A DNA stretch of 64,000 nt from a virus, in IMG/VR virus record IMGVR_UViG_3300033145_001595, positions 38,929-102,928 of that record; one strand, given 5' to 3'. A program made the translations under genes and the position numbers. Every line of letters begins with the position of its first letter. Positions within the stretch are counted from its first letter, which is position 1. Shown here piece after piece: positions 1 through 64,000 of this stretch. The notes beneath the pieces were generated by a model. That model made no database searches and was not told the DNA's origin. It was given only the letters and a program-made list of their open reading frames with translations.

Positions 1-1
1 T

Positions 2-403
2 ATAAAAAAAGAATATACTATTGCCTTAACTGTTTTAGAAAAAGGTCGTGCAATGCCAGGACAAGGAGTAACTTCAATGTTTCGTTTTGGCATGGGATGT
101 GGTATATGGATAGGCATTCTAAGTGCTCTTAATATTCCTTTTATCGAAGTTGTACCTAGTGTATGGCATAAAACTATATGTGCAGGAATTAGTGGGGATG
201 CAAAAATAAAAGCATACCATGTAGCTTCAAACCGATTTCCAAATAACGATTTCACAAAATCAAATAGGGCTCGTACACCACATTCCGGGAAGGTTGATGC
301 TACTTGTATAGCTCTTTATGCAAAAAATGTATTTGGTTTTACAACAGAACTTGACGAAGCTTACCCACCAGAAGAAATAGTAAGAAGGGCAAAAAAATGT
401 TAA
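2..403 (+). CDS. RuvC-like Holliday junction resolvase (5'-truncated by the window edge)
   Basis: Frame is open from position 2. LEKGRAMPGQGVTSMFRFG, PSVW and DATCIA match phage RuvC-like motifs. Confidence 0.75.
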   Translation: MKKEYTIALTVLEKGRAMPGQGVTSMFRFGMGCGIWIGILSALNIPFIEVVPSVWHKTICAGISGDAKIKAYHVASNRFPNNDFTKSNRARTPHSGKVDATCIALYAKNVFGFTTELDEAYPPEEIVRRAKKC

Positions 404-484
404 AAAGTGTAATCAAATATAACAATAATAATTGCAAAGTATCTATTACCGTAATTACTATTAAATATAAATAAGGAAATAAAT

Positions 485-1330
485 ATGTACACTTGGCGCA
501 AAGACATAGCATCATGGCGAATGGGGCGGGCGCTCTATCTGAGTGTGCCGTTCACGTGGTTGCTTACCAAGGCGCGACACATGGCCCAACAGCACAAGGG
601 GCCGGTATTCGCGGGCGGGCCAGCAGTGATGCTAATGCCGGACACCATGTGCGATGTGGCGGATATCGAAACCCCACCGCCCGTACCGCCGATTATCATG
701 CATAATCCGATGGCTACATTCACTACTAGAGGATGTCCGAACGCCTGTCCATTTTGTGCAGTACCAAAAATAGAGGGAAGTTTTCGTGAGTTACGCAACT
801 GGCCAGTACGACCCATTGTATGTGATAATAACTTACTATCGTCAAGCCGAGTACACTTCGATCGAGTGATTAATGCGCTAAAGACAATGCCGTGGGTAGA
901 CTTCAACCAGGGTTTGGACGCAAGGTTATTCAAGCCGCACCACGCCGACCGGCTGGCGGAACTGCGACACGTGAAGGTGCGGTTTGCGTTCGACCACAGA
1001 AGTACGGAGAACAAGGTGGCCGATGCGGTGGCCCTGACAAGACGGAAGGGCTTAAAGAATATTTCCATCTACTGTCTGATAGGGTTCCGGGACACGCCGG
1101 AGGATGCGCGTTACCGGCTGGAGAAGGTGAGGAGTTGGGGAATACGACCGAATCCGATGCGGTATCAACCACTGGATGCAATAAAAAAGAATAATTATGT
1201 AGCCCCTAATTGGACAGATTATGAATTATGTCGTATGATGCGATATTATAGTAGATTGTGTTGGTTAGAACATATTCCGTATAAGGACTATAAACACACC
1301 GTAACAAAAACATTACTATTTAACCCCTAA
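485..1330 (+). CDS. Radical SAM protein
   Basis: TTRGCPNACPFC (CxxxCxxC), CDNN, DFNQGLDAR. Locally GC-richer than the flanks. Confidence 0.85.
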   Translation: MYTWRKDIASWRMGRALYLSVPFTWLLTKARHMAQQHKGPVFAGGPAVMLMPDTMCDVADIETPPPVPPIIMHNPMATFTTRGCPNACPFCAVPKIEGSFRELRNWPVRPIVCDNNLLSSSRVHFDRVINALKTMPWVDFNQGLDARLFKPHHADRLAELRHVKVRFAFDHRSTENKVADAVALTRRKGLKNISIYCLIGFRDTPEDARYRLEKVRSWGIRPNPMRYQPLDAIKKNNYVAPNWTDYELCRMMRYYSRLCWLEHIPYKDYKHTVTKTLLFNP

Positions 1331-1367
1331 TAAGATTAAATATGCAGAACAAAAGGAATACAAGAAA

Positions 1368-2426
1368 ATGTTAAAAAGTATACAATTAGAAAACTTTCAA
1401 GACCATGAACAAACGAATATAAAATTTGATCCAATGATAACTGTCATAACCGGAAATAGTAATTCCGGTAAGACTGCTATCATTCGTGGATTAGAGTGGG
1501 TTAGAACTAGCAGACCACGTGGTAATGCCATGATTAGGCATGGTAGTAATGGTAATTGTAAAGTAGTTATTACTGTAAGTGATGTTAATGAAGAACAAGT
1601 TACAAGAGTAAAAAGTAAAAAGATAAATAGGTTTATTGTTGGTAACACAACCCTTAATGCCGTTGGCGCAAATGTACCAAACGTTGTACAAGATATAATA
1701 AATCTTAATGATATAAACATACAACGACAGTTAAGTAGTCCATTTATGATTATGGATGCTCCTGGTCAAGTAGCAAAAATAATCAATAGTGCCATATCAC
1801 TTGATGACATGACAGCTTGCCAAAGAGAGGCATCCAAACGATTAAATAAAGCTACCACTACATTGGAACAAACAAAGAACCACGTAACAGACACAAAACA
1901 AGCAATTAAAGTTTTGTCCCCACAAGTAAAAAAAATGGCTTCATTGGTTGCAGCTTGTAAAAAGGCAAGAGTATCATTAAATAATGTAGCTGTTACAATA
2001 AAGAAGTTGCGAAGTAAAATAGAAGATGTTAAAAAAATTAAAAGCCTGCTCCAAGACATTAACATAGTTGCAATAACCGAAGTTATAGTTAAATGTGGAA
2101 TACTTGTAAGTAATCATGATATAGTAGAAAAATTACAAAGTAGGATAGAGGATGTTAAAAAAGCTAAGAAAAGAATTAGTAACATTAACGTAACCACAGT
2201 AATCGAAGTTCCGGCTAGATGTGAGACGCTTATAAACAGTCATGTTATGGTAAAAACTCTAATACGCCTTATACATGATGGTAAGCAAGCATTCCAAGCA
2301 GAAAAAGAAGCTGAACATACTTCTGTAAGAAAAATTTCAGACGTTGGACGTAAACTAAATGGAGCCATATGTCCAACCTGCAATAGAACTATAGACATAG
2401 ATACACTAGAACATATCTTAGAGTAA
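1368..2426 (+). CDS. Rad50/SbcC-like ATPase, N-terminal half
   Basis: LENFQDH start, Walker A GNSNSGKT, coiled coil, zinc-hook CPTC at the C-terminus. No Walker B. Confidence 0.85.
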   Translation: MLKSIQLENFQDHEQTNIKFDPMITVITGNSNSGKTAIIRGLEWVRTSRPRGNAMIRHGSNGNCKVVITVSDVNEEQVTRVKSKKINRFIVGNTTLNAVGANVPNVVQDIINLNDINIQRQLSSPFMIMDAPGQVAKIINSAISLDDMTACQREASKRLNKATTTLEQTKNHVTDTKQAIKVLSPQVKKMASLVAACKKARVSLNNVAVTIKKLRSKIEDVKKIKSLLQDINIVAITEVIVKCGILVSNHDIVEKLQSRIEDVKKAKKRISNINVTTVIEVPARCETLINSHVMVKTLIRLIHDGKQAFQAEKEAEHTSVRKISDVGRKLNGAICPTCNRTIDIDTLEHILE

Positions 2427-2473
2427 TCATTGTTGCACTACCTATGTGTGTAATACAGTAAAGAGAGGATACA

Positions 2474-3469
2474 ATGAAAATAGGAATACTAGGGGATGTT
2501 CATGCAAGAATGCGACCACCCGGTGGGCGGGTGGAAAAAGATTGGTTTAGTCTATTCAAAGCTAAGTTTAGTGAGGCAATGGGTATTTTTGAAGAAAATG
2601 ATTGTGGTGTAATTATACAACCTGGGGACTTATTTGATTCTCCTTCTCCCTCAAATGAAGTTACTCATTTCATTATTAAACTTATAAAACGAGCAAACTT
2701 ATTTGGTGGTCAAGAGTTTTTTACTGTACTCGGACAACATGATGTTCATTTCCATAATGTTGATTTTCCAAACAAAACCACTACTGGTATTCTAGAAGCA
2801 GCCGGATGTGTTACTATACTAAACAATAAACCTGTTTCTGCGCTTGCTCCTGAATTTTCCAATATACATTTCTATGGAGCATCCTGGGGAATAGACCCAC
2901 CAAAACTCAAACCGGGGGATACGGGTGGCGTAAACGTGTTAGTGGCTCATGCACACGTTGGGAATGTACCATTGTTTCCGGGACACGTACTTGCTACACC
3001 AAGTCAGTACGCAAGGAAAAATAAAGATTTTGATTTGATATGTCTTGGTGACTATCATTATCCGTACAACTCAACAGTCAAGTGGAGGGGTGTTAGCAGA
3101 GTACCACAAACCTTTGTAATCAATGCTGGTTGTATGTTTAGAATGCGCAATACAGAACGAGAACAAAAACATATACCGTCTGTTATTATATTTGATACTG
3201 ACACAGGAATAGCACACAAACATATTCTTGAATCAGCCCCGAAAGGAGACGTATTTGTGAGCACTGAAAATAATAACAATGTTTCTGACCATCCTGCATT
3301 AGATGAATTCATTGCAGGATTATCAAAGCACAATGACGATTTATTTGGAGATGGTAAGAATCCCTTGTCATTTCATGTTAGGTTGGAAACAATTTTAGAT
3401 AAAGAAAATGCAAGCAAAGAGGTAAGAGAAGAAGTATCAAAAATTCTAAAAGAGGTAGGAGCTAAATAA
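2474..3469 (+). CDS. sbcD: Mre11/SbcD-like metallophosphoesterase nuclease
   Basis: Phosphoesterase motifs GDVH, GDLFD, GQHD, AH and GDYH. Confidence 0.85.
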   Translation: MKIGILGDVHARMRPPGGRVEKDWFSLFKAKFSEAMGIFEENDCGVIIQPGDLFDSPSPSNEVTHFIIKLIKRANLFGGQEFFTVLGQHDVHFHNVDFPNKTTTGILEAAGCVTILNNKPVSALAPEFSNIHFYGASWGIDPPKLKPGDTGGVNVLVAHAHVGNVPLFPGHVLATPSQYARKNKDFDLICLGDYHYPYNSTVKWRGVSRVPQTFVINAGCMFRMRNTEREQKHIPSVIIFDTDTGIAHKHILESAPKGDVFVSTENNNNVSDHPALDEFIAGLSKHNDDLFGDGKNPLSFHVRLETILDKENASKEVREEVSKILKEVGAK

Positions 3470-3738
3470 TGTATACGGTAAGACAAATAGAACAAATCAA
3501 AGAGGATGCTGCGGAAGCTATTAACTCTTACAACAGAGCCGTTGGCAGACATGAGGCTGCCGTAAAAAGTTTAGTAAGTTTCTTATCTGATAATAACATA
3601 GTAGACACTCCAACAGGTGAATTAAAGGAAGCAGAGGTCGCACTTGCTGTACTCACAGAGAAACTAGAGAAAGAAAGCAAAGCGTTTGAGGCACTTATCA
3701 AGGAAATAGATGAATTTAAAGAAACATTACCTGAGTAA
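3469..3738 (+). CDS. Small coiled-coil protein (possible middle piece of the split Rad50)
   Basis: Heptad-like E/K/A/L-rich sequence, translationally coupled to sbcD. Confidence 0.6.
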   Translation: MYTVRQIEQIKEDAAEAINSYNRAVGRHEAAVKSLVSFLSDNNIVDTPTGELKEAEVALAVLTEKLEKESKAFEALIKEIDEFKETLPE

Positions 3739-3743
3739 ATAAA

Positions 3744-4403
3744 ATGACCAACAACATACAAACCAAAAGAACTTTCTCTGAAATGTATAATTTTCTTGAT
3801 ACATTTGAAGATGACCTAAAAGAATCAAAAATAATGCTAAAATTGCTTAAAGAAAATTTAGGCAAAATGGAGGGTCAACTTACAAATCTTGAAAATACTG
3901 TAACCTATATCGAACAGGCGCGTGATTGCATCATGTTAGCAGTTGGTGCTACACAAACTGAAGTATGCGGTTTCATTGAAGATTTAGTAACTTTGGCTCT
4001 TCAATCTGTATTCGGACCTGAATATGGTTTCTGTTTAAAATTATCAGAAAAAAGAGGACAACTTGAAATAGAACCTATTATTCTATGGCAAAATGATAAG
4101 TTTTCACCAAGAACGGATGTTGGAGGGGGTGTAATAGATGTTGTTAGCTTTGCAATGCGTATTGTTTTATGGGCACTTACAAATAACAAAACAAATCCAA
4201 CATTTATATTAGACGAACCGTTCAAACATCTTAGTAGTGAATACGTGGAAGCAGCTTCCAGTATGCTTAGAAAGGTATCAAGTTTATTAAAAGTTCAAAT
4301 AATCATGGTAAGCCATAATACTATGTTGACTGCCGCCGCCGATATGCATTATGCTGTAACTCGTTCAGGAAAGGGTATAGCAACAGTAGAACGAAAAAAG
4401 TAG
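3744..4403 (+). CDS. Rad50/SbcC-like ATPase, C-terminal half
   Basis: Coiled coil, signature-like DVGGG, Walker B/D-loop FILDEPF, H-loop IIMVSH. Confidence 0.85.
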   Translation: MTNNIQTKRTFSEMYNFLDTFEDDLKESKIMLKLLKENLGKMEGQLTNLENTVTYIEQARDCIMLAVGATQTEVCGFIEDLVTLALQSVFGPEYGFCLKLSEKRGQLEIEPIILWQNDKFSPRTDVGGGVIDVVSFAMRIVLWALTNNKTNPTFILDEPFKHLSSEYVEAASSMLRKVSSLLKVQIIMVSHNTMLTAAADMHYAVTRSGKGIATVERKK

Positions 4404-4416
4404 AAAGTGTTATGTA

Positions 4417-5175
4417 ATGGCGGGTAAACGACGGAAAACTACGGGGAGTCCCAAAACCCCACCAAAATCCCCAAAGACTGGTAGTAGCCGGAGAGTTCCC
4501 ATCGCTCCCGGTTTAGAACAGTCTACTTCCGTCGAGCCCGCCCCATCTTTACAAGAACAAGAGCAAGAACAAAATGATGGTATTGTACAAGCCCTTTCTA
4601 ATTCATCAAACATTATTGAACCCCCTATTGGACCTGTTGACCCTAACGATCCACCTATAAAAATGCCAAAAACTTATTCAGCCGCTCGTATGTTAACAAT
4701 ACTTGAATCAATTGAAGGTGGACTAACATTAACTCATACATTAAGAGTACTAGGACTTACTAGAGTATTTGCATATTGGCGAGAAAAAACACCAAAATTT
4801 ATAGACGCTTTAATTGCTAGAGCAGAAAGTGTTTTTATAAAAACAAACATAGCTAGAATAAATAAAGCTGGTCAAAAATATTGGCAAGCAAATGCATGGT
4901 TACTTGAACGAAGATTCCCAAGTCAATTCTCACAGCAAAGAGGCGTCCCCGGAAAAGGTGGTGACAAGATAGGTCCAGTTAATATTGTATTTGTTTCCTC
5001 TGTTCCAAGACCCTATAAAACTATACAAAATCGTAGTAGACAATTTGGTGAACGTGGTAAAGGGCCAGAAGAGGTAGAAAATGAAAATAATGAGATTATG
5101 GAAATAATAGATGCTAACGCTAAAATAATAACTAATATTCCTAGACGTTCTTTACCAGAAGGTAATGAAGAATAA
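4417..5175 (+). CDS. Putative terminase small subunit
   Basis: HTH-like segment and WQANAWLLERRFP motif. Directly upstream of and coupled to terL. Confidence 0.65.
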   Translation: MAGKRRKTTGSPKTPPKSPKTGSSRRVPIAPGLEQSTSVEPAPSLQEQEQEQNDGIVQALSNSSNIIEPPIGPVDPNDPPIKMPKTYSAARMLTILESIEGGLTLTHTLRVLGLTRVFAYWREKTPKFIDALIARAESVFIKTNIARINKAGQKYWQANAWLLERRFPSQFSQQRGVPGKGGDKIGPVNIVFVSSVPRPYKTIQNRSRQFGERGKGPEEVENENNEIMEIIDANAKIITNIPRRSLPEGNEE

Positions 5176-7667
5176 TGGCGCAAGAAATAGATGAATTTGA
5201 TATACAAGAAGCACCAGATGGGAAACTAATAGTAGACTTCGCATCTGCTTATACACCAAATCCCCGTCAAGCTATAGCCCATACAGCAGAGCCAAGATAC
5301 GTATTATTTGGTGGCGCTATGGGAGGGGGCAAGTTTGGTCCTCTTTCTAGCACCGTATTTACACCCTTTGGCCCCAAGAAAATGGGTAACATAAAAGTAG
5401 GAGATTTAGTTTCTTGCCCTGATGGAACAAATGCAAATGTAATAAAAATATGGCCGCAAGGAATACAACAACTTTACAAAGTAACTTTTTCTGATGGATC
5501 AAGTACACGAGTAGGCAGAGACCATCTTTGGACGTATAAAAAAGCAATGGGACGTTCTAAAATGAACTGCACATTACTTACGAAAGATAGAAAAATTTTA
5601 ATAGATCATGCCCAAACAAACACTACTGAATTTCTAATGGATCATCTTAACAGCCGACACGAACGTAAAACTCCTTACTGGCCTTTAATTCCAATGACAG
5701 AACCTGTTCAGTTTACACCGGGATACAGAAATAAAGAAGTCTCTGTACCTATCCATCCCTATGTATTAGGAGTTCTATTGGGTGATGGATGTATAACAAA
5801 TAAAAATTCATTAAATATAACAACAGGTGATACTGAAATTATAGAATTTATTCGTAATGATTGTCAGTACCAAGATATTAATACCTATACTTATCCTAAT
5901 ACTCCTACATCTTCCAATAAATATAGTATAAAATTTAATGGCAGAAGTAAGACTGTAATAGTTTGTGGATTAAAAAGACTTAATTTACTCGGCACCAAAT
6001 CTAATACCAAGTTCATTCCAGAAGCCTATATGCACGCTTCCCTTGAAGATAGGTGGGCATTAGTTAATGGAATGATGGATACGGATGGGTCGGCTTGGGA
6101 AAAAAATGGTCGTTGCACATGGTCGTCTGTTTCTAAAAAAATGGCCGATCAATTCCGTTGGGTACTAATGAGTCTTGGCTTCCGAGCTAACATAGTAGCA
6201 AGCGAAGGTTCCTACAAAAAGGACAATGGGGAAAAAGTTATTTGTAAGATGTCCTATGAACTTAATATTCAAGGACGCTACAAAGACAAACTATTCCGAC
6301 TACCAAGAAAAATAGCTAAAACAGACCAGCGTTATAATGGCAAGCACGTAGACGACAACCCAGTACTCCGTAGAATGGTAAGCATTGAACCGGACGGTAT
6401 GGAAGAGTGCCAGTGCATCACTATTAATCACCCCTATGGTCTGTACCTAACAGACGACTTTATCGTTACACACAACAGCGTCTGGCTGTGTGCAGAAAGC
6501 ATCCAATTATGCCTCGACTTCCCCGGTAATCGTGGATTTCTATGCAGGCACGAAAATATTACTTTTAGTAAAACAACATTATTAACTTTATTAGAAATTT
6601 TACCTACAAATGGTGTAACTAAACACGATAAAAAAGATCAGTACATAGAATTTGTAAATGGTAGTAGACTATATTATGGTGGATTGCGTCCTACTCAAAG
6701 TCAAAGACCATTAGATAGAATTAAAAGTTGGGATTTAGGTTTCTTTGGTATTGACGAAGCCTCTGAAACACAACGTGATTATTTCTTAATGTTGTGTACT
6801 CGTTTAAGACGCAAAGGTGTACCATCTACAGCATACAAAGGTTTATTAACAAGTAACCCTGAACCGGGATGGGTGAAGCAAGACTTTGTAGATCAACCAA
6901 TGGAAAATAGCATTTTCATTCCTGCATTGCCTAGAGACAACCCAAAGCTACCAGACGACTATGAGGACCAATTGAAGTCTGCCTTTGGTCAGACTAAGGG
7001 TTGGGTTGAACGTTACTTAGAGGGCGACTGGAACGCTCCTATGGGGCTAGCCGGGGAGTTCTACGTGTTCTCGTGGTCAATGATCCAACAAGCCGCACGA
7101 ATAGACTTAATGTCTACGTTAGAGCCTGTAGAAATGGGTATTGATGTTGCTCGTAGTGGTTCCGATAAAACTGTTATGTATTTAAGACGCGGACCAAATG
7201 CACAGTTATTAGTAGACGATCATATAACTGATACAATGGCAGTAGCAGAACTCGCAAAGTCGCTTATTGAGCGGTATAATCCTAGTGTAGTAAGGGTGGA
7301 TGCTATCGGTATAGGTGCTGGTGTTTACGATAGGCTTCATCAATTTTATCCTGAAGATGATCGTATTGTAGAATTTGTAGCTGGTAGTACTGCGGTTGAA
7401 AGTGAAAGATTTTTTAATGCTCGTAGTGAAATTGCTTGGTTAATTCGGGAACGGGCAGAACGTGGAGAAATTAGTATACCCGATGATCCAGAATTACATG
7501 GACAAATGACTGCACTGAGATATAAATTAAGAGCAGATAAAAAAATACAAATAGAAGGAAAAGAAGATATGAGAAAGAGGGGTATGCGTAGCCCCGATAA
7601 ATTTGATGCGTTATGTTTGACTTTTGGTGGTGGGAAACAGGGTGAACTTTTTATAGCATTTGGGTGA
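5175..7667 (+). CDS. terL: Terminase large subunit containing an intein
   Basis: Walker A GGAMGGGK|S restored after intein removal, Walker B FGIDEASE, nuclease motifs GIDVARSGSD, DAIGIG and SPDKFDA. Confidence 0.92.
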   Translation: MAQEIDEFDIQEAPDGKLIVDFASAYTPNPRQAIAHTAEPRYVLFGGAMGGGKFGPLSSTVFTPFGPKKMGNIKVGDLVSCPDGTNANVIKIWPQGIQQLYKVTFSDGSSTRVGRDHLWTYKKAMGRSKMNCTLLTKDRKILIDHAQTNTTEFLMDHLNSRHERKTPYWPLIPMTEPVQFTPGYRNKEVSVPIHPYVLGVLLGDGCITNKNSLNITTGDTEIIEFIRNDCQYQDINTYTYPNTPTSSNKYSIKFNGRSKTVIVCGLKRLNLLGTKSNTKFIPEAYMHASLEDRWALVNGMMDTDGSAWEKNGRCTWSSVSKKMADQFRWVLMSLGFRANIVASEGSYKKDNGEKVICKMSYELNIQGRYKDKLFRLPRKIAKTDQRYNGKHVDDNPVLRRMVSIEPDGMEECQCITINHPYGLYLTDDFIVTHNSVWLCAESIQLCLDFPGNRGFLCRHENITFSKTTLLTLLEILPTNGVTKHDKKDQYIEFVNGSRLYYGGLRPTQSQRPLDRIKSWDLGFFGIDEASETQRDYFLMLCTRLRRKGVPSTAYKGLLTSNPEPGWVKQDFVDQPMENSIFIPALPRDNPKLPDDYEDQLKSAFGQTKGWVERYLEGDWNAPMGLAGEFYVFSWSMIQQAARIDLMSTLEPVEMGIDVARSGSDKTVMYLRRGPNAQLLVDDHITDTMAVAELAKSLIERYNPSVVRVDAIGIGAGVYDRLHQFYPEDDRIVEFVAGSTAVESERFFNARSEIAWLIRERAERGEISIPDDPELHGQMTALRYKLRADKKIQIEGKEDMRKRGMRSPDKFDALCLTFGGGKQGELFIAFG
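5334..6476 (+). mobile_element. Class 3 intein (381 aa) with LAGLIDADG homing endonuclease, inserted in the TerL P-loop
   Basis: Starts FGPLSSTVFTPFG. Block B DHLW, LAGLIDADG motifs LGVLLGDG and NGMMDTDG, block F QCITI, ends VTHN followed by Ser+1. Confidence 0.9.
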
Positions 7668-8539
7668 TAAAAATGCCTATGCCAAATATCTATAAAGATA
7701 ATATAAAATACAATTATGATGTAAATGCTATAGTTGATATGTACAATGAAATTGAACGTATTGTACAAATGAATAGTAATCTATTATTAGATGCTACAGG
7801 AATAGCAGGTTTATGTGAGATAATAAAAAAATGTTATCCACAACTTTCAACAAATGCAGTAATGAACCTTATTGAAATATATAGTGTAGCTTATTATGAT
7901 GAAGAATATCTTACAGCAGAGGAACCAAATGAAATTACCTACATAGACACCAAAGCGAAAGAACTAAAGTGGAATACTGAATACTTAAAAAAAAGTCAAA
8001 TTGCCATAAATAACTGGCTTGGTGAAACGAAAAAGGAAAGAATCTTTGACCCCAAAAAAATAGAAAAAGCATTCAAAATTCCACCACTAAACACTATATC
8101 AAATGTTCCTAGACCAGAAAGTTTTCCAACTGATACGTACGAGGCACTTAATACCCCAAAAGCGCAAGAGGCCCTAAATGAACTATTAACAAACGCCGCA
8201 AAACGTAAACGAACCCCCGGTATGGCCACGGAAAGAAAAAAGGTGGATAAAGGCACAGATGTAGAAATTACAGAACAATACTTAGCATCTATAATGCGAG
8301 ATATGTCTTGTGTGGTAAAAATAGATGGTACAGTTTATTATGGAATGATAACACAATACACTGTTGACCAACCAACCGGGGGGGTGCTTGAATATACAAT
8401 AGAATTTGTTGTTATGGATATAACTACTACAATGGATAATAATAAAACACCAACAATAGAAATGGCAGAGCCAAAAAAGTTTATAACAGGTTTTGATAAA
8501 AGACTAAGCAATCTAGAACTGGAGATAGATGATGTCTAA
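7664..8539 (+). CDS. Hypothetical protein
   Basis: Long ORF overlapping the terL stop, with phage-like codon usage. Confidence 0.6.
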   Translation: MIKMPMPNIYKDNIKYNYDVNAIVDMYNEIERIVQMNSNLLLDATGIAGLCEIIKKCYPQLSTNAVMNLIEIYSVAYYDEEYLTAEEPNEITYIDTKAKELKWNTEYLKKSQIAINNWLGETKKERIFDPKKIEKAFKIPPLNTISNVPRPESFPTDTYEALNTPKAQEALNELLTNAAKRKRTPGMATERKKVDKGTDVEITEQYLASIMRDMSCVVKIDGTVYYGMITQYTVDQPTGGVLEYTIEFVVMDITTTMDNNKTPTIEMAEPKKFITGFDKRLSNLELEIDDV

Positions 8540-8864
8540 TACAGATGCAAAAGTTTTAAATATGAAACTTATAGCAGAAATGCTTCCAGATAACAGAGCT
8601 TTAGTAAATATAGGTTCTGACGAAGTTCTTCCTCTCATGATATTTAAAACAAAATTTGAAACAGATCGCCCAACTCGTATGACACAAACTATGAATGATC
8701 CCATAGGTACACCAATATATGAATCGTCAACTAATAAAATTACAATAAGATGTGTACAAATTACTAATAATAATATAACCATCAAACAACCAAAAAAAGA
8801 ACTCCAAAAAAAGGCATCAACTTTACAATATGAACAAATGTTTGATAATTTAGAAATAGAATAA
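8529..8864 (+). CDS. Hypothetical protein
   Basis: GGAG RBS, coupled to the upstream gene. Confidence 0.6.
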   Translation: MMSNTDAKVLNMKLIAEMLPDNRALVNIGSDEVLPLMIFKTKFETDRPTRMTQTMNDPIGTPIYESSTNKITIRCVQITNNNITIKQPKKELQKKASTLQYEQMFDNLEIE

Positions 8865-8883
8865 ACCAGTAGAAAGGACAAAA

Positions 8884-9288
8884 ATGCTTAATGACAGTTA
8901 TGCAGACAGACGTTGTACAGTTCTTTTTTCCCGTGAATGTTTAGCGGAACTTTTGAATCTTCCCCAAGGTGCTATTATTACTAATGTACAATGGGAAGAT
9001 AAGAGAAGAATTTTTATTATGAGTATCGAGAACATTCCCTTTGGTTCCAAACCAGATGACGGAGCACCTGTAGAATTTGATGGAGTTACTGTTGTACATA
9101 CACCACATCATATTGTACATTGGCCTGCACCAGCAGCAACCGTCAACTCTCCAATAGTTCAATTGAGAGATCACCAGAATACAGACCCGTCTAACAATAA
9201 CCAAGCACCTAGTTTATCAGGATTTAATCTTGGCGCGGTATTAGAAATGCAACTACCAACTAACACAGATGAGGAGTCAAATGAGTAA
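8884..9288 (+). CDS. Hypothetical protein
   Basis: AAGGA RBS, in operon context. Confidence 0.6.
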   Translation: MLNDSYADRRCTVLFSRECLAELLNLPQGAIITNVQWEDKRRIFIMSIENIPFGSKPDDGAPVEFDGVTVVHTPHHIVHWPAPAATVNSPIVQLRDHQNTDPSNNNQAPSLSGFNLGAVLEMQLPTNTDEESNE

Positions 9289-10174
9289 TGAATATTATAT
9301 AGATTCACTACCTTACCAACAAGATTTATTAGCAGATTCTACAAAATGGAATGCCCTACTCATTTTAGATGCATGTAGATATGATTATCTAAAAGACGAA
9401 ATAGATAGTATCAATAAAAGTTCACCAGATAGTGTACAAAAAGTACAGGTTTCCCCTGTAAGGACATTTACACATACTACTATTTTGTGGATGTATTCTG
9501 TAATGCCCATTTTTGCAAGAAGAAAAGTTAGATATTATACTGCTAACCCACAAACAAATATTCAACTAAAAAAACATTATCCAAGAATACCAGTAGAATC
9601 AATTTGGGATAAAGGTTGGTGGCGAACAACGCGCCTAAGTATACCATCTGTAAATCCCTGGACTGTAAACGGTTGGGTACTAGCAGACCTACAACATAGA
9701 ATACAGAAAGGAGCTTATCCTATAGTCGTACACTACATACAACCTCACTTCCCGGCAATAGGTGAACCACCAATGAAGGTAGGAGCATGGGGTACAATTA
9801 CAAATCCTTTTTCAAAAGCTACTAAGGATGAATGCCCACAACCATTAAAAGAATTAGCAAATGGTGTTATCACTATAGAACAGTACCGAGAAGCATATCG
9901 GGGAAACGTGCGCCTTGTTGCTGAGGCTGCATTGGCACTGGCCAATAACATAAAAGGTCCAGTTATTATAACTGCTGACCACGGGGAGGCTTTAGGAGAA
10001 TATGAAGAACGAGAAGATGGACAAAAGGTAATGCGTATAGGACATTCAGACAGGTACAAACAACTTAATAATGAACTATTAGTTGTACCATGGATTGTTG
10101 TTAATCCAACGCCGGATGAGCGGACTGAAGAAGAAAAAATGCATGAAAGATTAAATGCCCTAGGATATGAATAA
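9281..10174 (+). CDS. Alkaline phosphatase/sulfatase-superfamily protein
   Basis: LILDACRYD, HYIQPHFP, ITADHGEALGE, IGH, VPW and C-terminal RLNALGY. GAGGAG RBS before the ATG at 9281. Confidence 0.8.
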   Translation: MSNEYYIDSLPYQQDLLADSTKWNALLILDACRYDYLKDEIDSINKSSPDSVQKVQVSPVRTFTHTTILWMYSVMPIFARRKVRYYTANPQTNIQLKKHYPRIPVESIWDKGWWRTTRLSIPSVNPWTVNGWVLADLQHRIQKGAYPIVVHYIQPHFPAIGEPPMKVGAWGTITNPFSKATKDECPQPLKELANGVITIEQYREAYRGNVRLVAEAALALANNIKGPVIITADHGEALGEYEEREDGQKVMRIGHSDRYKQLNNELLVVPWIVVNPTPDERTEEEKMHERLNALGYE

Positions 10175-10185
10175 GGAGAAATAAA

Positions 10186-10410
10186 ATGCGTAAACACAAC
10201 TCAAGAGAAATTACATTTTATTCAGCGTCTATACGTAATGAAGTAATTCGGATTAGTAATAAGCTTATTTCAGTTGGTTGTAAAATTATTGCTGTTACTT
10301 TTGCAGATGATAGGGGAATGGGACATCCTAATTATACAATTTGGACATTACTGCCCGCATCAAAAGGAAGGGATGAAATTACAGAAGAAATAAGAAATAT
10401 TGAAGAATGA
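10186..10410 (+). CDS. Hypothetical protein
   Basis: AAGGAG RBS. Confidence 0.55.
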   Translation: MRKHNSREITFYSASIRNEVIRISNKLISVGCKIIAVTFADDRGMGHPNYTIWTLLPASKGRDEITEEIRNIEE

Positions 10411-10546
10411 GTTACATTAAACGACAAATAGATAATCGTATGTATGGGGAGTTTAGAAGAAATCAACCCATAATATTTAAGAAAAAGGAACCTGTAAAAA
10501 AAGTAATTAAACAGGTTCCTAAAAAAGAAACTTCTAACTGGTTACT

Positions 10547-11521
10547 TTAGTACTCCCCATATGGTGTCCTACTCATTTTGGCAGAATCCAACCTAGGAAA
10601 GACAAACTTCTGCAAAAATTCCATTGACGAGAACTTAGAAATGGATACCATATGTGCCCTCTCCCCCCGAATACCCGGAGAATTTAATATGTCTTTCCAG
10701 TCCTCAGCCCAATGCCTACCGTATCGTTCTTTCAACCCTGCACACCAAAAATTCTCATAAATACTATCATCAAATAAAATCCTAGACGAATACACCCTAT
10801 TAATTACCTCATGCCACTTAGGCGTGCTATGTGGACCAAATCCCTTTATACCATGAAAATGATGGGCTTTTGTATCAACTAATATAGGCACATCTGCAAA
10901 CCAAGCCTTCATACACATAGTAGCATCGCTGTAAGACCAATAGCCGGGCAAATTGGCCCATCCATTAAGGTAATCATACACTGCCTTCTTCATGGTCATA
11001 CCACACGCATACGAGCCATTACGTCGTTGGTAATGAACAGGATGCTTATTCACTGACATGTACCATCGCCATTTACTTGCAGCAAACGTAAATCCACCTC
11101 CATAGTTCGTTCCTCTGACCGGAAGGTCCGGTAGTGGTGTCCAGGGGTCGGTAAGTCTGTGCTGTGTCAATCCAGGTGTTATGATACTGTCTGGATGCTC
11201 ATTAACGGATGCCTCTAATGATTCAAAGAAGCCGGGAGTTGGCCATACATGGGCATCTATGAAACAAATAGTATCTCCAGTACTAAGTTGTGCTCCCATC
11301 CTTCTACAATTTGAAACTCCCCCACGAGTTTCTTTTAATATAGGAAGGAACGTAGGATAACGATCTGCAAAACCTAAAAGAATTTCTCTTGTTTTGTCTG
11401 TTGAACAATCATCTATAATTATTAACTCGTGTGGGGACTCCGGTAAAACATCACATATAGCCTGCATCGACCGGGGAAGCCATTTTGCTTCATTATAAGT
11501 AGGTATGACAATGCTTAACAT
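10547..11521 (-). CDS. GT-A fold glycosyltransferase with DxH motif
   Basis: SIVIPTYNE, IIIDDCSTD, FIDAH, GYWSYSD. Confidence 0.88.
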   Translation of the reverse strand: MLSIVIPTYNEAKWLPRSMQAICDVLPESPHELIIIDDCSTDKTREILLGFADRYPTFLPILKETRGGVSNCRRMGAQLSTGDTICFIDAHVWPTPGFFESLEASVNEHPDSIITPGLTQHRLTDPWTPLPDLPVRGTNYGGGFTFAASKWRWYMSVNKHPVHYQRRNGSYACGMTMKKAVYDYLNGWANLPGYWSYSDATMCMKAWFADVPILVDTKAHHFHGIKGFGPHSTPKWHEVINRVYSSRILFDDSIYENFWCAGLKERYGRHWAEDWKDILNSPGIRGERAHMVSISKFSSMEFLQKFVFPRLDSAKMSRTPYGEY

Positions 11522-12759
11522 TATTCTTCTCCAGTGTAAAACTTAACAATAGTGTTAACAACATATTTAACTTTTTCACGCGGAATAGTAGGCCACATAG
11601 GCAAAGATAAAATTCTTTCGGACATATGATCTGTAATTGCAAATTCATTTGTAATTTCAGTATTATTATTTCTTGTTTTGTACATAGGCATTGTATGTAA
11701 TGGATTAGGATAGTGAACACCTGTATGCACATCATGTTCTTTCAAGTAACTGACAAGTTTATCTCGCTGTTCAGCTAAAATAACAAAATGATGATAAACT
11801 GAATCATAATTTGTATTTGACAAACTATTATATTTAATATGGTCATTGCCAACAAAACTTATTGGTATACGATGTTTAAGAAAATAATGATAATACCATT
11901 GTGCTACCACTTTTCTTTTTAAGTTATTATATGAAAGTTTAGTTAATTTTCTTATTAATACAGCAGCTTGAAATTCATCAAGTCTACTATTATAACCAAG
12001 TAACGTATGTTCATTTTTTGCAGATTGTCCATGATGTTGTAACTGTTTTATTTTTAAAGCAACAAAATCAGCAAAACTAGAAGATTCCACATTGTTTACT
12101 GTAATTACACCACCATCTCCATAACAACCTAAATTCTTTATTGGCCCACAACTAAAACAACCAATGTCCCCAACACTTCCAAGTTTTTGTATTGGTTTGT
12201 TATTACTATTATTAAAATAACACCCACCATGTGCATGAGAACAATCCTCAATTAAAAACAATTTATGATTGTCCGCTATTTCCCGTAAACACGTAACAGG
12301 TTCAATATGATAAGAAGCATTTGAACTTACCCAAGTATAAATATCAGCAGGGATACCATGCATATGAACAACTAAAATAGCTTTTGTTCTCTTTGTTATT
12401 TTACTAATAACTTCTTCCACATTAGGGCCACACGATACCCTATCCACGTCAACTAAAATAGGTGTGGCTCCAACATGATAGATAGCTTCCAGGTCTGCCG
12501 CGAAAGCATTGTCCTGTAGGATTACCTCATCACCAGAACCTATGCCAAGAGCCAGCATTCCAAGGATAAGCGCATCTGTACCGCTTGCAACACCTACGGC
12601 GTATGTGGAACCTATGTACTCTGCAAATCGTGTCTGAAAGGCTGACAGATACGGACCTTTGAGTAGACGACCAGAATTCATTATATTAGTCAAGTCATTA
12701 CTAATTTCATTTTTAATATAATCATCTTCTACTGATAAATCTAATAAAGGCACATACAT
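11521..12759 (-). CDS. DegT/DnrJ/EryC1/StrS PLP-dependent sugar aminotransferase
   Basis: GVASGTDAL, IEDCSHAHG, catalytic Lys in SCGPIKNLGCYGDGG, GYNSRLDEFQAA, LSLPMWP. Confidence 0.93.
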   Translation of the reverse strand: MYVPLLDLSVEDDYIKNEISNDLTNIMNSGRLLKGPYLSAFQTRFAEYIGSTYAVGVASGTDALILGMLALGIGSGDEVILQDNAFAADLEAIYHVGATPILVDVDRVSCGPNVEEVISKITKRTKAILVVHMHGIPADIYTWVSSNASYHIEPVTCLREIADNHKLFLIEDCSHAHGGCYFNNSNNKPIQKLGSVGDIGCFSCGPIKNLGCYGDGGVITVNNVESSSFADFVALKIKQLQHHGQSAKNEHTLLGYNSRLDEFQAAVLIRKLTKLSYNNLKRKVVAQWYYHYFLKHRIPISFVGNDHIKYNSLSNTNYDSVYHHFVILAEQRDKLVSYLKEHDVHTGVHYPNPLHTMPMYKTRNNNTEITNEFAITDHMSERILSLPMWPTIPREKVKYVVNTIVKFYTGEE

Positions 12760-12777
12760 TTTTACACTCTTTTCTAT

Positions 12778-13833
12778 TTATGAATTTATGTCTGTAACAT
12801 TAAAATTCTTACGTTCTAATGCATCACAAACGAGAAAGGTAGCCGGTGCTGCATCTGATATGGAGCATAGTGGTGTGGCATCATGGCGAACACAATCATA
12901 AAAATTCTCATAAATATCTACTGATTCAACAGTTTCTCCAATACTTAAAATAGGAGCTTCACCTTTACTATGAACCTCAATATAATTTTGTGTAACAGTA
13001 ATAGTTTCTCCACCATAACTACGAATTGTAATAGTGGGAGTTCCATTTTTATCCATAACTGTAGAACCAGAATAAACAAATTCTATTTGTTTTCTTTCAG
13101 AAGATATTTGACAACTTATATTTGCTTTATCATCCATTTCTAAGCCAATACAATTTTTCCTTATTTTGTAAAAATAAGCTCGTATATCATCAAAAGAAAA
13201 ACCACCAGAAAGTTCACATACACCAGCAAGCCATAGTCCTAATTGAATCCAATGAATACCTTGATTCATAGTAGAACCATCAAACAAATCCATACCATTA
13301 AAGGCACGCTTACCAAACCATTGAGAATTATCATAATAAGCATTTTCTCTACGACAGGGTACTATTATTTTTATACTTTCTACTGAATCTTGATTTTCAA
13401 AGATATTTTTTTCAATATAAAGTTTAGCAGCCTGTGCTGTTTTATCTCCCATATGATGATACCCAATACATAATTTACTTCCTTCATGTTTACGCATTAC
13501 TTCTTTTATTTTGCATACTCCTACTATATTAGGAGCTAAAGGTTTTTCACAGAAAACAGCAACACCCCTACTAAGAAAATATTTTACTATTTTTTCATTT
13601 AATGCATAAGGTACTGAAACAAAAACAGCTTCAAGTTTGGGATCACTAGGGAAACTAGCAATTTTTTCATAATCATATACTCGCTTTGGTCCATGTATAT
13701 GTCTTTTAGAAGAATCACATACAGAAATAACATTAAAATTCAATGAGTTCTCAAGAGCATTATAATGTGTATGACCCCTCTTGCCCATTCCTATAACTGC
13801 TACATTAACTGGCTTACCATTACTCGTTCCCAT
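12778..13833 (-). CDS. Gfo/Idh/MocA family NAD-dependent oxidoreductase
   Basis: VIGMGKRG, VFCEKPLA, NQGIH. Confidence 0.88.
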   Translation of the reverse strand: MGTSNGKPVNVAVIGMGKRGHTHYNALENSLNFNVISVCDSSKRHIHGPKRVYDYEKIASFPSDPKLEAVFVSVPYALNEKIVKYFLSRGVAVFCEKPLAPNIVGVCKIKEVMRKHEGSKLCIGYHHMGDKTAQAAKLYIEKNIFENQDSVESIKIIVPCRRENAYYDNSQWFGKRAFNGMDLFDGSTMNQGIHWIQLGLWLAGVCELSGGFSFDDIRAYFYKIRKNCIGLEMDDKANISCQISSERKQIEFVYSGSTVMDKNGTPTITIRSYGGETITVTQNYIEVHSKGEAPILSIGETVESVDIYENFYDCVRHDATPLCSISDAAPATFLVCDALERKNFNVTDINS

Positions 13834-13851
13834 CTGTCTGCCCTCTCTATC

Positions 13852-14631
13852 TTATACTGTAAAGTAAGGGGTAACTACGTTCAAGTACATCTCCCAAAGA
13901 AGTTGCTCTACCTCAATATCTACTTTTGTACTATCCCATTGCACTATACCAATTCCAGTTGCCCACGGTCTAAGCTTCCTATCCCATTCATCTATACCTA
14001 TAGTTTTATAAATAATGCCTTGCTTATCAAAAACATTTGTTAACCTACCCCAAGCACGTTTAACAAGCTTCGTTCTACCTACATCGTGAAAGCCAATGAC
14101 ACCACCATCCACAACATATTTACGAAATGCTAAATAATCATGTACAACATGATTAGTTTTATGACACCCATCAATATAAAGAAATTGACACATTCCAAAT
14201 TTAGTTGCTATTATTTGCGCTCGGGGATCAACTGAATTACCAACAAATTGTTCTACATAAATTCCAGATGTCCTCATATAATCTAAAGCTCTATACAAAG
14301 GAGCAGTAGCATGTTTTCTATCACATAAATCTATTGATAAAAAACTACAAGTACGTGTAGGATCAAATAAACTATTAAATGCTAATCCGGTTCCACCACA
14401 GTAAGAACCAATTTCAATAATTTTACAAACCTTATGACCTAAATTTGTTTCAATAATTTCATTTACCATTTGGCATAAACGCACTAATTGACTAGTATCA
14501 TGTCTAATTTCACATTCAAGCTCATCTGCTTTATTTACCATGTCCATAACACGATGTGCTATATCCAAAGAACCATAATCTTTTCTGTTTAATTCACCCC
14601 GTAAATCAAGTGACTCTTTTTGAGTAACCAT
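13852..14631 (-). CDS. Class I SAM methyltransferase (Methyltransf_24-like)
   Basis: IEIGSYCGGT, FLYIDGCH, GGVIGFHD. Confidence 0.85.
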   Translation of the reverse strand: MVTQKESLDLRGELNRKDYGSLDIAHRVMDMVNKADELECEIRHDTSQLVRLCQMVNEIIETNLGHKVCKIIEIGSYCGGTGLAFNSLFDPTRTCSFLSIDLCDRKHATAPLYRALDYMRTSGIYVEQFVGNSVDPRAQIIATKFGMCQFLYIDGCHKTNHVVHDYLAFRKYVVDGGVIGFHDVGRTKLVKRAWGRLTNVFDKQGIIYKTIGIDEWDRKLRPWATGIGIVQWDSTKVDIEVEQLLWEMYLNVVTPYFTV

Positions 14632-15570
14632 TTAACATTCCTTTCCTATTTTTTCAAAATACATTCCAACACGTCCTGTTGAAAGTCGCCTTGTAAACCT
14701 ACCAAACTCTTTATCACGATCTTCTAATTTACTAATAAATTCTAATAATTTCATATAAACTACTTCTAATCTATCCATTGTAAAATCAACATAATTATCT
14801 TCAAGGTACGGTATCAAAGGATACCCATTACCAAAATCTACATTCTTTTCTTTCCAAAGTCGTCCAGCTTTTGCATCAGCTTTACCAGACCGACACAAGT
14901 GTTTTAATCCATCGTAAATTCTATATACATAAGTATATGCATCAAATGGTGGATTTGGATGATGAATAATTTTATTTCTTTTATGGTAATCCATAATAAG
15001 CGGTAATTCAATACTTCTATTACCTACTTTGTAAGGAACACTAGTACCCGCTCTAAAAATCATTTGACCATCATACCTACCAGTGCGTATATCAAGTGGT
15101 TTCCATTTTGGTGATGGAACATACTTTGGATCACGCATCCTCCAAGCAGCTTCATATTTAACACATTCCATATCTTCATTATCAAGTAATTTTCCAACTC
15201 CATATTCAAGATGCCACGGAAGATAAATATCATCATCTTCCCAATGTGCAATAAAGTCTGTTTCAGCATTATCTAACAATGATTGTTTTTTATTACTAAG
15301 TTGTTCGTACTCATCACTATTAACTATTCGTATAGCCTTTTTAGTAGCAACATATTCATATTCGTACTGTGGCTCTCCTACATCATCAGTATAAAGCACA
15401 AGCGGCGTAGGTGCATCATTACCAATGACCAGTGTAGACATTCCGGGATAGCCCTGAGACAAAAACGATGCTATAGCATCTCGTACTTTATCATGTCTAC
15501 CATATGTAGGACAGATACAAGTAACATGAGGCCAGTAGTAATGCTCAAAAAGTCTTTTTTTCAATGGCAT
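14632..15570 (-). CDS. GT2-like glycosyltransferase
   Basis: CICPTYGR, GNDA, HWEDDDIYLPWH. Confidence 0.82.
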   Translation of the reverse strand: MPLKKRLFEHYYWPHVTCICPTYGRHDKVRDAIASFLSQGYPGMSTLVIGNDAPTPLVLYTDDVGEPQYEYEYVATKKAIRIVNSDEYEQLSNKKQSLLDNAETDFIAHWEDDDIYLPWHLEYGVGKLLDNEDMECVKYEAAWRMRDPKYVPSPKWKPLDIRTGRYDGQMIFRAGTSVPYKVGNRSIELPLIMDYHKRNKIIHHPNPPFDAYTYVYRIYDGLKHLCRSGKADAKAGRLWKEKNVDFGNGYPLIPYLEDNYVDFTMDRLEVVYMKLLEFISKLEDRDKEFGRFTRRLSTGRVGMYFEKIGKEC

Positions 15571-15579
15571 ATTATTGTA

Positions 15580-16470
15580 TTACCACTTTTCCAATCCAAG
15601 AGAAAGTTGAATTTTTGTATTTACCCTTGCTGCTACTTCTTCTGGAAGTCTAGCAACATCATATAAAGATTTACCAAACCGTTCAAACATAGGTCGCAAA
15701 TGATAAATTGCCCAATCCTTAAGCATAGAACTTGTCATTACTGGCACTAGATAATTATTCCCAAAATCCTTATTCTTTGCAGAATATAATCTTTGTATTC
15801 GTAAATTAGGAGCATTACTACCAATTTTATGTAAATGTCTTACATCATCATGTCGTCTGTATATGTAACTATACATTTCTTTTGTTACACTACCGGATGG
15901 TGCTAATAACGTTCCTTTTTCCTTGAAAGCATGAGCAACCATTCTTGGTACACGTCGTTCTAAATTTGAATCATATTCTATTTGAGTACCATTAATATAA
16001 ATCATTTGCCCATCAAATCTCTGTCTGTAAAGAGACTCAGCCTTTTCCTCTCCAGGCTTACCACCACAGAACCATGCTACTCGTGGCTTAACACATTCAC
16101 TACCCTCAGTATTAGCATAATGTTCTAAGTAAGGAATCCAAGTACTAAAATGCCAAGGAAGAAATAAATCATCATCATCCCAATGCGCCAATAAATCAGT
16201 ATCAGAAATATCTACTAATTCCTGTCTTTTAGCTCCCAATGTTTTACAACGTTCACCGCGATTGAAAATATTTATTCTTGACCCATCTGACAATTGTATC
16301 GTATTCTCATTACCATAAGAAAGTTTAATTGGAACTTCAGCATCATTAATAATATTCATTTCTTTATGGCCTTCATACTCTTGCAGTATGAAGCAAGCAG
16401 CAGAATCCCGTAGCCGGTGAAACCTACCATACGTCGGGCACATAGCTGTTACTGAATGTAACTTGCTCAT
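15580..16470 (-). CDS. GT2-like glycosyltransferase, paralogue of 14632-15570
   Basis: AMCPTYGR, INDA, HWDDDDLFLPWH. Shares R(F/Y)DGQMI and KNxDFGN with its neighbour. Confidence 0.82.
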   Translation of the reverse strand: MSKLHSVTAMCPTYGRFHRLRDSAACFILQEYEGHKEMNIINDAEVPIKLSYGNENTIQLSDGSRINIFNRGERCKTLGAKRQELVDISDTDLLAHWDDDDLFLPWHFSTWIPYLEHYANTEGSECVKPRVAWFCGGKPGEEKAESLYRQRFDGQMIYINGTQIEYDSNLERRVPRMVAHAFKEKGTLLAPSGSVTKEMYSYIYRRHDDVRHLHKIGSNAPNLRIQRLYSAKNKDFGNNYLVPVMTSSMLKDWAIYHLRPMFERFGKSLYDVARLPEEVAARVNTKIQLSLGLEKW

Positions 16471-17105
16471 GCTGTAAATCCCTTTCTTCTACGGGTAATA
16501 ATTTTTTTTGCAACAAGAACATCATATTCCTTATGCTGTACAAAATGAAAAATCTGTGTTGCCCAACCATTTTTTGATAAAAAGTAATCTATAATTGTTT
16601 GTATGTTATACTGATTCCATAATATACATTTCTTATTCGGGTGGGAAACGCCTACACGCTCACCCTCCTCATAGTTAATACCATTGAAAAAAGAAGCTAT
16701 AATGATTTTAGGATTTATTGCTATTGCCCAATCAAAAAATTCATCAATACTATTCAAATGCTCAACTACAGCAAAAGCACAAACTAAATCTATATTACGA
16801 TTACCTGACATACGGAAAGAACTAATATTTCTAAAATCATTATGAATGAATCTACTATTACAATGAGGCCAAAGTTGATCGCATGTACTTTCTGATTTAC
16901 AAACATCTATGTTTGTATAAGTTCCACCAGTAGGTAACATTTTAGGAATAGGACTATAATTACCACCTACTTCAATTACACGAGAAACATTATTATTACT
17001 AATAACTTCTTTTACAAACTTCCAAGCATCCTTATGCCTTCTAATCATACGAACATATTTTTTACTATCACGGCTCTGCCAATAATCAATTTCTGCTTTT
17101 TCCAT
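16467..17105 (-). CDS. Putative class I SAM methyltransferase
   Basis: VIEVGG, YTNID, DLVCAFAVVEHL. Confidence 0.7.
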   Translation of the reverse strand: MEKAEIDYWQSRDSKKYVRMIRRHKDAWKFVKEVISNNNVSRVIEVGGNYSPIPKMLPTGGTYTNIDVCKSESTCDQLWPHCNSRFIHNDFRNISSFRMSGNRNIDLVCAFAVVEHLNSIDEFFDWAIAINPKIIIASFFNGINYEEGERVGVSHPNKKCILWNQYNIQTIIDYFLSKNGWATQIFHFVQHKEYDVLVAKKIITRRRKGFTA

Positions 17106-17117
17106 GTTGCCCCTTTT

Positions 17118-18491
17118 CTACTTTTCAGCAATAACGGCAAAATCTTTTCCAAGCATGTAACTTTTAACTACATTAAAATTTGCTTTTTCAAAAAGATTCA
17201 AAACATCAGAACAGCATTGCATTGTATGGCAATGATCCCCCTTAAAGCTAATGCCACCCTTAAACTCAATAGGCACAACAATCATAGCGTACCCACCAGA
17301 TTTCAAGACTCGTTTTACCTCTGAGAGCACTTGAACGGGATCATGACAATGCTCAAGATTATGAAATTCAGTAACAGCCCGAAATGTATTATCTTCATAC
17401 CTACTAAGATCATGTGCATCACCCTGTTCAACTGGACGCCCATTATCATAAGCCCACTTAGCAGACCAAGGAGACAACTCAATACCATGAATAGTATTAT
17501 ATTCAAATCCACATTCCATTAAATAATTTAATACATATCCATCCCTAGAACCTATGTCCAATAAAGGAAGATCTTCCCTTTCCAAATAACCTTCCTCGTC
17601 CAAAAACTCTAAGAAACTATTAACATCACGCCTTTGTCTCTTCTTATCAGGATACCAGTCCCTACCCGGCGAACGCTTTGCTTGGTATGCTACATAAGCA
17701 GCTTGTCCACTTGGCTTTGCTAAACCTAAATCAGTATCCAAAGTTAATGCTACTTCGGGCTCTTTCCAAATAGCCTTTCGGAAAAAAATTTCTTCTTGAA
17801 CTACTCTATGTTCTTTCATCCAACTTTTTTCCGAATCCACCTTAACCTGCATTTTTATTAGTTTCAAATTTTCTTCTTGATTACTGGAAAGGCAAAGAAA
17901 TAATTCTTTTTCTTTCACTTCCCCATCAATTCCAATAACTGTACGCATAAATTCTTCTTTGAACAAGGCTTCAAAAGTCATATCTTCAAAATAAGCTGTA
18001 TGAATAAAATAATCATTATGTATTGATCTATAATAAATTGTAGAACGTGCTTCATTAATAAATATGTCAGAAACACTATACACTTTAACACCACTAAAAT
18101 AAGCTTTAAGTCCAATTGCTATACAATCACCATCATACTCAGATTCAGGTAATTGACATGGAGCAAGTTTTTCAACAACATTTTTATTCATAAAAATCAA
18201 TGGTCCAAACGGTGCTTGTACTCGTAAAAACCTGTAAGGCTTACCTTTCCGAGTAGGAAGTGGTTCTTCGGTAAATTCAGTATGAATTAATGTACTTAAA
18301 CTCCAATTAGCATTATTTACTATAGTCTTTGATTCATCATTTGCTAAACGTATAATAGTAGGTACTAAAACATGATCCTGTTCTTTAGCAACAACTATCA
18401 TGGCACTAATAGTATCTAAATCATAAGTACCATTATCAAGATTTTTAACATCACCAGCAATAGCACCCCAATCATAAAATCTAATACCCAT
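17118..18491 (-). CDS. Degenerate GT-like N-terminal region fused to a class I methyltransferase
   Basis: C-terminal LLDIGSRDG, GIELS, QGDAHDL, HNLEH, RVLKSGG. N-terminal IAIGLKAYFSGV resembles the C-terminal part of neighbouring GTs. Confidence 0.75.
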   Translation of the reverse strand: MGIRFYDWGAIAGDVKNLDNGTYDLDTISAMIVVAKEQDHVLVPTIIRLANDESKTIVNNANWSLSTLIHTEFTEEPLPTRKGKPYRFLRVQAPFGPLIFMNKNVVEKLAPCQLPESEYDGDCIAIGLKAYFSGVKVYSVSDIFINEARSTIYYRSIHNDYFIHTAYFEDMTFEALFKEEFMRTVIGIDGEVKEKELFLCLSSNQEENLKLIKMQVKVDSEKSWMKEHRVVQEEIFFRKAIWKEPEVALTLDTDLGLAKPSGQAAYVAYQAKRSPGRDWYPDKKRQRRDVNSFLEFLDEEGYLEREDLPLLDIGSRDGYVLNYLMECGFEYNTIHGIELSPWSAKWAYDNGRPVEQGDAHDLSRYEDNTFRAVTEFHNLEHCHDPVQVLSEVKRVLKSGGYAMIVVPIEFKGGISFKGDHCHTMQCCSDVLNLFEKANFNVVKSYMLGKDFAVIAEK

Positions 18492-18493
18492 TT

Positions 18494-21400
18494 TTATTTA
18501 CCTTTCGAATCATAATTAATACTCAAAAATTCCATAAAATCCTCTGCATGTGTTCCCCCACCTGCTTTTCCAAGCATAGCAAAGAAATCTCCATCTGTCT
18601 TTCCATAGGCCTCTTTAAGTTTTGTCCAAATAGCACGCGCTTTCTGAACCTCTTCAGACTTCAAAAAAGTATCTATCCTATCATCATAACCATGCTCAAG
18701 AAGATATGGCTTAAAATACTCATAAGCTACATCACCAAAGAACAAATAATGAATAAGATGAGCATTCATTAATGTACCCACATGAGGAACGTCCATAGTA
18801 CCCTTTTTGTACATATGCTCAAAAGTAATATCTCTAGACGCATACATAGGTACTCCTATAATCCAAGCAGCTAAACCTATGTACTGTTCATTGTACGCCC
18901 ACAGTCCAGGTAAGGTAGGCCAGCCCCCAAGTCGATTTAACACCTTTTTGCTCATAACGTAACCAGCCCCAATAATAGCATCACGTCGAATAAAAGGAGT
19001 ATCCGGCTTAGTGGTGATATGAGAATTAAGAATACCCCATTTGGGTTTAAGAGAGAATCGCGCTCCATACGTACGAGCTTCTGACTTCTTAGCATTACCA
19101 AGATTACAAACATTTACTACCACAATACCGTCTTTCTCCTGAGCATGTGCTGCCGCCCATTCAATACCATATTGTGTAATAACCCTCTGGTGACAATCCA
19201 TAACACAGATCATTTCACCACGAGCAACAGAAATAGCCTCTGCCCTACTCCTAGAAACACCAATACGCTCAGTATGCCTAATTATACGAATCCTATCCTG
19301 TATATCTGCCCTCCAATGTCCGGCAAGCTTTGGACGAATATTGTCTGCAATATTATCCGGGATGCTTCCATCGGTAGAGGCATCATCAACAAGAATAATT
19401 TCAAACCTAGTTTGTCCACTATTGATAATGGATCGTAATGTTAATTCGACTTCTTTACCCTCATTATAGGCAGTAAGAATAACAGAAATCGGTAGTACCT
19501 TTTTAATAGACTGATTATGCTCTCCACAGGTTTCAGTAGGTACTCGCAGAACATCACGGAAGAATTCAGCATCAGAATGAATTCTACCTTTCTGCCAATG
19601 GCCCGTCTCGTAAAGTTTACCTGCCTTCATAGCTTCTAAAGTACTGCGGTGTTCGGGACTTATTTGATTTATGTAATGAGGTTCCCAAACATTTTCATAT
19701 GTTTCCCGATCAAACAAAGCAAGATGGGAAGCAAGATGGTTTAGATTCAAGTCACTTGTTGGAGGATAACCCCAAGGCGGCTCTTTACTACCCTTTGCAG
19801 CTTCAGACCTATAAAGATGCCGCACAGTGTACTTGGGGAAACAATAGCATTCAACTCCATGTAACCATGCCCACGAATTCAATGCCGATTCTTCATAACC
19901 CCATTTGCCATTGATAGACGGCCAACGTGTAAGATCATCAAAAATCTCACGAGGCACAAAATAACAAGCTCCTAAAACACCCGTTGTTAATTCTGGATCA
20001 GTACCTTTAGTTCTATAATAAGAACATCCAATTTTACCATCCCTATGATAATTAAGTTTTGCCCCCCAACCTTGAGGACCACCAAACATTGCAGCTACTC
20101 CGGGACAGGCGATAGCGTGCTTTTCTAAGACGAACCCACCTATCTCATGCCACATTCCCTTTGGATAGCGCATATGAGCATCTGAGCTAACTACTACCCG
20201 ACCACGCGCGGCTGCAAAGCCAATGTTTCTTGCCATGCCAGCACCAACAGATTTTTTCAATGTGATTACTATAACATAGGCATTATTAGTATTATACTTG
20301 TTCAAACCCTCACATGACCCATCTGTAGACGCATCATCCACTACGATTACCTCCAACGGGCCTGTAGTGGCCGCTATGGCACTTTCAACAGTCTTAGCAA
20401 CCTCTTCCCCCTCATTCATAGAAGCATACACCACAGACACCATAAAATCAGATTTCATAGTAGTAAATGACTCATCTGTATGTGGCGGGGGTGCTACACC
20501 GGGGAGCACGCCGAAGGGATGGGTTTTCCTATCCTTAACACGTTCTTCTGCGGTTGGAAGGGGTCCAACTTTTTCCACTGTATTTGTTTTTACTATTTCC
20601 TTTTTTGGAGTTAGTCGCATGTTTACTGGTTGCTCCTGTTCTATACCATTATTAAGTAATCGAGTTACCTCAGAAAATACTATTCTACTTATTTGACAAA
20701 AATCTTCATACGGTGTAATAGTCGTAATTTTTTTACCCGTTGTTGGGTCTGTGCTAATAACAATTCTATTACCACACATAAGATCAACAAAACATGGACA
20801 ATTACATGTTGGGGCACATTCACAATCTTGACATTGAGCATTAGTAGGGAAAGGTGTAATTTTATCATAAATAGTAGTAGCTGGATTATTTAGTTCTGCT
20901 ACATTAACACCATTTTTTAAGTCACCAATTTTATAAAAGTTTCTTCCATCTATAGCTGCTTTATAGCACCCAAAAATATCACCAGATGCATTTACGGCAC
21001 ACCTACTACTTGCTACACCACAACTACCACAATTATTACCCTTTTTACATATCTCTGCACCCTTATATGTAAATGTGTACGATCCATTCAGAAAACTAAG
21101 GCGCTTGCCCTTTAATGAACTACTATTAAGAAAAGAATCAGCACACTCACGTATTTGCAAATCTAACGTAGAATAAAACTCAGACGGCCATTCTGGCTCA
21201 ATACATATGAATTCCACTTCTACCAAATCTGTAAAACTAAGTAAATGCAAAGCACTTTTTGCCATATCAACAATAGTAGCTTGGGTAACAACCATCTTAA
21301 TAGTAGGATGCAACCCAAGCAAACGCATATCTTTCAATGCAGAATGTGCAACACCAAACTTTACACCATTCTTATGCACTGAATTTATTGATTCATCCCC

Positions 21401-21862
21401 ATCTACATGAGCTTCTACAATAATATTATGTTCTTTAAGAAATGCAATCTTTTCCCCATCCATATTCTGCAAATTAGTTTTTACTGTTATCTCTGCATCA
21501 AGGTCTAAAACATTACTAATATTACGAGCAGTAGATAAAAGAAAAGAAGTAACTGTAAAATTCAACAAAGGTTCTTGACCAAGAAAATTTATCTTAATCT
21601 TCCTCTTCTCTTTTTTAATAAGAACTATATTATCTTTTTCCTTTTTCTCCTCTTCCTTTTCTTCCACAATCTTTTCCGCAGCTACAGAAGCTATATGCAT
21701 ATTCAAAAACCACGTAATAGCATTAGCAAAATTAGTTTGAATCTTCTCTGCGGATGCCGGAGCATTGTCTGGCCCGCTCTTGTTCGTACAGTAATCACAC
21801 GTCAAGTTACAACCCCATTGAAAAACTAAATCCAGTTCTGTAGGTAAAAACCTATCAACCAT
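18494..21862 (-). CDS. Radical SAM-SPASM domain fused to two tandem GT-A glycosyltransferase domains
   Basis: CNLTCDYC, GQEPLL, SPASM Cys clusters CGVAS...GDIFGC and CQDCECAPTCNCPC, then two GT domains (VVDDASTDGS...SDAH; LVDDASTDGS...MDCH). GGAG RBS before the ATG at 21862. Confidence 0.88.
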   Translation of the reverse strand: MVDRFLPTELDLVFQWGCNLTCDYCTNKSGPDNAPASAEKIQTNFANAITWFLNMHIASVAAEKIVEEKEEEKKEKDNIVLIKKEKRKIKINFLGQEPLLNFTVTSFLLSTARNISNVLDLDAEITVKTNLQNMDGEKIAFLKEHNIIVEAHVDGDESINSVHKNGVKFGVAHSALKDMRLLGLHPTIKMVVTQATIVDMAKSALHLLSFTDLVEVEFICIEPEWPSEFYSTLDLQIRECADSFLNSSSLKGKRLSFLNGSYTFTYKGAEICKKGNNCGSCGVASSRCAVNASGDIFGCYKAAIDGRNFYKIGDLKNGVNVAELNNPATTIYDKITPFPTNAQCQDCECAPTCNCPCFVDLMCGNRIVISTDPTTGKKITTITPYEDFCQISRIVFSEVTRLLNNGIEQEQPVNMRLTPKKEIVKTNTVEKVGPLPTAEERVKDRKTHPFGVLPGVAPPPHTDESFTTMKSDFMVSVVYASMNEGEEVAKTVESAIAATTGPLEVIVVDDASTDGSCEGLNKYNTNNAYVIVITLKKSVGAGMARNIGFAAARGRVVVSSDAHMRYPKGMWHEIGGFVLEKHAIACPGVAAMFGGPQGWGAKLNYHRDGKIGCSYYRTKGTDPELTTGVLGACYFVPREIFDDLTRWPSINGKWGYEESALNSWAWLHGVECYCFPKYTVRHLYRSEAAKGSKEPPWGYPPTSDLNLNHLASHLALFDRETYENVWEPHYINQISPEHRSTLEAMKAGKLYETGHWQKGRIHSDAEFFRDVLRVPTETCGEHNQSIKKVLPISVILTAYNEGKEVELTLRSIINSGQTRFEIILVDDASTDGSIPDNIADNIRPKLAGHWRADIQDRIRIIRHTERIGVSRSRAEAISVARGEMICVMDCHQRVITQYGIEWAAAHAQEKDGIVVVNVCNLGNAKKSEARTYGARFSLKPKWGILNSHITTKPDTPFIRRDAIIGAGYVMSKKVLNRLGGWPTLPGLWAYNEQYIGLAAWIIGVPMYASRDITFEHMYKKGTMDVPHVGTLMNAHLIHYLFFGDVAYEYFKPYLLEHGYDDRIDTFLKSEEVQKARAIWTKLKEAYGKTDGDFFAMLGKAGGGTHAEDFMEFLSINYDSKGK

Positions 21863-21897
21863 TCTCCATTCTCCTAAGTTACACAGAAATTGCCCAT

Positions 21898-22272
21898 CTA
21901 CTCTATTACACACCTAGCTCTAACATAAAAGCGACAAAGAAAATTGCAACTACGGGCAGAAAGCTCATATCCATATCTAGCTGGATGTTTACACCGAAAT
22001 CGCCTAGAACAACACAGTCCTGTTTCCTCAGCATCTTTACACATTCCAGCAGTGGATGCAATGGTATCATGGATATTTGGTCTTTTTGATAGGTAGTTGT
22101 CATTGTTTATAGGCAGACCGTAAGGACAGTCAAAATCTACATTAACTATGTCAGAAAAAATCTTACACTTTTCTTCACGCCATAATCTCATTTGACGACA
22201 AACATGAACAGCTTTTTTGCCCTTACATATTTGAGCACAAACTTCCTCACGAAATAATCTTATTCTTCTCAT
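21898..22272 (-). CDS. Small cysteine-rich basic protein
   Basis: 124 aa with about 12 Cys, between the tail-tip genes and the rSAM fusion. Confidence 0.6.
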   Translation of the reverse strand: MRRIRLFREEVCAQICKGKKAVHVCRQMRLWREEKCKIFSDIVNVDFDCPYGLPINNDNYLSKRPNIHDTIASTAGMCKDAEETGLCCSRRFRCKHPARYGYELSARSCNFLCRFYVRARCVIE

Positions 22273-22275
22273 GGC

Positions 22276-23907
22276 CTATGGTGAATCTCTACCCCCTAAA
22301 GCACTCAAACCCGGCATCCCATCAAACCCGTCAAACCCAACAACTATTTCTGTAGATACATCTTCAGCCCCTATAGCAACTTTTACCATATTTTGTGACA
22401 CAGTAGAAGGAACTGTGGCATATGCCCCATAAGGATTTGGAACATCAAAATCTGGTATTGCCAAACTAGTTCTAGACATAGGAACTAAATACATATTAGC
22501 ATTACCTTTATTATAACTAGGATAAGATATACTAGAAGCATTTGAATAAATAGTACGCTTAAACATTTCAAGTAAATGATAATATGTATTAGGATCATCT
22601 GTCGGTTCCCACAGCGTAGTAACAATCCAAATATCTATATCATCCGCATCTATACCATCCCATTCTATTTTGTATAAACCATATGAAAGTGTTTCTGTTA
22701 AATGTACTCCCTCATTATTACCATTAGTATAAATACCATAACCAGCTACATAGGCAGCAGTGCTAGAAATAAAATTAACATATAATTGTTGCTGTGTTTC
22801 AAACATACGATAAATCTGATTATTTGGCACATTAAAAGGAAGCCCACATTGTTTAATTGCATTTACATCACAATTAAAAAAAGTATTAGTAAACTGAACT
22901 TGCCAACTACTACCACCCACATTTTGTACTAAAACAGTGCGTATACCAAGTCCACCCACACCTGGATACCCAGGACGAGCGGTTAAATGTCCCCACAAAT
23001 TTATTTTTACTACTGGCTGCCCAGCCTCTATTTGCCAACTATAATCATTAGAACCAACAGCAATAAATCGCCCATCTTCAGTATATTGAATAAATCTATC
23101 TCCCTGAGTATAACTTGAATAATAACCAGGAACTTCTTGCTGCCAAACCCCCGGCCCATCAGCCGTCATATCAGTTGTCCAAAATGAATATCCAAGTGTA
23201 TCTGTATTATACAATATTTTTGCAGCCTGACCTGCCCTATTAAAACAAAATCCTCGTTTACCACATTCTAATGATACAGGTGTTTTCATATTACCTGCCC
23301 CATCTATACCCGTCCAATATAAATCCGTTTCATACGGCCATGCCGGGAGGGTAAACGGATTTGCTTTCCATGCAATGCCAATTGACTTGCCTGAATCACC
23401 AAAATATCTAAGTTGAGTTACTTCAGTAACATAAACATCACTTTCAAAATCACGTGGATATGGACCAAAAACTTTTGGCATCCAATTCGCTCCCGTATGA
23501 TTCCATTCGCACAAAGAAGGAAATTGATAATTTGTATCCCACCATTCACAACCACCTAAATTTGTATAACCAATATAACTACTAGCTGTAACATCTGTTT
23601 GGTGGTAAAAAGAATATTCAAATGGATATTTTACCCCACCATCTGTTTGAACACTTAACTTTTCAAAATAGCCTCCAAATGCAGAAATATATCCACTAGG
23701 CCATTCCATAAGTAATACTTCTTTTACAGTTCCATCATTCAAAGCTATATCCATTACATCTTCATCAAATTCTCCACTAGTAAATAATGGATATAAACAA
23801 AGCCACCCACTATTTTTTTGTAATTGAAGAACATTACCTGAAATACAAGACGGATAATCACCTGTACCATCCCACCAAACTCGACCCGTTGCCCAATAAT
23901 CTGCCAT
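22276..23907 (-). CDS. Putative tail tip/receptor-binding protein
   Basis: Downstream of the tape measure. Aromatic/Gly-rich, beta-type composition. Confidence 0.55.
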   Translation of the reverse strand: MADYWATGRVWWDGTGDYPSCISGNVLQLQKNSGWLCLYPLFTSGEFDEDVMDIALNDGTVKEVLLMEWPSGYISAFGGYFEKLSVQTDGGVKYPFEYSFYHQTDVTASSYIGYTNLGGCEWWDTNYQFPSLCEWNHTGANWMPKVFGPYPRDFESDVYVTEVTQLRYFGDSGKSIGIAWKANPFTLPAWPYETDLYWTGIDGAGNMKTPVSLECGKRGFCFNRAGQAAKILYNTDTLGYSFWTTDMTADGPGVWQQEVPGYYSSYTQGDRFIQYTEDGRFIAVGSNDYSWQIEAGQPVVKINLWGHLTARPGYPGVGGLGIRTVLVQNVGGSSWQVQFTNTFFNCDVNAIKQCGLPFNVPNNQIYRMFETQQQLYVNFISSTAAYVAGYGIYTNGNNEGVHLTETLSYGLYKIEWDGIDADDIDIWIVTTLWEPTDDPNTYYHLLEMFKRTIYSNASSISYPSYNKGNANMYLVPMSRTSLAIPDFDVPNPYGAYATVPSTVSQNMVKVAIGAEDVSTEIVVGFDGFDGMPGLSALGGRDSP

Positions 23908-23929
23908 TATTGTATTTTACCTTTTTATC

Positions 23930-24997
23930 TTACGGAAGTTCCCTTAAACACATTCTGCCAGCCGGTTCTCCACCAGCTATTCCAGTAGCATTCACATAAA
24001 CAGAAAGAAAGTTTCCGGGATCGTCTCTCAAATGGCATGGAATGAATGTGAAAAGTAATGATTCTGGATCAGTTTTACCTAGTATTCCATAAGAACCGTT
24101 TCTTATCATCAGGTCAGGTGCGCGATAAACTTTGAAAGAACTACCCACTACAACACCATCATTGCCACAATACTTTACATCATACTGTACTTCATTTGCA
24201 GTCATATCCTCTTGTGCTTTTATTAAAGTACCTATTTTACCGCTGCTGTTACATGGGATAAGTACTGGATACAAGGAAGCTGGATTTGTTTTTCCAATAA
24301 ATGCATATTCATCTGTTAATATTATAATTCCAGGGGGTCGATAAACATCAAAAGCAACTCCCACTACAACACCAGTAGCATTACAGTATTTTACTTCATA
24401 AGCTATACCATCAACTGTCATGTCCTCTTGAGCTTTTACCAAACTACCTATAGTACTACTTGAACCTGCACCGGGAGCGAATAGAACGGCGTTGTAAGTA
24501 ACTCCACCATATACTTTCTCACCAAGATTTATTAATGGACCATCATCTTGTGCTTGAACAACAGTACTACCATTTGTAGAACCCAATCTATCACCTACAG
24601 CAACATCAAGACCTTGAACAAGACAAGCTCCATAGATATACACCCATCCCGCATAACCATCATCAATACGCTGATCTGTAATTCCTACAAACTCTAAATT
24701 ATCTGCTGTAGGAGTATCAAAAGTTGGAAATATTTTAGAATTATCTCCTGTTACTATCCCATCAAGTTCTACTAACTGTGCTATATCTATAGTTCCACCA
24801 GAAGTATTTTGTGCCATAATCCGGGACTGCATAGAAGGCCAACCAAAAATACCATTTGTTGATGCAATTATAGAATTTGTCCTAATACCATCTACTATTA
24901 AGTTCAAATCCTTTGCCATTATAGGATCGCCACTTTCATAGGAAGCTGGTAAGGACGCTGCCTGTGCCATTGGGCGAACTGATTCTCTATCTGACAT
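23930..24997 (-). CDS. Putative tail protein with an internal ~70-aa tandem duplication
   Basis: Two copies of G(S/T)LxKAQEDMT...Y(E/D)VKYC...GVVVG..F.VYR...GKT.P.SL...IPC. Confidence 0.6.
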   Translation of the reverse strand: MSDRESVRPMAQAASLPASYESGDPIMAKDLNLIVDGIRTNSIIASTNGIFGWPSMQSRIMAQNTSGGTIDIAQLVELDGIVTGDNSKIFPTFDTPTADNLEFVGITDQRIDDGYAGWVYIYGACLVQGLDVAVGDRLGSTNGSTVVQAQDDGPLINLGEKVYGGVTYNAVLFAPGAGSSSTIGSLVKAQEDMTVDGIAYEVKYCNATGVVVGVAFDVYRPPGIIILTDEYAFIGKTNPASLYPVLIPCNSSGKIGTLIKAQEDMTANEVQYDVKYCGNDGVVVGSSFKVYRAPDLMIRNGSYGILGKTDPESLLFTFIPCHLRDDPGNFLSVYVNATGIAGGEPAGRMCLRELP

Positions 24998-25008
24998 TAT
25001 TATATTCC

Positions 25009-25734
25009 TTATAACGGTAAAGCTGTAAAGTCCTCTTCAGGATATACATCTGCATAAAATGTAATACTTAACTTCGGTTCTTCCTCTCCAGAGACTGGAT
25101 TTATTTCTGTTGACCTTGTTTTCCAAGCTACTACATGTAACGCTGGATCATAAAGAAATTGGAATGAACAATCATAATTAGAACTTCCTTGTTTTCTAGC
25201 TCTGCATCCCATGTAAAGTAATGAATTAGATGGATACCCTTTATAAACAAATTTATTTATCGTACCAGTAAGATTATAAACAGCAGCGGGCAAAACAGAT
25301 AATCTACAATCATATGTAATAGTCAAATGAGGTCTATAAACTTCAACTCCTTCACCTACAGCCCCAATAGCTTTAGTCTCATCACTAATATCCCAAATTT
25401 GTCGTTCAGTTTTACCCAACATATCTAAAGTAAGTACAATAGATGAATCTGGAATAATAATAGCAGATGCACGATTTGAATATTTTATTGTTGCTATACA
25501 ACCAGTTGGACTAAAATTATTTATGTCTCTTCCTATAACCTTACAAGATGCTATTTCTCCATGAGCATCTAATATATCAGGTAATCCAACTGCATCTTTT
25601 GCATAAGCCGGGTATTCCATATTGTCGGAAGCGTCACCATTTATAACATAAATTTCAGTTATGTCTATACTATCTCTAGATTCTGTTAAACTAGTTTGAC
25701 TATCTTTCATCATTCTTTTAACTGTAACTGCCAT
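25009..25734 (-). CDS. Putative distal tail/hub protein
   Basis: Immediately follows the tape measure gene. Confidence 0.55.
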   Translation of the reverse strand: MAVTVKRMMKDSQTSLTESRDSIDITEIYVINGDASDNMEYPAYAKDAVGLPDILDAHGEIASCKVIGRDINNFSPTGCIATIKYSNRASAIIIPDSSIVLTLDMLGKTERQIWDISDETKAIGAVGEGVEVYRPHLTITYDCRLSVLPAAVYNLTGTINKFVYKGYPSNSLLYMGCRARKQGSSNYDCSFQFLYDPALHVVAWKTRSTEINPVSGEEEPKLSITFYADVYPEEDFTALPL

Positions 25735-25749
25735 ATGTCTTACCTTTCA

Positions 25750-27879
25750 TTAACCAGCTTTTGCAACATCATCATTTTCTTCGGCATCAATTAGTTCTTG
25801 TAACTTATCATTTATTTTTTGCAATTCTGTAAGAGCGGGGTCTTGTTGTATAGCCATTGAAAATGCACCTTCAGGAGCATTACTAAAGGCAGATAAGAAT
25901 AATGAACTTTTTGCTGTACCCGCACCCCCCATTGCATTTTGAAGCATTTGCTCAATTTGCCTTTTCATATCTTTCCATTTACTTATAATTGCCTCTATAG
26001 GCCCTTCTTCTTCATCTGCCATTTTTTTATCACCTTGGATCAATGCTGTAACTACCATTTCCCAATGTTTTTTCCCCGCATCTACCCATTTTTTCCAATT
26101 CAAAAAGCCTTCTTTGTTTATTTTATCTTTTTTGCCTTTATGTATATTAGCTGCAACTTCTATTGCTTTATTTTTTTCATTTTCTAGTCTAACTATTTCT
26201 TTGTTTTCATTATCCTGTATAGCCGTTATTTCGGCCATCATTTTTTCTTGTCGTTTTTTAGTCGTTTGATTTAACCACGCAAGAGCAACAGGAGAATCGG
26301 CCCCCTTATCATTTAACATAGGTAATATTTTTTTTGCTAACCAATCATAAAAACCTTGTAATTCTTCCCAAGTTGTTTTTGCACTAGTCTTAATAAATGA
26401 CATTAATTTAACCCAATCTTGTTTTATTTTTGAGGTAAATTTTATAATCTGTACAGTAAAGAAATTTATTACCATTTCAACACCAAGTTTAAAATCAGCC
26501 TTTTTATCTTCAAACGTTTTCATTATTTCAATCATTATGCCGGTTAGGTGGTCTTTAAATTTAATTCCACCAATTTTCATTTCCCCTAATGCCCTACCCC
26601 AAGATTCCGGCATCTTGCCAAACAGTGCTAATAATGAACCAATAATAATAGCTACTAAAGTTATTGGATGTAATAAAGCCGCAAAGGCAAGTGAAAGCGC
26701 ACCTATACTTATTGCTCCAACTCCTAAAGCTATTATACTAGCAACAATAAGAGCTAAACCTTGAATAATACCACTATTTGCTTTTATCCATTTTCTTATA
26801 CTCTCATAAGATTCTATAAAAAGATCAACCATAACCATAAGAGCTGGAATTAAAACCATTCCAACTTCAATAGACAAAGACTTTATCATTTCAACAAATC
26901 TTCTCCACCTGAATGCTGAAGTGGAAGTACGTTTTTCAAGAGCTTCTTGCATAGCACCTTCTGATTTTGTCATCATATCCAAATCACGCTTATAGCCTTT
27001 AACATTCTGTACAAGTGCGGCTATAGCTCTTAAGGCGCGTCTTGGGAATATTTTTGCTATTGAATCGGCTGAAGCTCCTTCAAGTTTTTCTAAAACACCT
27101 ATTAAACCTATAGTTTTTAATGTTGTTGTATTAAGCTCAAATCCAAATTTTCTAGCCTCAGCCCTAGATATTGGAGTATTTTTTGCGAACATTGAAAATG
27201 CTGCTGAAAGAGCAAATGTCGTTCTACGGGCATTACCCAATATACGACTTGTAGTTGCAACGGCTGCACCCAATTCATATAAACTTACATTAGATATAGC
27301 CGCTTGGGCAGTAACCATAGGCATAGCTTGTGCGAACTCACCAAAAGAAGCCTGTCCCTGTTTCATAACAGTAAACAAGAAATCAGCCACTTTACCTACA
27401 TCTTTCATACCTATTTTGTAGGCAAACATAGTTTTAGTCAAACCCAATACTGCCGTTGATGTATCTGTAAAACCAGCTACAGCCGACTTAGTAGCTATAT
27501 CTAAAAATCCCATTGCATCCGCTGCCGGAATCTGAGCAGATAAAATCCTATACATAGCATCTGATAATTCTTTAGTACTTACTCCAAAATCAGTGGCCAT
27601 TTTTCGTATACCATCAGAAAATTCCGGCAGTAAGTACATGGTGTGTTCTCTAAGCATCGTGGCAACAACAGACATTTGATCTTCAAATGCCATCGCTGCT
27701 TTTGTTGCTTTATAAAATGGCACAGCCATAAGACCACCAGCTATTAACATACCACGGCCTTGGCGCATCATTGTAGAGCCAAAGTTTTGAAGAGCTTTCC
27801 TAGCCGTGTTCAAACCGGCATAGAATTGCCCTAATCTAACTCCTATATTTACATAAAGTTCAGCTAACTTTAATGCCAT
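25750..27879 (-). CDS. Tail tape measure protein (TP901-like)
   Basis: MALKLAELYVNIG start, FEDQMSVV/AMYRILSA core, helical Ala-rich composition with a hydrophobic segment. Follows the chaperones. Confidence 0.9.
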   Translation of the reverse strand: MALKLAELYVNIGVRLGQFYAGLNTARKALQNFGSTMMRQGRGMLIAGGLMAVPFYKATKAAMAFEDQMSVVATMLREHTMYLLPEFSDGIRKMATDFGVSTKELSDAMYRILSAQIPAADAMGFLDIATKSAVAGFTDTSTAVLGLTKTMFAYKIGMKDVGKVADFLFTVMKQGQASFGEFAQAMPMVTAQAAISNVSLYELGAAVATTSRILGNARRTTFALSAAFSMFAKNTPISRAEARKFGFELNTTTLKTIGLIGVLEKLEGASADSIAKIFPRRALRAIAALVQNVKGYKRDLDMMTKSEGAMQEALEKRTSTSAFRWRRFVEMIKSLSIEVGMVLIPALMVMVDLFIESYESIRKWIKANSGIIQGLALIVASIIALGVGAISIGALSLAFAALLHPITLVAIIIGSLLALFGKMPESWGRALGEMKIGGIKFKDHLTGIMIEIMKTFEDKKADFKLGVEMVINFFTVQIIKFTSKIKQDWVKLMSFIKTSAKTTWEELQGFYDWLAKKILPMLNDKGADSPVALAWLNQTTKKRQEKMMAEITAIQDNENKEIVRLENEKNKAIEVAANIHKGKKDKINKEGFLNWKKWVDAGKKHWEMVVTALIQGDKKMADEEEGPIEAIISKWKDMKRQIEQMLQNAMGGAGTAKSSLFLSAFSNAPEGAFSMAIQQDPALTELQKINDKLQELIDAEENDDVAKAG

Positions 27880-27893
27880 TTATATCTCCACTT

Positions 27894-28085
27894 TTATAAT
27901 GCTTGCATTGCCATTGCATCTGTGGAACCACCACTAGCACCCTTTTGCAATTTCATTACTTCAACAACTTCTACAGTATAAAGTAAAAATTGAGTAATAG
28001 TTAATTCTAATATTTCATCTATACTTAAACCATATGTTGCCATTAAAACAGCAAATGTTTTATGCCAATTAAACCTTGCTTCCAA
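27894..28085 (-). CDS. Tail assembly chaperone T-segment (probably made by -1 frameshift)
   Basis: Lies in the -1 frame of the upstream gene, open across its stop. YGLSIDEILELTITQF is T-like. Only a TTG start is available. Confidence 0.65.
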   Translation of the reverse strand: MEARFNWHKTFAVLMATYGLSIDEILELTITQFLLYTVEVVEVMKLQKGASGGSTDAMAMQAL

Positions 28086-28093
28086 AGGGGGGC

Positions 28094-28549
28094 TTATGCC
28101 CCCTTTGCCGGGGGGCCAGAATCGTCGTCCATATCCTCATCAATTTCAGCAGCTTCCTCTATTCTACCAAGACTACTAATAGCTGTTAATGCTGTCATAA
28201 TTTCATCCATATCATCAAATGCATCCACTTCCTCAATTGTGAATTTAGGATACTTTTTCTGAATAGAACGATGTAACAAGAATCTAACTCCGCCCATACT
28301 AGCCATTTCACTTGTAAAATCATCGGGCGTATATGGCATAGCAATAATTCTAGCAATACCAGACATTCGATCCTCTTTAGACATTTCTGCTTGCCGGGAA
28401 GCCTCTAAAAATGCAAGCATTCGTTTGCCTTTAGCAAATGATTCAAATGCGGCAAGATCGCCAATAGTAATTGGAGATAAAATAAACTCCTGTCCACCTG
28501 AAGTCTTATAAATAATTCCTTCCCCCGCTGAACGTGTAAGGTCCGCCAT
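28094..28549 (-). CDS. Tail assembly chaperone (G-like)
   Basis: Position between tail tube and tape measure. Acidic C-terminus. Confidence 0.7.
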   Translation of the reverse strand: MADLTRSAGEGIIYKTSGGQEFILSPITIGDLAAFESFAKGKRMLAFLEASRQAEMSKEDRMSGIARIIAMPYTPDDFTSEMASMGGVRFLLHRSIQKKYPKFTIEEVDAFDDMDEIMTALTAISSLGRIEEAAEIDEDMDDDSGPPAKGA

Positions 28550-28577
28550 TGTACTACCCCTTTCTCGGGTACTAAGT

Positions 28578-28964
28578 TTAAGCTACCGTAGTGGTAACAC
28601 CAGCGATGTTCAAATAACCAGAACCCTGGAATGAGAACACTACCGACGCAACACCATCTACAGTAACACTTAATGAAACAGAAGTAATAAGAATTGCTCC
28701 AGTGTACAAAACACCAGCAGTCGCAAAGAACTCTGCTGCTGCCGCTGGTTTTCCTGGATGGGAAATCTTTGTCGTGTTATCAAGTCTACACTCATACTGA
28801 CCAGACCATGTTCTAAGACCGCCAATATATTCTCGATACCCATTACCTGCAAACGTAGTCACTTCTAAGGCATCTGCGGCGTAATCAATAGACCAACTGA
28901 AAACACCAGTTTTATAACCAGAGGCGAATGTAACATTTCCACCTTTTCCACTTATTGCCGCCAT
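28578..28964 (-). CDS. Tail tube protein paralogue 1 (short)
   Basis: MAAISGKGG...WSIDYAADALEVT...YIGGLRTWSG...FSFQGSG, a lambda/TP901-like tube pattern. Confidence 0.8.
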   Translation of the reverse strand: MAAISGKGGNVTFASGYKTGVFSWSIDYAADALEVTTFAGNGYREYIGGLRTWSGQYECRLDNTTKISHPGKPAAAAEFFATAGVLYTGAILITSVSLSVTVDGVASVVFSFQGSGYLNIAGVTTTVA

Positions 28965-28986
28965 ATTGTACTCCTTTCACTTATAT

Positions 28987-29697
28987 TTATGGTTCTGTAC
29001 TAGTACTACTTGTTGAGCTACTTGTTGAGCTACTTGTTGAACTACTGGACGAGCTACTAGACGAGCTACTACTACTAGATGAACTACTCGTTGTCGTACT
29101 CGTTGTCGTGCTCGTTGACGTGCTGCTGGACGTACTAGATGAACTACTAGACGAACTACTACTAGTAGGTGAACTACTTGAACTAGACGAGCTACTTGAA
29201 CTAGTAGGTGAACTACTTGAACTAGACGAGCTACTTGAACTAGTAGGTGAACTACTTGAACTAGACGTACTACTTGACGAACTAGTAGTTGAACTGGTAG
29301 TAGATGACGAACTAGTAGTAGTTGTCACTACACCGGCTATAGTAATATGACCAGAACCTTGAAAAGAGAACGTTGCGGCTGAAAGCCCGTCAACAGGAGT
29401 ACTTAAAGAAATAGAGGTAATAATAATACTACCACTATAAGAAATGCCAGTAACCGCAAGAAATGTTGCAGCCGCCGCATCATGGCCCGGATGTAAAACT
29501 TTTACTGTGTTATCAAGTCTACACTCGTACTGACCAGACCAAGCTTTTAATCCAGGAATATAATTTCTATAACCACCATCCGCGAAATCTGTTGATTCCA
29601 AGGCATCGGCCACATAGTCAATCGACCAACTGTATACATTTGTGGTGTATCCAGAGACGAAAGTAACATTTCCATTCTTTCCACTTATTGCTGCCAT
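28987..29697 (-). CDS. Tail tube protein paralogue 2 with ~110-aa Ser/Thr tail
   Basis: Same tube domain followed by a poly-Ser/Thr tract ending STSTEP. Confidence 0.8.
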   Translation of the reverse strand: MAAISGKNGNVTFVSGYTTNVYSWSIDYVADALESTDFADGGYRNYIPGLKAWSGQYECRLDNTVKVLHPGHDAAAATFLAVTGISYSGSIIITSISLSTPVDGLSAATFSFQGSGHITIAGVVTTTTSSSSTTSSTTSSSSSTSSSSSSPTSSSSSSSSSSSPTSSSSSSSSSSSPTSSSSSSSSSSTSSSTSTSTTTSTTTSSSSSSSSSSSSSSSSSTSSSTSSSTSSTSTEP

Positions 29698-29718
29698 ATG
29701 TTTTAGCTCCTATTTAAT

Positions 29719-31095
29719 CTACGATATTGTAACTGTTGCGGGACACGTAGTGCAATCCCCTGAGTCCAAAGAATATATGCCATCTGGACAATCACTATCT
29801 CCCCATGCTTCCATTTTCCAAACACATGATTCACCCAATGATCCAACTGTAAGAGTCCAATAACCACTAACACAATCAAGATCAGCATCACATGAGTCAT
29901 TACCACCAGTTCCCGCCCAATCACAACCAAACGTCCTATTCAATGTATATGAACCAGTACAATCTGCTATTCCACAATCTATAGTTCCTGTCAATGTAAA
30001 CGAGTACGATTCATTACAACCATCACACGTACCGGACGGGCAAGTAGGGGGCATTGGGGTTGTTGACGATGTTGACGATGTAGATGAACTACTTGAACTA
30101 CTCGTTGGGGAACTACTGGTACTGGATGAACTACTTGAACTTGAAGGTGAACTACTAGTACTGGATGAACTACTTGAACTCGTTGGAGAACTACTTGAAC
30201 TGGACGAACTAGTAGGAGAGCTACTAGAACTACTACTTGTGGGTGAACTACTAGTAGATGTTGAAGAACTTGGTGTAGAATTTGAACTGGATGATGATGG
30301 ACTAGAAGATGTGGACGAACTGCTTGAACTGCTCGTTGGAGAACTACTTGAACTGGATGAACTGCTACTACTCGTTGGAGAGCTACTTGAACTGGATGAA
30401 CTACTAGTACTCGTTGTACTGCTCGTTGTACTAGTGGATGAACTCGTACTTGATGAACTTGACGTGGTTGAAGTGGAACTACTGCTGGACGAACTCGTTG
30501 GTGAACTACTTGAACTAGACGAACTTGAAGGTGTACTACTAGAACTACTTGAACTCGAAGCAGAACTAGACGAACTACTACTACTTGACGAACTCGTTGG
30601 AGAACTACTAGTAGAGGACGATGAACTAGTAGTAGTAGTTGTCATACCAGTTACAAATGGACATGGCACTCCAATTGCATAATACACCCCATCTGGATAT
30701 ATGCCCTCTTCCCCTGGTTGAACTACTCCACCTGTAATGCGCAAATGCCCTGTACCAGTAAATGCAAACACAACATTGCAAACACCATCCACAGGAACAC
30801 CCAAAGACATATTAGTAATAATTGCACTACCTTCATATGCTGCTCCCGCTTCTGCCTCTAACATTATATCAGCAGCAACCCTACCGGGCGGTCCTACCAA
30901 TGCTATATTATCTAATCTACATAAAAATTGACCAGTAAATGATTTTAGACCGGGAATGTGGTACTTATAACTATTCGATACCCAATTAGTAGTTTCTAAT
31001 GCATCGGCGTTGTATTCCATACTCCATTCATGCACACCAGTTGTATAACCTGTTGTGAATATGACTCTTCCAGTTTTTCCAGATATAGTTGCCAT
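29719..31095 (-). CDS. Tail tube protein paralogue 3 with ~195-aa Ser/Thr/Pro tract and Cys-rich C-terminal domain
   Basis: Tube domain, SSSSPT repeats, then a domain of about 105 aa with about 12 Cys. Confidence 0.8.
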   Translation of the reverse strand: MATISGKTGRVIFTTGYTTGVHEWSMEYNADALETTNWVSNSYKYHIPGLKSFTGQFLCRLDNIALVGPPGRVAADIMLEAEAGAAYEGSAIITNMSLGVPVDGVCNVVFAFTGTGHLRITGGVVQPGEEGIYPDGVYYAIGVPCPFVTGMTTTTTSSSSSTSSSPTSSSSSSSSSSSASSSSSSSSTPSSSSSSSSSPTSSSSSSSTSTTSSSSSTSSSTSTTSSTTSTSSSSSSSSSPTSSSSSSSSSSSPTSSSSSSSTSSSPSSSSSNSTPSSSTSTSSSPTSSSSSSSPTSSSSSSSSPTSSSSSSSTSSSPSSSSSSSSTSSSPTSSSSSSSTSSTSSTTPMPPTCPSGTCDGCNESYSFTLTGTIDCGIADCTGSYTLNRTFGCDWAGTGGNDSCDADLDCVSGYWTLTVGSLGESCVWKMEAWGDSDCPDGIYSLDSGDCTTCPATVTIS

Positions 31096-31102
31096 TTGTT
31101 TA

Positions 31103-31525
31103 TCATGGTGCCGTTGTAGTAGTTACAGGCTGTAAAAGAAAATTATACTCAACAATGTAATGCCAATAATTATCCGCTTCTTTAGTTAAATATGAAATAT
31201 CTCTGCTTACTTCTATTGTAGTATAATCATTATTACGAAATAATACTGTACCCCTATCAAAAACTTTTGTTAGTGCAGCATACATAGCATAAACATCATC
31301 TGTACTACTATTTTTTGAAAATAAATCAAACTGCACAATTGCAGTTTCAAGCCGTCTATCCCAAGCAAATACCTCATCTGTATTTTCAGTTATAAATGTA
31401 AATGTTATAAACTTATTTGTAATTCCTTGACGTGCCCGTGCATTCCAAAAATTACCATCACATGAATTCCACAAATCTGATCCACGCCGACACTTATCAA
31501 GAATAGCTTGGGATAACTGTTGCAT
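31103..31525 (-). CDS. Tail terminator/completion protein
   Basis: Size and position, VQFDLFS and WHYIVEY pattern. Ends TTTTAP. Confidence 0.7.
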   Translation of the reverse strand: MQQLSQAILDKCRRGSDLWNSCDGNFWNARARQGITNKFITFTFITENTDEVFAWDRRLETAIVQFDLFSKNSSTDDVYAMYAALTKVFDRGTVLFRNNDYTTIEVSRDISYLTKEADNYWHYIVEYNFLLQPVTTTTAP

Positions 31526-31875
31526 TAATTAATACCACCATCATCAATAATCATACTTTGTAATTTAGTAATTGAACTAGTTTGTGACGTACTAATTGGA
31601 TGTACAGTAGATGCATGAGTTAAAATATAAATAGCCATTGACCCACATAAAGTACATAATGTAGCAATCATTATAGTTACAACCCATGAGGGCTTTCCAG
31701 CCTGTTGCAAAGTTAAAGCATTTAATTGTTTACCCTGTCTACTAATCATTTCTTTTATCTCTATAGTAGCTTCATGTTGATTAGCTACCATAATCCTTGT
31801 CTCTCTACCCCAAGCACAACCATTTGTATTCATATTAGTATTATCCTGTTGCTTTTGTATGGTTCGTCGCTCCAT
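31525..31875 (-). CDS. Small single-TM membrane protein (holin-like candidate)
   Basis: Coiled segment followed by hydrophobic WVVTIMIATLCTLCGSMAIYIL. Confidence 0.5.
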   Translation of the reverse strand: MERRTIQKQQDNTNMNTNGCAWGRETRIMVANQHEATIEIKEMISRQGKQLNALTLQQAGKPSWVVTIMIATLCTLCGSMAIYILTHASTVHPISTSQTSSITKLQSMIIDDGGIN

Positions 31876-31910
31876 AAAAATTCCTACTAACTATAACAAT
31901 AGAAAAAGAA

Positions 31911-32330
31911 TTACTCAACATACACAATAACAGTCCCTTGCATAGCATTTCCAGCAGCCGCAATTGTAAGAGTTAGTACACTATTAACTGTAATACCCTC
32001 AGAGGCTAATCTGTTATTTGCACCATCCACATACGTAGCATAGGGAAAGATTTGTTCTGTATTCACAGCACTTCTATTTGCCCCAAAACCCATTAAAACA
32101 TCAACACCCTCAGAATCGAGCAATGTAACGTCATAAAGAGGCGAAGGAACTGCTACGGTATCCGGCACGAACACTACTCTTACAACTCTACCAGAAATTG
32201 CATAATCAGATGCTACACTGACAACACCTAATGCTGTAGATGTCCACGCCCATTCCAAACGTGTAATAATAGTCTGATAAATAGAATCTAACGGTAAAGG
32301 ATTCCTAGAAACTGTTTCTGTTGCTGGCAT
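31911..32330 (-). CDS. Putative virion structural protein
   Basis: Within the neck gene block, with GGAG RBS. Confidence 0.55.
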   Translation of the reverse strand: MPATETVSRNPLPLDSIYQTIITRLEWAWTSTALGVVSVASDYAISGRVVRVVFVPDTVAVPSPLYDVTLLDSEGVDVLMGFGANRSAVNTEQIFPYATYVDGANNRLASEGITVNSVLTLTIAAAGNAMQGTVIVYVE

Positions 32331-32343
32331 TATTTATTCTCCA

Positions 32344-32778
32344 TTACATTACTGGTTTACCCATTATGCTTATAAGTTCATCTACAGATTCATAAAGACC
32401 AACTCGCATAAATGGTCTTGGTTCTGCATACATATGCCCAAATTCTAATTCTTTTGCATATTTTACAGAAGTTCCAACACTACTATAAATTATATCACCA
32501 AACTTTTTAGGTATTGTATAATCCATACTGGCATAAAGCTTTGCCTCTTTAATCGCCGGAGGTTCACCGGGTGCTGACGCTTGATACATTCCACCACTAT
32601 CAGTTACGTACCACCGACCTGTTTTTGGTAAATCAAACATACCTCTATAATGTGCTTGTAAAAAAACTGCCCCTTCAAGAACATTAGCTCTAATCTTATT
32701 TTCTATTTGTGCCGTTACTTTTGGCCCATACCAGCGCATATAGGTACTATTTGCACTTAAAGGGGAGTCAACAGCCAT
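32344..32778 (-). CDS. HK97 gp10-like neck/tail-completion protein
   Basis: ASAPGEPPA, YAKELEFG, PRPFMR. Confidence 0.8.
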   Translation of the reverse strand: MAVDSPLSANSTYMRWYGPKVTAQIENKIRANVLEGAVFLQAHYRGMFDLPKTGRWYVTDSGGMYQASAPGEPPAIKEAKLYASMDYTIPKKFGDIIYSSVGTSVKYAKELEFGHMYAEPRPFMRVGLYESVDELISIMGKPVM

Positions 32779-32781
32779 TAG

Positions 32782-33114
32782 TTACACCACCTCTTGCAAA
32801 TTTATTGTTAAAAATCTACCTAATTGGTCAATATTTCTAGAGTTCAATATATTAAATATAACTTCTCCCTGCACTACAACATATGAAGATGGAATTGGCT
32901 TTGTCTGTATATCACAATACATTACATGTGTACCATCTAATTGTATTTTGTTATGTGCTATAACCTCATCACCTTTTCTAGGTTGTATACAACAAGGCAC
33001 ATTAGCATAAACAACTTTTTGTTCATCATGCCAATTTCCATTATTATCATCTACACGTTCATATTTACAAATATTAACAACACTGCTGTAAAAATCTTGA
33101 ATACTCATGCCCAC
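32782..33114 (-). CDS. Head closure protein (SPP1 gp16-like)
   Basis: Size and position. D.NG.W, VPCCIQP, THVMYC. Confidence 0.7.
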   Translation of the reverse strand: MGMSIQDFYSSVVNICKYERVDDNNGNWHDEQKVVYANVPCCIQPRKGDEVIAHNKIQLDGTHVMYCDIQTKPIPSSYVVVQGEVIFNILNSRNIDQLGRFLTINLQEVV

Positions 33115-34247
33115 CCCAATCCATAATTACGCCACAAGGCTAAAGAAGATTCCATTTCCTTCTCCATGCTAACCAATCCGGCTGTTGCTCTTGACCAAGA
33201 ATGATCTCCTAACTTTTCAGATGATAAAGTTGGATCAGAATTAGACCTATGATAAGCTAAAGAAATTAGTTTTAGCACTTCTTCCTTCAAACCACCTGGA
33301 ACTAAAGCAACCGCATAGCCATACGTATAGTCAATAAGAATATTTTGCTTACCTCTTGTAAAAACACCAGTTGTAAGAGTTATCATTCCTGAAGCAGACT
33401 CTAAAATATAATTCGTTACAGAAGCACCAAATACTGCTAATGTGGCTGAATAAGATAAACAATAAAGTGCTTCTGTAGTTATTAAATCTGTAGGGGAATA
33501 ACTATCATATCCAGACGACACTGTAGCATTCCAATCAGTTAATGCATTAATAGCGTCATACAACTCAGTCAATGTAGCATAAGAAGCCAATGTAAGAGTA
33601 CTAGTAGTCGTGGTTGCCCCCGTCTCTGTTGTAAGCATTAATTCAGTGCTGCCTACTCTTACATAGGCTTCTGTGGCTGTGATGGAACTATTCCATACTG
33701 TAAATATCGCTGACCTTCCTATACAAATACGTGTGATTGTATTAACTGGCCTATTGTCAAGATATAAAGTACTTGTCCCGTCACCGTCATAAAGAGAAGA
33801 TAAAGTACCTTCTTCATATTGTATACCACAGTATCTATAAACATAGTCAGAAATTCTATTAATAAAAGCCATTATGCTATAGTTATCAACAATTTTTAAC
33901 ACTTGTTCATTATCACTACCAAGGCAATCCACAACCGGGGAAACCGCGAGGTCAATAGACAACGCAGCCCCGTCTGTAAGAGCTTCAGCAGTTATAGCAG
34001 CTACAGATGCATTTAAAACAGCTACTAATAATGTAATAGTAGGATAAACGCCAGCTTCCAATAACGAAAATGAATACGTTCCTGGATTAGCTCCACCTAT
34101 TATAACTATTTCAAGTATTTCTGCTTTTACTTGTACAGTTGCCGACGTAGGGCCTGCATCTACACTAAGACGCAGACCCCCTACAGACAGAGAACTATCA
34201 GTTACACCTAAATAACTTTTAGCCTCCGCCAGCGTAACTAGCGCCAT
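33105..34247 (-). CDS. Enlarged head-tail adaptor (gp6/gp15-like)
   Basis: MALVTLAEAKSYLG, RYCG, YDGDG, YTYGY...VPGGLK, SEKLGDHSWS, with two inserted domains. Confidence 0.75.
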   Translation of the reverse strand: MALVTLAEAKSYLGVTDSSLSVGGLRLSVDAGPTSATVQVKAEILEIVIIGGANPGTYSFSLLEAGVYPTITLLVAVLNASVAAITAEALTDGAALSIDLAVSPVVDCLGSDNEQVLKIVDNYSIMAFINRISDYVYRYCGIQYEEGTLSSLYDGDGTSTLYLDNRPVNTITRICIGRSAIFTVWNSSITATEAYVRVGSTELMLTTETGATTTTSTLTLASYATLTELYDAINALTDWNATVSSGYDSYSPTDLITTEALYCLSYSATLAVFGASVTNYILESASGMITLTTGVFTRGKQNILIDYTYGYAVALVPGGLKEEVLKLISLAYHRSNSDPTLSSEKLGDHSWSRATAGLVSMEKEMESSLALWRNYGLGWA

Positions 34248-34270
34248 AATAAGCTCCTTTCAAAACAATA

Positions 34271-35245
34271 TTAAGGAGCAGTTGACGTACTAGAACTAGA
34301 CGAACTCGTACTAGAACTCGTAGAACTAGACGAACTCGTAGAACTGGACGTACTCGTACTAGAACTCGTAGAACTAGACGAACTCGTAGAACTGGACGTA
34401 CTCGTACTAGAACTCGTAGAACTAGACGTACTAGAACTTGAACTCGTAGTCGTGGTAGTTGCACTAAACGACTGACCAGAATAGTTCCGCGACTTGTAAC
34501 ATCTAACAATATCCACACCAATGTTTCTAACAGCCTGCCCCGCCCTAGTCTGAACAGCAATATAAGGCGTAAGCAATGCAGCCGGTGCAACCGCAGATGC
34601 AATAGACCCACGATATGTACCATTAATATAGAAATCCACATTCCCACTACCATCAATCTCAATTCTCAATGCCTGATAGCCACCAGCGGCTACAGTATCA
34701 GTAAGATCAAGAGCCTGCGTAGTTCCGGCGTTATTTGCAAGTCCAGTAAGGTTAACGTTAGTAGCCCCGTCTGTATCAAATGCAATAACAACACCATTTG
34801 CACAATTAGCATTCGGAGTATCAGGATCAGCAAAAGCTAATCGCCTGCCCGGATACCACTGCTCATCAGCAAAGCCAGCTTCTATATGAACGGTAGTGAT
34901 AGCAGCCGGTGCGATAACGGCCTCAAACACGACCCTATCAGTTTCCATCCCACTATTACCCTCATCGCCACAGCGCCAGTTAAGCTGCTGTGACAACTGC
35001 ACAGTATCATCATCCGTATTACCAGTACGCAACTCATAAATACCATTATTCGCAACGCGTACTAACCCGCCACCAGTTCCATCGGCAAAAACATTCCATT
35101 CATCCTGTATCTGGTCGCCTAAAAAATCATCGTGTAACTGTACACCGAAAATTTCAATTCGACCACCATCTCTAGCATCAAGATGATTAGTATATTCCTG
35201 AATAAGAATGGAATTGGTCTGCCTAATTCCTTCATTCTTGGGCAT
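34271..35245 (-). CDS. Putative capsid decoration protein (beta-sandwich) with ~65-aa Ser/Thr tail
   Basis: Follows the capsid genes. HDDFLG...LRIEIDGSGNVDFYING, then an S/T tract ending STSTAP. Confidence 0.65.
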   Translation of the reverse strand: MPKNEGIRQTNSILIQEYTNHLDARDGGRIEIFGVQLHDDFLGDQIQDEWNVFADGTGGGLVRVANNGIYELRTGNTDDDTVQLSQQLNWRCGDEGNSGMETDRVVFEAVIAPAAITTVHIEAGFADEQWYPGRRLAFADPDTPNANCANGVVIAFDTDGATNVNLTGLANNAGTTQALDLTDTVAAGGYQALRIEIDGSGNVDFYINGTYRGSIASAVAPAALLTPYIAVQTRAGQAVRNIGVDIVRCYKSRNYSGQSFSATTTTTSSSSSTSSSTSSSTSTSSSTSSSSSTSSSTSTSSSTSSSSSTSSSTSSSSSSTSTAP

Positions 35246-35354
35246 TATACACTCCTAAAGCTAAGAAATAAAAATCATTGTCCTGTCCGCCCCCCGCCTC
35301 CCAATTCACAGAGACGGGGGGTAGGACCGCCTATACTAACTTACTGCTTGCACA

Positions 35355-35735
35355 TTAAGGCACAGGAGCAGTAACAGGCTCAGTACCCATATACAGAACA
35401 GCCCAATACGTATCTGCATTAGCAGCCGCACGAGTCCAGGTAATACGCAAATACCTATAAGTATTTGCCACATCAACCTGATACAAAGTACTAGCCGCTA
35501 AATTGGCATCCGTTACTTCAACTAACGTAGCCCACGTAGAATTATCATACGAATGCTCCAACGTGAAATCCGTAGCAACATCAGTACCAATAGTCTGACT
35601 AATGAGCAACCTACCATTACGACAAGTACGCATGTCAATAGCCGTAGTGCCCGCATTAGTAACACCAAGCACACCAGCACGGACAAGCTCCAACACCTTA
35701 CCATAACTTCCAAAATCCCTTGCACTGCCAGCCAT
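35355..35735 (-). CDS. Putative capsid decoration protein
   Basis: Directly after MCP. LEHSYDNSTW and YRYLRI pattern. Ends TEPVTAPVP. Confidence 0.6.
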   Translation of the reverse strand: MAGSARDFGSYGKVLELVRAGVLGVTNAGTTAIDMRTCRNGRLLISQTIGTDVATDFTLEHSYDNSTWATLVEVTDANLAASTLYQVDVANTYRYLRITWTRAAANADTYWAVLYMGTEPVTAPVP

Positions 35736-35774
35736 TTCATTTCTCCCTTACTTGACTTATATTAAATCCTACAC

Positions 35775-35818
35775 AAAAAGTAGGGGTATAAAGCTCAAAA
35801 CTTTAGCCGTATACCCCC
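35775..35818 (-). terminator. Intrinsic terminator/attenuator after the major capsid gene
   Basis: GGGGTATA...TATACCCC stem followed by TACTTTTT on the - strand. Confidence 0.6.
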
Positions 35819-35833
35819 GGCTCTAACTATTTA

Positions 35834-36940
35834 TTAAGGCAAGACGCCCCGAATAATATAAAAAGCATTCGGCTGCCTAACCATACAGTCAACCCGGCGC
35901 ACTGCACGAATTGCCGTTTCATCCGTATAGAAATGGATAGACGAATCTACATCCAAAACGATTCCCTTACCAGACTTCTCGCCAATACACAAATCATTCC
36001 AATTACCAAGAATGATATAACTACAATTTGCAGCCGACGTTCCATACGTCAAGTTAATGGGAACCTGAGTACTCTTAGCTACAGGTAAACCAAGCAACGT
36101 ATCCTGTTCACCCTTACTCAGATCACCAACATTATAAATATAAGCCCCGTCACCGTCCTTCAGCTTACGCAGCGTATTCTTAGTACGCGGATTCATAAGC
36201 CAACCGGAAGGCTCAGTATTCGCCGCCTCAATGGCATAAAGAGCATCCCACAGATCATCAAACACCGGAGTAGCACCGTTGCCACCACCAAGCGTAGTAT
36301 TAGGAACTGCCGGATCGTTGTAGATACCAAGAGGCTGCCCGCCACCAGTACCCTGAATGAACGCTAAATCTTCTGCAAGTGAAAGCACTCGCACAAGATC
36401 ATTCTTAACCAGTGCATCAACAGCCGGGGAGGCGTCCTCGATCATGTCGTTAGTCACCACACATACACCAGCAACCTCTTTCAACACTAACTGCTTCTGA
36501 CCAAGCGTCTGCTGTGAACGAGTCTTAGTATCACCCTCTGCAACCCAATACGCCGTTGCCGCCGCAGTCTGAGCGCGGAAGAACATCGTATTACCACTCA
36601 GGGGGTAAATACGCGGACCCATACTTCGCACAACAGCCTTAGCCTGTAACAAATCAATAATTTCCTGATTGTACTGAGGCGTAACTAAAAATCCACCAGC
36701 AGTACCAGTACCTACGTTAAGACCTAACTGCTTACTAATATTAAACTGTGCCTTTTCAACTTTAGCATCAGCCCAATTACCATTTTTAATACCACGCAGA
36801 TACTTAGAAATACTAAACTCTTCCTTATCTACATTCTTACTAACATCAAGAGAAGTACCACGAGACTTACGCACTACCTCCTCAAGAGGGCCAAACTTTG
36901 CATCCAATAAAGCCGTCACTTGCGCCTTCGTTAACTTCAT
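35834..36940 (-). CDS. Major capsid protein, HK97 fold
   Basis: AGGFLVTPQ...IIDLL, AYWVAEG, EDLAFIQGTG..QP.GI, LRKLKDGDGAYI, LLGLPV. AAGGAG RBS before the ATG at 36940. Confidence 0.93.
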   Translation of the reverse strand: MKLTKAQVTALLDAKFGPLEEVVRKSRGTSLDVSKNVDKEEFSISKYLRGIKNGNWADAKVEKAQFNISKQLGLNVGTGTAGGFLVTPQYNQEIIDLLQAKAVVRSMGPRIYPLSGNTMFFRAQTAAATAYWVAEGDTKTRSQQTLGQKQLVLKEVAGVCVVTNDMIEDASPAVDALVKNDLVRVLSLAEDLAFIQGTGGGQPLGIYNDPAVPNTTLGGGNGATPVFDDLWDALYAIEAANTEPSGWLMNPRTKNTLRKLKDGDGAYIYNVGDLSKGEQDTLLGLPVAKSTQVPINLTYGTSAANCSYIILGNWNDLCIGEKSGKGIVLDVDSSIHFYTDETAIRAVRRVDCMVRQPNAFYIIRGVLP

Positions 36941-37011
36941 TTGAAACTCCTTTATCGTAATTACCATTACTTTCTTGCTTGTAACTTCATACTCTTATTT
37001 ACTTAACTACC

Positions 37012-37617
37012 TCAAGACAATGCAGCAACACGCTCTGCAATCTTTTCAGCTAAATACTCCTCAGTAACTTCCTCATCATCATCCTTACCCGCCGTAGCCT
37101 TACTCACAAGCTCTGCCACCTGGGTTTCAAGTGCAATAAACTTCGTAATAAGCTCATCAACCCGATCATCCTTCTTAACATCATCCTTGACCAAATCTTT
37201 AGTAGCCTTAGCAACAGCATCTTCAATAAGAGCAACAACGTCAACATCCTTGCTCGTATCCTTGGTATCCTTGTCCTTTTTAACATCGTCAACCTTGGTA
37301 ATTACACCAAACGCTGCACGAGCGGATAAAGCACCAATAGCGGAAACAACAGCCGCCGGAAAATCGTCGCTATACTTCTTAAGTAACGTCAGCGTCTCAA
37401 CAAGCCCGGCTGCAACGTCCTTATCCATTTCCTTTGCCTTCTCTACAACAGTAGCATCCAACGTCATGCCAGTAAATTCCTCAACTAACTTTTTAAGCTC
37501 ATCCATGTCTTTTATTCCTAACATTGATTTAATAATTGCAAACCTTTTTAAGTTCGCTGGCTCATCTACTAAACTAACTTCGCTAATGAAAATATCTTTC
37601 ATAAACCTAATAGCCAT
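37012..37617 (-). CDS. Putative scaffold protein
   Basis: GGAG RBS before MAIRF. ISEVSLVDEPAN N-terminus, then a charged helical region. Lies between protease and MCP. Confidence 0.65.
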   Translation of the reverse strand: MAIRFMKDIFISEVSLVDEPANLKRFAIIKSMLGIKDMDELKKLVEEFTGMTLDATVVEKAKEMDKDVAAGLVETLTLLKKYSDDFPAAVVSAIGALSARAAFGVITKVDDVKKDKDTKDTSKDVDVVALIEDAVAKATKDLVKDDVKKDDRVDELITKFIALETQVAELVSKATAGKDDDEEVTEEYLAEKIAERVAALS

Positions 37618-37716
37618 TGAAACTCCAATCAGTTGCAATAAAAAAACGTGACACCTATTTTTGACAACAGGCGCCACGTTATTTCCACAACTGGCCCGGC
37701 TTCCAACATGCTTAAC

Positions 37717-37745
37717 AATATAGCACATATTAAGAAGCCGTGCAA
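37717..37745 (-). promoter_or_regulatory. Sigma70-like promoter for scaffold/capsid genes
   Basis: TTGCAC-N17-TATATT with TGn extension. Confidence 0.55.
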
Positions 37746-37793
37746 CTACAAATTATCAGATTTTTCAGATTGTCATAACTCCCTACTATGTTA

Positions 37794-39203
37794 TTAGTTA
37801 TCTGCTTTTGCTACCCCGCCCATAGAAAAACCTTTTATCTCACCATCCTTTATTGCCGTCCAAGCATTTTCATCACGCACCCTTACTGACATAAACCATG
37901 TACCCTTACGTACAATTTGACCACCAAGAGTAAAATCAGCCGGGGCTATGAAACTTTCTATAACCTTTGCTGCAATAGGTCTGTCTTGGTGCATCACTTT
38001 TATCTGCTGAGACGTTTCCATAAAGAAATGAGCAGCCTTTTCTATCTCTACTGCTGTGGCTGCATCTCCATGAGCATCTGCTACATTCGGTTCATAAATA
38101 ATACCACTAACTATATGCTGATCGACATCTGTCTTAAACACAGTAAAAGATTGTGAATTCTTTTTAAGTTCTTTTTCATCTGCATCAAGTAGTGTCTTTA
38201 TAGTATTATTTGCCATAAGATTATGATTTACATCTAAAATGCTCTTATGTGCTACAATCCACAATGCAGCACTCTTTACATCCCAACCATCCGTTATATG
38301 GAATCTAAGCCCCTGCAAAGAATAACATTTTTCCACTTTTTCGGAAGAATCTTCCTTTACCCCAATTATGCCAAACACACGCGGAACTTGCTGCACAAGA
38401 GCTATACGCTTAAATGTTTGGTTCTTAAAAATTTTGCCATCACGTACCCTAAAAGTAATAATTTTAGCATCTATATCAAATCCAGGTTTCGCTACACAGA
38501 CCCCGCCCATACTCTGCCAACTTGGAATAGACTTTTCTAACAAAGTTCCACAATCTGCACATTCTAACCAATCGGAATCAGCAATAAATGACATTCCACA
38601 ATTTTTACAATAAGTAGCTAACGCGGACATATCCTCATTAACCGGAACGGGCTGCACCATGCTCTTTTCCAAGGACATCCTAGGTACTAATTTCAAATCA
38701 AACAAAGGTAATATAGTTTCATTGTCATGTGCATGAATATCACCAAACTTTACATGTACCGGCTTGCTCAACTGCTTTGACAATACAATCTCTAATCGCT
38801 TCGCTAGTATACTAGAATTTTCCACATCCAAGGTATCAGAAATAAATATCTCACATATATCAGCTTCCCTTGGATTTGTTGCAAACACACCACCAACATA
38901 GATACAAGAATCCTTCATAATAACTTCTTCAAGCTGCGTAGGATCAAGACCATCCATCATCTTATGCCGGAGCAACGCTGAATCAAGGTCTGACCAATTT
39001 CCCTTCAAACCTCTTTTACCAATTTCTACTGTAAGATCAGAATACTTATCAAAAAGCTCTGTCCTAGTTAAACCCTCTAAAACAGTTTTAGAATTTGGCT
39101 TAAAATGTTTATTGTACACCTGAACAACACGTAACCGAAGATCGAACAAAGCATTATCAGCTAATCCAGTCAATGTGTTCTTTTGTATTTCCTCAATTCT
39201 CAT
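37794..39203 (-). CDS. XkdF-like prohead serine protease with long N-terminal extension
   Basis: C-terminal GIIYEPNVADAHGD, IEKAAHFFM, IESFIAP, GTW, GEIKGFSMGG. The N-terminal part has a CxxC...CxxC ribbon. Confidence 0.82.
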   Translation of the reverse strand: MRIEEIQKNTLTGLADNALFDLRLRVVQVYNKHFKPNSKTVLEGLTRTELFDKYSDLTVEIGKRGLKGNWSDLDSALLRHKMMDGLDPTQLEEVIMKDSCIYVGGVFATNPREADICEIFISDTLDVENSSILAKRLEIVLSKQLSKPVHVKFGDIHAHDNETILPLFDLKLVPRMSLEKSMVQPVPVNEDMSALATYCKNCGMSFIADSDWLECADCGTLLEKSIPSWQSMGGVCVAKPGFDIDAKIITFRVRDGKIFKNQTFKRIALVQQVPRVFGIIGVKEDSSEKVEKCYSLQGLRFHITDGWDVKSAALWIVAHKSILDVNHNLMANNTIKTLLDADEKELKKNSQSFTVFKTDVDQHIVSGIIYEPNVADAHGDAATAVEIEKAAHFFMETSQQIKVMHQDRPIAAKVIESFIAPADFTLGGQIVRKGTWFMSVRVRDENAWTAIKDGEIKGFSMGGVAKADN

Positions 39204-39217
39204 AGATCACTCCTTAT

Positions 39218-39592
39218 TTAACTACAAAATAGATAAGTCCCATCATTCCCACCAAACATACGTTTAAACTCAGTAACAAATTTAAGGCCATCCGTTGCTG
39301 GATATAACTGTCCTTCATCCTTAACATGAATACCCATTTCAAAAAATTGTAAATATGGTGCCCTCGATACTGTACTACTATTTAATCCCGCAGTTACTAT
39401 CATTTCAGTATTAGTTGTGTACACATGAAGCAAAGGTTTCTTGTGTACAAGAAGATTAGGAGAGTATGTATATAATGAAAATAATAAAACTAAATCAGTT
39501 AAATGACTAGACATAACATTTTTTACATATACCATTCTAAATACAATATTAGCAATTTTTTCTAATTCATCCAATTTTATATTTTTGGCCAT
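39218..39592 (-). CDS. Hypothetical protein
   Basis: ORF coupled within the head gene block. Confidence 0.55.
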   Translation of the reverse strand: MAKNIKLDELEKIANIVFRMVYVKNVMSSHLTDLVLLFSLYTYSPNLLVHKKPLLHVYTTNTEMIVTAGLNSSTVSRAPYLQFFEMGIHVKDEGQLYPATDGLKFVTEFKRMFGGNDGTYLFCS

Positions 39593-48942: not shown

Positions 48943-49485
48943 ATGGCAAACCAAATAGACATTACTGGACAACGCTTTGGTAAATTGGTTGCACTTGAAC
49001 GCTTTCGGCACCCTACAAATCCCAAAGGAAAATGTAAATGGCTTTGCAAATGCGACTGTGGGGTCGAAAAAAAGATTACTCTTCACCACCTTACAAGCGG
49101 TGCCACAAAAAGTTGTAGTTGCTTGAGAAGAAAACCCCAAGCCCCAGAACGATGGGTTTGGTCGTCCTACAAAGCCAACGCGAAAAAGAGGAAAAAAGAA
49201 TTTACTATTCCACTTGAAACATTTGCCTATTTGCTTCACCAACCATGTTTTTACTGTGGTAAAGAACCTGCCCAACTTATTCCAATTACTTACTACAAAA
49301 AAAAGAAGCTTGTTTACAATGGTATTGATAGATACGATAACTCCAAAGGTTACATTACCAACAATTGCGTACCATGCTGCAAACAATGCAACTATGGAAA
49401 ACAAGAATTCTCTGCAAAAGAGTTTCTTGACCATATTAAACGTATCTATAATCATTTTAATCTTTCCTCAAGCTGTATCAAATAA
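48943..49485 (+). CDS. Free-standing HNH homing endonuclease, antisense to the late operon
   Basis: DITGQRFGKLV, CKCDCG, SCSC, PCFYCG, NGIDRYDNSKGY...NCVPCCKQCN. Confidence 0.85.
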   Translation: MANQIDITGQRFGKLVALERFRHPTNPKGKCKWLCKCDCGVEKKITLHHLTSGATKSCSCLRRKPQAPERWVWSSYKANAKKRKKEFTIPLETFAYLLHQPCFYCGKEPAQLIPITYYKKKKLVYNGIDRYDNSKGYITNNCVPCCKQCNYGKQEFSAKEFLDHIKRIYNHFNLSSSCIK

Positions 49486-50601
49486 ACCAAGACTAACTAA
49501 TGCATCAACAATATCACTAAAATTTGCCCAATTATTAAAATTTGCTTTAGCTCTCTGATTAACAGGAGTCGCACTAAAAAATCCAACAGTACCACCATCA
49601 TGGTTTAAAGCACCCGTCATATTTACATCTTTAATAAATAGATCACCATCCTTATCCCATTCAAATAATGTTGCTACAAGTATTTTTGCAGTTGCTAATG
49701 TAACAGCACCGGGGGCACTCACTCTACTGCGTAAAATCTTAATCCAATACCCTGTATCACCAGTACCCCCCGCAGGGTCTTCACTAGACCAATCTGTCAA
49801 TGTACCACTTGACCAACGTATTAATCCATCTTGTTTCCCACCATCTGTATCATCAGCGGGATAAAATTGTACCCATGCGGGACTACTATCATAATACCAA
49901 AACGTAAATTTTTCATCTTTCGTAGCAGCGACTGTAAAAAGTAATTCAAGTTCATCAAACTTATCCGCATTTCCTACTAAAATACCATCCCCATTACTTA
50001 CCCAAATACTTTGACCATCAATGTTATCTGTGTACGTAGGACCAGAGGTCAACCGACAAGCGTAGTTTGCGCCGGGAGAGGCCAGAGCACCCGAATGCTG
50101 GTGAACAGGAGCTATCCCCGCATGAACACCTATTCCCGATACACTTCCTGCAAGCACCCCTGAGATAGCAACATCCACTCCATGCACATCTGAAGATGCG
50201 TCAAGTGCAGCTACATTTAAAACAATATTATTGGCAGTATACTCTGCCTTTACTTCTGAACCTGTCGTAAATCTAGTTGTCATGTATCCTTCTACAATAT
50301 CCAAAGCTTGCTCACCAACTGGCATGACAAGTCGAAGGCCCTCTAAGTCAGGATTATTTGTTACATCCACTCCAGACAAATTAACAGCTATCCCCCTAAT
50401 TCGAGTATCAACCCCACTCGGATCAAGATTATCACCTGTTACTCTTAAACCTACCCAATGCACACCAGCACCAATAGCTACACTTGCACCAATATCAATA
50501 ACTCGATTTGTTGCTCCCGCTAAAGTACCAGATTCAAATATTTGAGCAGCAGTCCAAGTATAAGATTTATCAGGATTAACGCCGTCAGGATCAAGGTACA
50601 T
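49468..50601 (-). CDS. Putative fibre/structural protein
   Basis: GGAGGAG RBS before MYLDPDG. Gly/Ala/Val beta-rich. C-terminal VGFFSATPV...DALVSLGL is typical of virion fibre ends. Confidence 0.6.
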   Translation of the reverse strand: MYLDPDGVNPDKSYTWTAAQIFESGTLAGATNRVIDIGASVAIGAGVHWVGLRVTGDNLDPSGVDTRIRGIAVNLSGVDVTNNPDLEGLRLVMPVGEQALDIVEGYMTTRFTTGSEVKAEYTANNIVLNVAALDASSDVHGVDVAISGVLAGSVSGIGVHAGIAPVHQHSGALASPGANYACRLTSGPTYTDNIDGQSIWVSNGDGILVGNADKFDELELLFTVAATKDEKFTFWYYDSSPAWVQFYPADDTDGGKQDGLIRWSSGTLTDWSSEDPAGGTGDTGYWIKILRSRVSAPGAVTLATAKILVATLFEWDKDGDLFIKDVNMTGALNHDGGTVGFFSATPVNQRAKANFNNWANFSDIVDALVSLGLFDTA

Positions 50602-50839
50602 TATTCTCCTCCCACTCAATAGTAATAAACCCCCGCTTATCCGGCCCATCCTCAAGCTTTACATTAAGAATACCCTTATCTAATGGAATGCCAACAAATT
50701 CTGCGGCACTCACTAATTGTTTACGCAATCCATCAAGACGTTTTTGTGCATCTTGTACTACTGCATTCAATTCAGGATAAATTGCCAACCACGTAGCCAA
50801 TTTTAATGCTTGCTCGTACGGTATTTGCTTAGTAGCCAT
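50591..50839 (-). CDS. Hypothetical protein
   Basis: GGAGG RBS before MATKQ. Confidence 0.5.
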   Translation of the reverse strand: MATKQIPYEQALKLATWLAIYPELNAVVQDAQKRLDGLRKQLVSAAEFVGIPLDKGILNVKLEDGPDKRGFITIEWEENNVP

Positions 50840-50980
50840 CAACCCCGCCTCCATCGCCTATTCAGAAATCTTAACCATAACTTCGGTACACCATGACGCG
50901 CCCAAACACCAGCCCAAACACCTAATCCAAATGCGATAAATACACCTGCAATTTCCATAAACTCTTTCATAATCATTCCC

Positions 50981-51023
50981 CAAAAAGAAAACCCCATGCT
51001 GGCCGGATAGAGCCAACATGGGG
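50981..51023 (-). terminator. Intrinsic terminator at the head of the late operon
   Basis: 12-bp stem CCCCATGTTGGC/GCCAGCATGGGG followed by TTTTCTTTTT. Confidence 0.7.
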
Positions 51024-51106
51024 CATCATCTCGACTGCTCTACTACCGCCGCTAATTAGTATAGCATATAGATAGTAGTAAGACCAACAAAAACCAAGAT
51101 ATATGC

Positions 51107-52408
51107 TTATTCTTGATTAATTTCAGTATTATTTAATTGTGCCATTTCCTCATACTGTTCAACATCCCACGAATGTCCATTTATACAAGTTTCTGTAATA
51201 CGAAGCCTCCATTTCCAAAAGCCATCTTTCGCTCCATCAAGAATACAATCACGAACTGACTTCTCACGTACAGCACCACATACTGGACATTTTCTTGGTT
51301 CCATTACTCACCCCCTTTATCATCCCACTCCTGTGCAATTTTAGAATGTGACTTCCACTGCCAATCACCAGTATCGGAAGCATACTCAGCATAACCTAAT
51401 TCCGCAGCATTACTTTTCATAGCATTATTACCATACGAATAACCAACACAAAAAATAAATACAGCCATAAAAAGAACAATTGCTATTTCAGCCCAAATAT
51501 CACGAATATATTCAGCATATTCATTCATTCTATCATCACCTTTTCTTAACAATAGCATTAAGACGACTCATACAAAAAGCAACTCCCCAAAGACCGGGCG
51601 TAAAGGCTGCCATTACAACGCCGAAGAATATGTAAAAATCAGAGGCAAACACATCCTCAGAAAAAGCGTAATTAATAGCACATATCCCAAAGACAGTAAG
51701 AAGAAGCCCAACAACAATACACAAAGCCTGCACAGCCGTAAAAAACAAACCTGTTACACGATTCTCCCAAGTGGGGCCATTATACCTTGTCATTTTACTT
51801 ACCTTTCTATATTACTTATTTAGAATCCAAACCAACAGTCAAAATAGCCGGATTAAGCACACCATTCGACTTATTAGCTTCTTCTCCCTCATGGCTAACC
51901 TGTTGTTTTACATTCCACCACTTACGAAATTCATCACCACGCGGATGAAAATATGCAATCCACTGAGCTACACATCCTGCCATAAATCCAGTAATGCCAA
52001 ATCCATTCATTTCCTTTTCTGACTGTTCACAAGTTTTACCTAAATCCAAAGCCTTGCCAACAGCAACAGTTGCCTTAACTACACCATAACCATAATCATC
52101 ACGATTATTATTTACAACTTCTACCCATTCCTGTTCCATGCCTTCTTTAACGGTCAAATGCTCATCCATTTTACTTACCTTTCTACTTTATCACTAGTTG
52201 GGACTTCCCCATATTCTTCCCCATAATACCCATCAAGAACTTTATGAATTCTGCCAAGAAGTTCCGGCACGTCCTCCATTTCTTGTTCTATTTGCTTATC
52301 CATTAAATTTATAGAACTGTCTACATCAACTGATTGATAAGCTGTCTGAATTCTCTCCAACTTAATCAAAGCATCCAATAAAGACGACGCCAAATTACTA
52401 TTACCCAT
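51107..52408 (-). CDS. Cluster of five small hypothetical genes (51107-51304, 51304-51527, 51536-51793, 51816-52169, 52175-52408), two with TM helices
   Basis: Closely packed, co-oriented ORFs with RBSs. Confidence 0.55.
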
Positions 52409-52442
52409 AACACCCTTCTCCTTTTCTAACTTTATTATAAAA

Positions 52443-52531
52443 TGGTGGGCAAGGTGGGATTCGAACCCACACGGAGGATTGTCCCCCGGCGGCTTTTAAG
52501 GCCGCTGTCTCTGCCTTTTGACCACTCGCCC
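52443..52531 (-). tRNA. tRNA-Leu(TAA)
   Basis: Acceptor GGGCGAG/CTTGCCC, anticodon arm GCGGC-CTTAAAA-GCCGC, long variable arm, GGTTCGAATCC, encoded CCA. Confidence 0.92.
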
Positions 52532-52535
52532 ATAT

Positions 52536-52613
52536 TGGTGCATGAGGCGGGACTTGAACCCGCAACCTACAGATTAAAAGTCTGTTGCTCTTATCCAATT
52601 GAGCTACTCATGC
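52536..52613 (-). tRNA. tRNA-Lys(TTT)
   Basis: Acceptor GCATGAG/CTCATGC, anticodon arm ACAGA-CTTTTAA-TCTGT, GGTTCAAGTCC, encoded CCA. Confidence 0.93.
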
Positions 52614-52820
52614 TTAGACATATCCACTTCATAAAAAGGGCCATTTCCCTTACGCAAACTACAAAAAGGTATCCAACCCCCATCCCTTAATAGACATAAA
52701 GAATACGCATCATACATCACTCGCATCTGATAAACAGTCTTTAAAATAGTTTCATCTCTTACTCCCCCACCATGCTGAAGAACTTCTATAGCTTCATCAA
52801 AATCTAACGGAGTTATATCT

Positions 52821-53513
52821 TCATGCCCCATTTTCTTTTTCCTCCTTTGCCCTTTTACAAATATTATAAATAGTTGACGCCGACCAAGGGCCACCACTCC
52901 TATTAAAAATTCCAACCATATTAAGATTATCCACAATTTCCCTATAGGTACAACCCCTTTTCCTCATATCCAAAATACGTGACACCGTACCCACCTCTCC
53001 CTCTTTTGCACCAAAAGGCTTACGCCCTTCACATCTACCAGTTTCTCGCTTCTTAGCCTCTCTAGCAATACGCAACTTTTTAACAAGCATGGACTTTTCA
53101 AGTTCTGCAAACACAGCCTGAATTTGAATCAATGCCCGCTTCATAGGATCGGACATATAAGCCTCAGTTACGTTTTCTCCTGTATCCGCAACCATCAGAG
53201 TTACCTTGTGGGCAGCAAGCCACATAATAGCCTGCTCCTGCACAATAACAGACCTAGCTAGCCTATCAAGCCTCTCAACAACGATAATACGCACACCGTT
53301 CAAACTGGCTATCATCTGACCAAATCCCGGCCTATCCAAAGCATCACACGTTCCGGTGTGTACATCTTCAAAAGTTTCTGTAATATGTATATGCCTAAGA
53401 GCAGCAAACTTATTTATACCATAAATCTGCCGATCAAAACCATTTCCAGCTTCTTGTCCCTTACCACTTACTCTAATATAAGCAAATGCTTTTTCCATCT
53501 CTTGTTCTGACAT
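52821..53513 (-). CDS. Serine recombinase (resolvase/invertase family)
   Basis: YIRVS catalytic motif, RPGF, ERLDRLARS, GRKPFG, C-terminal HTH-like region. Confidence 0.9.
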   Translation of the reverse strand: MSEQEMEKAFAYIRVSGKGQEAGNGFDRQIYGINKFAALRHIHITETFEDVHTGTCDALDRPGFGQMIASLNGVRIIVVERLDRLARSVIVQEQAIMWLAAHKVTLMVADTGENVTEAYMSDPMKRALIQIQAVFAELEKSMLVKKLRIAREAKKRETGRCEGRKPFGAKEGEVGTVSRILDMRKRGCTYREIVDNLNMVGIFNRSGGPWSASTIYNICKRAKEEKENGA

Positions 53514-53550
53514 AATCCACTCCCTTTCTTTGTTTCAGGGTTACTATAGT

Positions 53551-53580
53551 ATTATACCTATACATCCCAGGAAGTGTCAG
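53551..53580 (-). promoter_or_regulatory. Sigma70-like promoter for the recombinase
   Basis: CTGACA-N18-TATAAT upstream of the AAGGGAG RBS. Confidence 0.55.
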
Positions 53581-54115
53581 GATTTTCCCCATTTTTATCA
53601 CTTTTAGAAAATTTATAATATTCTTGCAGTAACCCATCCAATTCTTTATCTCCAGATTGAAACTTAATATTAGAAAGGTTCCCCAAAACTGTTTCTTGCC
53701 CACCTAACAAATCTATTGATCGCAAACTCATCTTAGCACCACAAATCTTATAACCTTCTTCCCAACTTTCATTTTTACCAGTATTAGACATTTTATTAGC
53801 AAGTCTACTAACAAGTTTCCAAAAAGTAAACCTATACGCTTCTCTTATTCCATCCACTGTATGCACATTTTGAATTAACAACTCAAATGCTTGCAATATA
53901 GTTATAGTATAATCTGCCCACTCATCACTACTTGGCTCTCTGCTCAACGTAGCAAATGAAGTAAGCTCATCCATTATTTTACTTATTTCATTAGCAACCT
54001 CTTGATTTGCAGCATTTTGCAAACCTTCCCCATCAGAATTTTCCTTCTTCTTTTTAGAATCATCATCCTTCCCATAGTCCTTATCAGGGTCAAGCTCCAT
54101 ATTATTATAATCCAT
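53558..54115 (-). CDS. Hypothetical protein
   Basis: Long ORF with AAGGTAGG RBS before MDYNN. Confidence 0.55.
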   Translation of the reverse strand: MDYNNMELDPDKDYGKDDDSKKKKENSDGEGLQNAANQEVANEISKIMDELTSFATLSREPSSDEWADYTITILQAFELLIQNVHTVDGIREAYRFTFWKLVSRLANKMSNTGKNESWEEGYKICGAKMSLRSIDLLGGQETVLGNLSNIKFQSGDKELDGLLQEYYKFSKSDKNGENPDTSWDV

Positions 54116-54191
54116 AAATTGCCTACCTTTCCTTGTTACAGGTGTCATTTGTATTCTATCTTATTATACACATGAAGCACCCAAATAGGCA

Positions 54192-54623
54192 CTACCTATA
54201 CTTTCTATGCCGATTAGGAGAACTCAAAGCCCTACGAAGCCTACGCCTAGCATTTCTAAGTATAGTAATAGCCTTTCTATACCTCCTACGCTCCCTTGCG
54301 GAAAGATATTTTATCTCTATATCAAAATTTTCCATTTCCGCAATAACAGACTTAGCATTCGTCAAACCCCTAATAAATGAATTCTTTTTATGCACACAAG
54401 TAAAAGAAGAATCATCATATGAAAGAACAAACCTATTTGGCACACGACAATTTAATGGACACCCAATACAATTACGTAAATATTTTTTACAAAAAGCACA
54501 CACACCTTTAGAAGCTACAATATTTTTTATCTTTAAACTCTCAATTATCATTTCAACGTCTTTACACTTAACTTTAATCCTATGTTCACCAACACCCTTC
54601 TCTCTATGAATTGTAATCCACAT
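54192..54623 (-). CDS. MWIT-family Cys-rich paralogue 1
   Basis: MWITI...RIKVK..DVEM...CxxC...CxGCPL...RALxSPNRHRKY. Confidence 0.7.
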   Translation of the reverse strand: MWITIHREKGVGEHRIKVKCKDVEMIIESLKIKNIVASKGVCAFCKKYLRNCIGCPLNCRVPNRFVLSYDDSSFTCVHKKNSFIRGLTNAKSVIAEMENFDIEIKYLSARERRRYRKAITILRNARRRLRRALSSPNRHRKYR

Positions 54624-54624
54624 T

Positions 54625-55092
54625 TTAATTATACTTTCTATGCCGATTAGGAGACTTCAAAGCTCTACGAAGCCTACGCCGGGCAGAATTAAGTGTACTA
54701 ACAGCCTCAAGATGTTTATTTATTAAATCCCACTCACCATGCAAAGCACACTCATTAAAAACCTTGTTTGACAACAAAATATCATCTCTAGCCCTTGTAG
54801 TATTCCAAATAAAAGAACCTTCAACATGAACACAAGCACTCACATATTCACCCACTCTATTACCCAAAAATACCTCATGCACATTATAAAAAAGAGGACA
54901 TCCTACACATCCTTGTTTATAATCCAAACCTTCAGAATACTTCTTACACAATGGACACACACTCTCAATACTTTCAACACTTGCCACTCTAATAGCTTTT
55001 ACTGTTAAACTATCAAGAATCATTTCAACATCTTCACGCTTAACCCTAATTCGTTCCTCAAATTCCTTAGTACTATTAATTGTAATCCACAT
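54625..55092 (-). CDS. MWIT-family Cys-rich paralogue 2
   Basis: Same motif set as paralogue 1. Confidence 0.7.
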   Translation of the reverse strand: MWITINSTKEFEERIRVKREDVEMILDSLTVKAIRVASVESIESVCPLCKKYSEGLDYKQGCVGCPLFYNVHEVFLGNRVGEYVSACVHVEGSFIWNTTRARDDILLSNKVFNECALHGEWDLINKHLEAVSTLNSARRRLRRALKSPNRHRKYN

Positions 55093-55093
55093 T

Positions 55094-55555
55094 TTAATAC
55101 TTTCTATTTCTTCCGGGATGCTTCAAAGCTCGGTACAACTTCTTACGCAAATTAGACAAATCACGAATAGCCTTAACTTGCGAACCATCTGCTTCCCCAC
55201 CAGTACCATTATATTTAGTATAAGTAAATGCATCAAACTCACGCACAGCCTTTGTAATTTCATATGACAATGAACCTTTAACATGCAAACATACAAAAAC
55301 ATCAATATTCCTATTCGGATTATTAGGATTCGGTATTGAATCAACTATATCTAAAGGACAGCCAAAACATGAAAAACCATTTTTCTTATTTACTCTATGC
55401 TCATACTTATTACACAATGAACATCTACTCTTCCCACTTTTATAAGCAGCTACAATATTCTTTATCCTAAGAGAATCAATAACCATTTCAACATCTTCAC
55501 GCTTAACTCTAATCCTATGCTCAAAATCCTTCGTCCTATACACTGTCATCCACAT
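55094..55555 (-). CDS. MWIT-family Cys-rich paralogue 3
   Basis: Same motif set as paralogue 1. Confidence 0.7.
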   Translation of the reverse strand: MWMTVYRTKDFEHRIRVKREDVEMVIDSLRIKNIVAAYKSGKSRCSLCNKYEHRVNKKNGFSCFGCPLDIVDSIPNPNNPNRNIDVFVCLHVKGSLSYEITKAVREFDAFTYTKYNGTGGEADGSQVKAIRDLSNLRKKLYRALKHPGRNRKY

Positions 55556-55624
55556 TTTACTGTACCATCCTTTCTACTATATTATACACATGAAAAGTAC
55601 AACAATTAGTGTTATAAAAAAGAA

Positions 55625-55918
55625 CTACTCTAGAAAATCCTTTTTTTCAACTAATCTTTTTCTCAGTAACTCACACTTATGCTCCAATGCACGATACTTA
55701 CTTCTCATAGCACGTAAATCCACACCATGCTTATATTTATCACCAGTCCCCCAACATTCATCACATACATCACCCGTAATCATACAACCACCAACACCAC
55801 CCGACCATGTTGAAGTAGATGCATAACTATGCCTACCAGAACCCTGACATTTATCACACGGTATATCAATTCCCCGCCACGACAACATCCTTTGCCAACA
55901 ATCTTCACTAGTTAACAT
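55625..55918 (-). CDS. DnaJ-type zinc-finger small protein
   Basis: CDKCQGSG and CDECWGTG. Confidence 0.65.
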   Translation of the reverse strand: MLTSEDCWQRMLSWRGIDIPCDKCQGSGRHSYASTSTWSGGVGGCMITGDVCDECWGTGDKYKHGVDLRAMRSKYRALEHKCELLRKRLVEKKDFLE

Positions 55919-55936
55919 ATTATCTTTTTATCCCCA

Positions 55937-58305
55937 CTACTCTGGAAAATCCTTTTTTCTAGCGTTACTATAACCCCTTTCAAGAATATCAAGTATTTGA
56001 TCTACCCTAATACGAGCACTAAGCAAATACTCTTTCAAAATAGACCATTCAGACTTAGAAAGAAGAATATCATAATGAAGAAAACGAAATAACCTATATT
56101 CAGCAATACCTGTATTAACTGCCACTTCATAAAGTAAATCCTTATCATCAAAAATTTGTAGAGCAGACTTAACATTAACATTTATCAAAGCTTTTTCACG
56201 TTTTTTATTCTTTCCAGATACCCTTACCATATTCACCTACCCCCTTACCCTATCATAGGAGTATATTTGTGTAAAATAGCATCAAATGCACTATCACATA
56301 TTCCTACAATCCGGCGTAATTCTGAAAGAGGTACATCAGCGGGTGCATTCTTATACAAAGATATAATTATATCTGCCTCAAAATCATTCAAAGCCGTATC
56401 CCGTGCTTCTTGAAGCTCATTTTCAGTAAAACAACTATCATTACTTATTTTCTTTTCTGTATCCATTACCCACCTACCCCTTTCGTAACATCATAACCTT
56501 GCATTTCCTCATATGCAAGCAAAGCCCCCCATAAAGACTTATAATTTAATAATATAGCTTGGTGTGCAATATATGCTTCCCTTTCTGCTTTATCTGCCAA
56601 TTCCTTTCTACGAACTTTATCAAGAACACATCTCTTAGCTAAATGCATTGCATCTACCGACTTGCGAAAATGCATAAGTAATTCTTCAAATTCTGTCAGA
56701 CCAAGAGCAACTTCTTTCTTGGACTTAGACACCACAGATGGCCTAGGCCCTTTACACAATGGCGTACAATTTAAACTATCTCTACGCATCACCTACCCCC
56801 TTTTATTCTGGCCACAAATCACCCGCAGACGCATTACCTTCATTTTCTTCAAATTCTTTAACTATCTTTTTTAACTGAACTACCTCAGCCTTAACTTTAT
56901 CTATTTTATTTTTTAACTTCGTAGCTATCTGTATCCATTCCTCAACAAAACCTTTTACTTGAACAATATGCTCATTCAAAAACTCCTCTTTTGCACAAAC
57001 ACTACAATACTTCTGCCCATCACCACGCATTTTAAGACACGCTGCCGGATGCCCGCAGATTTGCACAATAACCTGCAACCGCAACTGTTCAACCTCAGTC
57101 TTTAACACGTCACGCTCACGTTCAAGCACACCAACCCAACACTTCTCAGTATGGCCCCCTTCATCCCCCCCGCCACAGAAGGGGCATGTCCCGTTGCCCA
57201 CGTCATAATCCGCCAACTCCACCAGCCGGTCGCAGACGGCGTCGAGAAGATCGAACCTCCATCTAGGGTCGCCATCGTGGTAGACTTGGCTCAGCTCCGC
57301 CGCCTTCGGGCACACCTCCGCCAGCCGCGTCTCATCAAGTTCATTTTCACCCATTATTATCTTCTTTCATACCTTTCCTAAATTTAATAACTATATCAAC
57401 ACTAGTAAGTATAAAAGCAAAAATAAACACTGTTAAAATCATACTAATACCCGCAGAAATAAGATCAGTAACAACTTGACTAACAGGAGTATGATAAAGA
57501 TAACCGGGATGAACAAACATAGCCGTGGGTAAGTCCATTGTTATTTCTCCTTTAATTTATCATTAAGCCATTGAAGAACAATAGCACGAATAGAATCTTT
57601 TGCTGCTTCTTCAGCAAGAAATATCTTTTTAATATTCTCCAACGTATAATAACCATCACCCGGTTCAATCGTCACTGATTCCAAAACACGTACATTCATT
57701 AAAGCTTCAAGGTACAAAGGAAAATCTTCTGTACTCCTAATATAAACATCAAACTCCCTACAATGCGCATTACAAAGCCGAACAGACACACCACCAGCAA
57801 GATTATATGACTCTCCAAACGTATTACATAACTCACACATTGTCTTTCTCCTTTTCTTCTGTTTCTACATCAGAAATCTTCTCTTGCCGACCCCTAATTG
57901 CAATTGAATGTGTAACCCCAAGCATAAGACCCAAAACAAGTATAAGAGGCCACACTAACATAGGCGCAATCTTATCTACATCGGGTAACGGTGACACAGG
58001 CTCTTTCCTACTCGCCAATCCTACAACTATTGCTCCAATAATCAAATACACTAACACACTTATAATCCATATCCACATTGTTATTTCTCCTCTTCCTTAT
58101 GTTCTTCTTTTATAATAACTCCAAATTCACAAGCATCACAAACAATACCATGTTCATCTTCACACTGGTCATTTACTGTAAAATAAGCATCCAACAAATG
58201 CCATCCAAATGGACAAAATAACTTACGCCATATAGCCAATACAAAACGATTACTCAGAATACCAGGGTAGGTCACACGCACTAAACTTGGATCAAAGTAT
58301 TTCAT
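55937..58305 (-). CDS. Array of small hypothetical genes (55937-56236, 56245-56466, 56466-56792, 56803-57354, 57347-57538, 57541-57840, 57833-58078, 58081-58305)
   Basis: Tightly packed, co-oriented ORFs with RBSs. Confidence 0.55.
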
Positions 58306-58601
58306 TATTTTCTTTCTTCTTTACTATAATTATCAGCCAACATCATAAGAAGATTTGCTACATCGGCACATTCATTTTCCACGACACAACTTGAAGCCCG
58401 CATTGCAACGGCATAGTGTACTTCCACCAGTTCCTCTTTAGCGCGTTCAAGTAAATAGGCCACTGACATCGTACTCCATGCACCCTTATGCGCGTGCTTA
58501 TAGAGCTTTCGTAACATGGCTTGGCGAAAGTGTTCAGTGGTTGTCTTATAAAGCATCACATCGTTTGATGCCTGTCCGTCACCTTCATCAGGTCGCCCCA
58601 T
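58305..58601 (-). CDS. Putative MazG-like all-alpha NTP pyrophosphatase
   Basis: EELVEV...ECADVANLLMM (EExxE...ExxD pattern). Confidence 0.5.
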   Translation of the reverse strand: MGRPDEGDGQASNDVMLYKTTTEHFRQAMLRKLYKHAHKGAWSTMSVAYLLERAKEELVEVHYAVAMRASSCVVENECADVANLLMMLADNYSKEERK

Positions 58602-58626
58602 TATTTACTCCTTTCTTTACAAACAT

Positions 58627-58738
58627 TGGAGGGCCAGGATGGAATTGAACCACCTACCTTGTGTTCCTAACACACGCTCTAATAAGCAAGCGTCCTTGCA
58701 AATAAGTTGCGCAACTTATCTCATTGAGCTACTGGCCC
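58627..58738 (-). ncRNA. Atypical tRNA-like RNA (AGG loop triplet) with a hugely expanded D-arm
   Basis: Acceptor GGGCCAG/CTGGCCC, T arm GGTGG-TTCAATT-CCATC, CCA, and D-stem GCTC/GAGC enclosing about 46 nt with two hairpins. Confidence 0.75.
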
Positions 58739-58748
58739 TGTAATCTAT

Positions 58749-59153
58749 TTAATTATACTTTCTATGTCGATTAGGAGAATCCAAAGCTCGACTTAATTTA
58801 CGCCTAATATTTCTAAGACCACGAAGAGCTTTAGCATATGTACGCTTATTACAAAAAACATGTTCATTATAATCTGCAACATCTGCTCTACAATCTATAA
58901 TCTTTAAACCAAATGCAGACGCTTCACAAATAAGTTTATTTGACCAATCCTTTACAATTACATTAAGAGGACAACTCCCACAATTACCATCTCCTACAGT
59001 TCCCTCTGGATTATACTTTACACAAAGTGAACACTCTGAAGAAATCTTAATTTGTTCAACTGTCAAAGAATTCATCATTTCTTCAACATCTTCCCTTTTA
59101 ACCCTAATCCTAAGTTCTTTACCATTCTTCTTTTTATCAAGTGTAATCCACAT
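58749..59153 (-). CDS. MWIT-family Cys-rich paralogue 4
   Basis: MWITL...RIRVKREDVEEM...CSLC...CGSCPL...RALDSPNRHRKYN. Confidence 0.7.
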   Translation of the reverse strand: MWITLDKKKNGKELRIRVKREDVEEMMNSLTVEQIKISSECSLCVKYNPEGTVGDGNCGSCPLNVIVKDWSNKLICEASAFGLKIIDCRADVADYNEHVFCNKRTYAKALRGLRNIRRKLSRALDSPNRHRKYN

Positions 59154-59181
59154 TTTACAATTCTCCTATTTCTCTTTTCTA

Positions 59182-59481
59182 CTAAGAACAATTCAAATTC
59201 CTACTGAGTCCCGGATAGTCTACTATTAGGTTTTGTCGCTCTAGTTCTGTCAACATATTTACAGGCCACTCTATTAGTTCTGCCTCTTCAAGATTAATTA
59301 CACGATCAGCGTAATTACTCCCTGAACTTACACTTGAAGAAAGTATACCTACTCTTACAAAATTCTCATAACAAGCAAGAACCAACAAACCCTCTCCTAC
59401 CCATGCATAATTAACAATATTATTCGACATCCTATTTACCCAACCCTTAACCGTCACTAACATTCCACGCTTATACTTCAT
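59182..59481 (-). CDS. Hypothetical protein
   Basis: AAGGGAG RBS before MKYKRG. Confidence 0.5.
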   Translation of the reverse strand: MKYKRGMLVTVKGWVNRMSNNIVNYAWVGEGLLVLACYENFVRVGILSSSVSSGSNYADRVINLEEAELIEWPVNMLTELERQNLIVDYPGLSRNLNCS

Positions 59482-59696
59482 AATAATACTCCCTTTCTTT
59501 TTAGTTACCCCCCTAATAGAATAGGGCACAACTCCTAACTAATAGGGGGGCAACACAGCGTAGTAACGGAAGGGCCTTATCAGTATTAGAAGCAGCCCAT
59601 AAATAGTCTATGCCTAGAACTATTTACATTTGAGCACATTACTCCCATAACCCATCAGTTACTCACCTACTCTATTACACACTTACCTACACTCAA

Positions 59697-60047
59697 TTAT
59701 CTACACTCATCTGTATCTACATTCAATTGCATTGTCTTTTCTTCTTTTTCTTTAGCAAGTTCTTCTATACTAAGAATATCAAACTTATCATTAAGCCATT
59801 TATGAGCAATATTACGAACTTTTTTTTGCAATTCATATTCCCTAATAAGAGCCTCCCCAAGAGCTATTGTAGAATCCCCTTTTTCAGCAACTTTAACAGC
59901 AATAGCAGTGTAAATCCAACTATTATAATCTTCACTATTAACTAGAAAAACATCAAATTCCCTACGATGCTTATTACACAAACTCACAGCAATACCACCA
60001 GCAAGCGAAACATCCTTACCATACCCATTACACAGTTCACACATCAT
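59697..60047 (-). CDS. Hypothetical protein, paralogue of 57541-57840
   Basis: Shared MCELCN...LAGG..V.LCN.H.REFDV...WLNDK. Confidence 0.65.
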   Translation of the reverse strand: MMCELCNGYGKDVSLAGGIAVSLCNKHRREFDVFLVNSEDYNSWIYTAIAVKVAEKGDSTIALGEALIREYELQKKVRNIAHKWLNDKFDILSIEELAKEKEEKTMQLNVDTDECR

Positions 60048-61104
60048 TTTCTTCTCCCCTTTCAAAGTAGTAGAACAATTTCCCATTCACCCTATTATAC
60101 ACTTACCTATGCTCAATCTATTACTAATATCTTTTTATTCCATCTTATTAAAACATCACCACTTCTTGGGATTTCCATTTTTTCTTCTTTTATTTCCATA
60201 CCCCCTTTATAACTTCTCCCATGTATGCTGCATGTAGAGCAATCTGCACGCTACGATTCCTTTCCCTCTAGGGTCAAACCCAATGAAACGGTGCAAAAAG
60301 GGGGTATTTTATACATATATGGGCATATTTTATACATATGTAGACATTTTAGGTTCCCTTTTTTACAATATACCCCCCCTATTTGCCCATTATCCGCATT
60401 TTACTACGACCCCTGTGCATTGCTCCATGTGTTTTATACTTTTTCAGGTATAAATGACCATTTATTGTAATATATGGGGTGTTTTTGGGCATTTTTATCT
60501 ATTTTGAGCTATTTCGGTCCTTTCCCTCTAGGGTCAAAGTCAATAGACTGTATGTATTTTTATATTTATTTTGTTAGGTATTGGGGTTTACGGTGTTATA
60601 GGTTTATATTAAATAGAATTTTTTGTCAAAAATCACGACGTAGTGGGGTTGTAGGCCCGCGATGTGGGGGTGCCGTTTTTTCTTGACCGTCCCCCCCATG
60701 TGGCAGCGATAGCAAAAACATTTGTATAGTGTTCTCTTATACTTAATATATTGCACATATAAGCTGCCATTAGGGCATAAACTATACACCTGTATAGCTA
60801 TCTGTCCACCAATCTACGGATTCATGGACATAGATTATTATTATCACATATATAGGGCGGCATTCACCTGAAATATTCACGTCATTGCCCCATCTACCCC
60901 CCTTGTGGCAGTGCCGGCAGTTGCCCCTTATAAGAACCTTGTGGCTGCCTGGAAATACTATTTTTTGCATACTAAAAACCCCATTGATACTACGTGATAG
61001 CCAATAAAATATAAACTGCATAACATGGCTACACTACACCCCCTATAATGCATCATGTATATCAATCCATAGTAATAACAGTAATATCTCCCTGAGAACC
61101 TACT

Positions 61105-61525
61105 AACCTTATCTCTCTGCTATGGTCTATCTACCTATGATGGGCCTTGACAATCTCTGTGGTGGCCTTGACGGGCCTATGCTGACCTTATCTCGCTATG
61201 CTGGCCTTGACGGGCCTATGCTGACCTTATCTCGCTATGATGGGCCTTGACAATCTCTGTGGTGGCCTTATCTCCCTATGCTGGGCCTTGACAATCTCTG
61301 TAGTGGCCTTGACGGGCCTTATCTCTCTGCTATGGTCTATCTACCTATGCTGGCCTTATCTCGCTATGGTGGGCCTATGCTGGCCTTATCTCACTGTAAT
61401 CACCTATGCTAACCTGTGACGGGCCTTATCTCCCTGTGACGGGCCTTATCTCCCTGTGACAGCTATCTACCTATGGTGGCCTTATCTCGCCTTGACGGGC
61501 CTGTGACGGGCCTATGCTGGCCTAT
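61105..61525. repeat. Non-coding mosaic of short GC-rich direct repeats
   Basis: Many copies of GGCCTTATCTC, GGGCCTATGCTG, GGCCTTGAC and CTATCTACCTATG in shuffled order. Confidence 0.85.
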
Positions 61526-61552
61526 TACCTACACGCGCGCGAAGAGGAGTAC

Positions 61553-61588
61553 AAAAAGAAAGGGCTCTCCGGTTAAGAAGAGCCCTTT
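61553..61588 (-). terminator. Intrinsic terminator ending the 61.6-63.9 kb gene cassette
   Basis: AAAGGGCTCT...AGAGCCCTTT stem followed by CTTTTT. Confidence 0.7.
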
Positions 61589-61613
61589 ACTACTATCCGA
61601 CTACCTAACTAGC

Positions 61614-63842
61614 CTACTCATGCCAAAGACATACTCGATAAACCCTTAACCACAACCCAGCGATAACGTAACCGACATGCCTAACACTACCTTGTTCAGT
61701 ATCTACATACATTTTCTCCACATGCTGGCGATCAAAACAATCAAGTAGCCATTTGCGCGGCGGATTGTTACCTATGTGATAAGTTTGCCCATACTGGTCA
61801 ATTGCCATGTACCCGATAACCTTATCCATCATCTTACTCCCAATCAAAAGAACCCTTTACCACTATCCAACTAGGATCCTAGCTAGCCTATACGCAATCC
61901 CATATCAAAGCTCCAGCGAGATCGTATAGCGACATGTTGCCGTGATCATTCACTACTAGGGCATACTCGACACCATCGGGCATTGTGCCAGGTCTCTCGT
62001 CTGCCTTGTAGACAATACCGTCTTGACAATCCCATTCAAGACTATGATGGTCAATCCAAAAACCATAGTCCGCACCATCGCCTTCAGAAGCCCCAAAATA
62101 CACGTATGCAGGACAGATACCATCTAAGGCGTCGAACAGTTCGTTACATATCCATCCTGCGTTGTCCTTATCGGTGTCGAGTATGTACCCATCGTCCATT
62201 CGTTCAGCTATCCTATCCCATTCCGTTTGCTTTTCCTTAACGTCTACTCCAGCAGTAGTCAAGACGTCCAGGAATGCCGGTATCAAATCTCGCTCCAACA
62301 TGGTGCCAGTGGAGATACTTCCCAATCCGGGCCATTTGGTTTGCTTTTCTACTTTTGCCATAGTCAATCACCTGTTTCAAAAAGAAAATCTGTTGCGCCG
62401 AGAACTATATTCTTTACCCGACCAATCTGGCCAGTGGGAAGTACTTCTTTCAAGGTGATTCGCAGATACTCAGTTCCTACCGGAGTTGTATCGGGAATTG
62501 CGACTATCGGACAGTGTTTCCAGATATGTACTTCCACTGCTATGCTCTTTCCCCTTACTTCCGTAGTCATCATCTGATTACCAGTGCGAGTAACTGCCTT
62601 GCCTTTACCCTGTAGTGAGCCCCTAAACCTACTCATGCCATAATCCTCCTATAAGAGGCAACCAGTTCCCGCTCTCTCCGGTCCCTAGTTTTGACACTCA
62701 ACAAGTTTCGCTTTTCCACCATGCTACGCGCGCAAGCTTCGCAACAGACCTTGTGACCTATGCTTCGCGCGTAGTTAACATTAAGTACCGGCACGTACGC
62801 CCACCTACTACCTTTGATATAGACTTCGTAGGGCACGTAGGGCGGGCAAGAATTGATAATTTTGCCGCAACGGTCGCAAATCTCCCTATAATCCATCTTT
62901 GCCATATTTACTGTCCCTTTCTCGCCTTGATAATCGCTCGGTTCCTATTACTGGCGACAACACAAGCGCATCGTTCACAGTAGATTTTACCCACGAATGT
63001 ACTGGGCGTAGGCTCAACGTACCAAAATCCATCGTACTTGCGATAAACACAATAGTTAGGGTAAAACTCGCCTTTACAGGTAGCACACACTTCATATCTC
63101 ACATTTACCATGTTTACTGCTCCTCTCTTATCTTGATTTGCTCAGCGGCGCAAAGACAAACGCTTATAGGCGCGTTCATACAAACGGTTGACACGGCGTA
63201 ATTCTCACTTCGCTTCAGACAATCCGGCTGGATTACATTTGCGACAATAGATTACCCATCGGATTGCTTTTTGCACATTGTCACAAAGCCTATTCACAGT
63301 ACCGCACATGCGCGTTTCCATGTCCATACTACTTTTCCCCCTGTTTGGTGTCATAGTCTATTTCTTTGAAATCGACCATTCCCTATACCACCACGATAAT
63401 AGTAATCACTATGCAGGCGAGTACGACTATCAGACACCATTCCAACCTAGCCACCATAATTTCATCTTCTTGGTGCATTAGTCCAGTTCCCCACCAACAA
63501 GGTAGACGGTATCGTCAATGTCAAACGTCCCTATGTCCAGTGCAGACCAATCCACCCGTTCCCCTTCTTGCAACAATTCCTCAATTTCTGCCCGTTCTGC
63601 CTCCGTGTTCGCCCCCACCATACTTGCCATCTTTGCTGCCATTTCCCGACTCCCTATTAAGACAAATCGAGTACACGATTGTGAAACGCCATGAAAGCCG
63701 AATTGTAGCGTTTACGCGCAGATTCTACCTTTGCAGGACGTACGGCCTTTGTCCATGCGAGAAACTCGGTTGCACGATGCAATTTCCGAAGCAATTCGTC
63801 AAGACTAATCCGCGCCGCCATTTTGTCCATCTTTACTCCCAT
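61614..63842 (-). CDS. GC-richer cassette of small (early) genes (61614-61847, 61888-62367, 62364-62636, 62633-62905, 62908-63111, 63657-63842 and smaller)
   Basis: Overlapping start/stop codons, bounded by a strong promoter and a terminator. Confidence 0.6.
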
Positions 63843-63872
63843 TTCCCGACTCCCTATCTAATGGTAGATGCA

Positions 63873-63901
63873 ATCCTATCACGGATTGTACCTTGTGTCA
63901 A
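63873..63901 (-). promoter_or_regulatory. Strong sigma70-type early promoter
   Basis: TTGACA-N17-TAGGAT with TGn extension and an upstream T-tract. Confidence 0.7.
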
Positions 63902-63922
63902 GGAAAAAAAGAAAAACTGTAT

Positions 63923-64000
63923 CAAGGCCAGTAGGTCGGGCCAGAGGCAAGGCCAGAGGCAAGGCCAGTAGGTCGGGCCAGAGGCAAGGCCAGAGGCAAG
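63923..64000. repeat. 37-bp tandem repeat running off the window end
   Basis: CAAGGCCAGTAGGTCGGGCCAGAGGCAAGGCCAGAGG at 63923 and 63960, with a third copy starting at 63997. Confidence 0.85.

What the first reader, a model, noticed from the sequence alone, without database searches (positions are those of the whole stretch)
10547..20450. Three GT domains carry polypeptide GalNAc-transferase (GT27)-like motifs
Seen: the domains have DxH rather than DxD (SDAH, MDCH, IDAH). These are followed by WGYEESALNSWAWLHG...VRHLYR, WAYNEQYIGLAAWIIG...FEHMYK and WSYSDATMCMKAWFAD...HFHGIK. Known: eukaryotic ppGalNAc-Ts, which initiate mucin-type O-glycosylation on Ser/Thr, have DxH, a WGGENxExSxRxWxCGG motif and a downstream HxFR metal ligand. 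Inference: these are peptide-acting initiating enzymes for the S/T tracts, and the CPTYGR/DDD pair (14632-16470) extends the chain. Caveat: some bacterial GT2s of other function also have DAH.
Basis: partly seen in the sequence, partly recalled or inferred. Interest (0 to 1): 0.82.

Follow-up and report, generated by a model that had tools for sequence, protein, structure and literature searches.

The report
Phage mucin-type virion glycosylation enzymes
An uncultured tailed phage encodes three enzyme domains whose closest known relatives are the animal enzymes that start mucin glycosylation, and it hangs long serine/threonine tails on its tail-tube and other late-module proteins, so it probably sugar-coats its own particle, although no sugar has been measured.

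Summary
The window is part of a 103-kb IMG/VR tailed-virus record.

**Motifs.** All three GT-A domains carry DxH, a W-x3-acidic motif and a His exactly 28 residues after the Trp. These residues are invariant in their metagenomic homologues. The composite pattern occurs nowhere else among window ORFs.

**Closest relatives.**
- For all three domains, the closest solved structures are eukaryotic ppGalNAc-transferases (GT27), at Z 26-27 over about 295 residues.
- The best lipid- or sugar-acceptor GT2 reaches Z 20 or less.
- Profile searches for two of the domains match both halves only in GT27.

**Differences from GT27.** There is no lectin domain and no membrane anchor. An invariant Glu/Asp sits where GT27 has Asn, at the catalytic-base position of inverting GT-A enzymes.

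**Substrate reading.** This part is inferred, not shown.
- Four late-module proteins carry 60-210-residue Ser/Thr tracts, two of them tail-tube paralogues.
- No enzyme in the cluster has a membrane segment.
- A distant 55-59% GC phage (L013) has the same enzyme trio directly after tail genes whose products also have Ser/Thr tails.
- Six other phage loci with related domains show no such tracts within 10 kb.

The scan noted a similar GT27-like pairing on other DNA (e1-5900779). I found no published description.

The parts
10547..11521 (-). Stand-alone GT27-like glycosyltransferase, 324 aa (DAH 89-91, W195..D199, His223)
   Evidence: Pfam GT2 1.9e-27. The profile search against PDB puts a ppGalNAc-T first, at 3e-23 over residues 3-243. 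Foldseek's top ~49 hits are all GT27. VIA gives Z 26.3 against 19.9 or less for GT2.
11521..12759 (-). DegT/DnrJ/EryC1-type sugar aminotransferase, 412 aa
   Evidence: Pfam PF01041 7e-90. NCBIfam PseC/ArnB/WecE-type hits, all below their cut-offs.
12778..13833 (-). GFO/IDH/MocA NAD-dependent oxidoreductase, 351 aa; probable sugar dehydrogenase partner of the aminotransferase
   Evidence: Pfam PF01408 3e-15. Weak NCBIfam hit to UDP-GlcNAc 3-dehydrogenase, 3.5e-9, below cut-off.
13852..14631 (-). Methyltransf_24 methyltransferase, 259 aa
   Evidence: Pfam PF13578 4e-12. Fused to a CPTYGR-type GT in L002 and found beside the GT trio in L013.
14632..15570 (-). Divergent GT-A (CPTYGR...DDD), 312 aa
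   Evidence: Pfam GT2 2.7e-4, below cut-off. NCBIfam PglI/EpsE about 3e-6, below cut-off. PDB SpsA/PglI E 0.03-0.05.
15580..16470 (-). Paralogue of the preceding GT-A, 296 aa
   Evidence: One L002 ORF (6872-7774) matches both this gene (42.5%, 1.9e-74) and its neighbour 14632-15570 (35.4%, 2.6e-50). Only a weak PDB hit, E 0.047.
16467..17105 (-). Possible methyltransferase, 212 aa
   Evidence: Pfam Methyltransf_23 E 0.0096, below cut-off.
17118..18491 (-). 457-aa protein: degenerate GT27-like remnant (about residues 33-243, without DxH, W-acidic motif or C-His) fused to a class I methyltransferase (about 293-443)
   Evidence: hhalign against fusion domain 2: 96% probability, E 1.8e-9. Pfam Methyltransf_11 1e-15. 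P0026 is a GT-GT-methyltransferase fusion.
18497..19492 (-). GT27-like domain 2 of the fusion protein (DCH 889-891, W988..E992, His1016)
   Evidence: VIA Z 26.4, 292 aligned, rmsd 2.7 to Toxoplasma GalNAc-T3. phmmer top hit GalNAc-T12, 3.7e-6. hhalign to the other two domains, E 5e-34 and 3e-40.
19493..20506 (-). GT27-like domain 1 of the fusion protein (DAH 561-563, WGYEE 654-658, His682)
   Evidence: The top 15 hits of the profile search against PDB are all ppGalNAc-T, at 1.7e-17, aligned through to HLYRS/HVFRS. VIA Z 27.2, 301 aligned, to GalNAc-T2.
20633..21862 (-). Radical SAM/SPASM domain of the fusion protein (CX3CX2C at residues 18-25)
   Evidence: Pfam Radical_SAM and Fer4_12. Best NCBIfam hit is the PapB ranthipeptide maturase, 5e-24, followed by other peptide-modifying rSAM families, all below cut-off. 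The model has low confidence here.
28578..28964 (-). Tail-tube paralogue 1, 128 aa, no long tract (ends ...TTTVA)
   Evidence: PHROG major tail protein 5e-7. Sequence.
28987..29697 (-). Tail-tube paralogue 2, 236 aa, with a C-terminal Ser/Thr tract of about 115 residues (candidate acceptor)
   Evidence: Homologues P0044 and P0045 also end in Ser/Thr tails.
29719..31095 (-). Tail-tube paralogue 3, 458 aa, with a Ser/Thr/Pro tract of about 210 residues and a Cys-rich C-terminal domain (candidate acceptor)
34271..35245 (-). 324-aa protein encoded between the capsid and head-tail adaptor genes, with a C-terminal Ser/Thr tract of about 65 residues (candidate acceptor; family unknown)
   Evidence: No Pfam or PHROG family.
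46299..48017 (-). 572-aa ORF with two Ser/Thr tracts. The second continues in another frame after an extra TT near 46700.

Best explanation
The phage carries its own cytoplasmic protein O-glycosylation pathway for its virion.

**The three GT-A domains.** One is a stand-alone 324-aa enzyme. Two are fused behind a radical SAM/SPASM domain. All three are paralogues of one family, and that family's closest characterised relatives are the eukaryotic polypeptide GalNAc-transferases (GT27).

**Proposed steps.**
1. By homology, each domain binds a nucleotide-sugar and a divalent metal through DxH plus a C-terminal His.
2. By inference, each transfers sugar directly to Ser/Thr hydroxyls. The acceptors would be the mucin-like tails on two of the three tail-tube paralogues, a 324-aa protein encoded between the capsid and adaptor genes, and a 572-aa protein.
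3. The neighbouring oxidoreductase and aminotransferase probably make an amino-sugar donor.
4. The two divergent GT-A enzymes probably extend the glycan.
5. Three to four methyltransferase domains probably cap it.

The expected result is a glycan brush on the tail and probably the head.

**Shown here:** fold and motif kinship to GT27, paralogy of the three domains, conservation of the cluster, presence of the tracts, and the same pairing in a second phage lineage.

**Inferred, not shown:** the acceptor, the donor, the anomeric outcome and the order of the steps.
For: **Fold.**
- Foldseek top ~49 PDB hits for the 324-aa model are all GT27, about 325 columns, E 2e-19.
- An all-against-representatives VIA search gives GT27 at Z 26.3 and 25.8 with 294 residues aligned. 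The best GT2 scores Z 19.9.
- Both fused domains score Z 27.2 and 26.4 against GT27. The first 29 entries are all GT27 and the next entry scores 19.5.

**Sequence.**
- Profile searches for the stand-alone enzyme and fused domain 1 match GT27 across both halves. Other GT2s match only the first ~100 residues.
- For fused domain 2, a single-sequence search puts GalNAc-T12 first, at 3.7e-6, aligned through the W motif. Its profile match reached only the N-terminal half.
- Taujale et al. 2020 (PMC7185993) state that the DxD-to-DxH replacement is confined to GT27 and GT60. Both are polypeptide Ser/Thr O-glycosyltransferase families. They also state that the C-His binds the metal in GT27.

**Context.**
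- Four late-module proteins carry Ser/Thr tracts of 60-210 residues.
- The cluster is co-oriented with the tail genes and lies directly after them.
- No cluster protein has a membrane segment.
- Family searches of the cluster proteins matched no lipid-carrier enzyme, flippase or oligosaccharyltransferase.
- The N-terminal domain of the fusion resembles peptide-modifying rSAM/SPASM maturases.

**Comparative.**
- The whole cluster is syntenic in L002.
- Tail-tube homologues elsewhere end in Ser/Thr tails.
- L013 is a 55-59% GC phage with 41% and 31% identity to the window enzymes. It has the same trio with the same motifs (DAH..WGAEE..H, DGH..WAYQE..H, DAH..WGGND..H) directly after its tail genes.
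- In L013 the head-closure, tail-terminator-containing, major-tail-paralogue and distal-tail ORFs all carry Ser/Thr tracts.
Against: - No glycan, activity or acceptor was measured. Everything about the substrate is inference from context.
- Six IMG/VR loci with related full-length domains (L014-L017, L028, L048) show no Ser/Thr tract within 10 kb. After collapsing near-identical contigs the enrichment is 2 of 8 against 3 of 67, Fisher p 0.085.
- The strict GT27 motif WGGEN is not kept. An invariant Glu/Asp sits at the xED-Asp position, which is the catalytic base in inverting GT-A enzymes such as GT7 and GT2 (PMC7185993). The domains could therefore be inverting enzymes, and some could take sugar acceptors.
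- There is no lectin domain.
- Two-domain GT-GT proteins are also typical of glycosaminoglycan polymerases.
- Fold similarity does not prove acceptor type.
Confidence: 0.6

Rival explanations
1. The GT27-like domains are chain-building enzymes, not initiators. They would be inverting transferases that add sugars to sugar acceptors. The GT-GT fusion would act as a bifunctional polymerase making a repeating glycan, either on a primer set by another enzyme or as free polymer.
For: - An invariant acidic residue sits at the xED-Asp catalytic-base position in all three domains: E658, E992 and D199. This is a feature of inverting GT-A enzymes (PMC7185993).
- GT7 and the chondroitin-synthase GT2 subgroup share a clade with GT27.
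- Foldseek ranks the two-domain chondroitin and heparosan polymerases among the top hits for the whole fusion.
Against: - The polymerase matches have rmsd of about 20 Å over two domains and Z 19.5 or less, against 26-27 for GT27 per domain.
- DxH plus C-His is the GT27/GT60 signature.
- No export or membrane component is encoded in the cluster.
- No other candidate initiating enzyme was identified in the cluster apart from the weak CPTYGR pair.
Confidence: 0.17
2. The radical SAM-GT-GT protein matures a small Cys-rich peptide or domain in a RiPP-like or glycocin-like process. This would combine a thioether or other radical modification with glycosylation. The target would not be the long Ser/Thr tracts.
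For: - The N-terminal domain's best matches are the PapB, SCIFF, nif11 and dynobactin peptide maturases.
- A Cys-rich 124-aa ORF lies directly upstream.
- Tube paralogue 3 ends in a Cys-rich domain.
- A Bacteroidota cluster of structural look-alikes is fused to LanC-like domains in 36% of its members.
- SunS and ThuS peptide glycosyltransferases appear as weak hits.
Against: - The rSAM domain is dispensable in relatives. It is absent from the GT-GT gene in L013 and L002, and its Cys motif is degenerate in P0022. The GT-GT pair and the Ser/Thr tails persist.
- All rSAM hits are below the family cut-offs.
- This reading does not explain the stand-alone GT or the tracts.
Confidence: 0.1
3. The cluster modifies something other than phage proteins. 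Candidates are host envelope polymers (serotype conversion, teichoic-acid or O-antigen glycosylation) or phage DNA.
For: - Phage GT2 enzymes such as TarP and GtrB do this in known systems, and generic GT2 hits include them.
- Phage glycosyltransferases are best known for DNA glucosylation (reviewed in PMC12619734).
Against: - TarP, GtrB and ArnC score Z 18.3 or less, against 26 for GT27.
- There are no membrane segments.
- No thymidylate-synthase-type hydroxymethylase is found in the 103-kb record, which CheckV estimates as 84% complete.
- The cluster lies in the late structural operon beside the tail genes.
Confidence: 0.08

Closest known systems
Eukaryotic UDP-GalNAc:polypeptide N-acetylgalactosaminyltransferases (ppGalNAc-T, CAZy GT27), e.g. 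human GalNAc-T2 (PDB 2FFU, 4D0T), mouse T1 (8V9Q), Toxoplasma GalNAc-T3 (8UHV)
   Same: - GT-A catalytic domain superposes over about 290-300 residues at Z 26-27.
- DxH metal motif, often literally DAH.
- Trp-led motif at the start of the following helix.
- C-terminal His 28 residues after the Trp.
- Association with long Ser/Thr (mucin-like) tracts.
   Different: - 15-20% sequence identity.
- No ricin-type lectin domain and no membrane anchor or Golgi context.
- The WGGEN motif is degenerate (WGYEE, WAYNE, WSYSD), with an invariant acidic residue where GT27 has Asn. A retaining alpha-GalNAc chemistry therefore cannot be assumed.
- Encoded by a tailed phage, with two domains fused to a radical SAM/SPASM domain.
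Mycobacteriophage virion glycosylation (Freeman et al. 2023, Cell Host Microbe 31:1216; cited through PMC12619734, as the paper itself is not held)
   Same: Phage-encoded glycosyltransferases. Glycans are reported at the C-termini of capsid and tail-tube subunits. Here the acceptor candidates are likewise C-terminal tails of tail-tube subunits.
   Different: - No GenBank phage record, mycobacteriophages included, covers 80% or more of the 324-aa enzyme. Only the first ~35% matches, so the enzymes are not close homologues.
- The tracts here are far longer (60-210 residues).
- The cluster here also includes sugar-nucleotide tailoring enzymes and a radical SAM domain.
CAZy GT60 (UDP-GlcNAc:polypeptide alpha-GlcNAc-transferases of protists and some prokaryotes)
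   Same: According to PMC7185993, GT60 is the only other GT-A family with DxH in place of DxD. It also O-glycosylates polypeptides and sits next to GT27 in the GT-A tree. It is reported from prokaryotes.
   Different: The Pfam model for this family (PF11397, accession from memory) gave no hit at E up to 10. No GT60 chain was among the listed fold matches, so kinship could not be measured.
Bacterial and phage stand-alone GT2 + Glyco_transf_7C proteins (uncharacterised ESM Atlas clusters from Bacillota, Planctomycetota and Uroviricota)
   Same: Size of 290-360 aa. Predicted structures have TM 0.80-0.84 to this protein, as high as the eukaryotic ppGalNAc-T clusters.
   Different: These are only automatic names and no function is known. 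The window's proteins do not themselves reach the PF02709 model, although relatives P0027 and P0034 do.

Membership tests
CAZy GT27 (ppGalNAc-T) | GT-A catalytic domain closest in fold to solved GT27 enzymes | tested here: met
   Z 26.3 (324-aa enzyme). Z 27.2 and 26.4 (fusion domains). All top Foldseek ranks are GT27. The best non-GT27 scores Z 19.9 or less.
CAZy GT27 (ppGalNAc-T) | DxH motif in place of DxD | tested here: met
   DAH, DAH and DCH. D and H are invariant or at least 90% conserved in the homologues. They align to the DAH of GalNAc-T3.
CAZy GT27 (ppGalNAc-T) | C-terminal His as third metal ligand (HxFR region) | tested here: met
   H223 and H682 are invariant and H1016 is at least 90% conserved. 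Each lies 28 residues after the Trp. Ungapped alignment of HLYRS to HVFRS, and of HGIK to HVFR. Metal binding itself was not tested.
CAZy GT27 (ppGalNAc-T) | Gal/GalNAc-T motif WGGENxE | tested here: not met
   Only W (plus G and E in domain 1) is kept: WGYEE, WAYNE, WSYSD. The Asn position holds an invariant E, E or D.
CAZy GT27 (ppGalNAc-T) | C-terminal ricin-type lectin domain | tested here: not met
   No PF00652 hit at E up to 10. The proteins end in a helical extension that is part of the catalytic-domain alignment.
CAZy GT27 (ppGalNAc-T) | Type II membrane anchor and secretory-pathway location | tested here: not met
   No hydrophobic segment: maximum 19-residue Kyte-Doolittle mean is 0.79 and 1.39. 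The proteins start directly at the first beta-strand.
CAZy GT27 (ppGalNAc-T) | Transfers alpha-GalNAc from UDP-GalNAc to Ser/Thr of polypeptides | not testable with these tools
   Needs an enzyme assay and linkage analysis.
CAZy GT60 | Match to the family's sequence model | tested here: inconclusive
   No PF11397 hit at E up to 10, but HMMER filters drop weak matches. No solved GT60 structure was seen among the listed matches.
CAZy GT2 (inverting, DxD) | PF00535 match with DxD motif | tested here: not met
   PF00535 matches strongly. However, the motif is DxH, and the second half of the domain matches GT27 rather than GT2 structures. The Atlas ppGalNAc-T clusters also carry PF00535.
Mycobacteriophage-type virion glycosylation | Phage-encoded GTs together with Ser/Thr-rich C-terminal extensions on tail-tube or capsid subunits | tested here: met
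   Tail-tube paralogues 2 and 3 carry C-terminal tracts. GTs lie in the same late operon. The major capsid protein itself has no tract.
Mycobacteriophage-type virion glycosylation | Homology of the transferases | tested here: not met
   In tblastn against 50,697 phage records, none covers 80% or more of the query, and no Mycobacterium phage is among the 57 hits.
Peptide-modifying radical SAM/SPASM maturases | CX3CX2C cluster motif and a family-level match | tested here: inconclusive
   The motif is present at residues 18-25. The best NCBIfam hit is PapB at 85 bits, against a cut-off of 340. The model has low confidence in this region.

The most novel reading that the evidence does not exclude
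Tailed phages carry a branch of mucin-type protein O-glycosyltransferases related to GT27 and GT60. The branch has lost the lectin and membrane parts and kept a catalytic-base residue.

These enzymes would build dense glycan brushes on 60-210-residue Ser/Thr tails of tail-tube and head proteins. In this lineage the enzymes are physically coupled to a peptide-modifying radical SAM domain and to a methyltransferase carried on a dead GT27-like domain that serves as a glycopeptide-binding module.

This would make mucin-like glycoproteins a recurrent feature of phage particles, and would give a prokaryotic-virus relative of the enzymes that start animal mucin glycosylation.
Probability: 0.45. Interest if true: 0.82.

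Novelty: new variant of a known kind. Interest (0 to 1): 0.7.

Why it matters
- **Beyond the one studied case.** Virion glycosylation is experimentally known in tailed phages only from mycobacteriophages. There it is reported to shield particles against anti-phage responses. A second, unrelated enzyme type paired with much longer mucin-like tails would show that sugar-coated phage particles are more common and more varied than thought.
- **Consequences for phage biology.** A glycan coat bears on phage stability, adsorption, adherence to mucus or biofilm, and recognition by antibodies in phage therapy.
- **A useful enzyme.** It would provide small, soluble, lectin-free relatives of ppGalNAc-transferases that could serve for making mucin-type glycoproteins in bacteria.
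- **Enzyme evolution.** The family combines the GT27/GT60 metal site with the catalytic-base residue of inverting GT-A enzymes. It is therefore informative for how retaining and inverting chemistries diverged within that clade.

Tried and rejected
- The 92.7-kb, 52-kb, 22.6-kb and 16-kb contigs that appear to hold both GT types could not be fetched. Their co-occurrence rests on matching contig lengths only.
- **Scans that found nothing.** IMG/VR scans with the 324-aa family and with the capsid protein found nothing. The genome-contig scan also found nothing.
- **Sequencing runs.** No run was listed for the stretch, which says nothing about occurrence or expression.
- **GenBank phages.** blastn of the head module gave no match. 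Portal tblastn gave only about 26% identity, to phages of Bacillota, so the host remains unknown. One relative sits on a 3.6-kb MAG contig labelled Sphaerochaeta, which is a weak hint.
- **Literature.** Freeman et al. 2023 (PMC10527164) is not held, so its details are taken second-hand. Searches for GT27 in phages or prokaryotes found no description of such a system.
- **Viral structure library.** Fold search against BFVD gave weaker matches (TMq 0.61 or less) than PDB GT27.
- **Neighbouring ORF.** The 301-aa ORF at 9269-10174 has no Pfam, NCBIfam or PDB match.

Full report
**Setting.** The window is bases 38929-102928 of a 102,928-base IMG/VR virus record that CheckV estimates as 84% complete. 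It is a tailed virus. It has:
- an HK97-type capsid (35834-36967);
- a portal (41381-42841);
- an XkdF-type protease;
- a head-tail adaptor;
- a tape measure protein (25750-27879);
- a terminase carrying a LAGLIDADG insert.

Nearly all genes from about 10.5 kb to 57 kb lie on the minus strand. The finding's region therefore lies directly downstream of, and co-oriented with, the tail genes.

**Gene content of 10547-21913.** In map order:
- a 324-aa GT2-type enzyme;
- a DegT-family aminotransferase;
- a GFO/IDH/MocA oxidoreductase;
- a Methyltransf_24 enzyme;
- two divergent GT-A paralogues (CPTYGR...DDD);
- a possible methyltransferase;
- a 457-aa protein with a class I methyltransferase at its C-terminus;
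- a 1122-aa protein (1139 aa from the upstream GTG) made of a radical SAM/SPASM domain and two GT2-type domains.

PF00535 matches five places in the held record, all inside this cluster.

**The observation.**
- The composite pattern DxH...W-x3-acidic...His occurs exactly three times among all window ORFs, at the three domains.
- The three domains are paralogues over about 286 columns, with hhalign E values of 7e-25, 5e-34 and 3e-40. The alignment includes a shared C-terminal helical extension.
- In nine homologues of the 324-aa enzyme (50-61% identity) and twelve of the fusion (36-67%), the Asp and His of DxH, the Trp, the acidic residue four positions later and the downstream His are invariant or at least 90% conserved.
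- The Trp-to-His spacing is 28 in all three domains. The alignment of domain 1 to a solved GalNAc-T3 is ungapped over this stretch.

*Sequence.*
- A profile of the 324-aa family finds a ppGalNAc-T first (3e-23), aligned over residues 3-243. TarS, chondroitin synthase, DPMS, GalT1, ArnC and SpsA match only the first ~100 residues.
- A profile of the fusion family gives ppGalNAc-Ts as its top 15 hits, for domain 1, aligned through to the His.
- For domain 2, a single-sequence search puts GalNAc-T12 first, aligned up to the W motif.

*Structure.*
- The 324-aa model (pLDDT 81) has only GT27 chains in Foldseek's first ~49 ranks, with about 325 aligned columns.
- In a search that does not depend on Foldseek, GT27 representatives score Z 26.3 and 25.8 with 294 residues aligned. 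The best GT2 scores 19.9.
- In the fusion model the GT domains have pLDDT mostly 80-94. Domain 1 scores Z 27.2 to GalNAc-T2 and domain 2 scores Z 26.4 to Toxoplasma GalNAc-T3. The first 29 entries are all GT27 and the next entry scores 19.5.

*Literature.* Taujale et al. (PMC7185993) report three relevant points:
- The DxD-to-DxH replacement is confined to GT27 and GT60.
- Both families O-glycosylate polypeptides.
- The C-terminal His binds the metal in GT27.

**Where it departs from GT27.**
- There is no lectin domain and no membrane anchor.
- The WGGEN motif is degenerate.
- The position where GT27 has Asn holds an invariant Glu, Glu or Asp. This is the xED-Asp position, the catalytic base of inverting GT-A enzymes. 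It is my reading of the alignments and is not a tested property. It means that retaining alpha-GalNAc chemistry cannot be assumed.
- The same paper notes that some retaining families keep this residue without using it.

For these reasons I do not file the domains as GT27 members. They are the closest relatives of GT27 among solved structures and may work like it.

**Candidate acceptors.** Long Ser/Thr tracts occur in four minus-strand ORFs of the late gene block:
- tail-tube paralogue 2, with about 115 residues of tract;
- tail-tube paralogue 3, with about 210 residues followed by a Cys-rich domain;
- a 324-aa protein encoded between the capsid and adaptor genes, with about 65 residues at its C-terminus;
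- a 572-aa ORF with two tracts.

Tube paralogue 1 has no long tract and matches a PHROG major tail protein family. Homologous tail-tube proteins from other metagenomes (P0044, P0045) also end in Ser/Thr tails.

**Why direct protein glycosylation is the best reading.**
- None of the cluster's proteins has a membrane segment.
- Family searches of the cluster proteins matched no phosphoglycosyl transferase, flippase or oligosaccharyltransferase. A lipid-linked route is therefore not encoded here.
- No thymidylate-synthase-type hydroxymethylase is found in the record. This weakens a DNA-modification reading.
- The N-terminal domain of the fusion resembles peptide-modifying rSAM/SPASM maturases such as PapB, SCIFF, nif11 and dynobactin, all below cut-off. 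This points to a polypeptide substrate for that protein.

**Comparative evidence.**
- The complete cluster is syntenic in a JGI contig, L002.
- An IMG/VR scan with the fusion family returned 80 loci. Eleven hold a full-length relative of these domains, and the rest share only the generic nucleotide-binding half.

The closest of these loci is L013. It comes from a 55-59% GC phage, far from the 36% GC window. L013 has:
- a GT-GT protein without the rSAM domain, a stand-alone GT and a Methyltransf_24 enzyme, placed directly after its tail genes;
- the same motifs in all three domains: DAH..WGAEE..H, DGH..WAYQE..H and DAH..WGGND..H;
- Ser/Thr tracts on a head-closure protein, an ORF containing a tail-terminator domain, one of two major-tail paralogues, and a distal tail protein.

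A second group of four related contigs (L064, L065, L066, L085) has a single such domain preceded by Thr-tract ORFs.

Against this, six loci (L014-L017, L028, L048) show no tract within 10 kb. The raw count is 5 of 11 against 4 of 69 (Fisher p 0.002). After collapsing near-identical contigs it is 2 of 8 against 3 of 67 (p 0.085). The ±10 kb flanks may also miss tracts, since in the window itself the tracts lie 7-26 kb from the cluster. The comparative support is real but modest.

**Proposed working.** In the infected cell:
1. The oxidoreductase and aminotransferase convert a host nucleotide-sugar into an amino-sugar donor. This is inferred from the known pairing of these two enzyme families in 3-amino-sugar pathways, which I recall from memory, and from the weak hit.
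2. The GT27-like domains glycosylate the Ser/Thr tails.
3. The CPTYGR pair may extend the glycan.
4. The methyltransferases may cap it.

Which domain initiates and which follows is open.

The 457-aa protein's N-terminal part is a degenerate copy of the last two-thirds of a GT27-like domain. It lacks all catalytic residues. It could target the fused methyltransferase to the glycoprotein, but this is speculation.

**Novelty.**
- GenBank phages hold no record covering 80% or more of the 324-aa enzyme.
- The BFVD viral structure library holds nothing as close as PDB GT27.
- The exhaustive representative search finds only about a dozen full-length clusters at 50% identity.
- The ESM Atlas lists uncharacterised bacterial and Uroviricota clusters of similar size, with PF00535 plus PF02709 and TM of about 0.8. 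The broader fold class is therefore not rare, only unstudied.
- Phage virion glycosylation is known from mycobacteriophages.
- Earlier notes of this scan report a GT27-like enzyme beside Ser tracts in another phage (e1-5900779). That is an unchecked lead and not independent evidence.
- I found no published description.

Noticed in passing
window 46640-46830 (ORF 46299-48017, minus strand): One copy of the Ser-tract repeat reads ...tctagtTTtcaccc... where the other copies read ...tctagttcaccc.... The two extra T shift the frame, so the last ~129 residues of Ser tract (46312-46698) lie in another frame. This could be an assembly error in a repeat, a real frameshift or phase variation.
   Followed up: partly
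window 17118-18491 (minus): The N-terminal ~245 residues of the 457-aa methyltransferase protein are a degenerate copy of the C-terminal two-thirds of a GT27-like domain. DxH, the W-acidic motif and the C-His are all lost (hhalign 96%, E 1.8e-9). Relative P0026 is a GT-GT-methyltransferase fusion.
   Followed up: partly
window 18494-21913 and relatives P0022, L002, L013: The radical SAM/SPASM domain is optional in this family. Its CX3CX2C motif is degenerate in P0022. In L002 it appears to be a separate upstream ORF, and it is absent from the GT-GT gene of L013.
   Followed up: partly
window 28578-31095 (minus): Three tandem tail-tube paralogues with graded appendages: none, a Ser/Thr tract of about 115 residues, and a tract of about 210 residues plus a Cys-rich domain containing several C-x3-D-like spacings. 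L013 likewise has two major-tail paralogues, only one of them with a Thr tail.
   Followed up: partly
window 5175-7667 (plus): The large terminase (830 aa) carries a LAGLIDADG_3 domain at residues 295-351, which suggests an intein or homing-endonuclease insertion. The L005 relative (585 aa) matches in two pieces.
   Followed up: no
window 9269-10174 (plus): This 301-aa ORF beside the cluster has ...LDACRYDY... and ...ADHGEALGE... motifs that recall the alkaline-phosphatase/sulfatase superfamily (from memory). It has no Pfam, NCBIfam or PDB hit. It is conserved at 50% identity in L005.
   Followed up: partly
window 48517-48852 and 46299-48017 (minus): The 111-aa ORF is a paralogue of the domain that sits between the two Ser tracts of the 572-aa ORF. 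They share ...YFRF.DPSNDKVFDFDDDTWEV....
   Followed up: no
L036:5871-20302: This is an IMG/VR locus from the 'generic GT2' control group. It has three ORFs with 40-110-residue (ST)n tracts near a GT that matches only the first 144 positions of the 324-aa family. It may be another glycosylation pairing with a different enzyme.
   Followed up: no
window 21898-22272 (minus): A 124-aa Cys- and Arg-rich ORF lies directly upstream of, and overlaps the long-ORF start of, the rSAM-GT-GT gene. It is a possible substrate or partner of the radical SAM domain. No homology search was run on it.
   Followed up: no

What the first reader, a model, noticed from the sequence alone, without database searches (positions are those of the whole stretch)
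18494..21862. Radical SAM-SPASM enzyme fused to two tandem glycosyltransferases
Seen: one uninterrupted ORF of about 1120 aa has CxxxCxxC, a GQEP variant of GGEP, a full SPASM Cys set, a Pro/Lys linker and two GT-A domains. Known: SPASM radical SAM enzymes mostly modify peptides or proteins (thioether crosslinks, formylglycine, epimerisation). Inference: a combined protein-maturation enzyme for virion proteins. I do not recognise this architecture, particularly in a phage late operon.
Basis: partly seen in the sequence, partly recalled or inferred. Interest (0 to 1): 0.8.

Follow-up and report, generated by a model that had tools for sequence, protein, structure and literature searches.

The report
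Phage radical-SAM plus double glycosyltransferase enzyme
An uncultured phage encodes, right after its tail genes, one 1122-residue protein joining a peptide-crosslinking-type radical SAM enzyme to two mucin-type sugar transferases; it probably decorates the phage's own serine/threonine-rich tail and head proteins, a combination not described in the literature.

Summary
Window 18494-21862 (minus strand) is one 1122-aa gene with three parts: a radical SAM/SPASM domain (C18/C22/C25, GQEP, full 7-Cys SPASM), a partly conserved linker, and two GT-A domains.

It is not an assembly chimera. Independent metagenome contigs carry the same fusion. Two diverged contigs carry the same parts as translationally overlapping genes.

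The family is tiny: about 8 proteins among 5.8 billion, none in 185,579 prokaryote species genomes. Two remote variants exist (rSAM-GT; rSAM-GT-methyltransferase).

Both GT domains resemble polypeptide GalNAc-transferases (GT27) over the whole catalytic domain, including DxH and the third His. The radical SAM part is an orphan branch nearest the peptide/protein maturases CteB, PapB and anSME, and has no RRE.

The gene heads a conserved soluble glycan cassette. Four virion-module proteins carry 64-195-residue Ser/Thr tracts.

Best reading: a late-expressed virion-protein maturation enzyme. O-glycosylation is moderately supported. The radical SAM substrate is unknown; candidates are the upstream Cys-rich protein, which is fused in frame in one relative, and the Cys-rich tip of a tail-tube paralogue.

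The scan has noted other phage rSAM-GT fusions on other DNA. I found no publication.

The parts
18494..21862 (-). Whole gene: 1122-aa radical SAM/SPASM - GT-A - GT-A fusion
   Evidence: ORF list, translation and RBS. Identical protein P0002 on the 102,928-bp virus record.
20648..21862 (-). Radical SAM core plus SPASM domain (residues 1-405); no N-terminal RRE
   Evidence: AF2 model pLDDT 83. Foldseek top hits are CteB at 5e-16 and anSME at 4e-14. NCBIfam PapB scores 89 bits.
21788..21811 (-). CX3CX2C radical SAM cluster motif (C18, C22, C25; CNLTCDYC)
   Evidence: The cysteines are nearly invariant in the 72-sequence alignment.
21569..21580 (-). GQEP, a variant of the GGE SAM-binding motif
   Evidence: Relatives have GGEP; P0008 has GGNP.
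21587..21700 (-). Stretch holding the KE-rich insertion that is unique to this phage's copy
   Evidence: Gap in all homologues. Modelled as a long surface helix at lower pLDDT.
20684..21031 (-). SPASM auxiliary-cluster cysteine set (residues 278-393)
   Evidence: C281, C299, C344, C347, C353, C357 and C389 are invariant in the family and invariant or nearly so among 72 relatives.
20456..20647 (-). Linker (residues 406-469); its second half is a conserved AERVKDRK..HPFGV..PPP..TDE.FTT motif kept even in GT-GT-only forms
   Evidence: Alignments A1 and A3.
19523..20455 (-). GT-A domain 1 (residues 470-780): DDAS 509-512, DAH 561-563, WGYEE 654-658, H682. Mean column identity across relatives is 83%.
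18563..19498 (-). GT-A domain 2 (residues 789-1100): DDAS 826-829, DCH 889-891, WAYNEQ 988-993, E1015-H1016
   Evidence: The profile aligns to GalNAc-T1 residues 31-263, including DxH, the WGGEN region and GHVFRK.
21898..22272 (-). Upstream 124-aa basic Cys-rich protein (12 Cys): candidate substrate or accessory module
   Evidence: 50-53% identical to a module of L003, with 11 of 12 Cys kept. In L003/P0174 it is in frame with the enzyme with no stop between.
10547..18491 (-). Rest of the co-directional glycan cassette: GT-like+MT, MT, two GT2-like paralogues, Methyltransf_24, Gfo/Idh/MocA oxidoreductase, DegT aminotransferase, GT2 with DxH
   Evidence: Pfam. Synteny in L003, L004, L006 and L007. 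No TM helices.
28987..31095 (-). Tail-tube paralogues 2 and 3, with 110- and 195-residue Ser/Thr(/Pro) tracts; paralogue 3 ends in a Cys-rich domain. These are candidate acceptors.
34271..35245 (-). Head-module protein with a 64-residue C-terminal Ser/Thr tract: candidate acceptor

Best explanation
This is a genuine late-operon phage gene for a three-module, soluble, cytoplasmic protein-maturation enzyme. It is the first gene of a self-contained glycan-building cassette.

Shown:
- The domain content.
- The conservation of the fusion and of the whole cassette across independent contigs.
- The GT27-like catalytic signature in both GT-A domains.
- The maturase-type SPASM fold without an RRE.
- Long Ser/Thr tracts on four virion-module proteins.

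Inferred:
- The two GT domains start and extend O-linked glycans on those Ser/Thr tracts during particle assembly.
- Donors would include a phage-made 3-amino sugar and possibly a 4-epimerised HexNAc. The neighbouring methyltransferases and GT2s would then elaborate the glycan.
- The radical SAM/SPASM module abstracts a hydrogen from a protein substrate handled by the same complex. The most likely chemistry is a Cys-derived thioether crosslink, which gives a redox-independent staple for a protein folded in the cytoplasm.
- Candidate substrates are the adjacent 124-aa Cys-rich protein and the Cys-rich tip of tail-tube paralogue 3.

My odds:
- Real tri-domain gene: 0.97.
- Virion-protein O-glycosylation by the GT domains: about 0.6.
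- Radical SAM module acts on a protein rather than on a sugar: about 0.55.
- Specifically a thioether on a Cys-rich protein: about 0.35.
For: Fusion and cassette:
- The fusion is present in L003, L004, L006 and P0008 at 45-52% identity.
- The same parts are adjacent, with an identical 8-nt overlap junction, in L005 and L007. These two contigs are only 75-78% identical in DNA.
- The whole cassette is syntenic in four loci.

GT domains:
- The best solved relatives by sequence are GalNAc-T12, T7, T2 and T1.
- The domain-2 profile aligns across GalNAc-T1 residues 31-263 with DxH, the WGGEN region and the His of GHVFRK matched.
- Foldseek gives per-domain matches to GalNAc-T2, T10 and T12 at E about 1e-14.
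- DxH, the His and the W..E motifs are invariant in the family.

Radical SAM domain:
- All 72 nearest relatives match the peptide-maturase SPASM families nif11 and PapB at E<=1e-10, and 71 also match QhpD and SCIFF.
- Foldseek ranks CteB, anSME, ChlB, SuiB and TigE first. The sugar-acting DesII and BlsE come about nine orders of magnitude weaker.

Acceptors and context:
- Ser/Thr tracts of 110, 195, 64 and 126 residues sit on two tail-tube paralogues, a head-module protein and a further protein of unknown role beside that module.
- Cassette proteins have no TM helices.
- No thymidylate-synthase homologue is present.

Precedents:
- Mycobacteriophage capsid and tail-tube C-termini are glycosylated by phage GTs, with an O-methyltransferase encoded upstream of the three GT genes (as cited in PMC12619734 and PMC11600133).
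- The SPASM enzyme CrpC crosslinks the adjacent Cys-rich protein CrpA (PMC13692751).
Against: - There is no biochemical or proteomic evidence; the host is unknown.
- GT-A similarity to GT27 is remote (E 1e-6 to 1e-8, 16-20% identity). There is no lectin domain. Tandem GT-A polymerases (K4CP, heparosan synthase) also match.
- The GT-GT model has only moderate confidence (pLDDT 68).
- The radical SAM module scores far below every curated family cut-off (89 against 340 bits for PapB). It has GQE instead of GGE and a unique insertion.
- It is 26-33% identical among relatives, while GT-GT is 62-70% identical.
- It has lost the canonical motif and invariant residues in P0008.
- The Cys-rich protein has no repeated CxxD/CxxxD-type motif.
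- The Cys-rich protein is absent from L004.
- It is fused to the enzyme in L003, which suits a domain at least as well as a substrate.
- Whether relatives also have Ser/Thr-tract virion proteins could not be checked, because the contigs are short.
Confidence: 0.45

Rival explanations
1. The radical SAM/SPASM module tailors the sugar, not the protein. It would epimerise, oxidise, decarboxylate or C-modify a nucleotide sugar or the nascent protein-linked glycan. It would be fused to the GTs because it works on their donor or product.
For: - The fusion partner and every neighbour are glycan enzymes.
- Remote relatives pair the same radical SAM type with a GT and a Methyltransf_24 (P0093) or with a single GT (P0177), with no Cys-rich module demonstrably attached.
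- There is no RRE.
- L004 lacks the Cys-rich gene.
- The identity of the radical SAM part among relatives (26-33%) is like that of the sugar enzymes Gfo/Idh/MocA (27-30%) and DegT (37-43%) in the same loci.
- DesII and BlsE, which act on sugars, are still significant fold matches.
Against: - The nearest profiles and folds are all peptide or protein maturases with a full 7-Cys SPASM. The known sugar-acting enzymes rank far lower.
- A Cys-rich module is adjacent here and fused in L003.
Confidence: 0.25
2. The GT-GT pair is a K4CP/heparosan-synthase-like bifunctional polymerase. It would make a free or host-surface polysaccharide (for example capsule mimicry or superinfection exclusion), not a protein glycan.
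For: - Foldseek's top whole-length match is the two-domain chondroitin polymerase K4CP, at 1.5e-16.
- The domain-1 profile's best sequence hits are heparosan synthase B and K4CP.
Against: - Those matches cover only the nucleotide-binding half (profile positions 6-98). GalNAc-T matches span the whole catalytic domain.
- TM-scores to K4CP are 0.26-0.30 with rmsd about 20 Å.
- Both domains use DxH plus a downstream His, the metal set aligned with GalNAc-T1. That this set is the GT27 hallmark, and that the polymerases use DxD, is from my own knowledge and was not tested.
- The cassette has no membrane protein, flippase, polymerase or lipid-carrier transferase.
- It is co-oriented with virion genes that carry Ser/Thr tracts.
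Confidence: 0.12
3. In this phage the radical SAM module is catalytically inert or vestigial. It would serve as a docking or scaffold domain for the GT-GT enzyme.
For: - In P0008 the cluster motif spacing changes to CX3CX1C and GGE becomes GGN.
- P0008 also loses the otherwise invariant N130 while keeping all SPASM Cys.
- The window's copy has GQE and a KE-rich insertion.
- The Pfam score lies at the cut-off.
Against: - The window's copy keeps C18, C22 and C25 with the aromatic residue before the last Cys.
- It keeps E97, P98, N130, D154, G155 and all SPASM cysteines.
- It folds confidently as a radical SAM barrel plus SPASM.
- L003, L004 and L007 keep canonical motifs.
Confidence: 0.1
4. The cassette glycosylates phage DNA (hypermodified bases) rather than proteins.
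For: Phages do carry multi-GT clusters with sugar-tailoring enzymes for DNA hypermodification (PMC13326640; Pyle et al. 2024 as cited in PMC12619734).
Against: - The 84%-complete genome has no thymidylate-synthase/hydroxymethylase homologue.
- The cluster lies in the virion operon, not the nucleotide-metabolism region.
- The GT domains resemble polypeptide GalNAc-transferases.
- Ser/Thr tracts are present on virion proteins.
Confidence: 0.05
5. The fusion is an assembly or frameshift artefact.
For: It is a single metagenomic record.
Against: - The same fusion occurs in at least four other contigs from other assemblies, at 45-52% identity, colinear through the junction.
- Remote fusions P0177 and P0093 have the same domain order.
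Confidence: 0.02

Closest known systems
CteB (PDB 5WGG/5WHY) and PapB: SCIFF/ranthipeptide thioether maturases
   Same: Best solved structure by sequence (8e-5) and by fold (5e-16, TM 0.65). Best NCBIfam profile is PapB at 89 bits. Shares CX3CX2C plus a 7-Cys SPASM that would hold two auxiliary clusters.
   Different: Only 16-17% identical. Far below the family cut-off of 340 bits. No N-terminal RRE. No short leader-core precursor nearby. Fused to two glycosyltransferases. Encoded by a phage.
CrpC/CrpA of Methanococcus voltae (PMC13692751)
   Same: A SPASM radical SAM enzyme next to a Cys-rich protein of more than 100 aa, which it crosslinks (ranthionine). This is the precedent for a protein substrate rather than a peptide substrate.
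   Different: CrpC has an RRE. CrpA has a 17-residue Cys motif repeated 10 times, with CxxQ/D. The 124-aa protein here has no such repeat. Family TIGR04463 is not the best match for the window's domain.
Polypeptide GalNAc-transferases (CAZy GT27; e.g. GalNAc-T1 1XHB, T2 2FFU, T12 6PXU)
   Same: GT-A fold. DxH, a downstream His and a W-G/A-x-E-like motif all align. Per-domain Foldseek E is about 1e-14. The likely acceptors are mucin-like Ser/Thr tracts.
   Different: 16-20% identity. No ricin-type lectin domain and no membrane anchor. Two catalytic domains in tandem. Bacterial-virus origin. Donor and acceptor are untested.
K4CP chondroitin polymerase / heparosan synthases (tandem GT-A, GT2)
   Same: Two GT-A domains in one chain. 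Top whole-length Foldseek hit. Sequence similarity in the nucleotide-binding halves.
   Different: Low TM (0.26-0.30). Here both domains have DxH where, from my own knowledge (not tested), these polymerases use DxD. Similarity does not extend to the acceptor half. Nothing in the cassette exports a polymer.
Mycobacteriophage virion glycosylation (Freeman et al. 2023, known to me only through PMC12619734 and PMC11600133; the paper itself was not held)
   Same: Phage-encoded GTs, with an O-methyltransferase gene upstream of three tandem GT genes. They glycosylate the C-termini of capsid and tail-tube subunits.
   Different: No radical SAM enzyme, amino-sugar pathway or mucin-length Ser/Thr tracts are mentioned in the two citing papers. 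The GTs are separate genes.
anSME (PDB 4K36-4K39)
   Same: Second-best fold match at 4e-14. A SPASM enzyme that acts on a folded-protein substrate (Cys/Ser to formylglycine).
   Different: The genome has no sulfatase. The curated anSME models are not met.

Membership tests
Radical SAM superfamily | CX3CX2C motif with an aromatic residue before the third Cys | tested here: met
   C18-N-L-T-C22-D-Y-C25. The cysteines are nearly invariant in 72 relatives.
Radical SAM superfamily | GGE SAM-binding motif and partial TIM-barrel fold | tested here: met
   GQEP variant, with G95, E97 and P98 kept. AF2 pLDDT 83 with alternating beta/alpha elements. Foldseek probability 1.00 to radical SAM structures.
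Radical SAM superfamily | Reductive cleavage of SAM by a bound [4Fe-4S] cluster | not testable with these tools
   Needs anaerobic reconstitution and a 5'-deoxyadenosine assay.
SPASM subfamily | Seven-Cys motif CX9-15GX4C - gap - CX2CX5CX3C - gap - C | tested here: met
   C288..G294..C299; C344-x2-C347-x5-C353-x3-C357; C389. The set is conserved in the family and in relatives.
PapB / CteB thioether (ranthipeptide, sactipeptide) maturases | Score above the curated family cut-off | tested here: not met
   PapB 89.4 bits against a cut-off of 340. SCIFF about 33 against 425.
PapB / CteB thioether (ranthipeptide, sactipeptide) maturases | N-terminal RRE (in CteB) and an adjacent short precursor with a leader and a Cys/acceptor motif | tested here: not met
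   The cluster motif starts at residue 18, and the model has no wHTH domain. The neighbour is a 124-aa protein without a repeated CxxxD-type motif.
CrpC-like protein-crosslinking SPASM enzymes (TIGR04463) | Adjacent Cys-rich protein substrate of 100 aa or more | tested here: inconclusive
   An adjacent Cys-rich protein exists, and 11 of its 12 Cys are conserved in L003. It is fused to the enzyme in L003 and absent from L004. There is no repeat motif.
anSME | Sulfatase substrate with a C/S-x-P/A-x-R motif in the genome | tested here: not met
   No PF00884 match in G000; the record is 84% complete.
GT27 polypeptide GalNAc-transferases | GT-A fold with a DxH metal motif | tested here: met
   D561-A-H563 and D889-C-H891 are invariant in the family. 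They align to LDAH of GalNAc-T1 and to LDCH of GalNAc-T12.
GT27 polypeptide GalNAc-transferases | Third metal ligand His (GHVFRK region) and the Gal/GalNAc-T motif (WGGEN) | tested here: met
   Domain 2: EHMYKK aligns to GHVFRK, and LWAY.EQ aligns to IWGGENLE. Domain 1: RHLYRS (H682) and WGYEE are invariant, and the alignment range to GalNAc-T1 covers them, but that alignment was not printed. The glycines of the motif are only partly kept.
GT27 polypeptide GalNAc-transferases | C-terminal ricin-type lectin domain and type II membrane anchor | tested here: not met
   No such Pfam match. No TM segment.
GT27 polypeptide GalNAc-transferases | UDP-GalNAc donor and Ser/Thr acceptor | not testable with these tools
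   Indirect only: Ser/Thr tracts on virion proteins and an NAD epimerase/dehydratase at 43637-44614.
Tandem GT-A glycosaminoglycan polymerases (K4CP, PmHS) | Two GT-A domains, each with DxD, that polymerise a disaccharide repeat | tested here: inconclusive
   Tandem GT-A is met. At the position where these polymerases have DxD (from my own knowledge, not tested), both domains here have DxH. Sequence similarity is limited to the nucleotide-binding half, and TM is 0.26-0.30. Activity is untested.

The most novel reading that the evidence does not exclude
The radical SAM/SPASM and GT27-like modules act together on the same virion proteins. The phage would chemically staple Cys-rich domains with thioethers and coat 100-200-residue Ser/Thr stalks with a methylated amino-sugar glycan. 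The result would be a crosslinked mucin-like brush on its tail tube and head, assembled entirely in the bacterial cytoplasm by one enzyme complex. A bolder form is that the radical step creates the acceptor or a non-O-glycosidic sugar-protein link.
Probability: 0.3. Interest if true: 0.9.

Novelty: new variant of a known kind. Interest (0 to 1): 0.68.

Why it matters
If the reading holds, it joins two chemistries that have been studied apart: RiPP-type radical SAM crosslinking and mucin-type O-glycosylation. Both would sit in one phage enzyme aimed at structural proteins.

It would extend virion glycosylation, so far shown in mycobacteriophages, to another phage lineage, with far longer acceptor tracts and a phage-made amino sugar.

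It would give radical SAM enzymologists a protein-scale substrate system with a built-in genetic read-out, namely virion stability, adsorption or immune recognition.

It would add a bacterial-virus branch to the ppGalNAc-T-like enzymes.

The natural fused, split and degenerate forms are a ready-made series for asking why the modules are coupled.

Tried and rejected
- Complex prediction of the radical SAM domain (with 3 [4Fe-4S] clusters and SAM) against the 124-aa Cys-rich protein gave no verdict (score 0.00). This is no evidence either way.
The contexts of P0008 (92.7-kb contig), P0174 (52-kb contig), P0093 and P0177 could therefore not be read.
- Viral contigs held no relative. Genome contigs returned only generic GT2 matches. 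The phage collection gave two weak partial hits.
- The Atlas gave nothing usable for the Cys-rich protein (its own model has pLDDT 0.37) or for the tube-3 tip.
- The Cys-rich N-terminus of the remote homologue P0176 looked similar by eye (a CPDT motif), but BLAST found no significant similarity (E 0.37). I dropped it.
- I first read the lower conservation of the radical SAM part as substrate co-evolution. I withdrew that, because the sugar enzymes Gfo/Idh/MocA and DegT are equally diverged. The outlier is the very high conservation of GT-GT.
- Promoter and terminator scans were at chance level.
- The Freeman et al. 2023 paper is not held.
- The portal is only about 26% identical to known phages, so there is no host inference.


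Full report
**1. The observation**

The minus strand is open from 21913 to 18494. The ATG at 21862 follows an aggag box and lies 35 nt after the stop of the upstream gene. This gives a protein of 1122 aa.

Pfam finds Radical_SAM at 29.2 bits on the protein against a cut-off of 29.5; the genome search gives 32.2 bits. Fer4_12 scores above its cut-off. Two Glycos_transf_2 domains score 1e-42 together. NCBIfam's best radical SAM model is the PapB ranthipeptide maturase at 4e-24.

- CNLTCDYC at residues 18-25.
- GQEP at residues 95-98.
- SPASM cysteines C288..G294..C299, C344-x2-C347-x5-C353-x3-C357 and C389.

I also saw a KE-rich insertion (about residues 58-90) that no relative has. The second half of the "linker" (residues 436-468) is a conserved motif. 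It stays with the GT module even where the radical SAM part is a separate gene.

**2. The fusion is real, and it is rare**

The window belongs to a 102,928-bp virus record estimated at 84% complete.

A word-indexed search of 5.8 billion proteins returned seven relatives besides the protein itself:
- Full-length fusions at 45-52% identity: P0003, P0007 and P0008.
- Truncated ones: P0004 and P0006.
- Two GT-GT-only proteins: P0005 and P0009.

Five metagenome contigs (L003-L007) carry the gene. None was found in 2.9 million viral contigs, in GenBank phages or in one genome each of 185,579 prokaryote species.

In L005 and L007 the radical SAM/SPASM part and the GT-GT part are separate genes. They overlap by 8 nt at an identical junction, yet the two contigs are only 75-78% identical in DNA. 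The split is therefore an inherited state, not a sequencing error.

An exhaustive HMMER search with residues 1-425 against 1.84 billion representatives gave only 5 proteins (the query's own among them) at E<=1e-10. Two remote colinear fusions appear further out:
- P0177 (763 aa) has radical SAM/SPASM plus one GT of the domain-1 type. It is 30% identical overall, with E 2e-91.
- P0093 (899 aa) has radical SAM/SPASM plus a DxH GT plus Methyltransf_24.

The coupling of this radical SAM type to this GT type is therefore older than the phage family and recurs in several formats.

**3. The radical SAM/SPASM module**

A 72-row alignment gave an AF2 model with pLDDT 83 and pTM 0.84. Foldseek against the PDB ranks the following:
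- CteB, 5e-16, TM about 0.65.
- anSME, 4e-14.
- ChlB, SuiB, TigE and SkfB.
- The sugar-acting DesII and BlsE, near 5e-7.

CteB is also the only solved structure found by sequence.

All 72 nearest relatives hit the nif11 and PapB models at E<=1e-10, and 71 also hit QhpD and SCIFF. The window's domain hits PapB (89 bits) and nif11 (69 bits), both far below their cut-offs. It is therefore an orphan branch among peptide/protein-modifying SPASM enzymes and a member of no curated family.

It has no RRE; the cluster motif starts at residue 18.

Within the family the SPASM cysteines are invariant. P0008, however, has CX3CX1C and GGN, and has lost the otherwise invariant N130. The radical chemistry therefore seems dispensable in at least one lineage. 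The window's own copy keeps every residue that could be checked, apart from G96Q.

Standalone SPASM enzymes are common but uncharacterised in phages.

**4. The GT-GT module**

This is the conserved core: 62-70% identity across relatives, and 83% mean column identity in domain 1.

By sequence, the solved relatives of both domains include GalNAc-T12, T7, T2 and T1, and also K4CP and heparosan synthase B. The polymerase hits stop after the nucleotide-binding half (profile positions 6-98). The GalNAc-T hits run through the catalytic domain.

For domain 2 the printed alignment to GalNAc-T1 residues 31-263 superposes DxH on LDAH, LWAY.EQ on IWGGENLE and EHMYKK on GHVFRK. Domain 1 has DAH, WGYEE and RHLYRS at the equivalent, invariant places.

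That DxH plus the downstream His form the Mn2+ site of GT27 enzymes is my own knowledge of that family.

The AF2 model is moderate overall (pLDDT 68), though the cores are above 80. Foldseek gives K4CP first over the whole length, but with TM 0.26-0.30 and rmsd about 20 Å. It gives GalNAc-T2, T10 and T12 per domain at about 1e-14 with rmsd 4.6-6.8 Å.

There is no lectin domain and no membrane anchor.

**5. Context**

The window is a phage virion operon on the minus strand. It contains portal, minor head protein, major head protein, adaptor and tape measure, followed by distal tail proteins. The order then continues:
- The 124-aa Cys-rich protein.
- The target gene.
- A GT-like plus methyltransferase protein.
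- A methyltransferase.
- Two GT2-like paralogues.
- Methyltransf_24.
- A Gfo/Idh/MocA oxidoreductase.
- A DegT aminotransferase.
- A third DxH GT2.

The whole set is syntenic in L003, L004, L006 and L007. From established knowledge of the WbpB/WbpE and GnnA/GnnB pairs, the oxidoreductase/aminotransferase pair is the usual route to a 3-amino sugar.

No cassette protein has a TM helix. The genome has no thymidylate-synthase homologue and no sulfatase.

Following a lead from earlier notes of this scan, I checked the structural proteins:
- Three tail-tube paralogues share an N-terminal fold. Two of them end in Ser/Thr(/Pro) tracts of 110 and 195 residues, and the longest is capped by a 15-Cys domain.
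- A head-module protein ends in a 64-residue tract.
- A 572-aa protein holds 126 residues of such tracts.

These are the obvious acceptors for GT27-like enzymes. They parallel the C-terminal glycosylation of capsid and tail-tube subunits in mycobacteriophages (as described in PMC12619734 and PMC11600133).

**6. The Cys-rich neighbour**

The 124-aa protein is basic (net charge +10) and has 12 Cys. Eleven of these are kept in the 50%-identical module of L003. It has no family, no Atlas hit and no confident fold.

In L003 the module lies in the same frame as the enzyme with no stop between them. The frame opens 2 nt after the preceding gene. Other gene callers record the 1293-aa product, P0174, on a 52-kb contig. 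L004 has no homologue on either side of its intact gene.

This pattern ties the module to the enzyme but does not say how. It could be a substrate, as CrpA is for CrpC (PMC13692751). It could be a self-modified appendage or an accessory metal-binding domain.

**7. Mechanism**

I commit to a late-expressed cytoplasmic virion-protein maturation complex. The GT27-like domains would O-glycosylate the Ser/Thr tracts, and the rest of the cassette would build and methylate the glycan. The radical SAM/SPASM module would modify a protein substrate, most likely forming Cys-derived thioethers.

Shown and inferred steps, and the odds, are set out under Best explanation. The main rival is that the radical SAM module tailors the sugar (0.25). 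Lesser rivals are a polymerase function for GT-GT (0.12), a vestigial radical SAM domain (0.10), DNA glycosylation (0.05) and an artefact (0.02).

**8. Novelty**

Full-text searches for SPASM/radical SAM together with glycosyltransferase in phages or RiPPs found no description of such a fusion. Only gene-cluster co-occurrence has been reported (PMC10352776).

Notes of this scan report other phage radical SAM-GT fusions (GT9, GT2) on other genomes. The theme recurs in the scan, but I did not test those reports.

Each module belongs to a known superfamily, and no new chemistry is demonstrated. I therefore rate this a new variant of a known kind, with high interest if the coupled crosslinking-glycosylation reading is confirmed.

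Noticed in passing
window 28578-31095 (-): Three tandem tail-tube paralogues of 128, 236 and 458 aa share an N-terminal fold. The second adds a 110-residue Ser/Thr tract. The third adds 195 residues of Ser/Thr/Pro plus a C-terminal domain with about 15 Cys.
   Followed up: partly
window 46299-48017 (-): A 572-aa ORF has two Ser/Thr tracts. Its last 110 or so residues are QVVVV/HLQV repeats that look like the Ser/Thr-coding repeat read in another frame. This may be an indel in the repeat or a frame ambiguity in the assembly.
   Followed up: no
window 43637-45486 (-): An NAD-dependent epimerase/dehydratase (Pfam 3e-39) sits next to a multi-TM protein inside the head/packaging block. It could supply a 4-epimerised HexNAc donor for the GT27-like enzymes.
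   Followed up: no
window 5175-7667 (+): A large terminase subunit carries a LAGLIDADG (intein-like) insertion. It is encoded on the opposite strand, far from the portal.
   Followed up: no
window 485-1330 (+): A second, small (281 aa) radical-SAM-like ORF with a CPNACPFC motif. Its Pfam score is 23 bits, below the cut-off. It lies beside SbcCD-like nuclease genes.
   Followed up: partly
window 17118-18491 (-): The N-terminal half is homologous (28-32%) to the C-terminal half of GT-A domain 2 of the target. The C-terminal half is a class I methyltransferase. It may be a GT-derived glycan-binding module fused to an O-methyltransferase.
   Followed up: no
L003 835-4716 (= P0174, 1293 aa): The Cys-rich module, plus an extra half-repeat with a CPDTCPYG motif, is in frame with the radical SAM-GT-GT gene with no stop. 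NCBI's call (P0003) starts at the internal Met.
   Followed up: partly
L005 1-420 and L007 931-1350: The split form is conserved. The radical SAM gene ends ...GEPVE-stop, and the GT-GT gene starts at a TTG inside GTTGAGTAAGTT, giving an 8-nt overlap. The junction is identical in two contigs that are 75-78% identical in DNA.
   Followed up: yes
P0093 (899 aa), P0177 (763 aa), metagenome proteins: Remote colinear fusions of the same radical SAM/SPASM type with a DxH GT-A: one adds Methyltransf_24, the other has a single GT of the domain-1 type. Their contigs are 3-8 kb and their contexts are unknown.
   Followed up: partly
window 9269-10174 (+): A 301-aa ORF convergent on the cassette has motifs that I read by eye as alkaline-phosphatase-superfamily-like (LDACRYDYL, ADHGEALGE). 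Pfam found nothing.
   Followed up: no
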